Shown here piece after piece: positions 1 through 33,782 of a DNA stretch of 33,782 bases; within the stretch, counting starts at the first letter, position 1, and the number at the start of each line of letters is the position of its first letter. The notes under the pieces are model-generated. The model saw only the letters and a list, made by a program, of their open reading frames with translations. It had not been told where the DNA came from and did no database searches. A program made the position numbers and the translations under genes. Source of the stretch: a virus (lineage: Duplodnaviria > Caudoviricetes); the IMG/VR virus record IMGVR_UViG_3300027804_001396, positions 1 to 33,782 of that record, one strand, 5' to 3'.

Positions 1-1
1 A

Positions 2-1651
2 GAAGCTGGAACAACATATAGTAAACTCTTTGGTAAGAATATTAAATCTTTTTATTTAAATATTCCTGAGTGCTATACTACTGCACTTTGTAATATCCCA
101 GTTACAACTGGCGGTAACTTTACAATCCTTAGTGATATTACTTTAGCTAACTTAAAGAACTCAAGTAGTACTACAAGAGATGAATACTTAACCGCACTAA
201 GAGATTTTGCTTTTGCTGGTGTCCGTTCTGGACTAGCAAGCGGTATAACAACAGTTAAACTTTACGACAATCAAGCACGATTTGCTAAGTCATTCTTACT
301 TAGTGTAGATTACAATGGTTGGGAGAATATCAGTTATAAACGTTTAGAATCATCTGAAGCTGCTAGTAGCTGCTTATTTAAAATCCCAAGTCAAATAATA
401 TACTATAACAAACAAGCTTTAGCTTTTAAATATAATACATCTGCAATTGTAACAACAGCAGCATCAACATGGCCTGAAACTGCCTTTGGATCTTCTGCTG
501 CAACTAACTCTGCTTTTTCTAGTTCTGTTCGATTTACTGGTGCTGGTGATTTAAATTATACAGCAAATGGAAGTAGTTCAGTAACGTCTCCTGGAATGGG
601 TAATGTATTTAAGGCAGATCAATTCTGGGGAAATTGGACATCAACTTGGATTGGAGATGGTGGTAATGCTCATTTCAACGAAGCTGATATTGATTGGGCT
701 GTATCTGGAGTAACTGCTGGAACTACTGAACTTGGATTAAATCTTTATGATGTTTATTTCCAACAACTAGGAAAAACAGGAGATATAACTACTGGTGGTA
801 CGGATACAAGTTTAAATGCTAGTAGTATGTATCCTTGGCCCTATCGTCCTAACTATTGGGAAAAAACAGATCCACTCTTTGATGGATACATTGGAACCCA
901 TCATTTTAATTTTGACAGCAATCGTTTATTCTCTGATGCAAGTTTATTTGTACCAGATCCACGAGATGAGTATGTCTTTAGAGTAGTTATTAAAGACAAT
1001 GTATTTAGTGCTTTTGATGTCATTACTAGTGAATCTATTGCTAGTGCTCTTATATTAGAACACGGTTTTGATGAACATCCAAACGCAAATATAAGAGCTG
1101 TTTTCCAAAATACTAAAGCAGAAATCTATAGAAAAAATAATACACCAAGACAAGTACAAAGAACTAAAACTAGATTAAGTAAAAATGATGTTAAGGTGTT
1201 TATACAAAATGAACACTTTGAATACAGAGAACTGGGAAATACTGCTACTAAGCAATATGTAATTAATCTCTGTATCAGTGTACCTCGATTAAAATCAATT
1301 GGATACGCAAAAGTATACAGAGAACCAATTCCTAGTTATGATCCAGACGGAACAACTAATTTACTTAATGCTACTCAAGATGACGACGCTGATCGTGGTT
1401 CTTGGACTTTCTATCTACATAACGATGCAATCAGTAATATAGATGCAGATGGTATAGAATTTGGTGTAGATGTGGTTAACCTTGGTGGAACTGTTTATTC
1501 ACCTAAATTAGTTGCTGCTGCTGGTCGTAATGAATGTGCCGTTAAGTTTACTAGACTAGGTATTCCTAGTAATATGTGGATTCGTTTATCTGTACTAAAT
1601 ACAGATGGTACTACTTCTTTAGTTTCTGGAACAACAATGCCGTTTAACTAA
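2..1651 (+). CDS. 3' part of a large virion structural protein, probably tail/tail fibre; 5'-truncated by the window
   Basis: The frame of the 596..1651 ORF stays open back to position 2 (EAGTTYSKLFGKNIK...). Composition is Thr/Ser/Gly/Asn/aromatic-rich and it lies just upstream of the lysis and terminase genes. Function is inferred from position only. Confidence 0.5.
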   Translation, partial: EAGTTYSKLFGKNIKSFYLNIPECYTTALCNIPVTTGGNFTILSDITLANLKNSSSTTRDEYLTALRDFAFAGVRSGLASGITTVKLYDNQARFAKSFLLSVDYNGWENISYKRLESSEAASSCLFKIPSQIIYYNKQALAFKYNTSAIVTTAASTWPETAFGSSAATNSAFSSSVRFTGAGDLNYTANGSSSVTSPGMGNVFKADQFWGNWTSTWIGDGGNAHFNEADIDWAVSGVTAGTTELGLNLYDVYFQQLGKTGDITTGGTDTSLNASSMYPWPYRPNYWEKTDPLFDGYIGTHHFNFDSNRLFSDASLFVPDPRDEYVFRVVIKDNVFSAFDVITSESIASALILEHGFDEHPNANIRAVFQNTKAEIYRKNNTPRQVQRTKTRLSKNDVKVFIQNEHFEYRELGNTATKQYVINLCISVPRLKSIGYAKVYREPIPSYDPDGTTNLLNATQDDDADRGSWTFYLHNDAISNIDADGIEFGVDVVNLGGTVYSPKLVAAAGRNECAVKFTRLGIPSNMWIRLSVLNTDGTTSLVSGTTMPFN

Positions 1652-1658
1652 TTAATTA

Positions 1659-1934
1659 ATGGGGATTAATATGGAACAAGAGAAAAAATCTAGTGAATTA
1701 GCCCAGTGGGCTCAATTGGTTGTTTTAGCTGCTGGGGTAGGAGGTTTTTTTATTGACATAGGAAAACGATCTCAGTTAATTGATAAGACGGATAAAGACT
1801 TATCTGAACTAAAGGTTATTGTACAAGATTTAGTAAAAGCTCAGATTCAAATATCATCTAATGATGCAAAGCATGGCGCGATGCTAGATGATTTAAAACA
1901 AAGAGTAATTGAACTCGAAAGGAAGAAACAATGA
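1659..1934 (+). CDS. small membrane protein (one TM plus coiled coil), lysis-cassette associated; start may be 1671
   Basis: Hydrophobic WAQLVVLAAGVGGFFIDIG followed by a heptad-rich C-terminus; its stop overlaps the next start (ATGA). Confidence 0.55.
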   Translation: MGINMEQEKKSSELAQWAQLVVLAAGVGGFFIDIGKRSQLIDKTDKDLSELKVIVQDLVKAQIQISSNDAKHGAMLDDLKQRVIELERKKQ

Positions 1935-2137
1935 ATAATCGTAATACAACTATTGCTGGTATTGGTGCTATCTGCGTTGCTGTAGGTGGCGTACTCACTG
2001 CTATGTTTGACGGCGATCCAGCCACCGCTGCTGACTTTGCTTCAGCCGTAGCCGCTGTGATTGCTGGTATTGGTCTAATTCTGGCTAAGGATGCTAAGAA
2101 TCCAGCCGAAACCCCAGCTCCAGGAACCAATGCTTGA
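1931..2137 (+). CDS. putative holin (two TM segments)
   Basis: 68 aa with hydrophobic segments TTIAGIGAICVAVGGVLTAMF and FASAVAAVIAGIGLILA, a charged tail, and a position between tail and terminase genes. Confidence 0.6.
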   Translation: MNNRNTTIAGIGAICVAVGGVLTAMFDGDPATAADFASAVAAVIAGIGLILAKDAKNPAETPAPGTNA

Positions 2138-2333
2138 TAGAATCATTATGGCAATTGCCCTCGCATTGTTTGAATATCTTTCTAAGAGGGTTGAGCAAGG
2201 CAGAATGGCTGTGGATTCCACTGTGGATATACCTCGTCTTCGCCGCGCTGGTTCTAGGATTGATGAATGGATGCGGCAGCAGAACAGTGTTGGTGCAGGA
2301 GGGAAGCCCAATCAGACTGGGACCCAACTGTAA
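2130..2333 (+). CDS. putative inner-membrane spanin (Rz-like), 67 aa from ATG 2130
   Basis: N-terminal hydrophobic anchor MLDRIIMAIALALFEYL; overlaps the holin end and the lipoprotein ORF in another frame. Confidence 0.45.
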   Translation: MLDRIIMAIALALFEYLSKRVEQGRMAVDSTVDIPRLRRAGSRIDEWMRQQNSVGAGGKPNQTGTQL

Positions 2334-2463
2334 GGTTAGGATCTATACATTACAGAATCAGGAATGGCATTTATCAGCAGCCCCCGTCACCATTCCTGAG
2401 GGTTGGTACTGTGTTCCACCATCTTACGTCAGTGAAATTGCACCACTAATTAAGGAGAATTAA
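2134..2463 (+). CDS. putative outer-membrane lipoprotein spanin (Rz1-like); true start probably downstream of 2134
   Basis: Signal-like WIPLWIYLVFAALVLGLMNG-C lipobox, then a Pro-rich mature part with two more Cys; overlaps the Rz-like ORF. Confidence 0.55.
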   Translation: MIESLWQLPSHCLNIFLRGLSKAEWLWIPLWIYLVFAALVLGLMNGCGSRTVLVQEGSPIRLGPNCKVRIYTLQNQEWHLSAAPVTIPEGWYCVPPSYVSEIAPLIKEN

Positions 2464-2464
2464 T

Positions 2465-2686
2465 ATGAAAGAAAAGTTAAATGACATGCAGGAAAAGCTG
2501 TTAGACTGTCTAATCAGCGACCTAAACGATCCAGACCGCCGTACACCAGGACTTTACACCGTTGTACGCGGTATCCTTAGCGATCACAAGGATAAGGTTA
2601 ATACCATTCCTAATGAGTCAATTGAAGCAGTCGAAGCAGCCATGAAGGATGCCGTCCCATTCAAGATTAAGAAAGCAGCATACTGA
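2465..2686 (+). CDS. terS: terminase small subunit, T7 gp18-like
   Basis: LISDLNDPDRRTPGLYTVVRGILSDHK resembles the gp18 DL..D.KR(S/T)P.LY.....L..HK signature; RBS AAGGAG; coupled to the large subunit. Confidence 0.8.
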   Translation: MKEKLNDMQEKLLDCLISDLNDPDRRTPGLYTVVRGILSDHKDKVNTIPNESIEAVEAAMKDAVPFKIKKAAY

Positions 2687-4350
2687 TGAAAGTTCCCCAA
2701 GAAGTTATTGATGATTTTAGAAACCACTTGTATTTTTGTTTTAAGCATCTTGGCCTTGGGGAACCTACCCAAATTCAGTATGAACTAGCCCGAGAAATTC
2801 AAGAAGGTCCCTCAGATGCCATTATAGCCGCAGGACGTGGTACTGGTAAGTCTACCATTACTGCTTGCCTAGCCAGCTGGGAATGGCTTAAGGACCCTAA
2901 TCTAACCTTCCTGGTACTATCTAATACCCAAGGTAAGGCTATAGACTTCGTATCTCAGGCTAGAAAGATCCTGTCTGTGGTTCCATATTGCAAGTATATG
3001 ATCCCACGAGATGAGGATAAAGACAATGCGCTTGGTTTTAACTTAGCGGTTAGAACCAAGTTTACACAGGATCTAAACTGTGCTGCCAGAGGTATTACAG
3101 GACAGATCACAGGTCTACACGCTGACCGTGTAGTTCTAGACGACATTGAGATTGCGGGTAAGAACGAAACACCAGTAGGTAAAGAAACATTACTTAAGAA
3201 GCTGGCAGAACTGGAATCTATTAGAAATAAAGGCTCTAGAGTTATCTTCCTAGGTACTCCTCACTACCAAGACTCAGTTTACAATGTCCTTAAAGAATCC
3301 TACCCCATGATTAAGTATCCAGCCGAGATGCCAGACACCTCAGTTCCAGCCGAGATTGAGAACGTGGCTTCCTGGGTCCTAGGATTGGATATAGAGCCAG
3401 GGGACGCCACCCAGCCCGAACGGTTCAACAAGGACGAGCTTGCCTCCAGACGGGCTAAAATCGGCCCTAGTCACTACGCCCTGCAATACAAGCTGGTGAC
3501 CTCCCTTGCTGATGCCGATAGGTATCCACTAAAGCTTAGAGATCTAATAGTCATGGATCTAGATCCAGAGATCGGTCCAGATAAGATTGTCTGGCAAGGA
3601 CAGAATCCCCTAAAGGATATGCCTAACTTTGGTATCTCTGGTGATTTAATCTCAGAGCCTATGTACATTAGTAATAATTATCTTAAATACAACCATAGTC
3701 ACCTAAGTATAGACCCTAGTGGCCGAGGAGCTGATGAAACTGGCTTATGTGTATCCTCAGTCCTCAGTGGTACTATATTCATCCATGAACTCCTAGGTAT
3801 CCAAGGTGGCTATGATGATGCTACTTTAAATAAGATTGCTAAGATTGTAAATGAATATCAATTACCCCTAGTCCGTGTAGAGTCTAACTTTGGTGATGGT
3901 TTATTTACCAAAGTATTGATTCCATTCTTAATGAAGAACTGTCCCCACCAAGTTGGGGTAGAGGAGTACAGGGTAACTGGTCAAAAGGAATTAAGAATTA
4001 TATCTACCTTGGAGCCTGTAATGGCTATGCATCGCCTAGTCATGTCACGCAAGGCGGCTAAGGATCAGAATAATCAAATACAACTAACAAGACTTCATAG
4101 AGGTCGGGGGGCTTTGAAGCACGACGATAGGGTGGATGTGCTGTCAGCAGCCGTAGAGTATTATAAATCCCATATGTCTACCGATACCGAAAAGGCTACG
4201 GAAGATTATAAAAAGAAAGAATGGGAAAAAAGAGTTAAGGACTGGGCTAATAACTTTAGAGCCAGTGACTACGCTCCAACTAGTGGTGCTACACGGGTTG
4301 TTGCTACTAATCAAAAACCTAAAAATCGTAAAAGCCAATGGGGCTGGTAA
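2686..4350 (+). CDS. terL: terminase large subunit, T7 gp19-like
   Basis: Walker A AGRGTGKST; GITGQITGLHADRVVLDDIE (gp19-like Walker B region); nuclease motifs IDPSGRGADETG, ESNFGDG and HDDRVD. Confidence 0.95.
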   Translation: MKVPQEVIDDFRNHLYFCFKHLGLGEPTQIQYELAREIQEGPSDAIIAAGRGTGKSTITACLASWEWLKDPNLTFLVLSNTQGKAIDFVSQARKILSVVPYCKYMIPRDEDKDNALGFNLAVRTKFTQDLNCAARGITGQITGLHADRVVLDDIEIAGKNETPVGKETLLKKLAELESIRNKGSRVIFLGTPHYQDSVYNVLKESYPMIKYPAEMPDTSVPAEIENVASWVLGLDIEPGDATQPERFNKDELASRRAKIGPSHYALQYKLVTSLADADRYPLKLRDLIVMDLDPEIGPDKIVWQGQNPLKDMPNFGISGDLISEPMYISNNYLKYNHSHLSIDPSGRGADETGLCVSSVLSGTIFIHELLGIQGGYDDATLNKIAKIVNEYQLPLVRVESNFGDGLFTKVLIPFLMKNCPHQVGVEEYRVTGQKELRIISTLEPVMAMHRLVMSRKAAKDQNNQIQLTRLHRGRGALKHDDRVDVLSAAVEYYKSHMSTDTEKATEDYKKKEWEKRVKDWANNFRASDYAPTSGATRVVATNQKPKNRKSQWGW

Positions 4351-4360
4351 GGAGTAATTC

Positions 4361-5158
4361 ATGGAACCAATGACAATGCTGGCAATTGGGTCGGCTGTAG
4401 CTGGTGGAGTAAGTTCAATCTTTGGTGGTAAAGCTCAAGGTGCTGCCATTAGGCGACAAAACGAGCAAGCAATGCGTGATTGGATACGAGGTAATAGTCA
4501 GATTTCTTTGAATAATGCACGAGATCAATTTCAAAATGCATACGCATTTGCTCAACAACTCAAAAGAAATAATGCAATAGCTCAAGCAGCTTATGGTTAT
4601 CAGTATGACTCTAAAGAAGCACTTAACAATGAAACCTCTTTCCAACAGTCACAACTGTCAAATCAAATAATGCAACAAAAAGCTTCATTACTTAATGCTA
4701 TGTCTGGTCGAGGAGTTTCTTCAAGTAGTGGAATGTATGGAGCACTAGCAACAATGCAGTCCCTAAATAGTTTATCTAATGCTATGCAGTTAGAAAAGAA
4801 CAGAATGGCTCAGATAAAGAATATTAATCAACAAACTCAGAATATGCTTAACCAACAAACAGATAATATATTTATGCCAAATATTGAACTTTACAATGAT
4901 GCTCCTATCTTCGGTGATCCTTCTGCTGCTGAATCTGGTGGAATGATTTCTGGACTATTACAAATAGGAGGAGCACTAGGTGCTGCTGGTTTAGAAGGAA
5001 TGAAGAGTACACCTACAGCTACCACAAGTAAGTCTAATCAATATGGTACAAATTTAAGTAAAGCACCTAGTGGTTATACTTATAATTCAACAGCATCTCA
5101 AACTACATTTCAAAGAACTTCTAGCCCTTCTTCTACTTTAAATTGGTATCGGAGATAA
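4361..5158 (+). CDS. internal virion (ejection) protein, T7 gp14-like
   Basis: N-terminus MEPMTMLAIGSAVAGGVSSIFGG, Gln/Ala/Asn-rich helical body and Gly-rich hydrophobic segment, typical of gp14-like proteins; RBS AAGGAG. Confidence 0.7.
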   Translation: MEPMTMLAIGSAVAGGVSSIFGGKAQGAAIRRQNEQAMRDWIRGNSQISLNNARDQFQNAYAFAQQLKRNNAIAQAAYGYQYDSKEALNNETSFQQSQLSNQIMQQKASLLNAMSGRGVSSSSGMYGALATMQSLNSLSNAMQLEKNRMAQIKNINQQTQNMLNQQTDNIFMPNIELYNDAPIFGDPSAAESGGMISGLLQIGGALGAAGLEGMKSTPTATTSKSNQYGTNLSKAPSGYTYNSTASQTTFQRTSSPSSTLNWYRR

Positions 5159-5161
5159 TTA

Positions 5162-8100
5162 ATGTCTCAAATTAATATACAAAGTTTATTAAATCAACAA
5201 CCAATCGGTCCATCAGTAGCTCCTATCCAACCAACCCCAGAATTTCGCCAATCGCAAATTAGCGGAGGTCAGGTTAAATTAGGACAGGCAGCACAACAAG
5301 TAGGACCATCTAGCGAAGAAGCTATGTATAGTAGCTTAGCACAGATTGCTGGTGGAGTTGAAAGCTCAATCAATATCTTTTCAAAGATTAGTGAAATAGA
5401 AGAAAAAAGAAAAATTTCTAATTTAGAAGTCGAATATGATAAACTAGATCAATCCGACCTTACTCCAGAAGAAAAAAAGGAACAACTAGAGAAACTACTA
5501 AAAGATTCCTGGACTCCAGTAATGGGAGATGGTTGGAAAGAAAAGATTGCTGTAGGTGCAGATAGGCGCTGGTTATCTGAAGAAGGTAGAAACGCTTATG
5601 AAGAAAAACGATATCGACAACGTTTTGTTGAGTTTTTAAATAGACCCGAAAACCTAACTCGTGGTGACACTCCAGAACTAGAAGAAATATTTCAAAAACA
5701 ATATACTTCTCAGTATCCATCTGCAAAGTATAATAACTGGTTTAGAATTAAAACATTTGAAACTGGTTCTAGATTAATTCAGAAAAAAGTACAAGACGCT
5801 GTTTCTTTGTTTCCTTTAAGTGTTAATTCGGCAATACAAGTTCCAAACGAAGAAGAAAGAAAAAAGATTTTGTACGGCAATGATCAACTCAGGGAAAAAT
5901 ATAAAGTTTTCTTTGATCTAGAAGGAATTGCTCGGCTTTCACCTGATACAGAAACATTTGCCAAAAACATTCATGGATACCTTCAAGAAAATCTAATTAA
6001 CAAACTAGATCCAAATACCCCAATTGAAGTTTACCAAGAATTAGCAAGACAACTTCCTGGTTTAGCTCTTCAAAAAGCACAAGAAATTATGGCGGTATCT
6101 TCTGATTTTAGATTATCTGAAACCCAACAAGAAGCAGTTACATCCCTTGAATTAGCAAAGAAAAATCTAGAAACATCCAATGATAAAGTATCTGCTATTA
6201 GATTTTTATTAGATAATACAGCTAGACACTTAAATACACTAGATATACCTAGAGCAGAAAAACGAACTTTTGTTTTTGGTTTAGTTCCTGTAATGACAGA
6301 ACAACTAGATCAGGCAATTACACAAGGAACAGATCAAAACATTGCAAATATGTTCCCAGAGTGGAATAATATGACGGCTGTTGAACGTGTAGATGTTGCT
6401 ATAAAGTTATTTGATGAATGGTTAAATACAGGCAACAATAAACAAGTAGTCTTAGATACTCTAGCATTTACCCCAAAAGAACTAGAGGGATTAGGTAAAA
6501 CCCCTGAAGAAGCAGCAGAAAGACTTGTAATTAATAATGCCAAAACTATGGCATATCTAAGTAAACCAGTACAAGAAAGACTAAATCAAGAAATTGGTAG
6601 AGACTTAGAAGAAATGAGTACTGTTGCTAGAACTTTAGGTGCTTATGCTGATCCAGAAGATATAAATAAAACAGTTGAAACTAGCATTACTAAAACTGCC
6701 GCTAAATTAGGAATTTCTGTAGAAAGTCTACAAAAGTTTTATAGAACCAAGGATGGATGGGTTGAAGATCCTAATGTTAATTCTTGGTTTAAGACTCTTT
6801 CAGTTGAGGAACAAAGACAATTAATTGAAAAGGGATTTAGCCTTAATAACTTTGATGGTGTTTTAAAGTATTTAAATGCTGCAAGAGACTTAGAAATTGC
6901 TAAGTTTAATGAACTAAGAGAAAAAAGATTTACACCTGGTAGTATGTTTGATGTAGATAAAATTACCAAACAAGCAGATAAGTTTTCACCAACAATTACA
7001 CATACTGAAGGAATGGTAAGACCTTCAATTGCTGTAGAAGTTCTATCAGGACGTGCTTCTAATAGCGCTGAAAGTAGAGAATTTATCTTCCTCTTGCATA
7101 GATATAGAACTAGTAGAGATTCTTTAAAAACAAATCCACGTTTATCACCACTTGAAAAAGAAGAGTTAACGGGTTTTGTTTCTAGCGTTGAATCTAGTTT
7201 TCCATTTATGAGTGGATATGCAGATGCGGTGGATAAGGGTATTACTGAAATGATTGCTTCTGTTCCTGCGATGGTTAGACAAATTCCAACACCTTCCGCT
7301 AGTTCTCCAACAGAAGAACGATCTTATATAGAAATAGTACAAGAGTTTAAACAACAATCGGATAGAATCTTAACTGGACAAGATCGTGTTGATGTTGTTG
7401 GTCAACCAGCTAAAATTATTGATGAAGACGGTACATGGACTAAAGAAGCAAGATACAATCTACTGCATGCTGCATTTATGTCTAAGAGAGCTTTTGCTCC
7501 CGATGCTAGAGAAGCAGACAAAAAGCTATTTAACAATACAATTGATATGGCATTAACTAGAATTGCTCAGGGTGGACCAGACTATCTACGTTCTCCAGGT
7601 GGTAAATATGACCTAACATTACTAGCTACTCTAGGAACTACTTTTAAGCAGGAAGCAGCTAGAACTGGAACAACACCACAAATTCATAGAGCAGATTACT
7701 TTGTTCGTAGAGCGGCTATTCTCGGCAATTGGGCAAATTCTACAAACGTAGATCAGATGTTAATTAAACTTAACTCACCAGACTCTAGAGCTTTTATTGA
7801 CGCTAATTTAAGAGTTCCATTAGCATTGTCAGCTTTGGTTAGAGGAGATGTAAATTTAGCTGCATCATATGAACAAACGGGAGCATTTACAAAGGAATTA
7901 GTGTTTAGAGATAAACACGCTATTCGTGTAGCATCAGCATTGGGTGCTCAGATGATTCCTTATGTAGTAGATGACAAACTAAAACTAGAAATACCAGGTG
8001 AAACTATAAATGCTAACAGTGAAAAATGGAGTGCAGAAAAACTACGCAGTAGTTTAGAACTGGCACTTGGTACTCCAGTTTCAATGGATCAATTAGCTAG

Positions 8101-9256
8101 TGAACTTAGTGGATTACTGACTGGTTTTAGTCAATCAGAATTTGAGCAAATGAACTCACATCAAAGAGTAAGAGCTGCTGTTCAAGTAATTAATTCTATT
8201 ACACAAACAAATGAAGGAGCTCTTAGAGATATAGTTGCATTTACCTTTGGTGACTTTGGTTTAAGAAATGATCAAATTCAACCACTAGAAGGTGAAAGTA
8301 AGTTACAACTATTTGTTTCAATGTTAGAGACTGGTTTAGGAATTCAAAATAGATATAACCTTAACATTAATAATGTTGATAAAAAAATTGGAACAACTCC
8401 TACTGTACCATTAGTTATTAATAGAGGAAGTGTTTCTAGAGTTGTAAATGATGTAGTTACTAAAACTAATGTTGTTGAACCTAATATTGTTGTATATGGT
8501 TCTAGTTATGGCACTACATTTAGTGGTGGACCTCTTATGCAAGCCAATAGTAGTGTACATGCAAGCACCATGCCCGCAAAAATCATGGAAAGATTGGAAA
8601 CAACATATCCGCCAGCTAAACTAGTAGATCCTAATACTGGTGCTACTGGAAAAGCAAATGGACTTATGTACACTTTAGGTGCTTTATCATTAGAGGCTAA
8701 GGTTCCTAATGATCTTAGAGCACGATTTAGCGTTGTTGAAGAATGGGCTAAACAACATGGAATTACTAGACCAGAACAATTTATGCTTAAAACATTTAGT
8801 GTAAATACACCAGGTATAGCTTCTCCATCTGCACCAAGTGCTGCAAGAGCAGCCTTACAAAAAGTCTTAACTAAAGAAGATCTATCTCTAAAACAAATGT
8901 TAGAAGAACTAAATGAAGCATATTTAGCTGGTGGTGGACAAACTCCTCTATTCAATCCTACATCATACGATCCTAAAAAAGAAGGTTTTGCCGAATTAGT
9001 GCAAAACAGAACAACCTTTACTAGCAGAGAATCTAAACTACCAACATTCCAATGGTCTAATAGAAGTCCATCTGGTTTACCTTTTATTAAACTAACAGAT
9101 GCTTATTATTATAATGAAGCCGCAGGAGGGGAAAGATTAGAAGCTAGATTTCTTGGTATTGAAAACTATATTACAAAACTAAGAGAAGATATTTCAGCCA
9201 AACCTGATGGCATGGGGTATACACCAACTAAATTCTTATTTGAGAAAGTATTTTAA
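5162..9256 (+). CDS. large internal virion protein (gp15-like position), 1364 aa
   Basis: Follows the gp14-like gene; Gln/Pro-rich N-terminus then a helical body, no Cys. Assigned by synteny only. Confidence 0.55.
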   Translation: MSQINIQSLLNQQPIGPSVAPIQPTPEFRQSQISGGQVKLGQAAQQVGPSSEEAMYSSLAQIAGGVESSINIFSKISEIEEKRKISNLEVEYDKLDQSDLTPEEKKEQLEKLLKDSWTPVMGDGWKEKIAVGADRRWLSEEGRNAYEEKRYRQRFVEFLNRPENLTRGDTPELEEIFQKQYTSQYPSAKYNNWFRIKTFETGSRLIQKKVQDAVSLFPLSVNSAIQVPNEEERKKILYGNDQLREKYKVFFDLEGIARLSPDTETFAKNIHGYLQENLINKLDPNTPIEVYQELARQLPGLALQKAQEIMAVSSDFRLSETQQEAVTSLELAKKNLETSNDKVSAIRFLLDNTARHLNTLDIPRAEKRTFVFGLVPVMTEQLDQAITQGTDQNIANMFPEWNNMTAVERVDVAIKLFDEWLNTGNNKQVVLDTLAFTPKELEGLGKTPEEAAERLVINNAKTMAYLSKPVQERLNQEIGRDLEEMSTVARTLGAYADPEDINKTVETSITKTAAKLGISVESLQKFYRTKDGWVEDPNVNSWFKTLSVEEQRQLIEKGFSLNNFDGVLKYLNAARDLEIAKFNELREKRFTPGSMFDVDKITKQADKFSPTITHTEGMVRPSIAVEVLSGRASNSAESREFIFLLHRYRTSRDSLKTNPRLSPLEKEELTGFVSSVESSFPFMSGYADAVDKGITEMIASVPAMVRQIPTPSASSPTEERSYIEIVQEFKQQSDRILTGQDRVDVVGQPAKIIDEDGTWTKEARYNLLHAAFMSKRAFAPDAREADKKLFNNTIDMALTRIAQGGPDYLRSPGGKYDLTLLATLGTTFKQEAARTGTTPQIHRADYFVRRAAILGNWANSTNVDQMLIKLNSPDSRAFIDANLRVPLALSALVRGDVNLAASYEQTGAFTKELVFRDKHAIRVASALGAQMIPYVVDDKLKLEIPGETINANSEKWSAEKLRSSLELALGTPVSMDQLASELSGLLTGFSQSEFEQMNSHQRVRAAVQVINSITQTNEGALRDIVAFTFGDFGLRNDQIQPLEGESKLQLFVSMLETGLGIQNRYNLNINNVDKKIGTTPTVPLVINRGSVSRVVNDVVTKTNVVEPNIVVYGSSYGTTFSGGPLMQANSSVHASTMPAKIMERLETTYPPAKLVDPNTGATGKANGLMYTLGALSLEAKVPNDLRARFSVVEEWAKQHGITRPEQFMLKTFSVNTPGIASPSAPSAARAALQKVLTKEDLSLKQMLEELNEAYLAGGGQTPLFNPTSYDPKKEGFAELVQNRTTFTSRESKLPTFQWSNRSPSGLPFIKLTDAYYYNEAAGGERLEARFLGIENYITKLREDISAKPDGMGYTPTKFLFEKVF

Positions 9257-9268
9257 AAGGATTAATAC

Positions 9269-12079
9269 ATGAATGGTTTTCTATCTAACTCCCCATTTGC
9301 AGGATCTAACCCAGAATTAAGTACAAAAACCAAAGAAACTGAATTTTATCTTCCTAGTTTATACTTAAATGAAGAAGAAGTCCAAGAAGAAAATAAAAGG
9401 TTTTCTGAATTCATAGACAATACAGTTGAAGCTAGAGAGTATACTAAAAACTCAACTTTAGATGATAAAGAAAGATTACAAGTTCAGACTTACTATGAAA
9501 ATAAAGAAGATTTTTGGAAGTCAGCAACAAAAGCCTCAACTAATAAAATTAATGAAGTATTGGCTGGTTGGCGTTTAGATAGAGAAGACGAACCAGTAAT
9601 GAGTATTACAGTGGCTGGACCCGAAGTTACTTTATTCCAACCAAAAAAACTTGCTAACAGTGATTGGCAATTTGTTGATGAGTTTACTTTTGCTGGTGGT
9701 TCTACTTTTGGTGCTTTATTAGATGCTGAAGCCAGTACTCCTCAATTTACAGAACTATCTGGACGAAATGCTCAAGCAAATCACTATGCTGCTATTAGAG
9801 CCAGAGGTGGTAAGCAAGGAGAACTATGGTCACGGGCTATTCAAAATAGTACTTGGTTACAGGGAATGTTAACAGAAACAGACTCAGTTAAACAAGCTTT
9901 AGATGGTTGGATTGAGAGTACACCAACTGCTTTTAACGTAAAGGCATCTATTCCATTAAGTGCTTATCTAGGAGATACCATTCTAGATGTCTTAGAAGAT
10001 AGTCCAAAACCAGAAGGATGGACTACTGAACAAGCAATTAAAGAACTAAAGGAAGCTGATCCTGGTCTTGCAGCATTTATCTTTGGTGATATGCAAGTTA
10101 AAGAAGAAAGACTTAAGGAATTAGCTAAAACTCCACTTCAATTTAAATACTTTATTGGTGATGCTATTGATACTTTTGCATATCAATCTTTCTTAGCTGA
10201 ATATACTAAAAAGGCAGGATTCTTTGAAGAAGCATATTCTATTTATGCGTGGCCTTTAATTAGAGATTCAATCAATTCAAATGATGCATTATCTGAAGTT
10301 ATGATTACAGGAGGAGCAATTGCTTTAACTGCTACGGGAGTAGGAGCTTTTGTAGGTATTCCTCTTTTAGTTGGTAAAGGTACAGAAAAAATCTATAAAA
10401 CGGTTAAGGGAGCTGCTAAAACCTTTGATATTATTGAAAGTGTTGCTCGTAGAAGTGGCCAAATAGCCAAAGTAAACCAAGTTATTTGGAAAACACAAAA
10501 GTTTTTACCAAGTAGACTTCCAGATACCGTGTTTGATAGCTGGAGTGTAACTAAAAAGTTATTTAAAGTTCCAAAAGATGCTGGAAGATTGAGAAAAATA
10601 TCAACCTATGCAGGTAAACAATTCATAGGAGAGTTTGCACAAGGTTTACTTGAGTCTGGTGTCCAACAATACGAAGGTATGTCTACTGGATTCCAACAAG
10701 AATTTAGCGTTAAGGATATGTTATATAATGGTCTTGAAGAAGGTATAGGAGGTATATTCTTAGGTGGACCTGTAAAAGCCCTCAGTGTTGGTTCAGAACG
10801 GTTAATGACAACTAAATTAGGTGATCGAATAAACACAGTTATAGATGCGGGTAAAACAATCGTGTCTACCTCAATTAAAGTATCTCCACAAGTTGAAAAT
10901 ACAATAGATACTGCTGTTCGCCTTATGATGGGTATTAAAGATGGAGTATCTATACAGGACTATGAAGGAGCAATTGAACAAAGACTACGACTAAAGAATG
11001 CTTTAATTCGAATTGAAACTACAACTGGTTTAAAAGGTATTTTAGACGCAGATGACGATCAAAATGAGTTATTGACTGCTGCTATTACCGCACTATCTGG
11101 TGGAGATCCTAGTAAAGAATTCCCAGCAAGGGTTGAAATCTTAAAAAGAATTACAACACTTATGGATAGATTCCTAGAACCAGGTACTAATGGAGAAAAC
11201 ACAAGTGCAGAAGACGTAGAAGCTTTACTATTTTTAACGGCTATTGAAGGCGCAGGAAATAATGAAGTAGAGATTGCTCGTATTAATGAAGCTTTGTGGT
11301 TATCTAAGAAGCGTAAAGAAGGTGTTACTGAAAAAGATGGAAAACCCCTTACTATTAAAGACGCTACAGATGATGAACTAAAACAAATAGCCCAAGAAAT
11401 GCAAGATAAGACAAATCTACTTGCTACTAAATTGGGAGTAGATAATGCCGATCAAATTGGTAAGATATTTGGTTCCAGTCTATCTGAAGAGGATATTGAA
11501 CTAACAAACGAAATTATTGAAGAATACGAAAACGATAAAGCAACTTCAGGAAGCACCGAAAAAGAAACAATTAATTTTGGTGTTACAACTGAAGGTGTAA
11601 TTAAAAGTGATGTAGATCCTGTAAAACAAAAAGAAAAACAAGTTACACTTGCTACTAGTACTATGATGGTTGGTATGTTAAAAACAGATGATGAAATTGA
11701 ATTTGAATACTCTTCTGGCTCAAGAGCAGGAACTAAACGACGTATTCGTGTAATTAGTATTGAGACAAATAAGAAGGGTGAGCAAGTAATTAAAGGTTTT
11801 GATCTAGATAAAGGTGAAGAACGAAACTATCTTACAAAAAATATTACTGGTTCCTTTACATATTTCGAATCAAAAAAGAGTGAAACTACATCAGAAGCTA
11901 AGACAAGTATACCAGAAGCTAAAACTGAACCAGTGCCAGCTCCCAGTACTACTAAAGACTCAGTATCATCTATTGTTGATGGTTTATTTGAAAATAAAGA
12001 CGTAGATGAGAATATTGAATTAACAGAAGAAGAAAAAGCAGACTTACTAAATAGAGTTTGCTATAGAAAGGACACTTAA
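9269..12079 (+). CDS. large internal virion protein, 936 aa, with a TM-like segment and a C-terminal WYL-like domain
   Basis: Hydrophobic VMITGGAIALTATGVGAFVGIPLLVG (about 10295-10376); IEFEYSSGSRAGTKRRIRVISIE...IKGFDLDKGEERNYLTKNI (about 11675-11850) fits the WYL pattern. Confidence 0.6.
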   Translation: MNGFLSNSPFAGSNPELSTKTKETEFYLPSLYLNEEEVQEENKRFSEFIDNTVEAREYTKNSTLDDKERLQVQTYYENKEDFWKSATKASTNKINEVLAGWRLDREDEPVMSITVAGPEVTLFQPKKLANSDWQFVDEFTFAGGSTFGALLDAEASTPQFTELSGRNAQANHYAAIRARGGKQGELWSRAIQNSTWLQGMLTETDSVKQALDGWIESTPTAFNVKASIPLSAYLGDTILDVLEDSPKPEGWTTEQAIKELKEADPGLAAFIFGDMQVKEERLKELAKTPLQFKYFIGDAIDTFAYQSFLAEYTKKAGFFEEAYSIYAWPLIRDSINSNDALSEVMITGGAIALTATGVGAFVGIPLLVGKGTEKIYKTVKGAAKTFDIIESVARRSGQIAKVNQVIWKTQKFLPSRLPDTVFDSWSVTKKLFKVPKDAGRLRKISTYAGKQFIGEFAQGLLESGVQQYEGMSTGFQQEFSVKDMLYNGLEEGIGGIFLGGPVKALSVGSERLMTTKLGDRINTVIDAGKTIVSTSIKVSPQVENTIDTAVRLMMGIKDGVSIQDYEGAIEQRLRLKNALIRIETTTGLKGILDADDDQNELLTAAITALSGGDPSKEFPARVEILKRITTLMDRFLEPGTNGENTSAEDVEALLFLTAIEGAGNNEVEIARINEALWLSKKRKEGVTEKDGKPLTIKDATDDELKQIAQEMQDKTNLLATKLGVDNADQIGKIFGSSLSEEDIELTNEIIEEYENDKATSGSTEKETINFGVTTEGVIKSDVDPVKQKEKQVTLATSTMMVGMLKTDDEIEFEYSSGSRAGTKRRIRVISIETNKKGEQVIKGFDLDKGEERNYLTKNITGSFTYFESKKSETTSEAKTSIPEAKTEPVPAPSTTKDSVSSIVDGLFENKDVDENIELTEEEKADLLNRVCYRKDT

Positions 12080-15000
12080 TGGCTACTAAAGGATGCAATA
12101 TCAGTGATTTTATTGAAGATCTCCTAAAACAAACAAATGCAGATGGAACTCGTAAGTATACAGACGCCCAAATCCGTGGTAAACTACGAGCAGCATTTAA
12201 GGGAGGATTAATTAATAAGGCTCAACTGATAGCTACAACAGGTAAAACAGACTTATTAATCACTGAACCAGAGTTTGTTGAACTTGAAAACCTAGCCACT
12301 ACGGTTGCAAACTCAAATAAATCAATGTTTGAGGTTCTTTCCCAAGACCAACTAAAAAGATTTGTTGAACTAACCAACAAAGCTAAAAATTCCATTGGAT
12401 CAGGAACTACTGGTAGACTAAATCAAAGTCGATTAACTTCAGTATTAGATACACTTAACGAAACTCCACCAACTAAAATTACAAGTATTCTTGATATATT
12501 AGATCGTTCAATTGAAAAAGCAGAATTAGTAGGAGATTTAGCAAGAGTAGATAAACTACAGAAGATTAAGGCATCATTTATAGATATGGCTGATCTTTCA
12601 TCTAAATTAAAGATTGACTGGAAAGCTATTTCTAAAACAAACAGTGAACTCGATAAACTTACTCTTGAATACGCAATGGTTAAAGAAATCTTAGATATTG
12701 GCGACAGAGAAACAGCCGAGTTTAAGAAAAAGTTTGCAGTTGAAATGTTAGATATTAAAGATGAAATCCAAAAGACACAAAAAAGAACTGATCTAACAGA
12801 CGACGAAAAGAAAAAAATTATTGATAAACTAATTATCAAACAGCAAGAATTAATGAAGAAGTTTAATGAAACAACTTCAAAAAAGTTTAAAGATGCTAGA
12901 CGAAAGCTTGAAAAGAAACTAAAAACAATCAATTACCAAATTCAGAGACTCAAGGACAATGCCCCTAATTCATTCCTAAATAAAATTCTTATATCTATTA
13001 CAGGTATTGATTCAGAGTTTTTTGTTACTAGTTTAAGAGAACTTAAAGAAAGACAACTAAAAACAGAAGACGATATTAAACTAGCAGAAAAGATCGTTGA
13101 AGAGTATGCTGAGGATAAAACCTTTACTATTGCTGAAGTTCAGTGGTTATTTGGAGAAGACTATACTTCAACTAAAGCTGTTAAAGAAACTTTTTATGAA
13201 ATCGAAAAGAATCCAGATGGATCACCAAAAAAAGACTCTACTAATAAACCAATTAAGAAACGTAAAGAAAGAATTACTTTAGATGAAGTAAAAGAATTGC
13301 TAAGTTTATGGTCTGAGTTTAAACGATCTAAGTCATATGAATCTACAGTTTCAACTTTAGAGTCAACTAGAATAAACAATATTCTCCTAGCTGGAGATGA
13401 CAAACTTGTTTCTGAGGTTGAACCTGAAGATGCTCTTCCAATTGCTAGAACACACACTGAAGCTAAAACAGCTAAAGTTGGATATCGCTATGATCCACGA
13501 AAAGTAGCAGATAGAGTAAAGGGAGTAAAAGATTTACAAACTGCCCTACAAAGACTAACTTATTTAAGTAGTTTACCAAACCATAAAGGTTATATCTCTG
13601 CTGGAATGTTAATTGGTGTACTTGGCCAAGACGCTCAAAGTTTATTCCATAGATTTGATGACGCTATAATGGATGATCTTGAATTAGATAATCCAGATCA
13701 AACCGAATCTGAAACAACAATGGAAGGTAGACGTTTAGTTCTACAAGCAAACCTAGAAAAATTAGGATTTACCTCCAGTGAAATTCTTGCTATGCCAGAG
13801 TTTACTGATGCTGGTTATGTAGATAACTTTACCAAAGTTGTATCTTTTGATATTGAATGGGAACCAAATACAAATAATATTATTGCAGTTGGAATTGTAG
13901 AATACATTAACGGTAATCCAGTTCCAGCCCATACAGAAGTAATTTGGAGTCGATCTGGTAAGGATCAATACCTAACTAAAGACGATGCAGAAGAAGTATT
14001 ACAGAGACTACATACTTATCAGAATAGTGGATTCAAGGTTGTAGGTCATAACTCCCTTGGGTCTGATTCAGATATGCAAAAACTAGTATCTGTTTCTGGT
14101 AATACAAATCTTGGTATGGCTGTTGCCATTCGATCTTTAGATACCATGCTTTTAGGCTTCCGTAATAGCCCTATGGGAACCTTTACAAGAACCTATGGTC
14201 CAAGCCTAGACAACCTGTCTAAAGCCTTAGGAACGGGTTCTAAGGCCAGCAAAGCAGGAGTAACTGGAGTAACTGCCCATGAAGCTTGGAAAGCCTCTCA
14301 TGCAAGCGGAGACTATACCGACTTTACTGACTATTTAATCCAAGACGTTGCACTTACTGGTAGAAATCTTCTGGAAATGGTACATCGAAAGAATACTACA
14401 GTTGATGTTAATAACTCAAGGGGCGAACCACAACCAGTTCAACTATTTGATATTACTCCAATTTGGTATGACACAGGTAAACCAGAAATTGGTAGAAATC
14501 AAAGGTATCGTGGTGTAGGTGTCCTATTTGATATTGTTTCTTTTAAGAATATGCAAGAACAAATGGGCTTAGGTTTATCACAAAGTGTTATGTATGATGT
14601 TGCTAAACTAAAAAACGTTACAATTCAAATGATTCTAGCTCTAATGAAAGCAGATAATAAGTCGGATATTGATACTATCTTTGCTGCTCTAAATGCAAGA
14701 GAAGAAACATTAATAGAAAATTTTGATTCATTATTAGAGATTTCTAGATCAAACCACACTGCTTATCTTCCAATCCTAAGAGAAATTCGAAGAGCAAATC
14801 GAAATGAATTCCTGTTAGACGCATCTCGTGTAAGTGGAAGTGAGGTTGTTTATTCTAAAACTCCAACTAAGAGTGTATATGAAACAAATGCTTTAGAAGA
14901 AGTTATTAGTACCCTTGCTGCATATAACAGAAATCCACAACGATCACTAGATAAGTTTGCTCGGTTAGTCGGATTTAGAGAACGAAACGAAGGTGAAAGT

Positions 15001-18000
15001 GCTCTAAGTTATCTACGAGAATTGTTTAACTATTCAGCAACAAAATTTAACAATCAAAACTTAACCATAAGTGACTTTGGTGATGGTACATTTGATTATG
15101 TTCCAGCTAAACAACTTGGTCGTGGTTTTGCACAACTAGTTCTTGGTCATATTGACGATGGATTAAAACTAAGTCAAAACATTAAGACACCTGTTGATGT
15201 CATTGATCAACGTAGAGAAGAAGCAGAGTTAGATGGTGAAAAGATTGAATTTGAGGATATTGATAACCTCGTAGAAAAGAGAGAGTATCTTCCACTAACA
15301 AAACAAAATGTTTCTTACTTTGCTCCATTAAGTATGTTTGAGCAAGAAAGAATGTATAATGACTTTGCATTAAGACAAAGATATCATTATATTTTAAATC
15401 ACAACCTTACTGATGATGATCTTCGTGAATTCGAAGATTGGAGAAAAGTAAATCCAGTTGTTGAACTTAAAAATGATATTAAACTAAAGCAAGCAATTCT
15501 AAAGGAACTTCGGGATAAAACTCTTAAAACAGAAGCAGATTTAGATAGACTAGAAAAAGTTTATTTCCCAAGTGGAATGACTTTTGTAACTCCATTTGAT
15601 GATTACTTCTTGTTTGATACATCAATCTCCTTTGAAGATAAAGTTAAACAAACAAAATTATTACTTGCTGAATCTAAACAAAACTTAAAAACATATCTTG
15701 AAGGACTTGACAAAGGTCGATTAGAGCAAGGACGTGTTCAAAGATACAATCTACATCTAGTTCCAAATAATAGAAGCATCTATTCTCGTATTCCTACAAT
15801 GGAAGAGATGGAAGAAATGTCTTTAGAAATTGCTTTGGATCTACCACAGTTTATTGCTACTTTTGTTCACGACTCTGTAAATCTAATGGATTCTGCAAAT
15901 GTAGTTGTAGCTGGAGAAAATCATTGGGAAATGCCAGAACTTTCTTCTGGTGGTCCTACTGGTGCAGCTAGACTTGCTGGTATTGATGCCCAACTTGCTT
16001 GGCTTATGAGCCATCCCGAATTAGGTCGAGATCCTGAACTACTAAAAGAACTTACTCGTAAGTCATTAGAAAATGGATGGAAGCAGTTTACTAGTAGAGG
16101 TTGGTCGCGTTCAACCTACTGGGACGATCACATGAGCGGTATTCACCACAAAGCAGCAATGCTTTGGTCATACTTCCCCGATAGTACATTCAAAGCTCAG
16201 GGTGGTTTACTGGCAATCCTTCAAGGAATTAAAGACGGTTCGGTATCTAAAGAAAAACTTAAGGATTACTATGTTGAAACCTATAGTCAACTAGAAATTG
16301 CCTTAGACAAGGTTGAACAAGAGTTTACAAATGCAGGACTAACTAAAAATGTAAATCAAATCCAAAAGATTAGAACTCTGTTAAACGGTAGTACTGAAGT
16401 CCGAGAATTCTTTAAGGGTGTTATTATTCCAGTAGTGTATGAAGGTGGTTATGATGCTGCTCTAACTGGATTACGAGATAAACAAAAATCAAAGATTTCT
16501 CCTGGTGATCCTATTCATCAACTAAATGATGAAGATCTTAAGGAAATTACAAGAATCCTAACTGAAACTGGAATTGTTGTTCAGGGTAGACTTGTCGATG
16601 AAATCCTTGGATTAGATACAAACAAAGTACGAGAGCTGATGAAACTATTTGAACAGGGTGTTGAACGCCTTGCGCCAAACCTTAAGACGGCTACTGATGC
16701 TATGTTTAAGCGTAATCCTATCCTAAGAGATAACTTTATTCATTTAGACGGTGTAAGAGAAGGGATTAAGATTCGTCTACAAACAATTGCTGAATACACT
16801 ATGCCAGCATATTTAGAAAACGAACCAAGAGTCAAACAAGAAGAATGGATAAACAAAAGAGTTGCATTCTTAGAAAACAAGTGGCAAAAAAGAATTAATG
16901 CTGCTTTAGATATTGTAAAGAAAAATGGCGGTTCTATAAAAGTAGGCAGTCAAGTTGAAAGAGATTTCCATGTAGCTTTAGCTGGAGATCAAGCCGCATT
17001 TAAAACACAAATGACTTTACTTGGTATTAATAAGATGCAAAACTCAGGCATCAAGCTTAATTCCTCAGATCGTGATATTCTAGAAGCATCAGTAATGACT
17101 GGTAGACATATTGCCGATTCGGATTTAATGTTTACAGACCATGTAGTATTTACTACAGTAGGTATTGGTACTGGTTCTGGACGTGCTCAGTATGTTGGCA
17201 ACTACCTAACAAACCTACATGGTAGTAAACTGTCAAAGGGTAATCGTTATGTTGAAAATCCAGATGGAAGTATTAACTGGAAAGAAACAGTTAAAAATAG
17301 TGCGTGGAGTTTAGTTGGAAATAACTTAACAGGATTGCCAAAGGATGTTGCCAAAAAGAAGTTACGAGAACTTGCAGTTAAGAATTATCTTCTAACCGTA
17401 GCTACAGACTATCCACCTACCATGATTGGATACAACATGGATGATGAATCTAGAGGACAGTTCTTTAAGGAATGGCAAGAAAGATCTAGAAAAGAGCGAG
17501 AATGGGAAGCTAATGAAAGACTGACTGATATTGAAAAACTAAAAGCAGCTTATACAGCCGAGGGTAGAACCCTTACCGATGAACAAATTGAACAAGCAAT
17601 TGCTAGTAATTCAACACCAAGAAATAAAAGACTAGGTACTCGTATTCTAGCACCAACTATTACTACAAACGATGATGATGCTGTAATGTCTGTTGAAGAT
17701 GCTAAGGGTTTAGCTGGGTTTAGACCAAGACTAGCTGATAATGCTTTTGAAGATAGAATTGTTCATGGTTTATATAGTATCTATCAAGGCATTAAGAAAC
17801 TTAATCTTGGAACCGAAAAGGTTAGAGAAAATTTGGAAAGAATTGAAAAAGAAGGAATGACTCCTGATAAGGTCTTTGACATGGAAAACTCAAGGGCAAC
17901 TCAATACGATCCAAATAAGTTAGGTGTATATTTCCCAGAAGTTGAATCATCCTTAGTTGAGTCTATCTTTGGCGAAAGACCAACATTTAATCAAAGAGTA

Positions 18001-21000
18001 TTAAGATTAAAATATGTCTTAGATACCTTTGCTAGAAAAAATGGATTACAAGATTTAATTGACAACAAAGAATATGCAACAGTTTATCAAATCTATAAGA
18101 TTAGACAATCTCTAAAGAAATTTAGTTTCCTTGTTTCACAGAAAGTAATGCAACCATATGAACTTCGATATCTACATCGACACATGGTTCAACAAATTTT
18201 CCGTTTAACTAAAGCTCAACGAGATGCAACTAATGTTAAAACAAATATTCTCGATCTTTCAAAGTCAATTGGTATTGATCCAGAACACTTTAGATATCCT
18301 GATAATACCAACATGCGTTGGCTTGATGTTCTAAAAACTTTAGCTGATCTAGGTATTGAAGAAGTTTCGACACTTCGTTTTGGTATGTCTCCAGTTGAAA
18401 TGTTAACTACAGAAACAGGCGCAGCACCAGATATTATTTCTGGAAGAAAGACCGCTATTTTCCCTAATACTATTCAAGGTGGAGACGTTGCGGTTATTTT
18501 TGAAAGAATCTGGGCTAATGATTTAGTACAAAAGGAAGCTAAAGTTTATCTTGATAATCTAGTAAAGACTGGTGTTATCACTGGATATAAGACAGATCAA
18601 ACAAATAAATATGTTCTTTTATCATCTCTAGATAAAGCAACTGAACAACAAGTTCTTGAACACATTCTTGGTAATGATGAACTTATTATGGGTGCTGCTG
18701 AAAATCTTGGTTTATTTGTTGACTTTGAAATGGGAACTTCAGAAAATATCCTTAGATTGCAGAATTCCCAATTCCACGCTAATACAGATGGCGTATATAT
18801 TAATCCACAACGAGGCTTAGGTGAAATTACTGTAAGCCGTGTGGTTGAGGGTTCGCAAAATATTAAGTTCTACTTGACACCCGAAGCTGTTAAGAGAATT
18901 TTAAGAGGTGCTAGAAACTCTGGATTGTTTACACGAATTGAAACTGCTGTTCAAATAAATAAGTTCCTTGGCACTAGTACAACGGTAGATCAGTTACGAA
19001 GAGAAAAATATGCAGAGTATCTTGATTCACATCTAGATCAACTTGCAGATGAGACAGATATTCTTGCTGAACTACAAGGTGATAATCTACAAAGATTGCG
19101 TACAGATCGACTTAGAGATTCAATGGGTATTGAACTTAATCTTTATGATGCCGAGTATTACTTCCACAATGAAGATTCAATTACAAACCTTACTCCATTT
19201 AAAAATGCAGTTACTTTAGATATTAGAATTGCTGCTGAACGGGCTTCAAGATATCCTGCTTTACAAACTGAATATGGTGTTTTAAATCGTTTAATGACTG
19301 AAGATAAAAACCAATGGTGGTTCTTGCGTATTGGTTTTGCAATCTTCTTACAGAATAATCTAGGTCGAACACTAACTGAACAGGAGTTAAAGATTATTCT
19401 AGAAGAGCATTTTGGTGAAAAGTTTACAGATGTAAAATATAATGAATTTACTACAAAACTTTCTCAAGTTACCAATATTATTGACCGAATCAACCACTCC
19501 CCATTCAAAGGTAAGAATAAGTATCTTCATCTTGCAATCAAGCATAGAGAACAAATGCTTGCGGTACCACAAACCTTTAATGATAAATTTGATGTTTTCT
19601 CGTTTATCAAAAACTTTGGAGTACCTGTTGAAGATCATGACCTCGCAGCTCAAGCTGTAATTGAAGCATATGCTATTGTTGAAAACAAAGCAAATCTTCC
19701 TGAAGCTTATTCAACAATCCCAAGCAATGATTTAATTAAGATTGCTAGTAGTTCAACAGATTTTGATATTGCATTCCCTGAAGGAAAACAAATCAATGCT
19801 CAACTTGTTAAACTAAAGATGGATGGTGTAATTGACGACGAAACAGAAACATTCTATCGTTTACTTATTGGTAAAGTTCTAAAGCATAATCCCCATTTAG
19901 CTAAGTTCTTATCTATTAAGATAGACGACCTTGGTACAATTAGAGCTGGTGAAGCTGTAAAGGATGGAGATAGATTTATTATCAATCTTAATCCAACCAT
20001 TCTAAAGAACATGGGTCGCATAGATCAAATTAGAGTATTCTCACATGAAATTGCACACATTGCTAGACTAGCTTTTATTAAGGATAACGGACCAGAGTGG
20101 AGAAAGATTGAATCATTGTTTAGATCCAAGAGAGGTTCACAAGGTATCGAAACAATGTTATTAGTAATGAACAATAACCAACGATACGAAGGATTTGAAC
20201 AAGATTTACGATACTTTAAAGAAAATCCTGAAGAGTTTATTGCTTTCTGGGGTGGTTGGATGTTGGTTGAACAAGTGTTTAATAATGTTGATGTTATGAA
20301 GTTTATTCAATCTAGAAGTACAGCCGCTTACGCTGTAACTATGGGATATAAAACAGCTTTCCACAGAATTAGAGATGAAGTCAAAGCAATCTCATCTGGT
20401 CTTTATGATATTGATGAACAAGTGTTTAATGAAGTTCTCGATCTTACTGAAGCATTGTTTGGTTTTACAAGTTCTATCGAAAGAGAAATCTTTGTTGCTA
20501 ATGAAAACAAAACACTTGGATACCTGGGAGACTTTGATGAACCAATATCAAACACTGGTAGAGATGTAGACGAACTTGCTAGACTAACTCAAGATGAAAG
20601 AAATGGAGTTCCACTTAACGCTCTTGATCAACTTAAGTTAGCAAGTTTACGAAATAAATATAGCAGTGGTCCAATTCAAAACTTAGATATTGTCGAGTAT
20701 AAGAGACTACGACAAAAGAGAGAATCTTTACAAGGAAGTTCCTTATTAAAGCCAACACACAGAGAGCATCCAGGATATACTGGAGTATCTGTACAAGATC
20801 TTTCTTCAGAAGAAAAGCTTGAGATTGCACAGACTGTGGTTTCAGAAACAATCGCAAGACGAAAAAATACCTCTATTAATCAAAGTTCACTTGGTGGTTC
20901 GGCACGACTTGCTTCCGAAAAGGTTTTTGGAAAGAAGGCTACAAGAAATCTTTTAGCATTTAGGCACTACTGGGGAACTATGGGTTTAACACGAGCAAAC

Positions 21001-24000
21001 AAAACCTATTCTAGTGAAAACCCAGCCGTAGCTGCTTTAATGTATATTATTGGTGAAAGCTTTAGTCATACTCAAGGTCAGTTTGTAAAAGAAACTGGAT
21101 CTAGAGCAATTAGAGAAAACAGAGCTTATACCCAACAGTGGGTTGACCGAGTTGCTTATGAAATTGGACAACTTAAGATTATGTCCTCTGACACCGAGTT
21201 TGCTGCTCTTATGGAATATGCTGTTGATGTTGCTTATGGTTTACCAACAGCTACACCACCAACTGGTATTTCAGTAGACAAGATTGATCAAGCTCGGGAA
21301 GTTGGTAAGGCTATTATCATTAATTCAGATAATATGGCAGGATTTATTTATGGTGAAGGAAGAAAGTTATTTAGTGATTTACCTGTAATGCTTAACCGAG
21401 AATTACTAGGATTAAGAAAGAAGAATTCCAATCCTGCCAAAGAAGGTGAATTTGAAGCTAATAGAGCAGGACTTATCCAAGCTGCATCTGATGCAGTAGT
21501 TGATTCTGTACTAAATAAAGGTGCAATAAATGGAACACTATTCTACGCTAGTGGATTAGCTCCTCAAATTAGTGGACATCCATATAGTTTTGATAGGAAT
21601 CAGTTTATTGATCAAGAATTCTTATCTAAACTATGGGAAACAAGAAACAATAGTCCAGAAACATTTGAGATTATTTTTGAAATTGCAGTTCGTCAACTAA
21701 ATAAGATAACCAAAGATGTAGCTATATCTAGACAGATGTTACGACAATCAATGACAAATCCTAGTTTTACGCTTAATGCAAAACCAAATTTACATAGAAT
21801 TTGGGAATCAGCCACTAGAACTTTCTATCAACTTGCAAACAATACAAGAAACAGAAATGAATTAATTAAAAGTATTAATAGAATTTCTTCAAAGAGAGAA
21901 AAAGTTCCAGACATTGATTTAGTAGTTGTTCAGGATTTCTTTAATGCTATTGATGCTGCAATTGTTTCAAAACAACCAGTTAGAGACATGGGTAAGTTAT
22001 TTGTAGAAAGCACAAAAGGATCTTTCCCACCTGGAGTTACCAATATTCCAGCTGGAAAGAAATCAGCAATTGTATTGACTGCACAAACCAAAACCACATT
22101 ACCAGAAATCATGGCTGGCGTTTTCCTATCTGAACTTGGAGAATCACCTAACTATATTCTTGCTGATGGTATTATTACTGATACTCAGATTGCCAAGTCT
22201 GCTAATCTAAGAAAGTATTTCTCAAATAGACTTGATATAATCCTAAGTGATGTTGAAAGATCTAAGGGTTTTAGAGCTACTTCGGCATTGGCTATTCAAG
22301 ATAATACAGGAATTGTTGGATTTGATATCTATGATATTCTTGAGATTTTTGAATCACTGGCTAGTAATATGAATCCAAATCTATCACAAGATGCCAAGGA
22401 ATTACAAGAATCATTAATTGTAATTCGACAAAACCTAGAAATTGAACAAGGTATTCAAGCTAGAAAATTAGGAGAAGAAGACGATTGGTATACCAATTCT
22501 TTACTAAAGTGGGGTACTGAAATTACAAGAATTGCATATGGCCCAAATCTCAATACCGCATCTTTAATTATGGAAGGTGCCCTTGGTGCATTCATTACCA
22601 CTAGATATGGAGGCAATGCAACTGAGTTCTTTGTGGATCTCTTTACTGGTATCTTTAAAAATTACAAAGGTAGTTTTGAAGACATGACAACATATAATCC
22701 ACGAGGACTTGCCATTAATATGTTGTACGGAATGGAGTCTTCAATACGAAATGCCCGTGAAGTATGGGATACTACAAGTAGCAATGATATTGCCCCAGGT
22801 CCTAATAAATGGCAACGATATCGAAACCATATGAGTAAACTACAGAATTCAGTATTTAGAGGAGCTGCTGAAGCATTAACTAACCAAGCTCAACGAATTA
22901 TCGTAGAAAACCTAAATAATGGAAACTTAAATAAACTACGGACATTGTTTAAGGTAGAGGATATCAGAACACTAGATGATTTAAAAATTGCAATGAACAA
23001 GTATAAGATTAAGGGTTTACTGCCTCACATGGCATTTGAACTCAAACAAGCTGGTGTTCTAGAGGATGGAATCCTTGAAGCATATTCATACATGTTAGGA
23101 AATGTTTCTAGTAAGCATGCTAAGGCAGGAACATTAGACTTTATAGCTGCAAATAAATGGATTGAAAACCATGCGTTTACTGTAACATTTGTTGGAAAGA
23201 ATAAGTTTGATAAAGAACAAGCCAAGAGAGCTGTTGCTGTAATGTACGAAGCAACCAAGATGTTTAGAAACATTGTGCTTGTAGAAAACAATCCTTGGGA
23301 CTCAGATACTCACTCTGGAGCTTTACGATATCTATTTACCTTCTATAAACAATATTCCAATCTTTATTGGTCACAGAGAATCATCAGACAATCAGGAAAG
23401 ATGGACAAAGCAACTTTTGTTTCTATCTTAATTGGAACAACAATTGCAGATTTGGTATACAATAGTTTCTTACTAGTTGCACTTGGTATGCTTCCAATTG
23501 CTGCTTTGTTACCTTGGCATGAACAATTTGTGTTTAAAAACAAACCAATGACCACAGCAAGATTAATTCTTAGTAGAAATCCAATCTTTGGTTTAAGTGG
23601 AAACCTTATTGCTGGTTCAATTGCCTATGCTTATGAAACATATAGTGATGTTTCAAACGCTAGAGCAAATAGAAATGAATATCTAGCAACAAAGAAAGCA
23701 GTTGGCAAAGGCTTTGATGAATTAAGTTTAGACTTTGTTCCACAGCAAGCAGTTGAAACACTTACAAAAGATCCACTTACAGCATTCCTAATTGCACTGA
23801 GTGCGGGTTCAAACATGACAGAACAAGAATCATGGGACTTTAAGAATGGACTTTTAAACTCAGCAATGAGATTTGTACCTGGGGGTTTAGGTGAACTTCC
23901 AGTTCGCGTTGGAGCTACTAAGCTTGCATTAGGTGAAAGACCAGGTGTAGATAGGTTTAGAGATGTTAATGTTTCTAGACCAGAAACAGCAGCAGAACCT

Positions 24001-24081
24001 GTTGCTCCTACAGAATCATCTGAGTCAACATCTTCAAGAGATAATCCATTTAAGCCACTGCCAGTTCCAAAGGGACTGTAA
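12079..24081 (+). CDS. giant 4000-aa polyvalent virion protein: DEDDy 3'-5' exonuclease + T7-type RNAP-like domain + zincin metallopeptidase
   Basis: Exonuclease: SFDIEW (D591/E593), VGHNSLGSDSD, YLIQD (Y752/D756). RNAP-like: WDDHMSGIHHKAAML (D1349), REFFKGVIIPVVYEG (R1442/K1446/Y1454), NFIHLDG. Zincin: FSHEIAH (H2656) and NPEEFIA. Confidence 0.75.
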   Translation: MATKGCNISDFIEDLLKQTNADGTRKYTDAQIRGKLRAAFKGGLINKAQLIATTGKTDLLITEPEFVELENLATTVANSNKSMFEVLSQDQLKRFVELTNKAKNSIGSGTTGRLNQSRLTSVLDTLNETPPTKITSILDILDRSIEKAELVGDLARVDKLQKIKASFIDMADLSSKLKIDWKAISKTNSELDKLTLEYAMVKEILDIGDRETAEFKKKFAVEMLDIKDEIQKTQKRTDLTDDEKKKIIDKLIIKQQELMKKFNETTSKKFKDARRKLEKKLKTINYQIQRLKDNAPNSFLNKILISITGIDSEFFVTSLRELKERQLKTEDDIKLAEKIVEEYAEDKTFTIAEVQWLFGEDYTSTKAVKETFYEIEKNPDGSPKKDSTNKPIKKRKERITLDEVKELLSLWSEFKRSKSYESTVSTLESTRINNILLAGDDKLVSEVEPEDALPIARTHTEAKTAKVGYRYDPRKVADRVKGVKDLQTALQRLTYLSSLPNHKGYISAGMLIGVLGQDAQSLFHRFDDAIMDDLELDNPDQTESETTMEGRRLVLQANLEKLGFTSSEILAMPEFTDAGYVDNFTKVVSFDIEWEPNTNNIIAVGIVEYINGNPVPAHTEVIWSRSGKDQYLTKDDAEEVLQRLHTYQNSGFKVVGHNSLGSDSDMQKLVSVSGNTNLGMAVAIRSLDTMLLGFRNSPMGTFTRTYGPSLDNLSKALGTGSKASKAGVTGVTAHEAWKASHASGDYTDFTDYLIQDVALTGRNLLEMVHRKNTTVDVNNSRGEPQPVQLFDITPIWYDTGKPEIGRNQRYRGVGVLFDIVSFKNMQEQMGLGLSQSVMYDVAKLKNVTIQMILALMKADNKSDIDTIFAALNAREETLIENFDSLLEISRSNHTAYLPILREIRRANRNEFLLDASRVSGSEVVYSKTPTKSVYETNALEEVISTLAAYNRNPQRSLDKFARLVGFRERNEGESALSYLRELFNYSATKFNNQNLTISDFGDGTFDYVPAKQLGRGFAQLVLGHIDDGLKLSQNIKTPVDVIDQRREEAELDGEKIEFEDIDNLVEKREYLPLTKQNVSYFAPLSMFEQERMYNDFALRQRYHYILNHNLTDDDLREFEDWRKVNPVVELKNDIKLKQAILKELRDKTLKTEADLDRLEKVYFPSGMTFVTPFDDYFLFDTSISFEDKVKQTKLLLAESKQNLKTYLEGLDKGRLEQGRVQRYNLHLVPNNRSIYSRIPTMEEMEEMSLEIALDLPQFIATFVHDSVNLMDSANVVVAGENHWEMPELSSGGPTGAARLAGIDAQLAWLMSHPELGRDPELLKELTRKSLENGWKQFTSRGWSRSTYWDDHMSGIHHKAAMLWSYFPDSTFKAQGGLLAILQGIKDGSVSKEKLKDYYVETYSQLEIALDKVEQEFTNAGLTKNVNQIQKIRTLLNGSTEVREFFKGVIIPVVYEGGYDAALTGLRDKQKSKISPGDPIHQLNDEDLKEITRILTETGIVVQGRLVDEILGLDTNKVRELMKLFEQGVERLAPNLKTATDAMFKRNPILRDNFIHLDGVREGIKIRLQTIAEYTMPAYLENEPRVKQEEWINKRVAFLENKWQKRINAALDIVKKNGGSIKVGSQVERDFHVALAGDQAAFKTQMTLLGINKMQNSGIKLNSSDRDILEASVMTGRHIADSDLMFTDHVVFTTVGIGTGSGRAQYVGNYLTNLHGSKLSKGNRYVENPDGSINWKETVKNSAWSLVGNNLTGLPKDVAKKKLRELAVKNYLLTVATDYPPTMIGYNMDDESRGQFFKEWQERSRKEREWEANERLTDIEKLKAAYTAEGRTLTDEQIEQAIASNSTPRNKRLGTRILAPTITTNDDDAVMSVEDAKGLAGFRPRLADNAFEDRIVHGLYSIYQGIKKLNLGTEKVRENLERIEKEGMTPDKVFDMENSRATQYDPNKLGVYFPEVESSLVESIFGERPTFNQRVLRLKYVLDTFARKNGLQDLIDNKEYATVYQIYKIRQSLKKFSFLVSQKVMQPYELRYLHRHMVQQIFRLTKAQRDATNVKTNILDLSKSIGIDPEHFRYPDNTNMRWLDVLKTLADLGIEEVSTLRFGMSPVEMLTTETGAAPDIISGRKTAIFPNTIQGGDVAVIFERIWANDLVQKEAKVYLDNLVKTGVITGYKTDQTNKYVLLSSLDKATEQQVLEHILGNDELIMGAAENLGLFVDFEMGTSENILRLQNSQFHANTDGVYINPQRGLGEITVSRVVEGSQNIKFYLTPEAVKRILRGARNSGLFTRIETAVQINKFLGTSTTVDQLRREKYAEYLDSHLDQLADETDILAELQGDNLQRLRTDRLRDSMGIELNLYDAEYYFHNEDSITNLTPFKNAVTLDIRIAAERASRYPALQTEYGVLNRLMTEDKNQWWFLRIGFAIFLQNNLGRTLTEQELKIILEEHFGEKFTDVKYNEFTTKLSQVTNIIDRINHSPFKGKNKYLHLAIKHREQMLAVPQTFNDKFDVFSFIKNFGVPVEDHDLAAQAVIEAYAIVENKANLPEAYSTIPSNDLIKIASSSTDFDIAFPEGKQINAQLVKLKMDGVIDDETETFYRLLIGKVLKHNPHLAKFLSIKIDDLGTIRAGEAVKDGDRFIINLNPTILKNMGRIDQIRVFSHEIAHIARLAFIKDNGPEWRKIESLFRSKRGSQGIETMLLVMNNNQRYEGFEQDLRYFKENPEEFIAFWGGWMLVEQVFNNVDVMKFIQSRSTAAYAVTMGYKTAFHRIRDEVKAISSGLYDIDEQVFNEVLDLTEALFGFTSSIEREIFVANENKTLGYLGDFDEPISNTGRDVDELARLTQDERNGVPLNALDQLKLASLRNKYSSGPIQNLDIVEYKRLRQKRESLQGSSLLKPTHREHPGYTGVSVQDLSSEEKLEIAQTVVSETIARRKNTSINQSSLGGSARLASEKVFGKKATRNLLAFRHYWGTMGLTRANKTYSSENPAVAALMYIIGESFSHTQGQFVKETGSRAIRENRAYTQQWVDRVAYEIGQLKIMSSDTEFAALMEYAVDVAYGLPTATPPTGISVDKIDQAREVGKAIIINSDNMAGFIYGEGRKLFSDLPVMLNRELLGLRKKNSNPAKEGEFEANRAGLIQAASDAVVDSVLNKGAINGTLFYASGLAPQISGHPYSFDRNQFIDQEFLSKLWETRNNSPETFEIIFEIAVRQLNKITKDVAISRQMLRQSMTNPSFTLNAKPNLHRIWESATRTFYQLANNTRNRNELIKSINRISSKREKVPDIDLVVVQDFFNAIDAAIVSKQPVRDMGKLFVESTKGSFPPGVTNIPAGKKSAIVLTAQTKTTLPEIMAGVFLSELGESPNYILADGIITDTQIAKSANLRKYFSNRLDIILSDVERSKGFRATSALAIQDNTGIVGFDIYDILEIFESLASNMNPNLSQDAKELQESLIVIRQNLEIEQGIQARKLGEEDDWYTNSLLKWGTEITRIAYGPNLNTASLIMEGALGAFITTRYGGNATEFFVDLFTGIFKNYKGSFEDMTTYNPRGLAINMLYGMESSIRNAREVWDTTSSNDIAPGPNKWQRYRNHMSKLQNSVFRGAAEALTNQAQRIIVENLNNGNLNKLRTLFKVEDIRTLDDLKIAMNKYKIKGLLPHMAFELKQAGVLEDGILEAYSYMLGNVSSKHAKAGTLDFIAANKWIENHAFTVTFVGKNKFDKEQAKRAVAVMYEATKMFRNIVLVENNPWDSDTHSGALRYLFTFYKQYSNLYWSQRIIRQSGKMDKATFVSILIGTTIADLVYNSFLLVALGMLPIAALLPWHEQFVFKNKPMTTARLILSRNPIFGLSGNLIAGSIAYAYETYSDVSNARANRNEYLATKKAVGKGFDELSLDFVPQQAVETLTKDPLTAFLIALSAGSNMTEQESWDFKNGLLNSAMRFVPGGLGELPVRVGATKLALGERPGVDRFRDVNVSRPETAAEPVAPTESSESTSSRDNPFKPLPVPKGL

Positions 24082-24172
24082 GAAATCGACTTTGGGGTCA
24101 GAAATTTTTGTGGGGGGTTTGGATGTTAGGTTTGTTGCCTAACCCCCCTCACCCCCAGTTGAAAGGAACTGT

Positions 24173-24334
24173 ATGGGTCATTTCTGGAAAGCCCTGAAGA
24201 TCGTGTTCGGGGCCATCATCGGTCTGCTCTTTCTCATGGCTGCGGTTAGCGCAGTCACCTGGGAGTGGGCAATCCTTTGTTTCGCCATGTTTTGCATGAT
24301 GTTTACTTTCGTTATGCAGAATGTGTGCGAGTGA
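24173..24334 (+). CDS. small two-TM membrane protein, 53 aa (not in ORF track)
   Basis: MGHFWKALKIVFGAIIGLLFLMAAVSAVTWEWAILCFAMFCMMFTFVMQNVCE with RBS GAAAGGAA upstream. Confidence 0.65.
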   Translation: MGHFWKALKIVFGAIIGLLFLMAAVSAVTWEWAILCFAMFCMMFTFVMQNVCE

Positions 24335-24343
24335 CAACCAACA

Positions 24344-24432
24344 CTCCGTGCTCTCCCTTCGGGGAGAGCGCGGGGATGTTAGCTGTTGCTAACACTGTGC
24401 TTGTGCAGATCACAGGCAATTTAACGAGGAGA
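24344..24432 (+). promoter_or_regulatory. multi-hairpin intergenic leader, copy 1
   Basis: Long cUUCGg hairpin, then TGTTAGC-tgtt-GCTAACA, then CTTGTG-cagat-CACAGG, then the RBS. Confidence 0.6.
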
Positions 24433-24436
24433 GCAC

Positions 24437-24598
24437 ATGCTCTACTACGTCACTGTTGAGCGGGATGGAGTTCACGTCGAGACGCACAAGTTCGCTTCCT
24501 GGAAGGAAGCGCGTCAGTACGCCTACGCAGTCAAGGCTGCGCGGCGTGGCGTGGAGGTCTGGATCGGACAAGACGGCGAAGGCGCCGTCAAGATCTGA
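24437..24598 (+). CDS. small hypothetical protein, 53 aa (not in ORF track)
   Basis: MLYYVTVERDGVHVETHKFASWKEARQYAYAVKAARRGVEVWIGQDGEGAVKI; RBS GAGGAG; fills the gap between two leader repeats. Confidence 0.7.
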   Translation: MLYYVTVERDGVHVETHKFASWKEARQYAYAVKAARRGVEVWIGQDGEGAVKI

Positions 24599-24617
24599 TC
24601 TACCGCAACGACCAACA

Positions 24618-24703
24618 CCCCGCTCCTCTGCTACGGCAGGGGGGCGGGGATGTTAGCCGTTGCTAACACCGTACCTATGCGGAACATAGGCTATTCAAAG
24701 GAG
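24618..24703 (+). promoter_or_regulatory. multi-hairpin intergenic leader, copy 2
   Basis: Long cUACGg hairpin, TGTTAGC-cgtt-GCTAACA, CCTATG-cggaa-CATAGG, then CTATTCAAAGGAG. Confidence 0.65.
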
Positions 24704-24711
24704 TAAAGCCA

Positions 24712-25227
24712 ATGGCTTTGCTTACGAAGGCGGTTAGCTGGAGCTCCATCGTGGAGCTCGGCGCAAAGCTCTGCGACCACTGTCGCGGAGAAAACGGAAA
24801 GGCTTTCAAGGAAGCCTTTCTTCTGGGGCAGCGTTGTCCCCAGAACTCGCTGTCCTTTGGGGGCCGCGAAGCGGCCCTCAATGGCAAGTTCGCCATCGCG
24901 TCATCTTTTGCTTGGCTCAAGACCAAGCAGGAGATCGACGTTCTGGAGGCTCGCCTCCTGAACGAAACGTACTCCCTGCGCGGGGAGTACGAGTACGGAC
25001 ACGCCGTGGAGGAACTGGATCAGTTCCTGCACGGGCTCTCTGCATATGCAGAGAGTGACGTCGATTACCTGATGTGGCAGAGCGCCACGTCAGGTACGCG
25101 GATCGTCTGCGTCCGCAAGACGCAGCGGTCTGAGTCCAGGGGCACAACGCACACCTGGATCGCGGAGTACCACGAGGGCCACAAGCTTTCGCAGTACGGC
25201 GCGCTGTGGTCAGAAATGACCGCGTGA
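24712..25227 (+). CDS. hypothetical early protein, 171 aa
   Basis: RBS AAAGGAG, GC-rich third codon positions, one CxxC (CDHC). Confidence 0.7.
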   Translation: MALLTKAVSWSSIVELGAKLCDHCRGENGKAFKEAFLLGQRCPQNSLSFGGREAALNGKFAIASSFAWLKTKQEIDVLEARLLNETYSLRGEYEYGHAVEELDQFLHGLSAYAESDVDYLMWQSATSGTRIVCVRKTQRSESRGTTHTWIAEYHEGHKLSQYGALWSEMTA

Positions 25228-25240
25228 CGGCACTACCGTC

Positions 25241-25331
25241 GCTCTCTCCTAGGTAGGTCCCTAGGAGAGAGCTTTCGGCTGCGCTGTTGCAGCACACCGT
25301 ACCTGTGCGGATCACAGGCTATTCAAAGGAG
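25241..25331 (+). promoter_or_regulatory. multi-hairpin intergenic leader, copy 3
   Basis: 13-bp hairpin, GCTGC-gctgtt-GCAGC, then a 38-nt block that is 35/38 identical to copy 2. Confidence 0.65.
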
Positions 25332-25338
25332 GAGCCAC

Positions 25339-25629
25339 ATGGCTCAATCCGACAAGTGGGTCATCACGACCCGCTACCTGGTGATGGAAGGACCGAAGGC
25401 AATCCTGTCTCGGTCGTCCATCTTGGACGCGATTGATGATTGTGCACAGAGGCATCTGTGCTACATTCGCAGGGAAACTACCATTAAGGTTGATGAAACC
25501 TTGACGGTGATTTCCAACTGCGACATCAACCTTCCAATTCTTCCTGTACACGACATCTACAACATCCCGAATGGGATGGATTACGATGCGCTGAAGAAGC
25601 GAATGCAGGAGGTGTTCTACGGTAAGTAA
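25339..25629 (+). CDS. hypothetical early protein, 96 aa
   Basis: Strong RBS AAAGGAGGAG; bounded by leader hairpins. Confidence 0.7.
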   Translation: MAQSDKWVITTRYLVMEGPKAILSRSSILDAIDDCAQRHLCYIRRETTIKVDETLTVISNCDINLPILPVHDIYNIPNGMDYDALKKRMQEVFYGK

Positions 25630-25769
25630 GAACTAAACGATCCTACCCAAGCCCCCTAGGTTTTCCTAGGGGGCGAAGGGCTGTATCGTTACAGCAAACC
25701 CCTAACGGCATTGAGGGGTGCCCATTCTGGGCCTACATTCAAACCAGGGCACAGCCCTAGGAGAATACA

Positions 25770-27584
25770 ATGCCTGTTTCCTTTGCTAGTCTTCCGACTA
25801 GCGCAAAGGTTACGCACTTCATCACGGACTTGGTCATCAAGTCTGGAGAGGCGCGTAACCAGCCTTCCTTTGTGGAGGCGGTCAAGGTTCGTTGGGATAA
25901 CACCGTTATTCCAGCCCTTGAGAACGGCGACCTGACGGTGTTCCAGGTCGGTGACGAGAAGTGGATGCGTAACCCGTCGTCAAGGATGACGAAGGACTAC
26001 CGCGTCTGCCTCAGCCCGAGGACCCTGCGTCACAGCGACACGACCAGCAAGAGCGGATTCGATCTGCCCCTGCTGTACGCCGCTGAGCAGGACGCTCGGA
26101 GCCAGATCAAGTTCACGGTGAATCGCCAGTTGCTGGCGATCATCCAGAACTCGGCCCTGGTTCCCGAGCTCGCTGCCGAATTCGGAAAGGACCCTGCCAT
26201 TGCTGTGGCAGAACGGTTCCTCCGTTCGGCGGAAGGGACGAAGCAGTTCCACTTCTTCATCCCGCCGTTCCTGGACGATGTCGGCCGCGAGTATGGTGAG
26301 GGAATGCTCACCTACACGGGCAGCCAGATGATCCGCAACCTGATCGAGTTCTACGACCAGCTGGACTACAGCATGGACGAACTCAAGGAGCTTGAGCCCA
26401 TGATCATTCATGCGGCTGGAGTCTCCCTGAAGAACTACGAGGACGTGATCAAGAAGGCGAACGACATCCTGTCGGGCAAGTGGAAGTTCAAGAATCCGTG
26501 GCTCACGCTGCGGATGGCGATCTTCTACCAGGAGGTCATCACCACTGGGCGCTCTGGTGCCCATCTGGAGTTCGACTTCCGCACCAGCGGACCCATGCTC
26601 CTTGGTCTGATGTCTGGCGACCGCAACATGATGGTTGATACCAACATGTTCGGCGCTGACGGACGCGACTGCCGTAACACGGTGATCAGCCTTGTTACGG
26701 TGCCCCTTGCTCTTCGCAAGTGGGAGTCCCGTCTTCTGACCAAGGACGTGGCAAAGCCGTTCGTGACCCAGACCACCTACGGTCAGGGTCCGAGTGGTGC
26801 TGCCTCAGGGCTGTTCTGGAAGGATGACGATAAGGCTCCAGCCAACTGGCTGAACGCCTTCGGCATCCCCAACACGGTTGTCCTTGACGCTGTGTGGTCG
26901 AAGAGGCCGAACCTCTTCAACCCCGAGTGGATGGACATCGTCCGCGAACTCGGGTGGGTCGAGGGCTACTCGGCTCTCCACGATCTGGCTTCGCAGTACT
27001 ATAACGCTTTCTGGGGTGCATACCACCAGCTCAAGCGTTTCTGCCAGCAGATCCAGGAGGCCAGTGAGGCCCAGCAGCTTGCCACTGGCAAGAAGCCGTC
27101 CTACACCAACGTCTCCGACTGGACCTACAATCACCACAAGTGGGTGATGAAGGAAGGTGGCAAGGTCATTCGCTGTCGCTACAATGGCGACAAGTGCAAG
27201 GACTTCCCCAAGGGGTTCGAAGTCTCCATCGGTGAGATGGTGGACATCGCTTCCCCGTACAGCATGGTGGTTCGTATGACCCACCAGGCTGACGCCTGGA
27301 TCCGTATGATGGCCTTCTGGTCCATCTACAAGTTCCAGATCGCCACCTTCGGGCGGTACGTCGGTCACATGGCGGTTCACGATGCGTTCATCGTGCCCGT
27401 CAAGATGGGACCGAAGATGCACAAGGTGATGCGTCCCGTGATGCATCAGTTTGTGAACAAGTACGTTCCGCACGTCCACAAGTGGATGCGTGACCACGGG
27501 CAGGAGCCGCCCGTGATCACCAAGGATCAGCTCAAGCTGGTCCACTGGTCCATCGCCAACAACACCTCGTGGCTCAACCTCTGA
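25770..27584 (+). CDS. single-subunit T7-type DNA-dependent RNA polymerase, N-terminally shortened (604 aa)
   Basis: Motifs in canonical order: FFIPPFLDDVGREY (DxxGR, D169), EFDFRTSG (motif A, D269), KDVAKPFVTQTTYG (motif B, K329/Y337), THQADA (H505), AVHDAF (motif C, D538). RBS AGGAG. Confidence 0.85.
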   Translation: MPVSFASLPTSAKVTHFITDLVIKSGEARNQPSFVEAVKVRWDNTVIPALENGDLTVFQVGDEKWMRNPSSRMTKDYRVCLSPRTLRHSDTTSKSGFDLPLLYAAEQDARSQIKFTVNRQLLAIIQNSALVPELAAEFGKDPAIAVAERFLRSAEGTKQFHFFIPPFLDDVGREYGEGMLTYTGSQMIRNLIEFYDQLDYSMDELKELEPMIIHAAGVSLKNYEDVIKKANDILSGKWKFKNPWLTLRMAIFYQEVITTGRSGAHLEFDFRTSGPMLLGLMSGDRNMMVDTNMFGADGRDCRNTVISLVTVPLALRKWESRLLTKDVAKPFVTQTTYGQGPSGAASGLFWKDDDKAPANWLNAFGIPNTVVLDAVWSKRPNLFNPEWMDIVRELGWVEGYSALHDLASQYYNAFWGAYHQLKRFCQQIQEASEAQQLATGKKPSYTNVSDWTYNHHKWVMKEGGKVIRCRYNGDKCKDFPKGFEVSIGEMVDIASPYSMVVRMTHQADAWIRMMAFWSIYKFQIATFGRYVGHMAVHDAFIVPVKMGPKMHKVMRPVMHQFVNKYVPHVHKWMRDHGQEPPVITKDQLKLVHWSIANNTSWLNL

Positions 27585-27715
27585 CCGCCTCTAACCGCAT
27601 GGCACGGGGGAAACCCCGTGCTGTGCTTTGGGCATTTCTGCCCACCTCGCCTACGGAGAACCCAGTAGGGGATTTCCTGTTATCCCAAAGAACAGGCTTT
27701 TAGGAGATTGTCACC

Positions 27716-28126
27716 ATGAGTGGCAACATCAACGTCGGTGCTCGTCAGGTCATCCGCAACGCCGAGGGCAAGCTCATCGGGACCTTCATCCCGTCGAAGA
27801 AGCACCTGGGCAAGATCGCCCTGACCACCTACCTCCCCACGGGGGAGGCGCACACCACGATCCGTGGCCAGGAGGACTGGATCCAGATCAAGGACCGCAA
27901 CCCCGATTGGGACTTCGCTCCCTCCTACTACACGGTCAAGTGCAAGAAGGAGGGCGATGAGGTGGTGATCGAGCTGACCCACAACGCCATCCCCGAGTGG
28001 AACACCACGTTCCGCGTGCCCCACACGCCGAACTGGCAGGACTCGTTCCTGATCTCGTTCCGCATGGGCATGATGACGCTGGGTCGCGAGACGCACATCG
28101 GCAACTTTGTCGATCTGACCGTCTGA
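27716..28126 (+). CDS. hypothetical early protein, 136 aa
   Basis: RBS AGGAG, strong C/G third-position bias, directly after the RNAP gene. Confidence 0.75.
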   Translation: MSGNINVGARQVIRNAEGKLIGTFIPSKKHLGKIALTTYLPTGEAHTTIRGQEDWIQIKDRNPDWDFAPSYYTVKCKKEGDEVVIELTHNAIPEWNTTFRVPHTPNWQDSFLISFRMGMMTLGRETHIGNFVDLTV

Positions 28127-28153
28127 CACAGGCCGCAACAGCCTCGGAGCAAA

Positions 28154-28175
28154 CCCCCTTGGGCAACCAAGGGGG
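28154..28175 (+). terminator. GC-rich GCAA-loop hairpin, possible terminator or processing site
   Basis: CCCCCTTGG-gcaa-CCAAGGGGG after the 136-aa gene; the U-tract is weak and displaced. Confidence 0.35.
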
Positions 28176-28286
28176 CCTCTCCCTGTTTGTTAGGGCTTTG
28201 GTAGGCATGGGTATACTAGACTATACCCTTTCTGTAGGCATAGAACTCAGGGTAGTTATAGACTTATAGTCAAAATGGTATTACAG

Positions 28287-28316
28287 ACCATACCATACCA
28301 TACCCTACCATACCCC
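28287..28316. repeat. tandem pentamer repeat, (ACCAT)-like x6
   Basis: accat accat accat accct accat acccc within a non-coding stretch. Confidence 0.8.
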
Positions 28317-28635
28317 TAGTTATGCATCAGAATGTCTCTAATGGCATTCTAGGGCCATTTCCTGCCATTCTATGGTCTGTATGGCATCAGAATTCAAATT
28401 ATATGGGCATATACATGGGTATGCCCCTGCTAATTTCCCATAATATCAGTATTTATCGTCCCCTTCGGGGACCGTTGTGGATCATTGGATCTCGTCAATG
28501 CATGGATGAATATCCAATATGTACTTTATGGAGGAATCTATAAAGTATATTTCACTAGGCTATGACCTAGGACTGACATACCAAGGTATAGCAGCGTAGC
28601 TAATCTTGGCATGGCAGAACACAGGAGAGGACAAT

Positions 28636-28896
28636 ATGTCCGCAGACAACACGCAGTCTGATACCGTGCCGCAGGGTGAGATCGTGAAGTTCGACCCCAT
28701 CCAGGCGATGCTCCGTTCTGGCCAGATCACCATCACCAGCAAGGGTGAGTCGAACTGGCCTGGGAACTACAAGAACCTCAATGACCGTCAGGTCATGAAT
28801 CTTGTCAAGATGGTCATGGATGGCAAGGCTCGTCGGCCTGAAACCGTCAAGGCCATCCTGACCGAAGCCCATGAGCGTGGGCTGGTCACGGCATGA
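28636..28896 (+). CDS. hypothetical protein, 86 aa from ATG 28636
   Basis: RBS AGGAGAGGA upstream of MSADNTQ...; flanked by identical 20-nt UUCG hairpins. Confidence 0.7.
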   Translation: MSADNTQSDTVPQGEIVKFDPIQAMLRSGQITITSKGESNWPGNYKNLNDRQVMNLVKMVMDGKARRPETVKAILTEAHERGLVTA

Positions 28897-29452
28897 GGTA
28901 TCGTCCCCTTCGGGGACCACGGTGGTCTATGGGGAAACCCATAGATCACATTTCCAATCACCAACTAGCCATTGTATAAATGGGTAGTGCCTTAATGGTG
29001 TACTCTACAGCTTGGCTTACCTGTAGACATTACCTGATAGGTGAGTTATCAGGCGCTGCCCAAGAGCGGTAGTCAAACCTCTTGGTATTCACCTGAGCAA
29101 TGTGCCTAAACTGCTCAATGGTGTATGCAACCTGGCAAGTTACCAATTAACTGGGCAGGAGGGCCTGAGCATAACTAAGCCCTACCATAAAAAGGGCTCT
29201 AGCCTGCTGGTTAAGGCGATTCTTGAAAAAATAGAATCAAGAACAACCAGGCACCTGAGCAAGTGTAGTAAACTGCTCACTTCTGTAATCTACGGTCATA
29301 CTGTAGATGGGTACCACAGAAAGGGGGTGTCTAAATGACACTTCAACATCTCAATTAGGTTTCAACAGTTAAGGCGGAATCCCACCGCCAAAGACATACC
29401 TAAATGGGTGAGCCTTTGTTGAAGGTCCGTAGGGTAGTAGCCTACATCAACA

Positions 29453-29522
29453 ACTCGCTTGGACGAGTATAAATAGCGGGTTAGGTCCAAGGCGCCCCCT
29501 CCCATAACAATGGGGGGTCCCG
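29453..29522 (+). ncRNA. pistol self-cleaving ribozyme
   Basis: P1 ACTCG/CGAGT; loop CTTGGA pairs with TCCAAG; ATAAATAG linker; P2 CGGG/CCCG; TTAGG; conserved GCG; P3 hairpin; GT cleavage junction at 29517/29518. Confidence 0.88.
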
Positions 29523-29702
29523 ACTGACACCAGCCGTGGCACCTATGGACTTGAAACACCCATAGAAAACTATGCCAGTTTCAACGGCAATGGGCTAACA
29601 AGTAAGGGGTAACTGACCCACACTGCTTACTTGGAAGGGTATATAGGGTTACATGGGGCCCCTTAGCGGAAACGCTATGGGGTCTTTTCGAAGGAGGTCT
29701 AC

Positions 29703-29948
29703 ATGACCAATAGCAAGTACAAGCTAGGCCGCTGTCCATTCGAATACATGGACTGCGTGGCAGACCGTCCGTGGGACACCTACGGACCCAACTTCTCATG
29801 GGGAGAGTTTAAATCTCTTCAAAGAGATCTTGAGGATGTCCGCGATAGGCTTCTAGATCAACGAGACGAGTTGATCGACCAGATCAATGCTCTCCAGAAC
29901 GTATTGCTGGAGCACAATCTGCCATTTCCAAAGCCCAAGGGAGTTTAA
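29703..29948 (+). CDS. hypothetical coiled-coil protein, 81 aa, embedded in the ncRNA region
   Basis: Perfect RBS AAGGAGGT; heptad pattern LQRDLEDVRDRLLDQRDELIDQINALQNVL. Confidence 0.7.
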   Translation: MTNSKYKLGRCPFEYMDCVADRPWDTYGPNFSWGEFKSLQRDLEDVRDRLLDQRDELIDQINALQNVLLEHNLPFPKPKGV

Positions 29949-30616
29949 TCTCCCGATAGGCATTCACCGCAAGCAACCTAGCCCACAGGCGGTATACAAA
30001 TAGTGGGACACACATTATGTGTAGACCTGAGCAAGTCATTAAAAGGCTCAAAACACAGCAAGGCAAGTATCCAAATAGCTGGGAGCAGCGGTGCACAGGA
30101 TACCCGACTTGCAGACCTGAGCATGTCCTGTTAAACTGCTCAAATATACTCCCAAGTGGGCTTGGTGAAGGATAACCAAGAATTGGTAGCTTGCAAACAA
30201 GACTATCAGAATAAAAACCTTTGGACTAATCGCAACCTTGTCGAACAACACAAGGTTGTATAGGACTCCCTAGACTTGATGATCATCAAGTGGGGATACG
30301 CGGGATGCACCCCGTGCAGGCTTATCACAAGCCCGTGTTATACCTCACCAAGTGGAGGTGGGCCTCTATAGTTGCTGCCAAGCTATAGTTGATTAATGGC
30401 ACCGTGTTACTCCGAGCGGGCAATTCGGAGCTTTATACCAAGTCCACACGACAATCGTACCTGATTGTCCTAGCCTATTGGTAGGGGTGTGTACGCAACT
30501 AACTGTCCGTGGTTAGTTGAGACAGATAAAGAAACGGACTAGGTATGCGGTATTGACGCACCGCAACTGATTAAAGTCGTGGTATCCGTGGGTGAAATAT
30601 CCCACGGGTACCTTTC

Positions 30617-30727
30617 GGGTGTCGCAAGGATTGCACATGCGGTGTTTTGACAATAGTTAGATGTTAAAACCACTACCTAACTGTAGGAAGCATGTTGAAA
30701 TGGGGTTCGAATCCCCTTACACTCACC
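30617..30727 (+). ncRNA. tRNA-like / mini-tmRNA-like RNA with one internal pseudoknot
   Basis: Acceptor GGGTGT/ACACTC plus ACC; stemless D-loop; ACATGC/GCATGT helix enclosing a pseudoknot; T-arm GGGG-TTCGAAT-CCCC. Confidence 0.55.
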
Positions 30728-30728
30728 T

Positions 30729-30794
30729 TCTAATCAAACCAAGTGTCACTACTTGGTTATCCTAGTGGGGTTCGAATCCCCAATGTTGGAGCCA
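30729..30794 (+). ncRNA. D-armless tRNA-like element ending in CCA
   Basis: TCTAAT/GTTGGA acceptor-like pairing, 8-bp hairpin AACCAAGT/ACTTGGTT, T-arm TGGGG-TTCGAAT-CCCCA, 3' GCCA. Confidence 0.45.
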
Positions 30795-30930
30795 ATTCCC
30801 GTGTAACGGGGCGCGCTATGGGCTACAGTGCTATGGGACTGGCCTAGGCTGTGTTGACCGAGCAGTATAATTCGGTCCCTTATAAGATATACTCTCGCGT
30901 TGAGAGTATGCCTTTACAGGAGAGTTCGAT

Positions 30931-31053
30931 ATGAACGACTCGATCTGTCAGTGTGGTAAGCCCTATAACTCTGATGAGTGTTATGGTTACTGCCATATCT
31001 GTATTGATTCTTGGTTTGCAAATGGTTGTCAAACCACAATTGGAGATGAATAA
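30931..31053 (+). CDS. small Cys-rich protein, 40 aa (not in ORF track)
   Basis: MNDSICQCGKPYNSDECYGYCHICIDSWFANGCQTTIGDE; RBS AGGAG; coupled to the next ORF (TAATG). Confidence 0.6.
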   Translation: MNDSICQCGKPYNSDECYGYCHICIDSWFANGCQTTIGDE

Positions 31054-31199
31054 TGAGCAAGCAGAAGAAGAACAAGCGTCGTAAGCGTAAGTCGGGTTAC
31101 GTTAACCTGACTCCGTCCCAGGGATGGAATACTGAGGTCTACTCCTTTGAGAGTCTGGCCTTTGTCCTCAGGGTCGTGTATCCAGAGAAGTTCAAGTAA
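31053..31199 (+). CDS. small protein with Lys/Arg-rich N-terminus, 48 aa (not in ORF track)
   Basis: MSKQKKNKRRKRKSGYVNLTPSQGWNTEVYSFESLAFVLRVVYPEKFK; RBS GGAG. Confidence 0.6.
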   Translation: MSKQKKNKRRKRKSGYVNLTPSQGWNTEVYSFESLAFVLRVVYPEKFK

Positions 31200-31209
31200 G
31201 GAAACAACA

Positions 31210-31284
31210 ATGGATAATTGGGATGTTCTGGCAGACTGGGAAGAGCTGATGAAGCAGTACGAACAGGAGAATGACGATGAGTGA
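31210..31284 (+). CDS. acidic 24-aa peptide (not in ORF track)
   Basis: MDNWDVLADWEELMKQYEQENDDE; RBS AAGGA; overlaps the next start. Confidence 0.45.
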   Translation: MDNWDVLADWEELMKQYEQENDDE

Positions 31285-31528
31285 TCTAAGTGGAATCCGA
31301 ATCGCGCTTTGGGAGGTCAACTCGGACAATCCCAATAGCCCCAAGTTTAATGGTATTGTTACCATTAATGGAGTCGAGCACAAGGTGTCCCTCTGGGACA
31401 ACGCAGGAGCGACCCACCCTAAGGCACCTCGCCTTAAGGGTAAGACGTCTCGGCCATCCCCTAAGGGGGATGTGTCAATGAATACTGAAACCTTTGTCAC
31501 CCCAGGTGGCATTGAGCTTCCGTTCTAA
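31271..31528 (+). CDS. small putative ssDNA-binding protein (DUF736-like) with an SSB-type C-terminal LPF tail
   Basis: IALWEVNSDNPNSPKFNGIVTINGVEHKVSLW pattern; ends in IELPF. Confidence 0.55.
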   Translation: MTMSDLSGIRIALWEVNSDNPNSPKFNGIVTINGVEHKVSLWDNAGATHPKAPRLKGKTSRPSPKGDVSMNTETFVTPGGIELPF

Positions 31529-31529
31529 A

Positions 31530-31560
31530 CGAATGAGCATAGGGAAACCTATGCTCGTTC
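31530..31560 (+). terminator. GAAA-loop hairpin after the SSB-like gene
   Basis: GAATGAGCATAGG-gaaa-CCTATGCTCGTTC; no clear U-tract. Confidence 0.35.
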
Positions 31561-31660
31561 ACTTCCGAATACCCTAGTATGTAGCTAGGGGTTCAACCCA
31601 AGATACTTAGGTTTATAATAATATAGTAATTATTATACCTAGGTTAACCTAGGAGAGTAT

Positions 31661-32050
31661 ATGTCTATTATCAAAGAGGTTGTTAAGCGACTTGAGTGTA
31701 CCCTGGTTAAGCAGTATTGCGATAGCAATGGCTACCAGGGTTGTGACTATTACCTTCTTGAGAAGGATGGCAAGTACAGCATTACTGCTCACGCCTTTGG
31801 GACTTGTGAGCTTTGCGATAGCTACCTGGGTCTTACCCAAGAGTGGCTGAATAACAATCCTGAGCATCAGTCTTGGGATGTTCCCCTTGAGGCTTACGAG
31901 TCCATGATCTTGTTCATTATGGAGCAAGCCACTGATTGTGGCTGGTGTACCAAGGATGAACTGTCGGCTAAGTTGCACATGCACATTGGAATGGGTTATT
32001 CCGATGTGTCGATTGAGTTTGAAATCAGAAAGGATCTCAATGGGACTTGA
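31661..32050 (+). CDS. hypothetical Cys-containing protein, 129 aa
   Basis: RBS AGGAGAG; FGTCELCD and CGWC motifs. Confidence 0.7.
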   Translation: MSIIKEVVKRLECTLVKQYCDSNGYQGCDYYLLEKDGKYSITAHAFGTCELCDSYLGLTQEWLNNNPEHQSWDVPLEAYESMILFIMEQATDCGWCTKDELSAKLHMHIGMGYSDVSIEFEIRKDLNGT

Positions 32051-32435
32051 TACCTACGCGGCATATGGAAAGGATCATCACAAATTTAGTGATGATCCGA
32101 AGGCTACCAACTTGGTACCCAATAGTTTGTTCCCCGAGAACAAACTCTGTGGCGGTTTGTTCTCTGGGGGTGGTAACTCCTTCAGGGGCAAGGTTTATAA
32201 TGATTGGGTTGAGTACTGCACTGGTGTCTCCCTCTGTGAAGAGGAGATTCCAGCAGATGTCGTAGAGCAAATGTATAAGGCTCTTTCGAACCAGACTAAC
32301 CCAGTTATCTTCGCAGAGTTTAACAACTCTGGATGTAACGATACTTATCAAATTAGCTTTGAGGAGGTACAGGATCTCCTCAAGTGGTTCGAAGTTGTTA
32401 AGGATGAAGGAGCCACCATCATTGGATGGTGGTAA
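32040..32435 (+). CDS. hypothetical phage protein, 131 aa from MGLDTY
   Basis: ATG 32040 with RBS AAAGGA; the MGLD-x-Y start and terminal WW are a common small phage-protein pattern. Confidence 0.7.
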   Translation: MGLDTYAAYGKDHHKFSDDPKATNLVPNSLFPENKLCGGLFSGGGNSFRGKVYNDWVEYCTGVSLCEEEIPADVVEQMYKALSNQTNPVIFAEFNNSGCNDTYQISFEEVQDLLKWFEVVKDEGATIIGWW

Positions 32436-32441
32436 ATAACT

Positions 32442-32813
32442 ATGAATAAGATTGATCTGTCGGTTGTTGATCGTAAGGTTGCTGAGCGTAAGAATAAGAT
32501 TAATACTTATGCTCAGTCAGCCAAGGTGCCGTCCTATGTGGCGGCTATGTACATTGACGAGAATGCTCCCCTGACCACCAACAAGGCAATGCTCAAGGAG
32601 ATTGGCCTTAAGGTTGATGTGGTCACTGAGGACAATGTTTCTATGGTCATTGTTGGCCTTGAGGCAATCAACATCAAGCTTCTTGGTACCGAGAGTGTCA
32701 ATAAGCCTCGGCTTGCCAAGGTTGTTAATGACATCATCAATGAGGAAGTCCCTGAGTGTTGGGGTGGTCCTGACATGCAGGAGTTCATTGACATCACTCC
32801 TGATGAGGTTTGA
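32442..32813 (+). CDS. hypothetical protein, 123 aa
   Basis: Tightly packed ORF with codon bias matching its neighbours. Confidence 0.7.
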   Translation: MNKIDLSVVDRKVAERKNKINTYAQSAKVPSYVAAMYIDENAPLTTNKAMLKEIGLKVDVVTEDNVSMVIVGLEAINIKLLGTESVNKPRLAKVVNDIINEEVPECWGGPDMQEFIDITPDEV

Positions 32814-33046
32814 AGGTACAAAAGATGCTAACTGCTAAGCACGAAAACGATGTTCATTGTGTGTTTGTTTGTAACCCAAGCAACCACTATGATCCTAAGG
32901 TTTGTATTGCAGCATTTACTTCCATTAGGGATGCTGCTTTGTTTGCTGATATTCTCGGGGTTCGATACGTTATCGAGCCCTATCCCCGTGACTCCGTGAT
33001 GGTCCGTGACATTAAGATTGTGGAATCTCTTTACTATGGCAACTAA
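32810..33046 (+). CDS. hypothetical protein, about 78 aa (TTG start uncertain)
   Basis: Overlaps the previous stop; GAGG upstream. Confidence 0.55.
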   Translation: MKVQKMLTAKHENDVHCVFVCNPSNHYDPKVCIAAFTSIRDAALFADILGVRYVIEPYPRDSVMVRDIKIVESLYYGN

Positions 33047-33290
33047 TATTGTTTCTGCCTACTCTGGCTACACGTTTACTATTCCCGATAAGCTGACCTT
33101 TAACATGACTACTTCGTTTGAGACGAATCGTAGTTACAATTATGGTCCCTCCATTTACGTCGAGATCGGTGATCGGCGTATCAGCATCACCTATGATGAT
33201 CTCCTTGATCTGAATGATGAGATCCAGAAGATGCTTGATCTGGCTAAGAACATCCCCCATACGGAGAATGTGAATGGTTTCTACCGCTAA
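33036..33290 (+). CDS. hypothetical protein, 84 aa from MATNIV
   Basis: In-frame ATG at 33036 overlaps the end of the previous gene. Confidence 0.6.
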   Translation: MATNIVSAYSGYTFTIPDKLTFNMTTSFETNRSYNYGPSIYVEIGDRRISITYDDLLDLNDEIQKMLDLAKNIPHTENVNGFYR

Positions 33291-33298
33291 TCCTTGGG

Positions 33299-33535
33299 AT
33301 GATGAGTATGATCCCAATGATGACCCCATGTGTGGATTCAACGAATATGGAACTGAACCCTCTGAAATCGAAACTGATCCGCAATACGGATCCCTCGACC
33401 GCTGGTATCATTAATGATCTGTTTGATCGGGGAATCATTGCTGATTTCTCCGATGACGGATGGGTATTGTACAACCGAGAGTGGTATCCTTTTACCACCT
33501 TCATCGAAAGGATGAAAATCATTGAGCGCATTTAA
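33299..33535 (+). CDS. hypothetical protein, up to 78 aa (start uncertain)
   Basis: Fills the gap between neighbouring genes on the coding strand. Confidence 0.5.
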   Translation: MMSMIPMMTPCVDSTNMELNPLKSKLIRNTDPSTAGIINDLFDRGIIADFSDDGWVLYNREWYPFTTFIERMKIIERI

Positions 33536-33782
33536 TTCTATTGGAAGCCCCATTGAGGGGCTGTCTACGACTCAGGCTATGACTGAGGCTCGACTTGATT
33601 GGACGGTCAGTAAGCGTCCCATCTTCGTACTGTCTGAAAACGATCAGGATTGGCATGGTACTAGCAAGTTCTTTGCTACTACTCGTGACGATAACGACCA
33701 CATCCTTGGTGTTGTTGGTCCTGATTATCAGGTCGTTCAGAACGAAGAGCTGATGTATCTTTGCGAGCGACTGCAAGGATCT
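33522..33782 (+). CDS. DUF932-like phage/plasmid protein, 3'-truncated by the window (not in ORF track)
   Basis: TTG start after GAAAGGA; ARLDWTVSKRP...FATTRDDNDHILGVVGPDYQVVQNEE matches the DUF932 N-terminal pattern. Confidence 0.75.
   Translation, partial: MSAFNSIGSPIEGLSTTQAMTEARLDWTVSKRPIFVLSENDQDWHGTSKFFATTRDDNDHILGVVGPDYQVVQNEELMYLCERLQGS

What the first reader, a model, noticed from the sequence alone, without database searches (positions are those of the whole stretch)
15841..16760. RNAP-like domain of the giant protein lacks motif C at the expected place but has FVHDS upstream of motif A
Seen order: FVHDS (D1265), WDDHMSGIHHKAAML (D1349), RxxxKx7Y (1442-1454), DNFIHLDG (H1555). In T7 RNAP the IHDS motif follows NFVHSQDG by about 28 aa; no HD is present there. 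Inference: either a permuted palm, a motif C displaced by a large insertion, or a catalytically dead polymerase reused as a DNA-binding or translocation module.
Basis: partly seen in the sequence, partly recalled or inferred. Interest (0 to 1): 0.75.

Follow-up and report, generated by a model that had tools for sequence, protein, structure and literature searches.

The report
Scrambled RNA polymerase in phage giant
A 4,000-residue protein of an uncultured T7-like phage carries invariant residues that likely make up the active site of a T7-type RNA polymerase, encoded in a reshuffled order, and it is likely injected with the DNA to start transcription, which would be the first such rewired enzyme in this polymerase family.

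Summary
The motifs are at the stated places. FVHDS is very likely the real motif C. H1264 and D1265 are invariant in 45 of 45 aligned homologues (down to about 18% identity), as are D1349, G1354, D1396 and K1446; R1702 is invariant in 44 of 44. These match T7 H811, D812, D537, G542, D569, K631 and R425. The predicted structure puts HD at a beta-hairpin turn, and the fingers match T7 and mitochondrial RNA polymerases (Z 9.0-9.7). DNFIHLDG is not conserved (H in 3 of 45). The true NFVHSQD/specificity-loop counterpart probably lies at aa 2092-2147, with no HD after it. Block order is C, A-B, thumb-base/GR, specificity loop; T7 has GR, A-B, loop, C. So this is more than a C-A-B swap. A dead enzyme is unlikely. 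The gene sits in the gp16 ejection-protein slot of 65-69 kb T7-like phages that encode two further T7-family polymerases. Best reading: an injected starter RNA polymerase, N4-like in role. The D1265-D1349 distance could not be measured. This scan noted the same reordering before on another genome (e1-9797464). Nine literature searches found no report.

The parts
12079..24081 (+). Giant 4000-aa ORF, last of four genes after the terminase (T7 gp16 / N4 gp50 ejection-protein position, inferred)
   Evidence: same gene order in relatives
15799..15909 (+). Block C (aa 1241-1277): helix plus beta-hairpin with H1264-D1265 at the turn; likely motif C (T7 H811-D812)
   Evidence: 45 of 45 invariant; AF2 strands aa 1260-63 and 1266-69; hhalign to T7 808-824, E 0.0094 against 0.19 for the reversed control
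16108..16167 (+). Motif A (aa 1344-1363), D1349 and G1354 = T7 D537 and G542
   Evidence: (rank 1 offset, shuffle p 0.02)
16261..16614 (+). Fingers with D1396 (T7 D569) and motif B R1442-K1446-Y1454 (T7 R627-K631-Y639)
   Evidence: VIA-align rank 1 of 48,161 chains: T7 RNAP 3e2e, Z 9.0, rmsd 2.9 A, 102 residues, T7 568-690
16729..16752 (+). DNFIHLDG (aa 1551-1558): not conserved, not the NFVHSQDG counterpart
   Evidence: H1555 in 3 of 45
17005..17244 (+). Block X (aa 1643-1722) = T7 313-443: INxxQN helix, most of the thumb missing in place, beta-hairpin with R1702 (T7 R425), NxHG..LSKG (T7 NPQG..MTKG)
   Evidence: hhalign E 1.2e-4, probability 55.7, reversed control 0.35; top window of 131 in an unbiased scan; R1702 44 of 44
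18352..18519 (+). Block N (aa 2092-2147): probable specificity loop and NFVH helix (T7 743-798); D2136 = T7 D787; no motif C after it
   Evidence: hhalign E 0.016, reversed 0.49; shuffle p 0.006; D or E in 32 of 32; below the reversed-control maximum
13831..14388 (+). DEDD 3'-5' exonuclease-like domain (aa about 585-770; motif recognition recalled), partly degenerate
   Evidence: D591/E593 in 12 of 19, D665 14 of 19, D756 12 of 19; PF10108 precomputed on P0006
20044..20058 (+). HExxH zincin-like motif HEIAH (aa 2656-2660), as in the domain after the N4 vRNAP polymerase
   Evidence: Pfam SprT-like E 0.0013-0.003, below cut-off; H17/E18/H18 of 19
2686..4350 (+). T7-type terminase large subunit
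   Evidence: PF22530 E 4e-34, phrog_38 E 1.5e-84
4361..5158 (+). T7 gp14-like ejection protein (weak)
   Evidence: PF24072 E 0.017, below cut-off
25770..27584 (+). Second, minimal (604 aa) T7-family RNA polymerase in canonical order (GR 169, A 269, B 325, THQADA 503, VHDAF 536)
   Evidence: T7-family HMM E 3e-5 pairwise; syntenic counterparts in G005 and G007 pass the PF00940 cut-off
24334..25770 (+). GC-rich cassette with repeated multi-hairpin elements before small genes and before the second polymerase gene; candidate first-transcribed region

Best explanation
The middle of this 4000-aa phage protein is likely an active T7-family single-subunit RNA polymerase whose conserved blocks are encoded in a rearranged order, and it is likely packaged in the virion and injected to start transcription. 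Shown: the blocks lie in the order C (aa 1241-1277), A-B (1344-1512), X (T7 313-443, aa 1643-1722), N (T7 743-798, aa 2092-2147), whereas T7 has X, A-B, N, C; the residues matching T7 H811, D812, D537, G542, D569, K631 and R425 are invariant. Inferred: D1265 and D1349 meet on the palm sheet and bind the two catalytic Mg ions; K1446, R1442 and Y1454 select and hold the incoming NTP; R1702 contacts template or initiating nucleotide. The simplest history is one circular permutation (motif C moved to the front) plus one swap of X and A-B. Inferred role: after ejection with the gp14/gp15-like proteins it transcribes the GC-rich cassette right after its own gene, including the 604-aa second polymerase. 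That enzyme would then transcribe the third, ordinary T7-like polymerase for the late genes, a three-step cascade like N4's in a T7-like genome. My odds: FVHDS is motif C 0.85; catalytically active 0.85; RNA rather than DNA product 0.85; virion-injected starter 0.75.
For: Invariance: 45 of 45 for H1264, D1265, D1349, G1354, D1396, K1446; 44 of 44 for R1702. Identity to the query falls to 18%, and D1265, D1349 and D1396 are the only invariant aspartates in aa 985-1960. The T7 counterparts are all invariant in 15 T7-family polymerases. Unbiased scans: the best windows of 131 were aa 1645-1672 = T7 315-342 (score 28.1) and aa 1348-1363 = T7 536-551 (23.6), against a reversed-profile maximum of 21.4. 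Ungapped scans ranked the C, A, B, 317-335 and NPQG sites first of about 4000 and about 1500 offsets. Each of four blocks aligned to its own T7 segment (E 0.0094, 0.034, 1.2e-4, 0.016; reversed 0.19-0.72). AF2 on aa 990-1910 (pLDDT 79, pTM 0.73) gives helix, strand, HD turn, strand. The fingers match T7 RNAP (Z 9.0) and human mtRNAP (Z 8.6), the only two of 48,161 chains with Z at least 8. ESM Atlas top hits are PF00940 clusters at 0.89, a lead only. Context: T7-like portal, scaffold, nozzle, fibre, DNA polymerase, primase-helicase and a canonical PF00940 RNAP in the complete 69-kb relative G001. The gene order terminase, gp14-like, two large genes, giant recurs in the distant clade, and PF00940 is found in 5 of 5 distant records. 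GC rises 0.13-0.20 right after the giant's stop in 8 of 8 loci. N4 vRNAP likewise has polymerase then HExxH domain (PMC5512222, PMC13434306, passages).
Against: The D1265-D1349 distance was not measured, because model coordinates are not returned. The motif C match is weak alone: rank 1, but p 0.06, below the reversed maximum, and not first when the window was shifted by two or lengthened. Motif B was p 0.28, and the GR, pre-GR and DIY windows alone did not rank the expected site first. Block edges were chosen after looking, and those E-values are pairwise. Pfam, PHROGs, PDB-sequence and Foldseek searches gave no significant polymerase hit. The structural match covers the fingers only, at a Z the tool calls not decisive for helical parts. 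Block N lies outside the folded region. T7 H784 is Q17/F13/H2, and most of the thumb is not located. There are no virion proteomics, and no host or activity data.
Confidence: 0.7

Rival explanations
1. Active RNA polymerase, but the scrambled blocks assemble between subunits of an oligomer (domain swapping), not within one chain.
For: Ejection proteins are multimeric (T7 gp16 four copies, PMC13434306 passage; N4 vRNAP four copies, PMC4496689 passage). Block N lies about 370 aa after block X and was not modelled.
Against: A single chain of aa 990-1910 folds with pTM 0.73. C-to-A spacing is 79-127 aa in 44 homologues, compatible with an intrachain link.
Confidence: 0.1
2. A family-A-like DNA polymerase or primase with its own 3'-5' exonuclease, injected for early DNA synthesis or end repair.
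For: A DEDD exonuclease-like domain lies upstream, as in family A DNA polymerases (recalled). TV-Pol enzymes show that this core can be primase-like (PMC2579912 passages).
Against: The exonuclease residues are lost in about 7 of 19 homologues while polymerase residues are invariant. The best fold matches are RNA polymerases, with no family A DNA polymerase in the top 50. The INxxQN and NPQG-like blocks and the residue after HD (S26/C12/G4, never E) are RNAP-type. G001 has its own DNA polymerase and primase.
Confidence: 0.08
3. A catalytically dead polymerase kept as a DNA-binding or translocation module of the ejection machine.
For: Position in the ejection operon; no sequence-level family hit; thumb reduced; H784 counterpart changed.
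Against: Both aspartates, the motif C histidine, the motif B lysine and the GR arginine are invariant at about 20% overall identity. In the same protein the exonuclease did decay in one clade, which shows what loss of function looks like here.
Confidence: 0.06
4. FVHDS is a separate conserved site, and the second catalytic acid is another residue downstream (for example D1682, D2136 or D2173).
For: A probable NFVH helix lies downstream at aa 2127-2139; D2173 is in a predicted hairpin-like DxxG (28 of 32) and D1682 is 30 of 32.
Against: None of these is invariant Asp. D2136 is E in 18 of 32 and matches T7 D787. No shared HD column exists downstream (at most 2 of 32).
Confidence: 0.06

Closest known systems
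Coliphage N4 virion RNA polymerase gp50 (Schitoviridae; mini-vRNAP PDB 2PO4)
   Same: Giant (3500 aa) last ejection protein with a central T7-family polymerase followed by an HExxH domain; injected starter of a three-polymerase programme with a minimal second RNAP (PMC4496689, PMC5512222, PMC13434306, passages). Weak block matches: aa 1698-1769 = mini-vRNAP 420-494 (E 0.035) and aa 1392-1467 = 606-691 (E 0.066).
   Different: N4 keeps canonical order (GR motif at 1418-1423, A 1556, B 1667-1675, C 1948). The fingers here resemble T7/mitochondrial enzymes more (Z 9-9.7) than N4 (Z 5.9). Motif C is HD, not FD. The genome is T7-like, all on one strand, and its third polymerase is phage-encoded.
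T7 RNA polymerase and mitochondrial RNA polymerases (Pfam PF00940)
   Same: Invariant counterparts of R425, D537, G542, D569, K631, H811, D812; conservative counterparts of R627, Y639, D787; fingers fold.
   Different: Block order C, A-B, X, N instead of X, A-B, N, C. Thumb mostly missing at its usual place, embedded in a 4000-aa protein, not detected by PF00940.
Permuted-palm RNA-dependent RNA polymerases of birnaviruses (IBDV, IPNV VP1)
   Same: Motif C encoded before A and B with a spatially normal, active site (PMC3121795 passages): the precedent that C-A-B works.
   Different: Unrelated RNA-templated lineage. Here a second block (thumb base/GR) has moved as well.
T7 gp16 internal virion protein
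   Same: Genomic slot after gp14-like and gp15-sized genes; presumed inner-membrane ejection role.
   Different: No sequence match found; T7 gp16 has no polymerase domain (own knowledge).

Membership tests
T7-like single-subunit RNA polymerases (family A superfamily core) | Motif A aspartate on the first palm strand | tested here: met
   D1349 45 of 45; aligns to T7 535-551; strand aa 1347-49 in the model
T7-like single-subunit RNA polymerases (family A superfamily core) | Fingers with conserved Asp and RxxxK...Y (motif B) | tested here: met
   D1396 and K1446 45 of 45; fold match Z 9.0-9.7, rmsd 2.1-2.9 A for the tightest rows
T7-like single-subunit RNA polymerases (family A superfamily core) | Motif C HD at a beta-hairpin turn | tested here: met
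   H1264-D1265 45 of 45; hairpin in the model; T7 808-824 match, weak alone
T7-like single-subunit RNA polymerases (family A superfamily core) | Beta-hairpin with invariant arginine (DxxGR) | tested here: met
   R1702 44 of 44; strands aa 1689-96 and 1703-06 in the model; T7 313-443 match E 1.2e-4
T7-like single-subunit RNA polymerases (family A superfamily core) | Canonical order GR, A, B, C | tested here: not met
   Order C, A, B, GR in all 44 homologues that cover the four sites
T7-like single-subunit RNA polymerases (family A superfamily core) | The two aspartates adjacent in space | not testable with these tools
T7-like single-subunit RNA polymerases (family A superfamily core) | Specificity loop and NFVHSxD helix | tested here: inconclusive
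   aa 2092-2147 = T7 743-798, E 0.016; D/E 32 of 32, but His kept in only 2 of 32
T7-like single-subunit RNA polymerases (family A superfamily core) | DNA-dependent RNA synthesis | not testable with these tools
   Needs an assay
N4-like virion RNA polymerases (Schitoviridae) | Giant last ejection protein: polymerase followed by an HExxH domain | tested here: met
   4000 aa; HEIAH at 2656-60; position after a weakly gp14-like gene
N4-like virion RNA polymerases (Schitoviridae) | Sequence homology to vRNAP with canonical motif order | tested here: not met
   No vRNAP Pfam or PHROG hit and no tblastn hit to N4-like phages; order differs
N4-like virion RNA polymerases (Schitoviridae) | Schitoviridae genome organisation | tested here: not met
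   T7-type terminase, portal, scaffold, nozzle, fibre and a single-chain PF00940 RNAP, all on one strand in G001
N4-like virion RNA polymerases (Schitoviridae) | Present in virions; uses single-stranded DNA hairpin promoters | not testable with these tools
   Hairpin repeats exist downstream but the first type looks like RNA structure; no virion data
Family A DNA polymerases | HDE motif C, intact 3'-5' exonuclease, Klenow-like fold | tested here: inconclusive
   Residue after HD never E; exonuclease intact in about 12 of 19; no family A DNA polymerase in the top 50 fold matches

The most novel reading that the evidence does not exclude
A whole family of 65-69 kb T7-like phages injects a naturally rewired single-subunit RNA polymerase. 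Its active site is built from four blocks in non-circularly permuted order spread over about 900 residues, with a fused exonuclease that may proofread or process RNA or DNA ends. It heads a cascade of three phage-encoded T7-family polymerases that may need no host RNA polymerase at all.
Probability: 0.5. Interest if true: 0.85.

Novelty: new variant of a known kind. Interest (0 to 1): 0.72.

Why it matters
A permuted palm is known for some RNA-virus polymerases (PMC3121795), but my searches found none for DNA-dependent T7-family enzymes. A natural, deeply conserved rewiring shows which joints of the T7 polymerase fold can be cut and re-linked, which bears on polymerase evolution and on split or re-engineered T7 RNAP tools. 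It explains why Pfam, PHROGs and Foldseek miss this family. It also puts a virion polymerase, described as unique to Schitoviridae among these podophages (PMC13434306 passage), into a T7-like lineage. The claim is directly testable with two point mutants.

Tried and rejected
DNFIHLDG as the NFVHSQDG counterpart: rejected (H 3 of 45). My early idea that GRVQRY/NNRSIY (aa 1217-1237) is the specificity loop and NFVH helix was dropped: it is not kept in the distant homologues, and aa 2092-2147 matches better. Pfam, PHROGs and PDB-sequence searches found no polymerase. tblastn against cultured phages gave 3 weak unrelated hits. The first AF2 model (19 sequences, pLDDT 56.5) was uninformative and its Foldseek search empty. 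Foldseek with the good model gave nothing at E up to 0.001; yeast mtRNAP ranked first at E 0.89 and phage RNAPs ranked 3, 7 and 8 in BFVD. VIA-align matched only the fingers; the absence of a palm or GR-block match is not evidence either way. Small-segment HMM scans were mostly noise: only T7 312-345 (15 of 18 best hits near aa 1640) and 405-450 (6 of 10 near 1720) localised. ESM Atlas on block X alone named no family. Searches for longer or shorter forms gave 1 fragment and nothing. Complex prediction of block C with the rest plus Mg and GTP was not available, so it gave no verdict. Co-evolution analysis was not attempted because 45 sequences are too few. Gorbalenya 2002 is not held; it is cited only through PMC3121795. 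Hairpin repeats as N4-type DNA promoters: not accepted for the first type, whose UUCG, UACG and GNRA loops and G-U pairs point to RNA.

Full report
Observation. The window is a virus record, about 49% complete. The finding lies in a 4000-aa ORF at 12079-24081. Pfam, PHROGs and PDB sequences name no polymerase here.

Homologues. A word search gave 19 relatives, a search of shorter proteins 1 more, and a profile search of 1.84 billion representatives 40 hits, 32 of them new. Alignment A4 holds the window, 19 of the 20 earlier proteins (P0018 starts after the motifs) and 25 of the 32 new ones (seven short fragments dropped): 45 rows, identity to the query down to 18%. H1264, D1265, D1349, G1354, D1396 and K1446 are 45 of 45; R1702 is 44 of 44 (one fragment ends earlier); Y1454 is Y41/F3/H1; R1442 is R29/K16; H1555 is 3 of 45. 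Only 10 columns of aa 985-1960 are invariant, and six are these. In 15 fetched T7-family polymerases the counterparts R425, D537, G542, D569, R627, K631, Y639, H811 and D812 are invariant. Downstream of motif B no HD column is shared by more than 2 of 32 homologues up to aa 2400.

Block order. A sliding profile comparison of the whole protein with the T7 family put aa 1645-1672 = T7 315-342 (28.1) and aa 1348-1363 = T7 536-551 (23.6) above the reversed-control maximum of 21.4. Aa 2095-2146 = T7 746-797 scored 20.9, below it. Ungapped scans ranked the expected site first for T7 317-335 (p 0.002), NPQG (0.006), A (0.02), C (0.06), B (0.28) and NFVH at aa 2127 (0.006). The GR, pre-GR and DIY windows alone did not. 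With blocks chosen after looking, hhalign gave aa 1261-1277 = T7 808-824 (E 0.0094), 1347-1474 = 535-658 (0.034), 1643-1722 = 313-443 with the thumb deleted (1.2e-4) and 2092-2147 = 743-798 (0.016); reversed controls gave 0.19-0.72. D2136 (T7 D787) is D or E in 32 of 32, but the H784 position is Q17/F13/H2. The order is therefore C, A-B, X, N against T7's X, A-B, N, C. C before A before B before GR holds in all 44 rows that cover these sites, with spacings 79-127, 88-134 and 234-287 aa. No single circular permutation gives this order; one circular move plus one swap does (inference).

Structure. A first model from 19 close sequences failed (pLDDT 56.5). A second, aa 990-1910 from 35 sequences, reached pLDDT 79 and pTM 0.73. 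It shows helix 1241-54, strand 1260-63, H1264-D1265 at the turn, strand 1266-69, a strand ending at D1349, and a hairpin around R1702. Against 48,161 chains only two reached Z 8: T7 RNAP (Z 9.0, rmsd 2.9 A, 102 residues, aa 1395-1512 = T7 568-690) and human mitochondrial RNAP (Z 8.6). In the second look yeast mtRNAP scored Z 9.7 and N4 mini-vRNAP 5.9. Only the fingers matched, as expected of a sequential aligner on a rearranged chain, but this is not proof. Foldseek found nothing significant.

Context. The gene follows a T7-type terminase, a weakly gp14-like gene and two large genes. The complete 69,006-base relative G001 has T7-type portal, scaffold, tube, nozzle, fibre, family A DNA polymerase, primase-helicase and a canonical PF00940 RNAP. 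Directly after the giant gene, GC rises by 0.13-0.20 in 8 of 8 loci. A 600-650 aa gene follows, which in the window has canonical-order RNAP motifs. In the distant clade 2 of 4 such genes examined hit the T7-family profile. PF00940 finds an 812-822 aa polymerase in 5 of 5 distant records, and the short one too in 2 of 5. The third polymerase would lie beyond the end of this window. The giant also holds a DEDD exonuclease-like domain (motifs recalled; D591/E593 in 12 of 19) and an HExxH motif. N4 gp50 has the same polymerase-then-HExxH plan (PMC5512222, PMC13434306).

Mechanism. Shown: invariance, block order, hairpin, fingers fold, synteny, three T7-family polymerase genes or domains per genome. 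Inferred: D1265 and D1349 bind the two Mg ions; the protein is ejected like T7 gp16 or N4 gp50; it transcribes the GC-rich cassette and the 604-aa polymerase; that enzyme reads the TATCGTCCCC-NNN-GGGGAC repeat (2 copies in the window, 4 in G001, one just before the third polymerase gene); the third enzyme makes late RNA. Rivals are assembly in trans (0.10), DNA polymerase or primase (0.08), dead module (0.06) and another second aspartate (0.06).

Comparison and novelty. It works like N4 vRNAP but fails membership (order, sequence, genome type). It is a homologue of T7-family RNAPs that fails the canonical-order feature, hence a new variant. C-A-B order has a precedent in birnavirus RdRps, which are active and spatially normal (PMC3121795). 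Nine full-text searches showed no report of a permuted T7-family polymerase or of this family; subscription papers are mostly not covered. I saw only passages of PMC5512222, PMC4496689, PMC3121795, PMC7824862, PMC2579912 and PMC13434306. 'Permut' did not occur in PMC5512222, PMC2579912 or PMC13434306, and in PMC7824862 it concerned methylases. No supplements were opened. I had formed my reading before seeing it, and it is not independent evidence.

Verdict. Observation partly confirmed, permuted-palm reading supported and extended, interest 0.72.

Noticed in passing
window 29453-29522 (+): Pistol ribozyme, Rfam RF02679, 48 bits against a gathering score of 34.5, E 1.7e-6, in the gene-poor stretch after the second polymerase.
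   Followed up: no
window 24334-24442, 24608-24716, 25232-25344, 25640-25770; L001, L004, L007, L108: Repeated three-hairpin element just before the ribosome-binding sites of early genes. In 11 copies, 11 of 18 predicted pairs show compensatory change; loops are UUCG, UACG or GNRA, with G-U pairs. No Rfam match at E up to 1. Likely an undescribed RNA motif. The patterns did not find it in the distant clade.
   Followed up: partly
window 28454-28473 and 28899-28918; L108 12831, 13204, 18457; L109 1335: Repeat TATCGTCCCC-TNN-GGGGAC, a 6-bp hairpin whose minus strand has a GAA or GTA loop in 5 of 6 copies; candidate promoter of the 604-aa polymerase.
   Followed up: partly
window 25770-27584: Minimal 604-aa T7-family RNA polymerase without N-terminal domain and with a short thumb, missed by Pfam; conserved in position across the family.
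   Followed up: partly
window about 15076-15400 (aa 1000-1107 of the giant): Unexplained conserved block (G1014, P1083, R1101 invariant in 32 of 32; high-confidence helix in the model) with no T7 or N4 match; may replace the missing thumb.
   Followed up: partly
window 13831-14388: DEDD exonuclease-like domain inside the ejection protein, intact in the window and in the distant clade's consensus, decayed in one subclade.
   Followed up: partly
window about 24100: Sharp GC step from 0.36 to 0.56 at the giant gene's stop, repeated in 8 of 8 loci; may mark the genome's leading end.
   Followed up: partly
L113 9998-22392: In this relative the giant gene is called as two ORFs (3249 and 831 aa), while L115 has one of 4182 aa; frameshift or assembly error not examined.
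   Followed up: no

Follow-up and report, generated by a model that had tools for sequence, protein, structure and literature searches.

What do the repeated hairpins before the first genes of this phage do, and would they do it as RNA or as template DNA? The window (the whole stretch of DNA that we analyzed, 33,782 nucleotides) is the entire 33.8-kb contig of a T7-type phage with terminase genes of the T7 type, and the sequencing runs containing the region are freshwater metagenomes. A sequence-only reading had described a leader of three hairpins (referred to here as H1, which is long, and the shorter H2 and H3) repeated between 24121 and 25331, and had offered three functions for it: promoters in hairpin form that an injected polymerase would read, elements acting in the processing or stability of RNA, or recombination cassettes for the swapping of early genes. 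As we will argue below, the second of these is the best supported.

Layout of the genome and its early region

Before 24080, the contig carries terminase genes and large internal-virion-type genes, the last of them the 4000-aa ORF, and directly after this giant ORF, near 24080, GC content steps from ~35% to 55%. The conserved motif that follows (Table 1) is present in one copy in each of three complete relatives (~69 kb). Once these relatives are rotated to the motif, all genes lie on one strand in a T7-like order (small genes, compact polymerase, polymerase of the 811-aa class, replication, structure, terminase, giant gene), which places the junction region at the likely first-entering end of the genome. 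No promoter was found at the left end; a scan of the plus strand from 24081 to 27150 for sigma-70 promoters gave no match. The terminus motif also occurs, together with a G-rich/C-rich stem, in three loci of quite different gene content (L021, L024, and L029), which suggests a shared packaging or host-linked signal; these loci lack the junctions despite sharing the motif. Three of 16 motif matches (L017, L018, and L026) lie in unrelated contexts and were rejected as chance.

The giant ORF probably holds a single-subunit RNA polymerase domain at about residues 1200-1900, and likely also an RNase H-like domain and a zincin motif. Motif A/B residues are invariant, with T7-like spacing, among 13 aligned homologs, and the best of 48,161 chains matched to residues 435-551 of the domain model are mtRNAP (Z 7.8) and T7 RNAP (Z 7.7), although flagellin reaches Z 7.4 on the same poor model and is thus tied with these matches to polymerase fingers. 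Foldseek with the poor model and a PDB sequence search gave no match for the domain, hhalign aligned motif B alone at a probability of 2.4%, motif C was not located, and neither a Pfam vRNAP match for the ORF nor a match to the domain among GenBank phages was found; the Atlas features of the ORF (0.83-0.86) are a lead only. The compact 604-aa polymerase has one weak match among GenBank phages and a profile link to Pfam RNA_pol-positive proteins. A further, T7-like Pfam RNA_pol protein of 811-839 aa is present in 5/5 relatives searched and lies at 8791-11226 in L001. From the window, L001, and G001-G005, the group seems to have three single-subunit RNA polymerases, namely a compact early enzyme, an ordinary one of 811-839 aa, and a likely domain within a virion-type protein of 4000-4180 aa. 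The searches made yielded no 69-kb genome of T7 order with a giant virion polymerase.

In the early region, the long hairpins, H2, and H3 were all located as first described. Blocks 24666-24703 and 25294-25331, on recounting, do differ at 3/38 nt, and the compensatory change among these concerns one H3 pair (A24677/T24687 against G25305/C25315). The folds of the four window junctions each beat 200/200 shuffles (z -5.2 to -7.3). The proposed formula of the leader is followed in full only by the copies before 24712 and 25339. The element at 24121, taken at first for a full leader, has an H2-like hairpin without H1 or H3, and its interior varies freely among relatives. Nor does every H1 have a UUCG or UACG loop (that of 25241-25272 has six bases), and CTATTCAAAGGAG is present in only two copies. 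Overlooked in the first reading were the junction at 25633-25769, the element at 27597-27643, and the fact that each H2 loop can pair with bases that precede H1.

Table 1. Coordinates of features in the window.
Feature	Coordinates	Strand	Details
4000-aa ORF	12079..24081	+	position of last internal virion protein
Conserved motif right after giant gene	24083..24107	+	likely genome end or packaging signal
H2-like hairpin, leader of gene 1	24125..24143	+	inside G-rich/C-rich stem; not a full junction
Early ORF, 53 aa	24173..24334	+	family common to L012, L033, L034
Junction, type A	24330..24436	+	long form 24330-24390; H1 24344-24375 (UUCG loop); H2 24378-24393; H3 24400-24416; then SD
Early ORF, 53 aa	24437..24598	+	family common to L002/L019
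Junction, type A	24605..24711	+	long form 24605-24663; H1 24618-24649 (UACG loop); H2 24652-24667; H3 24674-24690; then SD
Early ORF, 171 aa	24712..25227	+	no homolog among 12 loci compared
Junction, type B	25224..25338	+	long form 25224-25290; H1 25241-25272; H2 25278-25293; H3 25302-25318; then SD
Early ORF, 96 aa	25339..25629	+	
Junction, type C, before 604-aa gene	25636..25769	+	long form 25636-25690; H1 25651-25674; H2 25680-25695; H3 25699-25718; further hairpins; SD
Compact T7-like single-subunit RNA polymerase, 604 aa	25770..27584	+	model pLDDT 75.9; Foldseek to T7 RNAP E 2.6e-13
Related H1 (GAAA loop) + H2 element, after polymerase gene	27597..27643	+	
Pistol self-cleaving ribozyme	29453-29522		Rfam 48 bits against a gathering score of 34.5

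Loci of relatives were collected by protein and pattern scans. With the H2 pattern, and once two hits lying within ORFs had been dropped, the phage and its relatives yielded 35 distinct junctions, which fall into three types (A, B, and C), and 34 after leaving out L012_491, where H1 is mis-called; L034_737 and L003_449 were also left out of the fixed-register tables. Across 12 loci, we counted 19 families of small ORFs (automatic calls, a few of them imperfect). The junction DNA is 86-98% identical to that of L019 (98% over 25225-25284), and the small polymerase of L019 is 21% identical to that of the window over 266 residues. Different genes thus lie between near-identical cassettes in relatives, and we infer that the repeated junctions provide homology for recombination that swaps small early genes. 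The mosaic of genes fits the original suggestion of recombination cassettes, although no recombination event was observed. In L034, ~250 nt upstream of the first type A junction, we noted a junction that keeps H3 and the SD only, with both H1 and H2 gone, consistent with a deletion between short repeats. Searches beyond the group returned little: Rfam covariance models, including those of self-cleaving ribozymes, gave no match at E <= 1 over the junctions; GenBank phages gave no DNA match to 24060-24720; a pattern scan of GTDB gave only 12 single matches in unrelated bacteria, which we take as chance; and no description of the phage group or junction element was found in the literature, in which older papers on T7 and SP82 processing were thinly covered.

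Several features downstream of the junctions stand apart from them. The ORF-poor stretch 28938-29493 is covered by RNA-library contigs of two studies at depths of 40 and 80, against ~1-9 nearby; it folds at z -4.4, has an Rfam match at its end only, and is likely a non-coding RNA without an Rfam name. The gapped motif CTGAGCA...AAACTGCT occurs in three exact copies (29093-29115, 29255-29277, and 30117-30140), none being expected by chance, with looser copies visible by eye near 29167, 30027, and 30857. After the last early gene, 28200-28600 is AT-richer and holds short repeats, making it a possible replication origin. A small hairpin conserved in four clades lies at ~31570-31595 (and at the same place in G001-G003), with a stem resembling a terminator ahead of it and the middle genes and an AT-rich tract directly behind it; the hairpin is a candidate promoter of the compact polymerase or origin element.

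H1 and two conserved folds that cannot coexist

H1 stems measure 10-14 bp (the upper stems of type C, 10 bp) and close loops of 4-6 nt. Because the non-Watson-Crick pairs of the 25 distinct stems, read on the plus strand, comprise 23 G.U against 1 A.C, and because 17/25 loops are UNCG or GNRA, H1 is by these signatures a sense-strand RNA hairpin. The U-tail after it is weak, with 1-4 T in 8 compared with 4-7 for control hairpins in relatives and up to 7 for the terminators of the phage itself after its DUF932 and capsid genes; types A and C have none, and type B retains a short U-run. True terminators of these phages share arms and loops with H1. Their stems are likewise 12-16 bp long, and we therefore dropped the length of H1 as an argument for RNase III. 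A genome-wide count of G.T against A.C pairs (171 vs 62), which includes coding hairpins, was also set aside.

The loop of H2 covaries with 4-8 bases upstream of H1 (34 distinct junctions; permutation p 0.0006-0.002, values that overstate independence in that the junction sequences are akin to one another). The upstream partner lies 8-16 nt before H1, and the H2 loop, variable in sequence, tracks it: AACGAT pairs with ATCGTT at 25636-25690, CTGAGT with ACTCAG in L022, and CGGCAC with GTGCCG in L019. Bases around the upstream stop codon form a lower stem with the 5′ arm and loop of H2, and this stem continues through a bulge or internal loop into H1, giving a long form of 51-69 nt whose irregular intergenic duplex spans about two helical turns (20-27 bp in 34/34 junctions). 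Since H2 loses its 5′ arm and loop to the long form, the two are mutually exclusive. By reasoning, we rejected a pseudoknot of the H2 loop with its upstream partner, as no linker would be left to cross the groove.

Partners from the same junction pair better than swapped ones within type A (p 0.0014, 15 junctions), type B (p 0.0006, 8), and type C (p 0.0018, 7), and also when each distinct H2 core is represented once (p 0.0002, 11). Compared with shuffles of both sides, 27/34 junctions reach z < -1.5 (20/34 when the upstream side alone is shuffled), as do 0/11 hairpins outside the early region, 0/15 early junctions of a sister clade, 1/6 hairpins after the 136-aa gene family, and 1/5 elements after the polymerase gene. 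For the latter, the long form is unsupported in 4/4 same-clade relatives tested, the window copy being outside that test. When 16 B and C junctions are placed in a fixed register, 94% of core cells pair, against 24-48% when the sides are slid; mismatches are fixed as well, U.U in 16/16 and A.C in 15/16 of these junctions and C.A in 14/14 of type A. Within alignment A3, both sides change in 8/11 lower-stem pairs, several of them through single sequences, and 4/5 H2 pairs are invariant. Across 15 cores, H2 stems are nearly all Watson-Crick (77 such pairs, 1 G.T, and 1 A.C). Covariation of this kind shows that the long form and H2 are both kept through compensatory change and cannot coexist.

As plus-strand RNA, the long form beats H1 plus H2 in 29/34 junctions, and as DNA in only 11-14/34; the energy gap between the folds is small (median -2.1 kcal/mol). 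The probability of H2 in uncut RNA is below 0.5 for 28/34, and H2 dominates even in the uncut RNA of the other 6/34. In all four window copies, the RNA piece downstream of H1 folds H2. The three side-by-side hairpins first described are thus one of two alternative folds, with the long form favored in uncut RNA. Strand asymmetry differs between parts of the element: taken by itself, the lower stem is the better fold on the minus strand in 28/34 junctions as RNA and 29/34 as DNA, since that strand turns the fixed A.C mismatches into G.U, and the entire long form folds better on the plus strand in only 14/34. The upstream linker is 80% A or C, a composition that could itself yield A.C mismatches, but the minus-strand preference still counts against the processing reading given below.

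Processing, promoter, terminator, or switch

The simplest use for two mutually exclusive, conserved folds is that each serves at its own time. In our preferred reading, to which we give a probability of about 0.6, the junctions are two-state elements whose long duplex is likely cut by the host RNase III, the downstream end then refolding into H2. Transcription starting near the genome end, possibly carried out by the giant virion polymerase, would yield a single long early RNA, in which the long form would fold first. A cut by RNase III in the 3′ strand, within or close to the central loop, would leave H1 on the upstream message as a 3′ barrier; the weak lower stem would fall apart, and H2, followed by H3, would shield the new 5′ end ahead of the SD.

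An RNase III substrate spans ~22 bp (PMC6212723), with a minimum of 11 bp from cut to loop, and internal loops restrict the enzyme to one cut that leaves a protective 3′ hairpin (PMC1540722); the T7 site R1.1 is 60 nt long with a 4/5 internal loop (PMC6121014). The upper stems of type C being 10 bp, any cut there would fall in or below the loop. Duplexes were scored using our own implementation of an E. coli count matrix (PMC6212723, supplement Table S4), which may not suit the host of this phage. The 34 junctions have a median of -25.7 on this E. coli matrix (the host may differ), with 13/34 in the top 5% of random threads; the matrix gives weak support only, because control terminator hairpins score a median of -28.3 and overlap the junctions (p 0.04, related sequences). 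Predicted cuts fall at or before the start of H2 in 27/34 junctions and inside H2 in 7/34, scattering between 5 nt within H1 and 7 nt beyond its end. Measured in the same way, four of five T7 early hairpins (under what we take to be their names and positions in the T7 record, where they are not annotated) have 52-81 nt and 21-28 bp, whereas the fifth folded short; the scores of the five on this matrix range from -24 to -32. When R1.1 is folded from the T7 record, the RNA left after the predicted cut makes a hairpin of 7 bp, placed 2 nt from its new end. A refold of this kind is thus predicted in T7 too, but among the junctions it is the norm. Downstream of H1, the first 40 nt fold at a median of -12.1 kcal/mol, compared with -0.3 to -6.2 at the five T7 sites.

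RNA libraries offer a further view of the region. None of the 12 pieces in 23700-26100 crosses an H1, and DNA pieces of similar depth do, although these are assembled contigs and a gap proves nothing. Two of the six free left ends of RNA-library contigs (25292 and 25694, from two studies) lie 1 nt inside the 3′ end of H2, at homologous but non-identical places, which fits an RNA structure reaching upstream of that point; the match was noticed post hoc, and DNA carry-over is possible. One contig (27440-27990) crosses the element after the polymerase gene, and two others cross the stop of the giant gene into gene 1, which may reflect read-through or DNA. The junctions probably belong to the RNase III class: they would act as T7 early processing signals do, with the refold added, and they also behave as cassettes for gene shuffling.

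The idea of hairpin promoters for an injected polymerase fares differently for the two hairpins: it is unlikely for H1, whose wobbles and tetraloops lie on the plus strand, and still compatible with H2. The template strand would then carry H2 as a hairpin promoter of the N4 type for the giant virion polymerase, and a competing long form in DNA would hide it until the upstream stretch had been opened. We consider this unlikely, although the nearly pure Watson-Crick stems of H2, the better folding of the lower stem on the minus strand, the probable polymerase domain of the giant ORF, and the lack of a plus-strand sigma-70 match in 24081-27150 would all suit it, as would a G lying 12-14 nt from the center of H2 in 16/25 distinct cases, close to the 13-14 nt given for LUZ7 early promoters (PMC9163698). 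That G is missing from 6/7 type C cases, including the junction before the polymerase gene. N4 promoters, according to PMC4496689, require a conserved 3-nt loop; H2 loops measure 2-6 nt across the 15 cores, follow the upstream partner, and have no fixed sequence. The long form is favored as DNA in only 14/34, the SD directly follows H2 in L022, and the RNA-library contigs starting at 25292 and 25694 begin upstream of the predicted start (a weak point, as they may be DNA carry-over). Very unlikely, in our estimate, is a relay in which the junctions are two-state promoters in template DNA for the 4000-aa polymerase, the long fold hiding H2 until upstream transcription occupies the partner strand; early genes would fire one after another as the genome enters, and each RNA would receive a stable 3′ hairpin. 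If true, such a promoter logic would be new, and the phage group using it would have three single-subunit polymerases.

The junctions could also be terminators fused to promoters, of the PeSL or P23-45 pre-early type; H1 would stop the polymerase, the first G of H2 would begin a new RNA, and only in read-through RNA would the long form matter. Precedents exist in PeSLs (PMC4122927) and P23-45 units (PMC10770324), H1 has its arms and loops in common with the true terminators of the phage, and type B has its short U-run. Moreover, in the sister clade (L014, L015, L023, and L028), plain U-tailed terminators occupy the same places before every early gene without a long form (one seen there by eye was rejected, permutation p 0.90), so the position can serve stop-and-restart. 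We nevertheless hold this to be decidedly unlikely for the junctions: the covariation of the H2 loop with its upstream partner requires both in one molecule and so speaks against one RNA ending and another beginning between H1 and H2, types A and C lack the U-tail, and no fixed promoter sequence is common to types A, B, and C. Each early gene of the sister clade, having such a terminator before it, would need its own start; there, a conserved ATGGG and a small hairpin accompany the U-tailed terminator, and this unit is a candidate promoter for the giant polymerase of that clade. The least probable of the readings leaves the message uncut, the two folds acting as a decay barrier or as a switch in which a ribosome at the upstream stop unzips the lower stem and H2 forms. 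The upstream stop does end 2-29 nt before H1, often within the lower stem, in 28/31 junctions with a gene call, and energy gaps are small; but the downstream SD lies tens of bases away, covered by neither fold, and neither fold makes a terminator, leaving no evident output for a switch without a cut.

If processing by RNase III is the correct reading, the junctions embody a design rule for phage early messages, in which one 60-nt spacer is cut once, both resulting ends are structured, and the same spacer doubles as a recombination site for the swapping of early genes. A junction might then be used as a portable part wherever an operon is to be split, and the sister clade, with U-tailed terminators at the same places, provides a natural comparison.

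Comparison with known systems

N4 and LUZ7, as described in PMC4496689 and PMC9163698, resemble this phage in having a left-end early region with a second, compact polymerase and a giant polymerase (here likely a virion polymerase), and its short hairpin with a G 12-14 nt from the center in 16/25 cases recalls theirs. Unlike them, the junctions lack a conserved 3-nt loop, the asymmetry of H1 favors the non-template strand, and the phage group has a third, T7-like polymerase of 811-839 aa and a T7-type terminase. In the PeSL cassettes of T4-type phages (PMC2839356 and PMC4122927), repeated stem-loops with an SD likewise flank small variable early genes, but the junctions have no sigma-70-like promoter (plus strand, 24081-27150), their U-tail is weak or absent, and their fold is two-state. 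It is the U-tailed terminators of the sister clade that resemble the P23-45 units (PMC10770324).

The closest likeness is with the early RNase III signals of T7, which are also long intergenic hairpins, interrupted by an internal loop and placed ahead of one early gene after another, that of the polymerase among them, and which are similar to the junctions in size and in score on the E. coli matrix. Compared with the R1.1 type, the junctions differ in having an alternative hairpin at nearly every site, an added H3, GC-rich stems, fixed U.U and A.C or C.A mismatches, and near-identical copies around swapped genes. In the Bacillus phages SP82 and SPO1, early polycistronic RNA is cut at intergenic stem-loops and the products are stabilized, the stem-loops being RNase III sites and 5′ stabilizers. 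The junctions would be alike in combining cleavage of an intergenic stem-loop, here a predicted one, with stabilized products. As a conserved two-state spacer, the junction extends the idea of the processing sites already known from T7.

Follow-up and report, generated by a model that had tools for sequence, protein, structure and literature searches.

Results

Setting of the array

The window, that is, the whole 33,782-nt stretch of DNA that was analysed, carries a T7-type terminase pair at 2465-4350 and is therefore a phage contig; the pair was 34-38% identical to its best cultured matches. At 28899-30910 the window holds an array of about 2 kb, in which we found one credible open reading frame (ORF), a pistol ribozyme and some 15 further folded modules, with none of these 15 or so present in Rfam. 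Every ORF and module given below with its coordinates lies on the + strand.

The array begins directly past the stop codon of the first early ORF (28636-28896, 86 aa), which had homologues at 62-91% in the relatives L132-L134 and no PHROG or Pfam match. At the other end, the next early gene has a hairpin leader and a Shine-Dalgarno site (30880-30925), conserved in 18 of 29 loci by nhmmer, and a conserved SSB-like gene lies just 3' of the array. In two relatives, L139 and L154, a DUF932 gene, ThyX and a single-subunit RNA polymerase of the T7 type come after the SSB-like gene, with the polymerase gene about 4.4 kb past the next conserved gene; the window itself ends before the polymerase. With the terminase in the window and the polymerase downstream in these relatives, the region corresponds to a T7-like (Autographiviridae-type) early region, and the array, placed by way of the same two relatives, would lie between the first small ORF and the polymerase gene.

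A blastn search of the region against 50,697 GenBank phages gave zero matches. All 23 sequencing runs that held the stretch were labelled as freshwater or lake water, and exact pieces of it were present in four runs. Sigma-70 promoters were not enriched in 24000-33782 (9 compared to 9.8 expected), with one promoter-like site inside the array, nor were terminators in excess in the same interval (12 compared to 8.2 expected). The idea that the repeated hairpin serves as a promoter for a virion polymerase is unsupported, because the 4000-aa protein had no Pfam, PHROG or credible PDB match.

Coding potential, folding and strand

The initial annotation of the window had described the 2-kb region as holding a single credible ORF, and our analysis agrees. 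Seven ORFs with a length of at least 50 aa were tested here. Only one of them, at 29703-29948 (81 aa), is preceded by a Shine-Dalgarno site, GGAGG, and has homologues over its full length (66-69%, in 2 of 19 loci). It is an optional cassette, and the ESM Atlas gave no family for it. The other six had no Shine-Dalgarno site and partial matches only, and four of the six were interrupted by stops in some relatives. Rfam searches of the window, run at the gathering threshold and at E<=10, returned a single family, the pistol ribozyme RF02679, with sub-threshold scraps added by the E-value searches; there was no match to GOLLD, ROOL or OLE.

Nearly continuous hairpins had also been reported. About 15 folded modules are indeed there, but the folding energy was raised only moderately: 15 of 39 windows of 100 nt had z<-2 in the array (either strand), compared to 11 of 67 in the background, and the mean folding z was -1.76 (+ strand) compared to -0.90. 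The adjacent early genes at 31300-31750 folded as strongly as the array, and the z-scores showed no strand difference. The earlier figure of about ten pseudoknots fared similarly. A crude scan for H-type pseudoknots found 18 in the array compared to 7.0+/-2.2 in 200 shuffles (0 of 200 reached 18), but elsewhere three non-overlapping tiles reached 16-17 and some coding tiles matched the array. The crude count is thus not specific to the array, and support for the pseudoknots comes from covariation instead. The array is real, its proof being comparative.

The strand of the RNA, on the other hand, had been called correctly. The pistol, all four copies of a repeated pseudoknot, the tetraloops (three GNRA loops on the + strand and one on the - strand; two UNCG loops and none, respectively) and the strongest H-type folds (eight of the top-scoring ones on + compared to one on -) favour an RNA made from the + strand.

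Relatives and exchange of modules

Relatives were collected by means of the flanking proteins. Four loci were found at first, three of them true (L135 proved spurious as a homologue), and later 8 viral and 31 metagenome loci, many of them partial or near-duplicate. L144-L146, identical or nearly so to the window, were excluded from the module counts.

We observed arrays of 0.7-2 kb in the same place in related T7-like freshwater phages, where the modules are combined differently. In the module maps of 20 arrays a pistol-B-C-D-A core was frequent, and the other modules were gained, lost, duplicated and reordered freely. Array length varied from about 0.7 to 2.0 kb, with shuffled order, in the 16 clade loci reaching the pistol, and at least about 0.7 kb of array was kept in every spanning relative. 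Joints seen in DNA runs (30051>30400, 30145>30617, 30224>30439, 30430>30880 and 30728>30145) removed or moved whole modules, and the last four of these fall on module edges.

The module shuffling together with the whole-module joints rules out one giant fold; the stretch is a real chain of folded-RNA modules. The modules are independently swapped cassettes, which is the main feature of the region. Both the cassette swapping and the presence of a widespread gene-end pseudoknot among the modules had been overlooked in the initial annotation.

The pistol ribozyme and the B-C-D block

The pistol ribozyme at 29453-29522 scored 48 bits against RF02679, compared to a gathering score of 34.5, and this score, along with covariation, bears out its earlier identification. 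Pistols cleave at a two-nucleotide GU junction leading from P3 to P2 (PMC4604425, cited in part). The copy in the array has P1, P2, P3, the P1-loop pseudoknot and the GU junction G29517-U29518, and the predicted cut falls between these two nucleotides (29517/29518). Across 14 loci, 95.5% of cells were paired and 7 of 16 pairs changed on both sides, including five of the six pseudoknot pairs; because the loci are related, such changed-cell counts, here and for the modules below, overstate the number of independent events. The ribozyme was above threshold in three of the four first loci, L135, which is spurious, being the miss, and in 11 of the 17 loci of the later set, where the six misses were three shortened pistols and three loci without complete coverage. 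In L143, L150 and L171 the pistol comes directly after the stop of the first gene.

The likeness to the published family thus extends to all of its named elements, and pistols are described as adjoining phage genes (same source, cited in part). The difference is one of context: the ribozyme covers 70 of the 2,012 nt here, it heads the B-C-D block within an array, and three relatives (L156, L158 and L170) have it in shortened form.

Just 5' of the pistol lies module M7 (29373-29450; 7 of 29 loci), a predicted pseudoknot with two hairpins. Module B (29533-29588; 15 of 29 loci) is a nested three-helix fold with a 7-bp loop-bulge pseudoknot. In this module 97% of cells were paired and 4 of 22 pairs showed two-sided change, none of them in the pseudoknot helix. 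Module C (29592-29653; 13 of 29 loci) is a long covarying stem; a pairing of its loop with a GGGU further downstream is predicted, and two-sided change was seen in 10 of 13 pairs, a count that includes one poorly aligned distant row. Module D (29655-29689; 15 of 29 loci), a GAAA-capped hairpin followed by UUUU, forms the 3' edge of the pistol-B-C-D core, and the matches of relatives end there, at 29688-29692.

Further folded modules

At the 5' end of the array, twin hairpins with UUCG and GAAA loops (28899-28947; z -3.55) were present in 5 of 29 loci, and the first of the two recurs at 28454. Next come module M1 (28958-29046), an uncatalogued predicted fold found in 2 of 29 loci by nhmmer and in more by a short motif, and W3 (29053-29086), a predicted H-type pseudoknot with an 88% match in L133/L134 and, judged by eye, a single compensatory change in the loop pairing.

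Module A (29966-30010; 20 of 29 loci) combines a bulged stem and a loop-tail pseudoknot with an A-rich linker. Two-sided change was found in five of its six pseudoknot pairs (5 of 11 pairs overall), a score reached by 0 of 500 shuffles; both stems were invariant. This module also occurs in more distant phages (L191, L195, L197, L199 and L202), and in the first four of these phages modules A and J flank ordinary ORFs. Module F (30058-30112; 6 of 29 loci) is a multi-bulged hairpin.

Module G (30226-30401; 10 of 29 loci by nhmmer) is a clade-specific RNA of about 180 nt. Its core, GUAWMGGACUC/GAUACGC, is conserved, and the RNA also has kissing loops and a pseudoknot on the 3' side. Twelve of its 24 pairs changed on both sides. 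The kissing-loop and tail pairings were possible in 15 of 15 cases while their sequence changed, and the kissing loops switch jointly between two sequence types. A likeness to a permuted c-di-AMP aptamer was considered and rejected on inspection, as the shared words pair differently. Modules B and G were found in this clade only in the collection scans; full-fold matches alone were used there, chance matches amounting to about half of 32 for A, most of 59 for B and 6 of 11 for G.

Hairpin I (CCGAGC...AAUUCGG; 30403-30432) was present in 15 of 29 loci and a related copy, at 30850-30876, in 6 of 29. Block J (30439-30616; 3 of 29 loci) consists of predicted pseudoknots and hairpins, and in L156 it precedes G. 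Two intervals of the array, 29195-29250 and 30146-30225, had no homologue among the 29 loci by nhmmer.

A widespread compact pseudoknot

A compact 28-nt pseudoknot occurs four times on the + strand of the window, every time within the array: PK1 (29089-29117, CUGAGCA/UGCUCA type), PK2 (29251-29279), the variant copy PK3 (30023-30050) and PK4 (30113-30142). Exact matches numbered three in the window compared to 0 in 100 shuffles. The copies are dispersed and not in tandem, with spacings of 162, 772 and 90 nt, and the cassette junctions at 30051 and 30145 lie 1-3 nt past PK3 and PK4.

The same motif is widespread. The variant with a G-C pair in stem 2 was estimated at about 3,900 viral stretches, the compensated A-U form at about 700, and the A.C mismatch was seen in 65; the G-C variant was estimated at about 520 genome stretches as well, and 37 of the 119 genome matches examined had the full stem 1. 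The variable positions of stem 1 were paired in 124, 122 and 107 of 130 cases, compared to an expected fraction of 0.43-0.46. With respect to genes, 35 of 79 viral cases had a stop codon at a distance of 7-18 nt on the upstream side, compared to 2.0% of random positions, and 21 of 37 genome cases had one at 8-16 nt. In 8 of 81 loci the start of a tRNA lies 4-12 nt past the motif. Rfam gave no family over the motif in 20 of its loci, and a 41-nt pseudoknot query returned four weak matches (E 2-8), none of them annotated. From this placement we infer that the compact pseudoknot caps RNA 3' ends, and the count for a single variant would make it common enough for a general phage RNA-end signal.

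tRNA-shaped units

Two identical T-loop hairpins (30701-30716 and 30766-30781) underlie an earlier proposal of two tRNA mimics. The first belongs to T1 (30617-30728), a unit whose ends coincide with the cassette edges 30617 and 30728 seen in DNA runs. Its predicted fold combines an acceptor-like stem of 6 bp with a hairpin bearing a GG loop, a long arm predicted to contain a pseudoknot, and the T-loop hairpin, giving a 12-step acceptor/T stack (6+6) with one U.U mismatch. T1 has no anticodon and no encoded CCA, it ends in ACCU, and a sequence homologue was found in 0 of 29 loci by nhmmer. Three units of unrelated sequence, in L132/L172, L156 and L199, have a 5+7 stack with GG soon after the 5' strand; they too encode no CCA or anticodon, and their tails are U-rich. 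Mononucleotide shuffles yielded 0.01 such 12-step units per set.

RNase P and RNase Z recognise a T-loop atop a 12-step (12-bp) acceptor/T-stem stack. Given the 12-step stack of T1 and the cassette edges at its two ends, cutting of this unit by RNase P/Z-type enzymes is plausible. For T2 (30730-30794), a predicted pseudoknot and T-loop hairpin with weak acceptor-like pairing and CCA at 30792-30794, the case for such cutting is weak. The T2 fold retains three acceptor pairs, the scripted partner falls inside T1, probably by chance, and the T-loop part had no homologue among the 29 loci. What stands of the two mimics is the pair of T-loop hairpins and the tRNA-like stack of T1; T2 is the weaker unit, its predicted fold showing no stable acceptor stem.

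Conventional tRNAs are absent from the array by ARAGORN and RF00005, and the sole tRNA among 20 relatives was outside the array. The match to tmRNA was confined to 15 nt of the T-loop at 12 bits compared to 47, and ARAGORN predicted none.

RNA-library contigs

Exact contigs from RNA libraries of two lake metatranscriptome studies, X2 (28964-29493) and X5 (28938-29492), matched the array with 0 differences. Both stop 24-25 nt short of the predicted pistol cut, at the foot of P3, and have no loose end, while the DNA run X1 continues past these positions. The precursor proposed earlier, polycistronic and cut by the ribozyme, fits the covariation and these contig ends, although the contigs are only a weak hint at a long precursor with a cut, and a strong hairpin by itself could end cDNAs there. 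In one run only, a further X2 contig (30254-30590) has its end in a terminal hairpin, 27 nt short of T1.

In related strains the pistol is crossed by RNA-library contigs (X22 record 10 and X2 record 4), and therefore cutting is incomplete or DNA is present. The former, of 2,197 nt, spans a relative's array through the SSB-like gene. From contigs of this kind neither strand nor ends nor level can be read, DNA may be present in them, and the runs were picked for containing the stretch; X23, a small-share run of related strains, was left out. Over the 5' part of the array contig depth was 80 and 40, most of the remaining exact pieces having 3-9, and a stretch 3' of the pistol was uncovered; neither observation can rank expression.

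Discussion

A proposed precursor cut into small RNAs

The array is made up of independent modules swapped at precise edges, and its sequence is present in RNA libraries. Six of the modules (the pistol, A, B, C, G and the compact pseudoknot) carry compensatory changes, and the pistol is recognised at the level of Rfam. The reading we favour, which falls just short of being probable, is that of a mosaic island of conserved RNA cassettes, transcribed early as a precursor that is cut to stable RNAs, which then serve as trans-acting decoys for host proteins.

The early region of T7 is transcribed by the host polymerase. Because the polymerase gene lies well past the next conserved gene in two relatives, the array, too, would be transcribed early by the host RNA polymerase, within the first early transcript. 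The pistol would cleave this precursor at 29517/29518, RNase P and RNase Z would release T1 by reading its 12-step stack, and the 3' ends may be protected by the compact pseudoknots, whose place is at the close of cassettes in the array and after stop codons in other sequences. The small stable RNAs so produced would work in trans, and the most plausible task for them is to lure away host proteins that bind RNA or take part in defence. Such a decoy function has the least support of any part of this scheme, being argued only from the position among fast-turnover early accessory genes and from the anticodon-less tRNA-like shape.

The species 1 and 2 RNAs of T4 are stable RNAs co-transcribed with a phage tRNA cluster. 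Such clusters resemble the proposed precursor in being polycistronic non-coding transcripts that are cut by host tRNA-processing enzymes and/or a ribozyme, theta ribozymes having been described in them (PMC10879173, cited in part). Here, however, the array holds no tRNA, the ribozyme is a pistol and not HDV-like, the surroundings are a T7-like early region, and the modules are mostly uncatalogued and can be swapped.

Other explanations of the array

The modules could instead work in cis on the early transcript, where they would cut, stabilise, insulate or antiterminate during genome entry and leave the pieces as by-products. The RNase III sites of T7 and the put RNAs of HK022 are cis-acting analogues. 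Several observations fit such a role: the compact pseudoknot is a gene-end element elsewhere, the pistol directly follows the first gene in three loci, A and J flank ordinary ORFs in four, and the array is upstream of the polymerase gene. Conversely, 10-20 different folds without an ORF between them far exceed the needs of processing, the elaborate modules G, B and T1 covary at a distance from genes, and the content turns over like cargo. We consider an action in cis possible but rather doubtful.

It is quite unlikely that the array is a heap of leftover gene-end elements and hitch-hiking ribozymes with little RNA function, shuffled through repeats in the manner of PeSL cassettes. These cassettes of T4-type phages, small repeats in a hypervariable early region with modular shuffling, provide the precedent (PMC2839356, cited in part), and in the array deletions and back-jumps do occur at repeat-bounded edges and the sole ORF is optional. 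But PeSL are promoter-terminator units around ORFs, whereas the cargo of the array is folded RNA; a sigma-70-like promoter and terminator repeated with each unit was not found, and neither element is in excess across 24000-33782. Compensatory changes have moreover been kept in the pistol, A, B, C and G, and the spanning relatives have not let the array shrink below about 0.7 kb, neither of which suits a heap of remnants.

Very unlikely, too, is a mimic of a type III antitoxin in the repeated pseudoknot. The pseudo-ToxI of phage phiTE is a precedent for evading defence by means of a non-coding phage RNA that imitates one of the host (PMC3475682, cited in part), and the motif is a small H-type pseudoknot in four copies. 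Pseudo-ToxI, however, is an expanded repeat resembling a known antitoxin, while the copies here are dispersed with no tandem repeat in the array, neither ToxI nor any other antitoxin family of Rfam matched, and in thousands of unrelated viral contigs the motif is placed after a stop codon. Hardly credible is one large and ornate RNA comparable to GOLLD or ROOL (PMC12286853 and PMC5737381, both cited in part), which would share the length, the richness in pseudoknots and the phage origin and would suit the 2,197-nt contig over a relative's array, but those RNAs are single conserved folds, often near tRNA islands, and the array is a variable chain of small folds with no GOLLD, ROOL or OLE match in Rfam, with freely varying order and content, a threefold range of length, an internal ribozyme and an internal ORF.

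Novelty and significance

The initial annotation had recognised no described equivalent, and the literature found, mostly open-access papers, likewise describes neither an array like this one nor the compact pseudoknot; some modules may be held in two catalogues, PMC5737381 with 224 candidate RNAs and PMC10690425 with 10,006, which were compared only in part. The novelty is real for the organisation of the array and for several of its RNA folds, while the pistol itself is known. At least five covarying folds (A, B, C, G and the compact pseudoknot) are outside Rfam, and an anticodon-less tRNA-shaped scaffold recurs across relatives. The reason for the association of ribozymes with phage genes is given as unknown in PMC10085705 (cited in part), and the array offers a concrete candidate job for the phage pistol ribozyme.

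The favoured reading, swapped cassettes that yield trans-acting decoys, can be extended to the clade as a whole. These T7-like phages would then possess an arsenal of exchangeable RNA 'accessory genes', cut by a ribozyme and capped by pseudoknots, from which 10-20 uncatalogued small RNAs titrate host proteins of defence and RNA processing; we offer this wider view tentatively, as possible but on the unlikely side. If true, the arsenal, with its tRNA-elbow mimics, kissing-loop and double-pseudoknot folds and possibly new ribozymes, would be an RNA equivalent of anti-defence islands, reaching the host within the first minute of infection. More generally, if the cassettes act in trans, early hypervariable regions of phages would carry a cargo of RNA that escapes both anti-defence screens and an annotation centred on proteins.

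Array elements in related and more distant phages

The hairpin GUCCCC-loop-GGGGAC, followed by a conserved tail, occurs twice in the window, once before the first gene (28454-28480) and once at the very start of the array of folded-RNA modules (28899-28925). It was also seen in relatives, namely at L132 5142 and L134 1345 as well as in L138 and L158. Among the copies, the tail is conserved and the loops differ; the element may be a promoter or a signal for processing.

Shortened variants of the self-cleaving pistol ribozyme were found in three relatives (L156 4455-4515, L158 4625-4685 and L170 915-980), each with an Rfam score under the threshold. These variants keep the pseudoknot, P2, P3 and the GU junction; P1 and/or the A-rich linker are absent. 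The pistol of a further locus, L178, carries an insertion of ~100 nt inside P3 and lies on the minus strand, at about 1175-1335 of the reversed locus.

Modules of the array type are present in more distant phages as well (L195 and L202; L191 and L197), where they are divided over a pair of smaller blocks that have ORFs in between, or adjoin real tRNA genes. In another phage, an 81-nt match to tmRNA (L001 1950-2030, 61 bits) is situated amid tRNA genes and represents a very short tmRNA-like unit.

Sequence context in the remainder of the window

The early coding DNA 3' of the array (31300-31750 and the tile 31770-33782) also folds strongly, the folding z reaching values as low as -5.5, and has high scores in the crude scan for H-type pseudoknots. 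On the 5' side of the first gene, the region 28130-28450 is AT-richer and contains short ATACC repeats, at the place of which relatives have different short repeats; this region resembles a T7-type genome end.

Three giant ORFs of 1364, 936 and 4000 aa occupy 5162-24081 at a GC content of 32-38%. None of them had a match in Pfam or PHROG, and a PDB search with the 4000-aa ORF gave no credible match. After these ORFs, GC rises abruptly to 55-60% at 24-28 kb. Three related leaders of ~110 nt (24330-24437, 24600-24710 and 25230-25338), each preceding a small GC-rich ORF, share a layout of hairpin, near-palindrome, hairpin and Shine-Dalgarno sequence, and are possibly a second cassette system at the opposite end of the genome.

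What the first reader, a model, noticed from the sequence alone, without database searches (positions are those of the whole stretch)
29453..29522. Near-consensus pistol ribozyme in a phage early region
Seen: ACTCG-CTTGGA-CGAGT-ATAAATAG-CGGG-TTAGG-TCCAAG-GCG-[P3]-GT-CCCG, matching every element of the pistol class, with predicted cleavage between 29517 and 29518. The biological roles of pistol ribozymes are largely unknown. Here it would split the pseudoknot cluster from the downstream leader and 81-aa gene, which gives a testable function.
Basis: partly seen in the sequence, partly recalled or inferred. Interest (0 to 1): 0.8.

Follow-up and report, generated by a model that had tools for sequence, protein, structure and literature searches.

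The report
Pistol ribozyme releasing orphan phage RNA
This is a textbook member of a known class of self-cutting RNA (pistol), kept as one copy across a group of uncultured T7-like phages, where its predicted cut likely frees the front end of a 171-base folded RNA that matches no catalogued family, rather than controlling the small gene further on.

Summary
Confirmed. Window 29453-29522 (+) scores 48 bits against Rfam Pistol (cut-off 34.5, E 5.9e-6). Every catalytic position is present and the predicted cut is G29517|U29518. The window is part of a ~69-kb T7-like phage. Fifteen related records each hold one pistol in the same region. Their P1 and pseudoknot are 100% paired, with 7 of 11 pairs changed on both sides, so the fold is under selection.

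The 'leader of the 81-aa gene' idea fails: that gene follows in only 2 of 16 loci. Instead, a 171-nt double-pseudoknot RNA (29518-29688) with no Rfam match starts at the cut site in 11 of 17 loci and ends in a terminator-like hairpin before the gene. All 10 strong copies from a viral-contig scan follow a pistol.

Two freshwater metatranscriptomes hold an exact-match upstream RNA contig that stops about 25 nt before the cut (a weak hint). Related-strain contigs bridge the site.

Best reading: the ribozyme processes an early transcript into separate non-coding RNAs. Cleavage is untested. Pistols in phages are known. The linked orphan RNA, and a P2 stem largely lost in 10 of 17 orthologues, are the new parts.

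The parts
29453..29522 (+). Pistol ribozyme (Rfam RF02679)
   Evidence: 48.0 bits, cut-off 34.5, E 5.9e-6; covariation in 15 distinct orthologous 5' halves
29453..29468 (+). P1 hairpin (5 bp); its loop 29458-29463 forms the pseudoknot
   Evidence: 100% paired in 15 distinct rows, 2 of 5 pairs with two-sided change
29486..29491 (+). 3' strand of the 6-bp pseudoknot
   Evidence: 100% paired, 5 of 6 pairs with two-sided change
29484..29485 (+). Purine-32 and G33 equivalents (G33 N7 binds the catalytic Mg2+)
   Evidence: Position in the sequence; roles from PMC7027511 and PMC6154101 (passages); purine then G in all 17 loci
29492..29494 (+). GCG = G40, C41, G42 equivalents
   Evidence: Invariant in alignment A2
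29495..29516 (+). P3: 5 bp in the active register; a slipped 8-bp register pairs G29517
   Evidence: the slip is favoured in only 3 of 17 loci
29517..29518 (+). Predicted cleavage site G|U
   Evidence: Two-base P3-P2 junction (PMC4604425); G|U in 14 and G|A in 3 of 17 loci. Cleavage not tested.
29518..29688 (+). Orphan 171-nt structured RNA, the predicted 3' product: pseudoknot A 29534-29587, pseudoknot B 29602-29650, conserved UACAUGGG 29650-29657, 12-bp hairpin 29657-29684 plus UUUU
   Evidence: Alignments and pair counts; no Rfam match at E<=10; model hits
28900..29517 (+). Predicted 5' product: ~600-nt structured array with three small H-type-pseudoknot repeats (about 29090, 29162, 29252), ending in the ribozyme body
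   Evidence: Fold z = -5.07 (20 shuffles); repeats; exact-match RNA contigs 28964-29493 and 28938-29492
28900..28925 (+). Repeated hairpin element (second copy at 28455); candidate promoter or processing mark at the start of the unit
   Evidence: Four copies each in G001 and G002, all on the + strand in the early region, one 24 nt before the RNA polymerase gene. Role inferred.
29703..29948 (+). 81-aa ORF with ribosome-binding site; a neighbour, not a conserved partner
   Evidence: Homologue found only in L001 among 16 pistol loci; no family over cut-off

Best explanation
It is a pistol-class ribozyme that is predicted to cut the phage's early transcript at G29517|U29518 and likely serves as a built-in processing site, giving a defined 5'-OH start to a 171-nt orphan pseudoknotted RNA and a hairpin-capped 2',3'-cyclic-phosphate end to the upstream RNA array. 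Shown here: class membership, selection on the fold, one copy per record in one phage clade, and tight linkage of the orphan RNA to the cut site. From established pistol chemistry: Mg2+-dependent attack of the G29517 2'-OH, with G29492 as base and G29485-bound Mg2+ as acid. Inferred: transcription from near the 28900 hairpin element; cleavage during transcription; a 3' end of the orphan RNA at the hairpin-UCUUUU (weak terminator or nuclease barrier); different lifetimes for the two products. What the two RNAs then do is not established; a protein- or nuclease-binding role for the knots is a guess.
For: Rfam hit. P1 plus pseudoknot 100% paired in 15 distinct orthologues, 7 of 11 pairs and 26 cells with two-sided change, 0/500 shuffles for percent paired and cells, slid controls 20-42%. 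One pistol over cut-off in G001-G003 (these were picked for having it) and in 12 of 42 further RNA-polymerase relatives, 6 of 11 near-complete ones. In a 26-sequence polymerase tree, 14 of 15 records of one clade (support 0.986) carry it; the exception is a fragment with only 3.8 kb upstream. P3 varies from 20 to 114 nt, yet G|U or G|A follows it, and the orphan RNA keeps its distance from the cut even in the 114-nt case. The orphan RNA starts at the cut in 11 of 17 loci, 4 of them outside the 7 used to build the model. All 10 strong hits among 62 pattern loci follow a pistol. Its pairs covary: 6 of 47 pairs in the unfitted 7-row alignment, 22 of 35 in the model-fitted one. Weak hint: exact-match RNA contigs of two studies stop at 29493 and 29492 with no loose end, while DNA contigs L003 and L004 run through.
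Against: No cleavage was observed. RNA contigs of related strains bridge the site: X1 record at depth 5.85 and a 2197-nt X3 contig at depth 284.6, so uncut RNA or DNA is present there. No own-strain RNA contig covers the 171-nt RNA. The orphan RNA is absent in 4 of 17 loci (G001, G003, G004, G033) and diverged and about 70 nt displaced in 2 (G017, G018), so it is not the only reason the ribozyme is kept. P2 has at most 2 of 4 standard pairs in 10 of 17 loci, which may mean slow or no cutting there. In the window, the slipped P3 and a downstream pairing with the core (-19.9 kcal/mol; 23/500 shuffles as low) could slow it. The terminator scan did not call the 3' hairpin (only 4 U), and a related-strain contig reads on past it. 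The two RNA studies share year and habitat and may be one campaign.
Confidence: 0.62

Rival explanations
1. The cut is generic punctuation: it insulates or destabilises whatever early message lies downstream (as RNase III sites do in T7; recalled), and the 171-nt element is a protective 5' structure on a longer read-through mRNA rather than a free RNA.
For: The pistol persists in 4 of 17 loci without the 171-nt RNA. The 3' hairpin has only four U. A related-strain RNA contig runs past 29689. Hammerhead clusters flank phage genes and cut in vitro (PMC3088659, passages). Pistol-less relative G023 has two type II hammerheads between small genes.
Against: Conservation stops sharply at UCUUUU in all 10 aligned copies, and different sequence follows. 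Strains diverge or insert exactly at 29689. No gene is constant downstream.
Confidence: 0.2
2. The cut controls translation or stability of the 81-aa gene through its leader.
For: In the window the gene is the first ORF with a ribosome-binding site after the cut, 185 nt away.
Against: The gene was found in 2 of 16 loci. In L001 about 250 nt of other modules intervene. A 134-nt insertion sits at 29689 in another strain. A hairpin-UCUUUU lies before its ribosome-binding site.
Confidence: 0.06
3. The motif is slow, conditional or non-cleaving in this lineage and is kept as a folded module or switch; P2 loss and P3 slippage would be its tuning.
For: P2 has at most 2 standard pairs in 10 of 17 loci, against 3-4 of 4 in five unrelated pistols (read). 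High-depth related-strain contigs bridge the site. A slipped P3 is favoured in the window, G002 and G004.
Against: All catalytic letters and the two-base junction are kept. The window copy has a full P2. Slippage is absent in 14 of 17 loci, and the strong downstream anti-core pairing occurs only in the window, G002 and L210, so neither looks like a conserved switch.
Confidence: 0.12

Closest known systems
Pistol self-cleaving ribozyme (Rfam RF02679; Harris et al. 2015, PMC4604425, parts 1-2 of 4 read; env25 numbering from PMC7027511 and PMC6154101, passages read)
   Same: Same three stems, 6-bp pseudoknot, purine-32, G33, GCG and two-base G|U junction. Frequent location near phage genes is already described.
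   Different: Published examples are said to be mostly from Firmicutes and environmental DNA; here it is fixed as one copy in a clade of large T7-like phages. The window's P3 is short with a competing register. Many orthologues have a largely unpaired P2 while the rest covaries.
Theta (HDV-like) ribozymes of gut phages (PMC10879173, passages read)
   Same: A phage small ribozyme whose cut site abuts a discrete non-coding RNA and is proposed to mature it. This is the closest functional analogy.
   Different: Different fold and class. Theta trims tRNA 3' ends; here the linked RNA is 3' of the cut, gains a 5'-OH end, and is not a tRNA.
Clustered hammerheads in phage and prophage operons (Perreault et al. 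2011, PMC3088659, passages read)
   Same: Ribozymes proposed to divide long phage transcripts; one halovirus transcript end was mapped near a hammerhead site.
   Different: Here a single ribozyme sits between non-coding modules rather than several flanking genes. Relative G023 does show the hammerhead arrangement, at another position.

Membership tests
Pistol ribozyme RF02679 | Covariance-model score above the curated cut-off over the full model | tested here: met
   48.0 bits against 34.5, positions 1-68 of 68
Pistol ribozyme RF02679 | P1 stem whose loop forms a 6-bp pseudoknot with the P2-P3 junction | tested here: met
   5 + 6 standard pairs; 7 of 11 pairs covary in orthologues
Pistol ribozyme RF02679 | Purine-32, G33, G40, C41, G42 and the conserved A-rich P1-P2 linker | tested here: met
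   G29484, G29485, GCG 29492-94, AUAAAUA 29469-75; roles. The paper's figure marking its 10 most conserved bases was not visible, so these were mapped by the Rfam consensus and env25 numbering.
Pistol ribozyme RF02679 | P2 stem | tested here: met
   4 of 4 pairs in the window. Not met in the usual form by 10 of 17 lineage copies.
Pistol ribozyme RF02679 | P3 stem followed by a two-base junction (usually GU) holding the scissile bond | tested here: met
   5-bp P3 then G29517-U29518; a competing slipped register is predicted 2.3 kcal/mol lower in isolation
Pistol ribozyme RF02679 | Mg2+-dependent self-cleavage giving 2',3'-cyclic phosphate and 5'-OH | not testable with these tools
   Only assembled RNA contigs were available; they give a weak hint and also bridging records
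Any Rfam 15 family (for the 171-nt RNA, 29518-29688) | Covariance-model match | tested here: not met
   No match in this interval at E<=10 in the scan of 28100-31300
Theta ribozyme system | HDV-like fold with its cut site at a tRNA 3' end | tested here: not met
   The fold is pistol; no tRNA in the window. Analogy only.

The most novel reading that the evidence does not exclude
The pistol is a dedicated 5'-maturase for an undescribed 171-nt double-pseudoknot phage RNA made early in infection, which would be one of the few concrete biological jobs for this ribozyme class. The lineage has also evolved active pistols that dispense with most of P2.
Probability: 0.45. Interest if true: 0.68.

Novelty: new member of a known kind. 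Interest (0 to 1): 0.45.

Why it matters
Most genome-encoded small ribozymes have no known job (PMC6765202, passages read). This locus ties a pistol's cut site to the first base of a specific conserved RNA across a phage clade, which gives a precise prediction: ends at 29517/29518 and a ~171-nt product. It also supplies natural weak-P2 variants for testing how much of the fold catalysis needs. The ribozyme alone is ordinary, and similar pistol-in-array loci recur elsewhere in this scan, which limits the surprise.

Tried and rejected
- Exact 31-base core in viral contigs: 0 hits.
- blastn of 28880-30950 against cultured phages: no match.
- A conserved slipped-P3 switch: rejected, favoured in only 3 of 17 loci. 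The window row was mis-picked by the script's heuristic (a 114-nt P3); searches are used for the window.
- A conserved downstream anti-ribozyme pairing: rejected, strong in only 3 of 17 loci and 23/500 shuffles reach it.
- A ribozyme swap at the same site in pistol-less relatives: not found. G024, G026, G028, G030 and G034 have no ribozyme over cut-off in the scanned upstream stretches, and G023's hammerheads lie at a different position.
- The orphan RNA outside this lineage: none. Of 74 distinct matches to the pseudoknot-A pattern, 7 had the structure, all after a pistol (that pattern's gap range missed the G008 and G020 types). One 15.6-bit hit (L249) is treated as chance but remained as a row.
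- Sigma-70 promoter scan: at chance level (7 found against 5.8 expected).
- Repeated element of 24.3-25.3 kb as an exact pattern in viral contigs: 0 hits.
- Lack of RNA contig cover over parts of the region, and run X3's small share (0.17), are not used as evidence. Contig depths are quoted but cannot rank expression.
- Host not determined.

Full report
OBSERVATION. A scan of the whole window against all 4227 Rfam families gives one match over cut-off: Pistol RF02679 at 29453-29522 (+), 48.0 bits against 34.5, E 5.9e-6, full length. Reading the sequence gives P1 (29453-57/29464-68), a perfect 6-bp pseudoknot (29458-63/29486-91), the A-rich linker, P2 with 4 of 4 pairs (29477-80/29519-22), GCG at 29492-94, a 5-bp P3 base and the junction G29517|U29518. 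By env25 numbering (passages of PMC6154101 and PMC7027511), G29484 is purine-32 (A32G keeps activity), G29485 is the Mg2+-binding G33, and GCG is G40-C41-G42. Harris et al. place cleavage in the two-base GU junction between P3 and P2 and note that pistols often lie near phage genes (PMC4604425, parts 1-2 of 4 read).

SETTING. The window is a 33.8-kb virus record with a T7-type terminase. The complete relative G001 (69,006 bp) encodes a single-subunit RNA polymerase, primase-helicase, DNA polymerase and T7-type portal, capsid and tail proteins. Its pistol lies about 4.9 kb upstream of the polymerase gene. 'Early region' is therefore reasonable by gene order, though the physical genome end is unknown. 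The window stops before the polymerase gene, so its place in the lineage rests on its nearest relative L001/G002 (82.6% identity over 28591-29689). The ribozyme sits in a 2-kb, largely gene-free array of hairpins and small pseudoknot repeats. No cultured phage matches the array. Two freshwater metatranscriptomes hold 0.60 and 0.43 of the sampled words of 28600-31600.

SELECTION ON THE RIBOZYME. A search with G001's polymerase gave 46 loci. Of 42 further records searched, 12 hold exactly one pistol over cut-off, including 6 of 11 near-complete ones; many of the rest are short fragments. G001-G003 also hold one each, but were picked for that. In a tree of 26 of the polymerases, chosen for long upstream sequence or distinctness, 14 of 15 records of one clade (FastTree support 0.986) carry it. 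The exception has only 3.8 kb of upstream sequence. Outside the clade only G033 has a pistol. Across 16 aligned 5' halves (15 distinct), P1 and the pseudoknot are 100% paired, 7 of 11 pairs change on both sides, no shuffle of 500 reaches the percent paired or the cell count, and slid controls give 20-42%. The sequences are related, so the shuffle counts are not probabilities. With L210 added (a pistol recognised by eye and script, not scored by Rfam) there are 17 loci. P3 ranges from 20 to 114 nt and is followed by G|U in 14 and G|A in 3. P2 is the exception: at most 2 of 4 standard pairs in 10 of 17 loci, against 3-4 of 4 in five unrelated viral pistols read. The window's own P2 is complete.

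WHAT THE CUT SEPARATES. The 81-aa gene is not a conserved partner. tblastn found it after the pistol only in the window and L001, of 16 loci, at 185 and about 435 nt from the cut. The upstream side also varies: modules are gained, lost and reordered, and in L210 an ORF stop codon lies 6 nt before P1. What is conserved is a 171-nt element from the predicted +1 base to UCUUUU at 29688. It has two predicted pseudoknots (29534-29587, 29602-29650), a conserved UACAUGGG and a 12-bp terminal hairpin. In the unfitted 7-row alignment 96.4% of cells pair and 6 of 47 pairs change on both sides; the two loop-pairing helices show no two-sided change there. The more distant G016/G020/G021 type shows compensating changes in both loop pairings when read by eye. 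The model-fitted 11-row alignment, which leans towards the structure and includes one chance row, gives 22 of 35 nested pairs. A covariance model built from 7 copies finds the element starting at the cut in 4 further loci (11 of 17 in all), a weaker match about 70 nt downstream in G017 and G018, and none in G001, G003, G004 or G033. Among 62 viral-contig loci matching its 3' pattern, 10 score 59-214 bits and all 10 follow a pistol; they are the same lineage records. It matches no Rfam family at E<=10. I had noticed its first pseudoknot before reading earlier finding e1-6249023, whose mention of a ~170-base RNA past a pistol prompted me to define the full extent. Paper searches (listings only) showed no description of this RNA or of ribozymes in such phages. 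The library lacks most subscription papers, and I did not open supplementary candidate-RNA lists, where the motif could already be recorded.

RNA DATA. Only assembled contigs exist, which cannot show ends, strand or level. In run X1 an exact-match contig spans 28964-29493 (depth 80.4), and in X2 one spans 28938-29492 (39.8). Both stop with no loose end at the foot of P3, about 25 nt before the cut, while DNA contigs L003 and L004 run through. A merge with the co-occurring strain would be expected to end the X1 contig near 29521 rather than 29493 (my inference from the listed differences). Poor priming in a terminal hairpin would fit a 5' product ending at 29517. This is a weak hint, and the two studies may be one campaign. 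Against: related-strain contigs bridge the site (X1, depth 5.85; X3, 2197 nt, depth 284.6), no own-strain contig covers the 171-nt RNA, and a related-strain contig reads past its 3' hairpin.

MECHANISM. Shown: class, selection, linkage. From established chemistry: Mg2+-dependent transesterification leaving a 2',3'-cyclic phosphate and a 5'-OH. Inferred: a transcript starting near the repeated hairpin element at 28900 (four copies each in G001 and G002, one 24 nt before the polymerase gene) folds the ribozyme and is cut at 29517|29518. The upstream ~600-nt array (fold z -5.07) ends in a hairpin with a 0-1 nt tail, which would resist 3' exonucleases. The downstream product starts with a fixed 5'-OH end 12-16 nt before pseudoknot A and likely ends at the hairpin-UCUUUU, which the terminator scan did not call. 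The window copy may be slower than model pistols because a slipped P3 pairs the nucleophile (2.3 kcal/mol) and downstream sequence can pair with the core; neither feature is lineage-wide. I put 0.62 on this reading, 0.20 on generic mRNA punctuation, 0.12 on a slow or non-cleaving module and 0.06 on control of the 81-aa gene.

COMPARISON AND VERDICT. It meets every sequence-testable feature of the pistol class, so it is a new member of a known kind. It works most like theta ribozymes, which are proposed to mature adjacent phage tRNAs (PMC10879173, passages), but it is not one. Polycistron processing by phage ribozymes has been proposed before and remains open (PMC3088659, PMC6765202; passages). 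Several earlier AI notes of this scan describe pistols in phage RNA arrays; they are unchecked leads and lower the surprise. The new content is the tight tie to an orphan RNA, the clade-wide single copy and the weak-P2 orthologues. Interest 0.45.

Noticed in passing
window 25770-27584 (+): The 604-aa ORF is likely a second, highly diverged T7-type single-subunit RNA polymerase. A profile of 11 relatives hits T7 RNA polymerase at E 2e-26 and mitochondrial polymerases at 1e-29, and 7 of 11 members match Pfam RNA_pol, though the window protein alone does not. The lineage would then encode two such enzymes.
   Followed up: partly
window 24325-24440, 24598-24715, 25283-25342 (+): A repeated intergenic structured element before ribosome-binding sites, with apparent pseudoknots and compensating changes in relatives, and no Rfam match over cut-off. 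In relative G023 the comparable gaps hold two type II hammerheads (L084 2028-2093, 2507-2575), so it is a candidate uncatalogued ribozyme or processing signal.
   Followed up: partly
L050, L051, L045, L046, L058, L060, L055, L061, L091, L092 (pistol orthologues): P2 has only 1-2 of 4 standard pairs while P1, pseudoknot, P3 and catalytic bases are kept.
   Followed up: partly
window about 29090, 29162, 29252, 30024, 30114 (+): Five copies of a ~30-nt H-type-pseudoknot-like repeat with no Rfam match; copy number varies among relatives.
   Followed up: partly
window 30254-30590: A second exact-match RNA contig in run X1 (depth 32.6) lies within the downstream half of the array.
   Followed up: no
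window 30701-30716 and 30766-30781 (+): Two identical tRNA-T-arm-like hairpins outside any tRNA; some relatives have real tRNAs in their arrays.
   Followed up: no
window 24100-28130: G+C jumps from about 35% in the virion genes to 55-60% here, then falls to 45-50%. This may mark the first-entering module and the true genome end near 24.1 kb.
   Followed up: no
window 12079-24081 (+): A 4000-aa ORF after the terminase and two other large ORFs, with no PHROG family and only a sub-threshold SprT-like Pfam match.
   Followed up: no
L210 (whole locus, - strand): An apparent recombinant: the 171-nt RNA is nearly identical to the window's, but the pistol 5' half is of the G031 type and directly follows an ORF.
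   Followed up: partly
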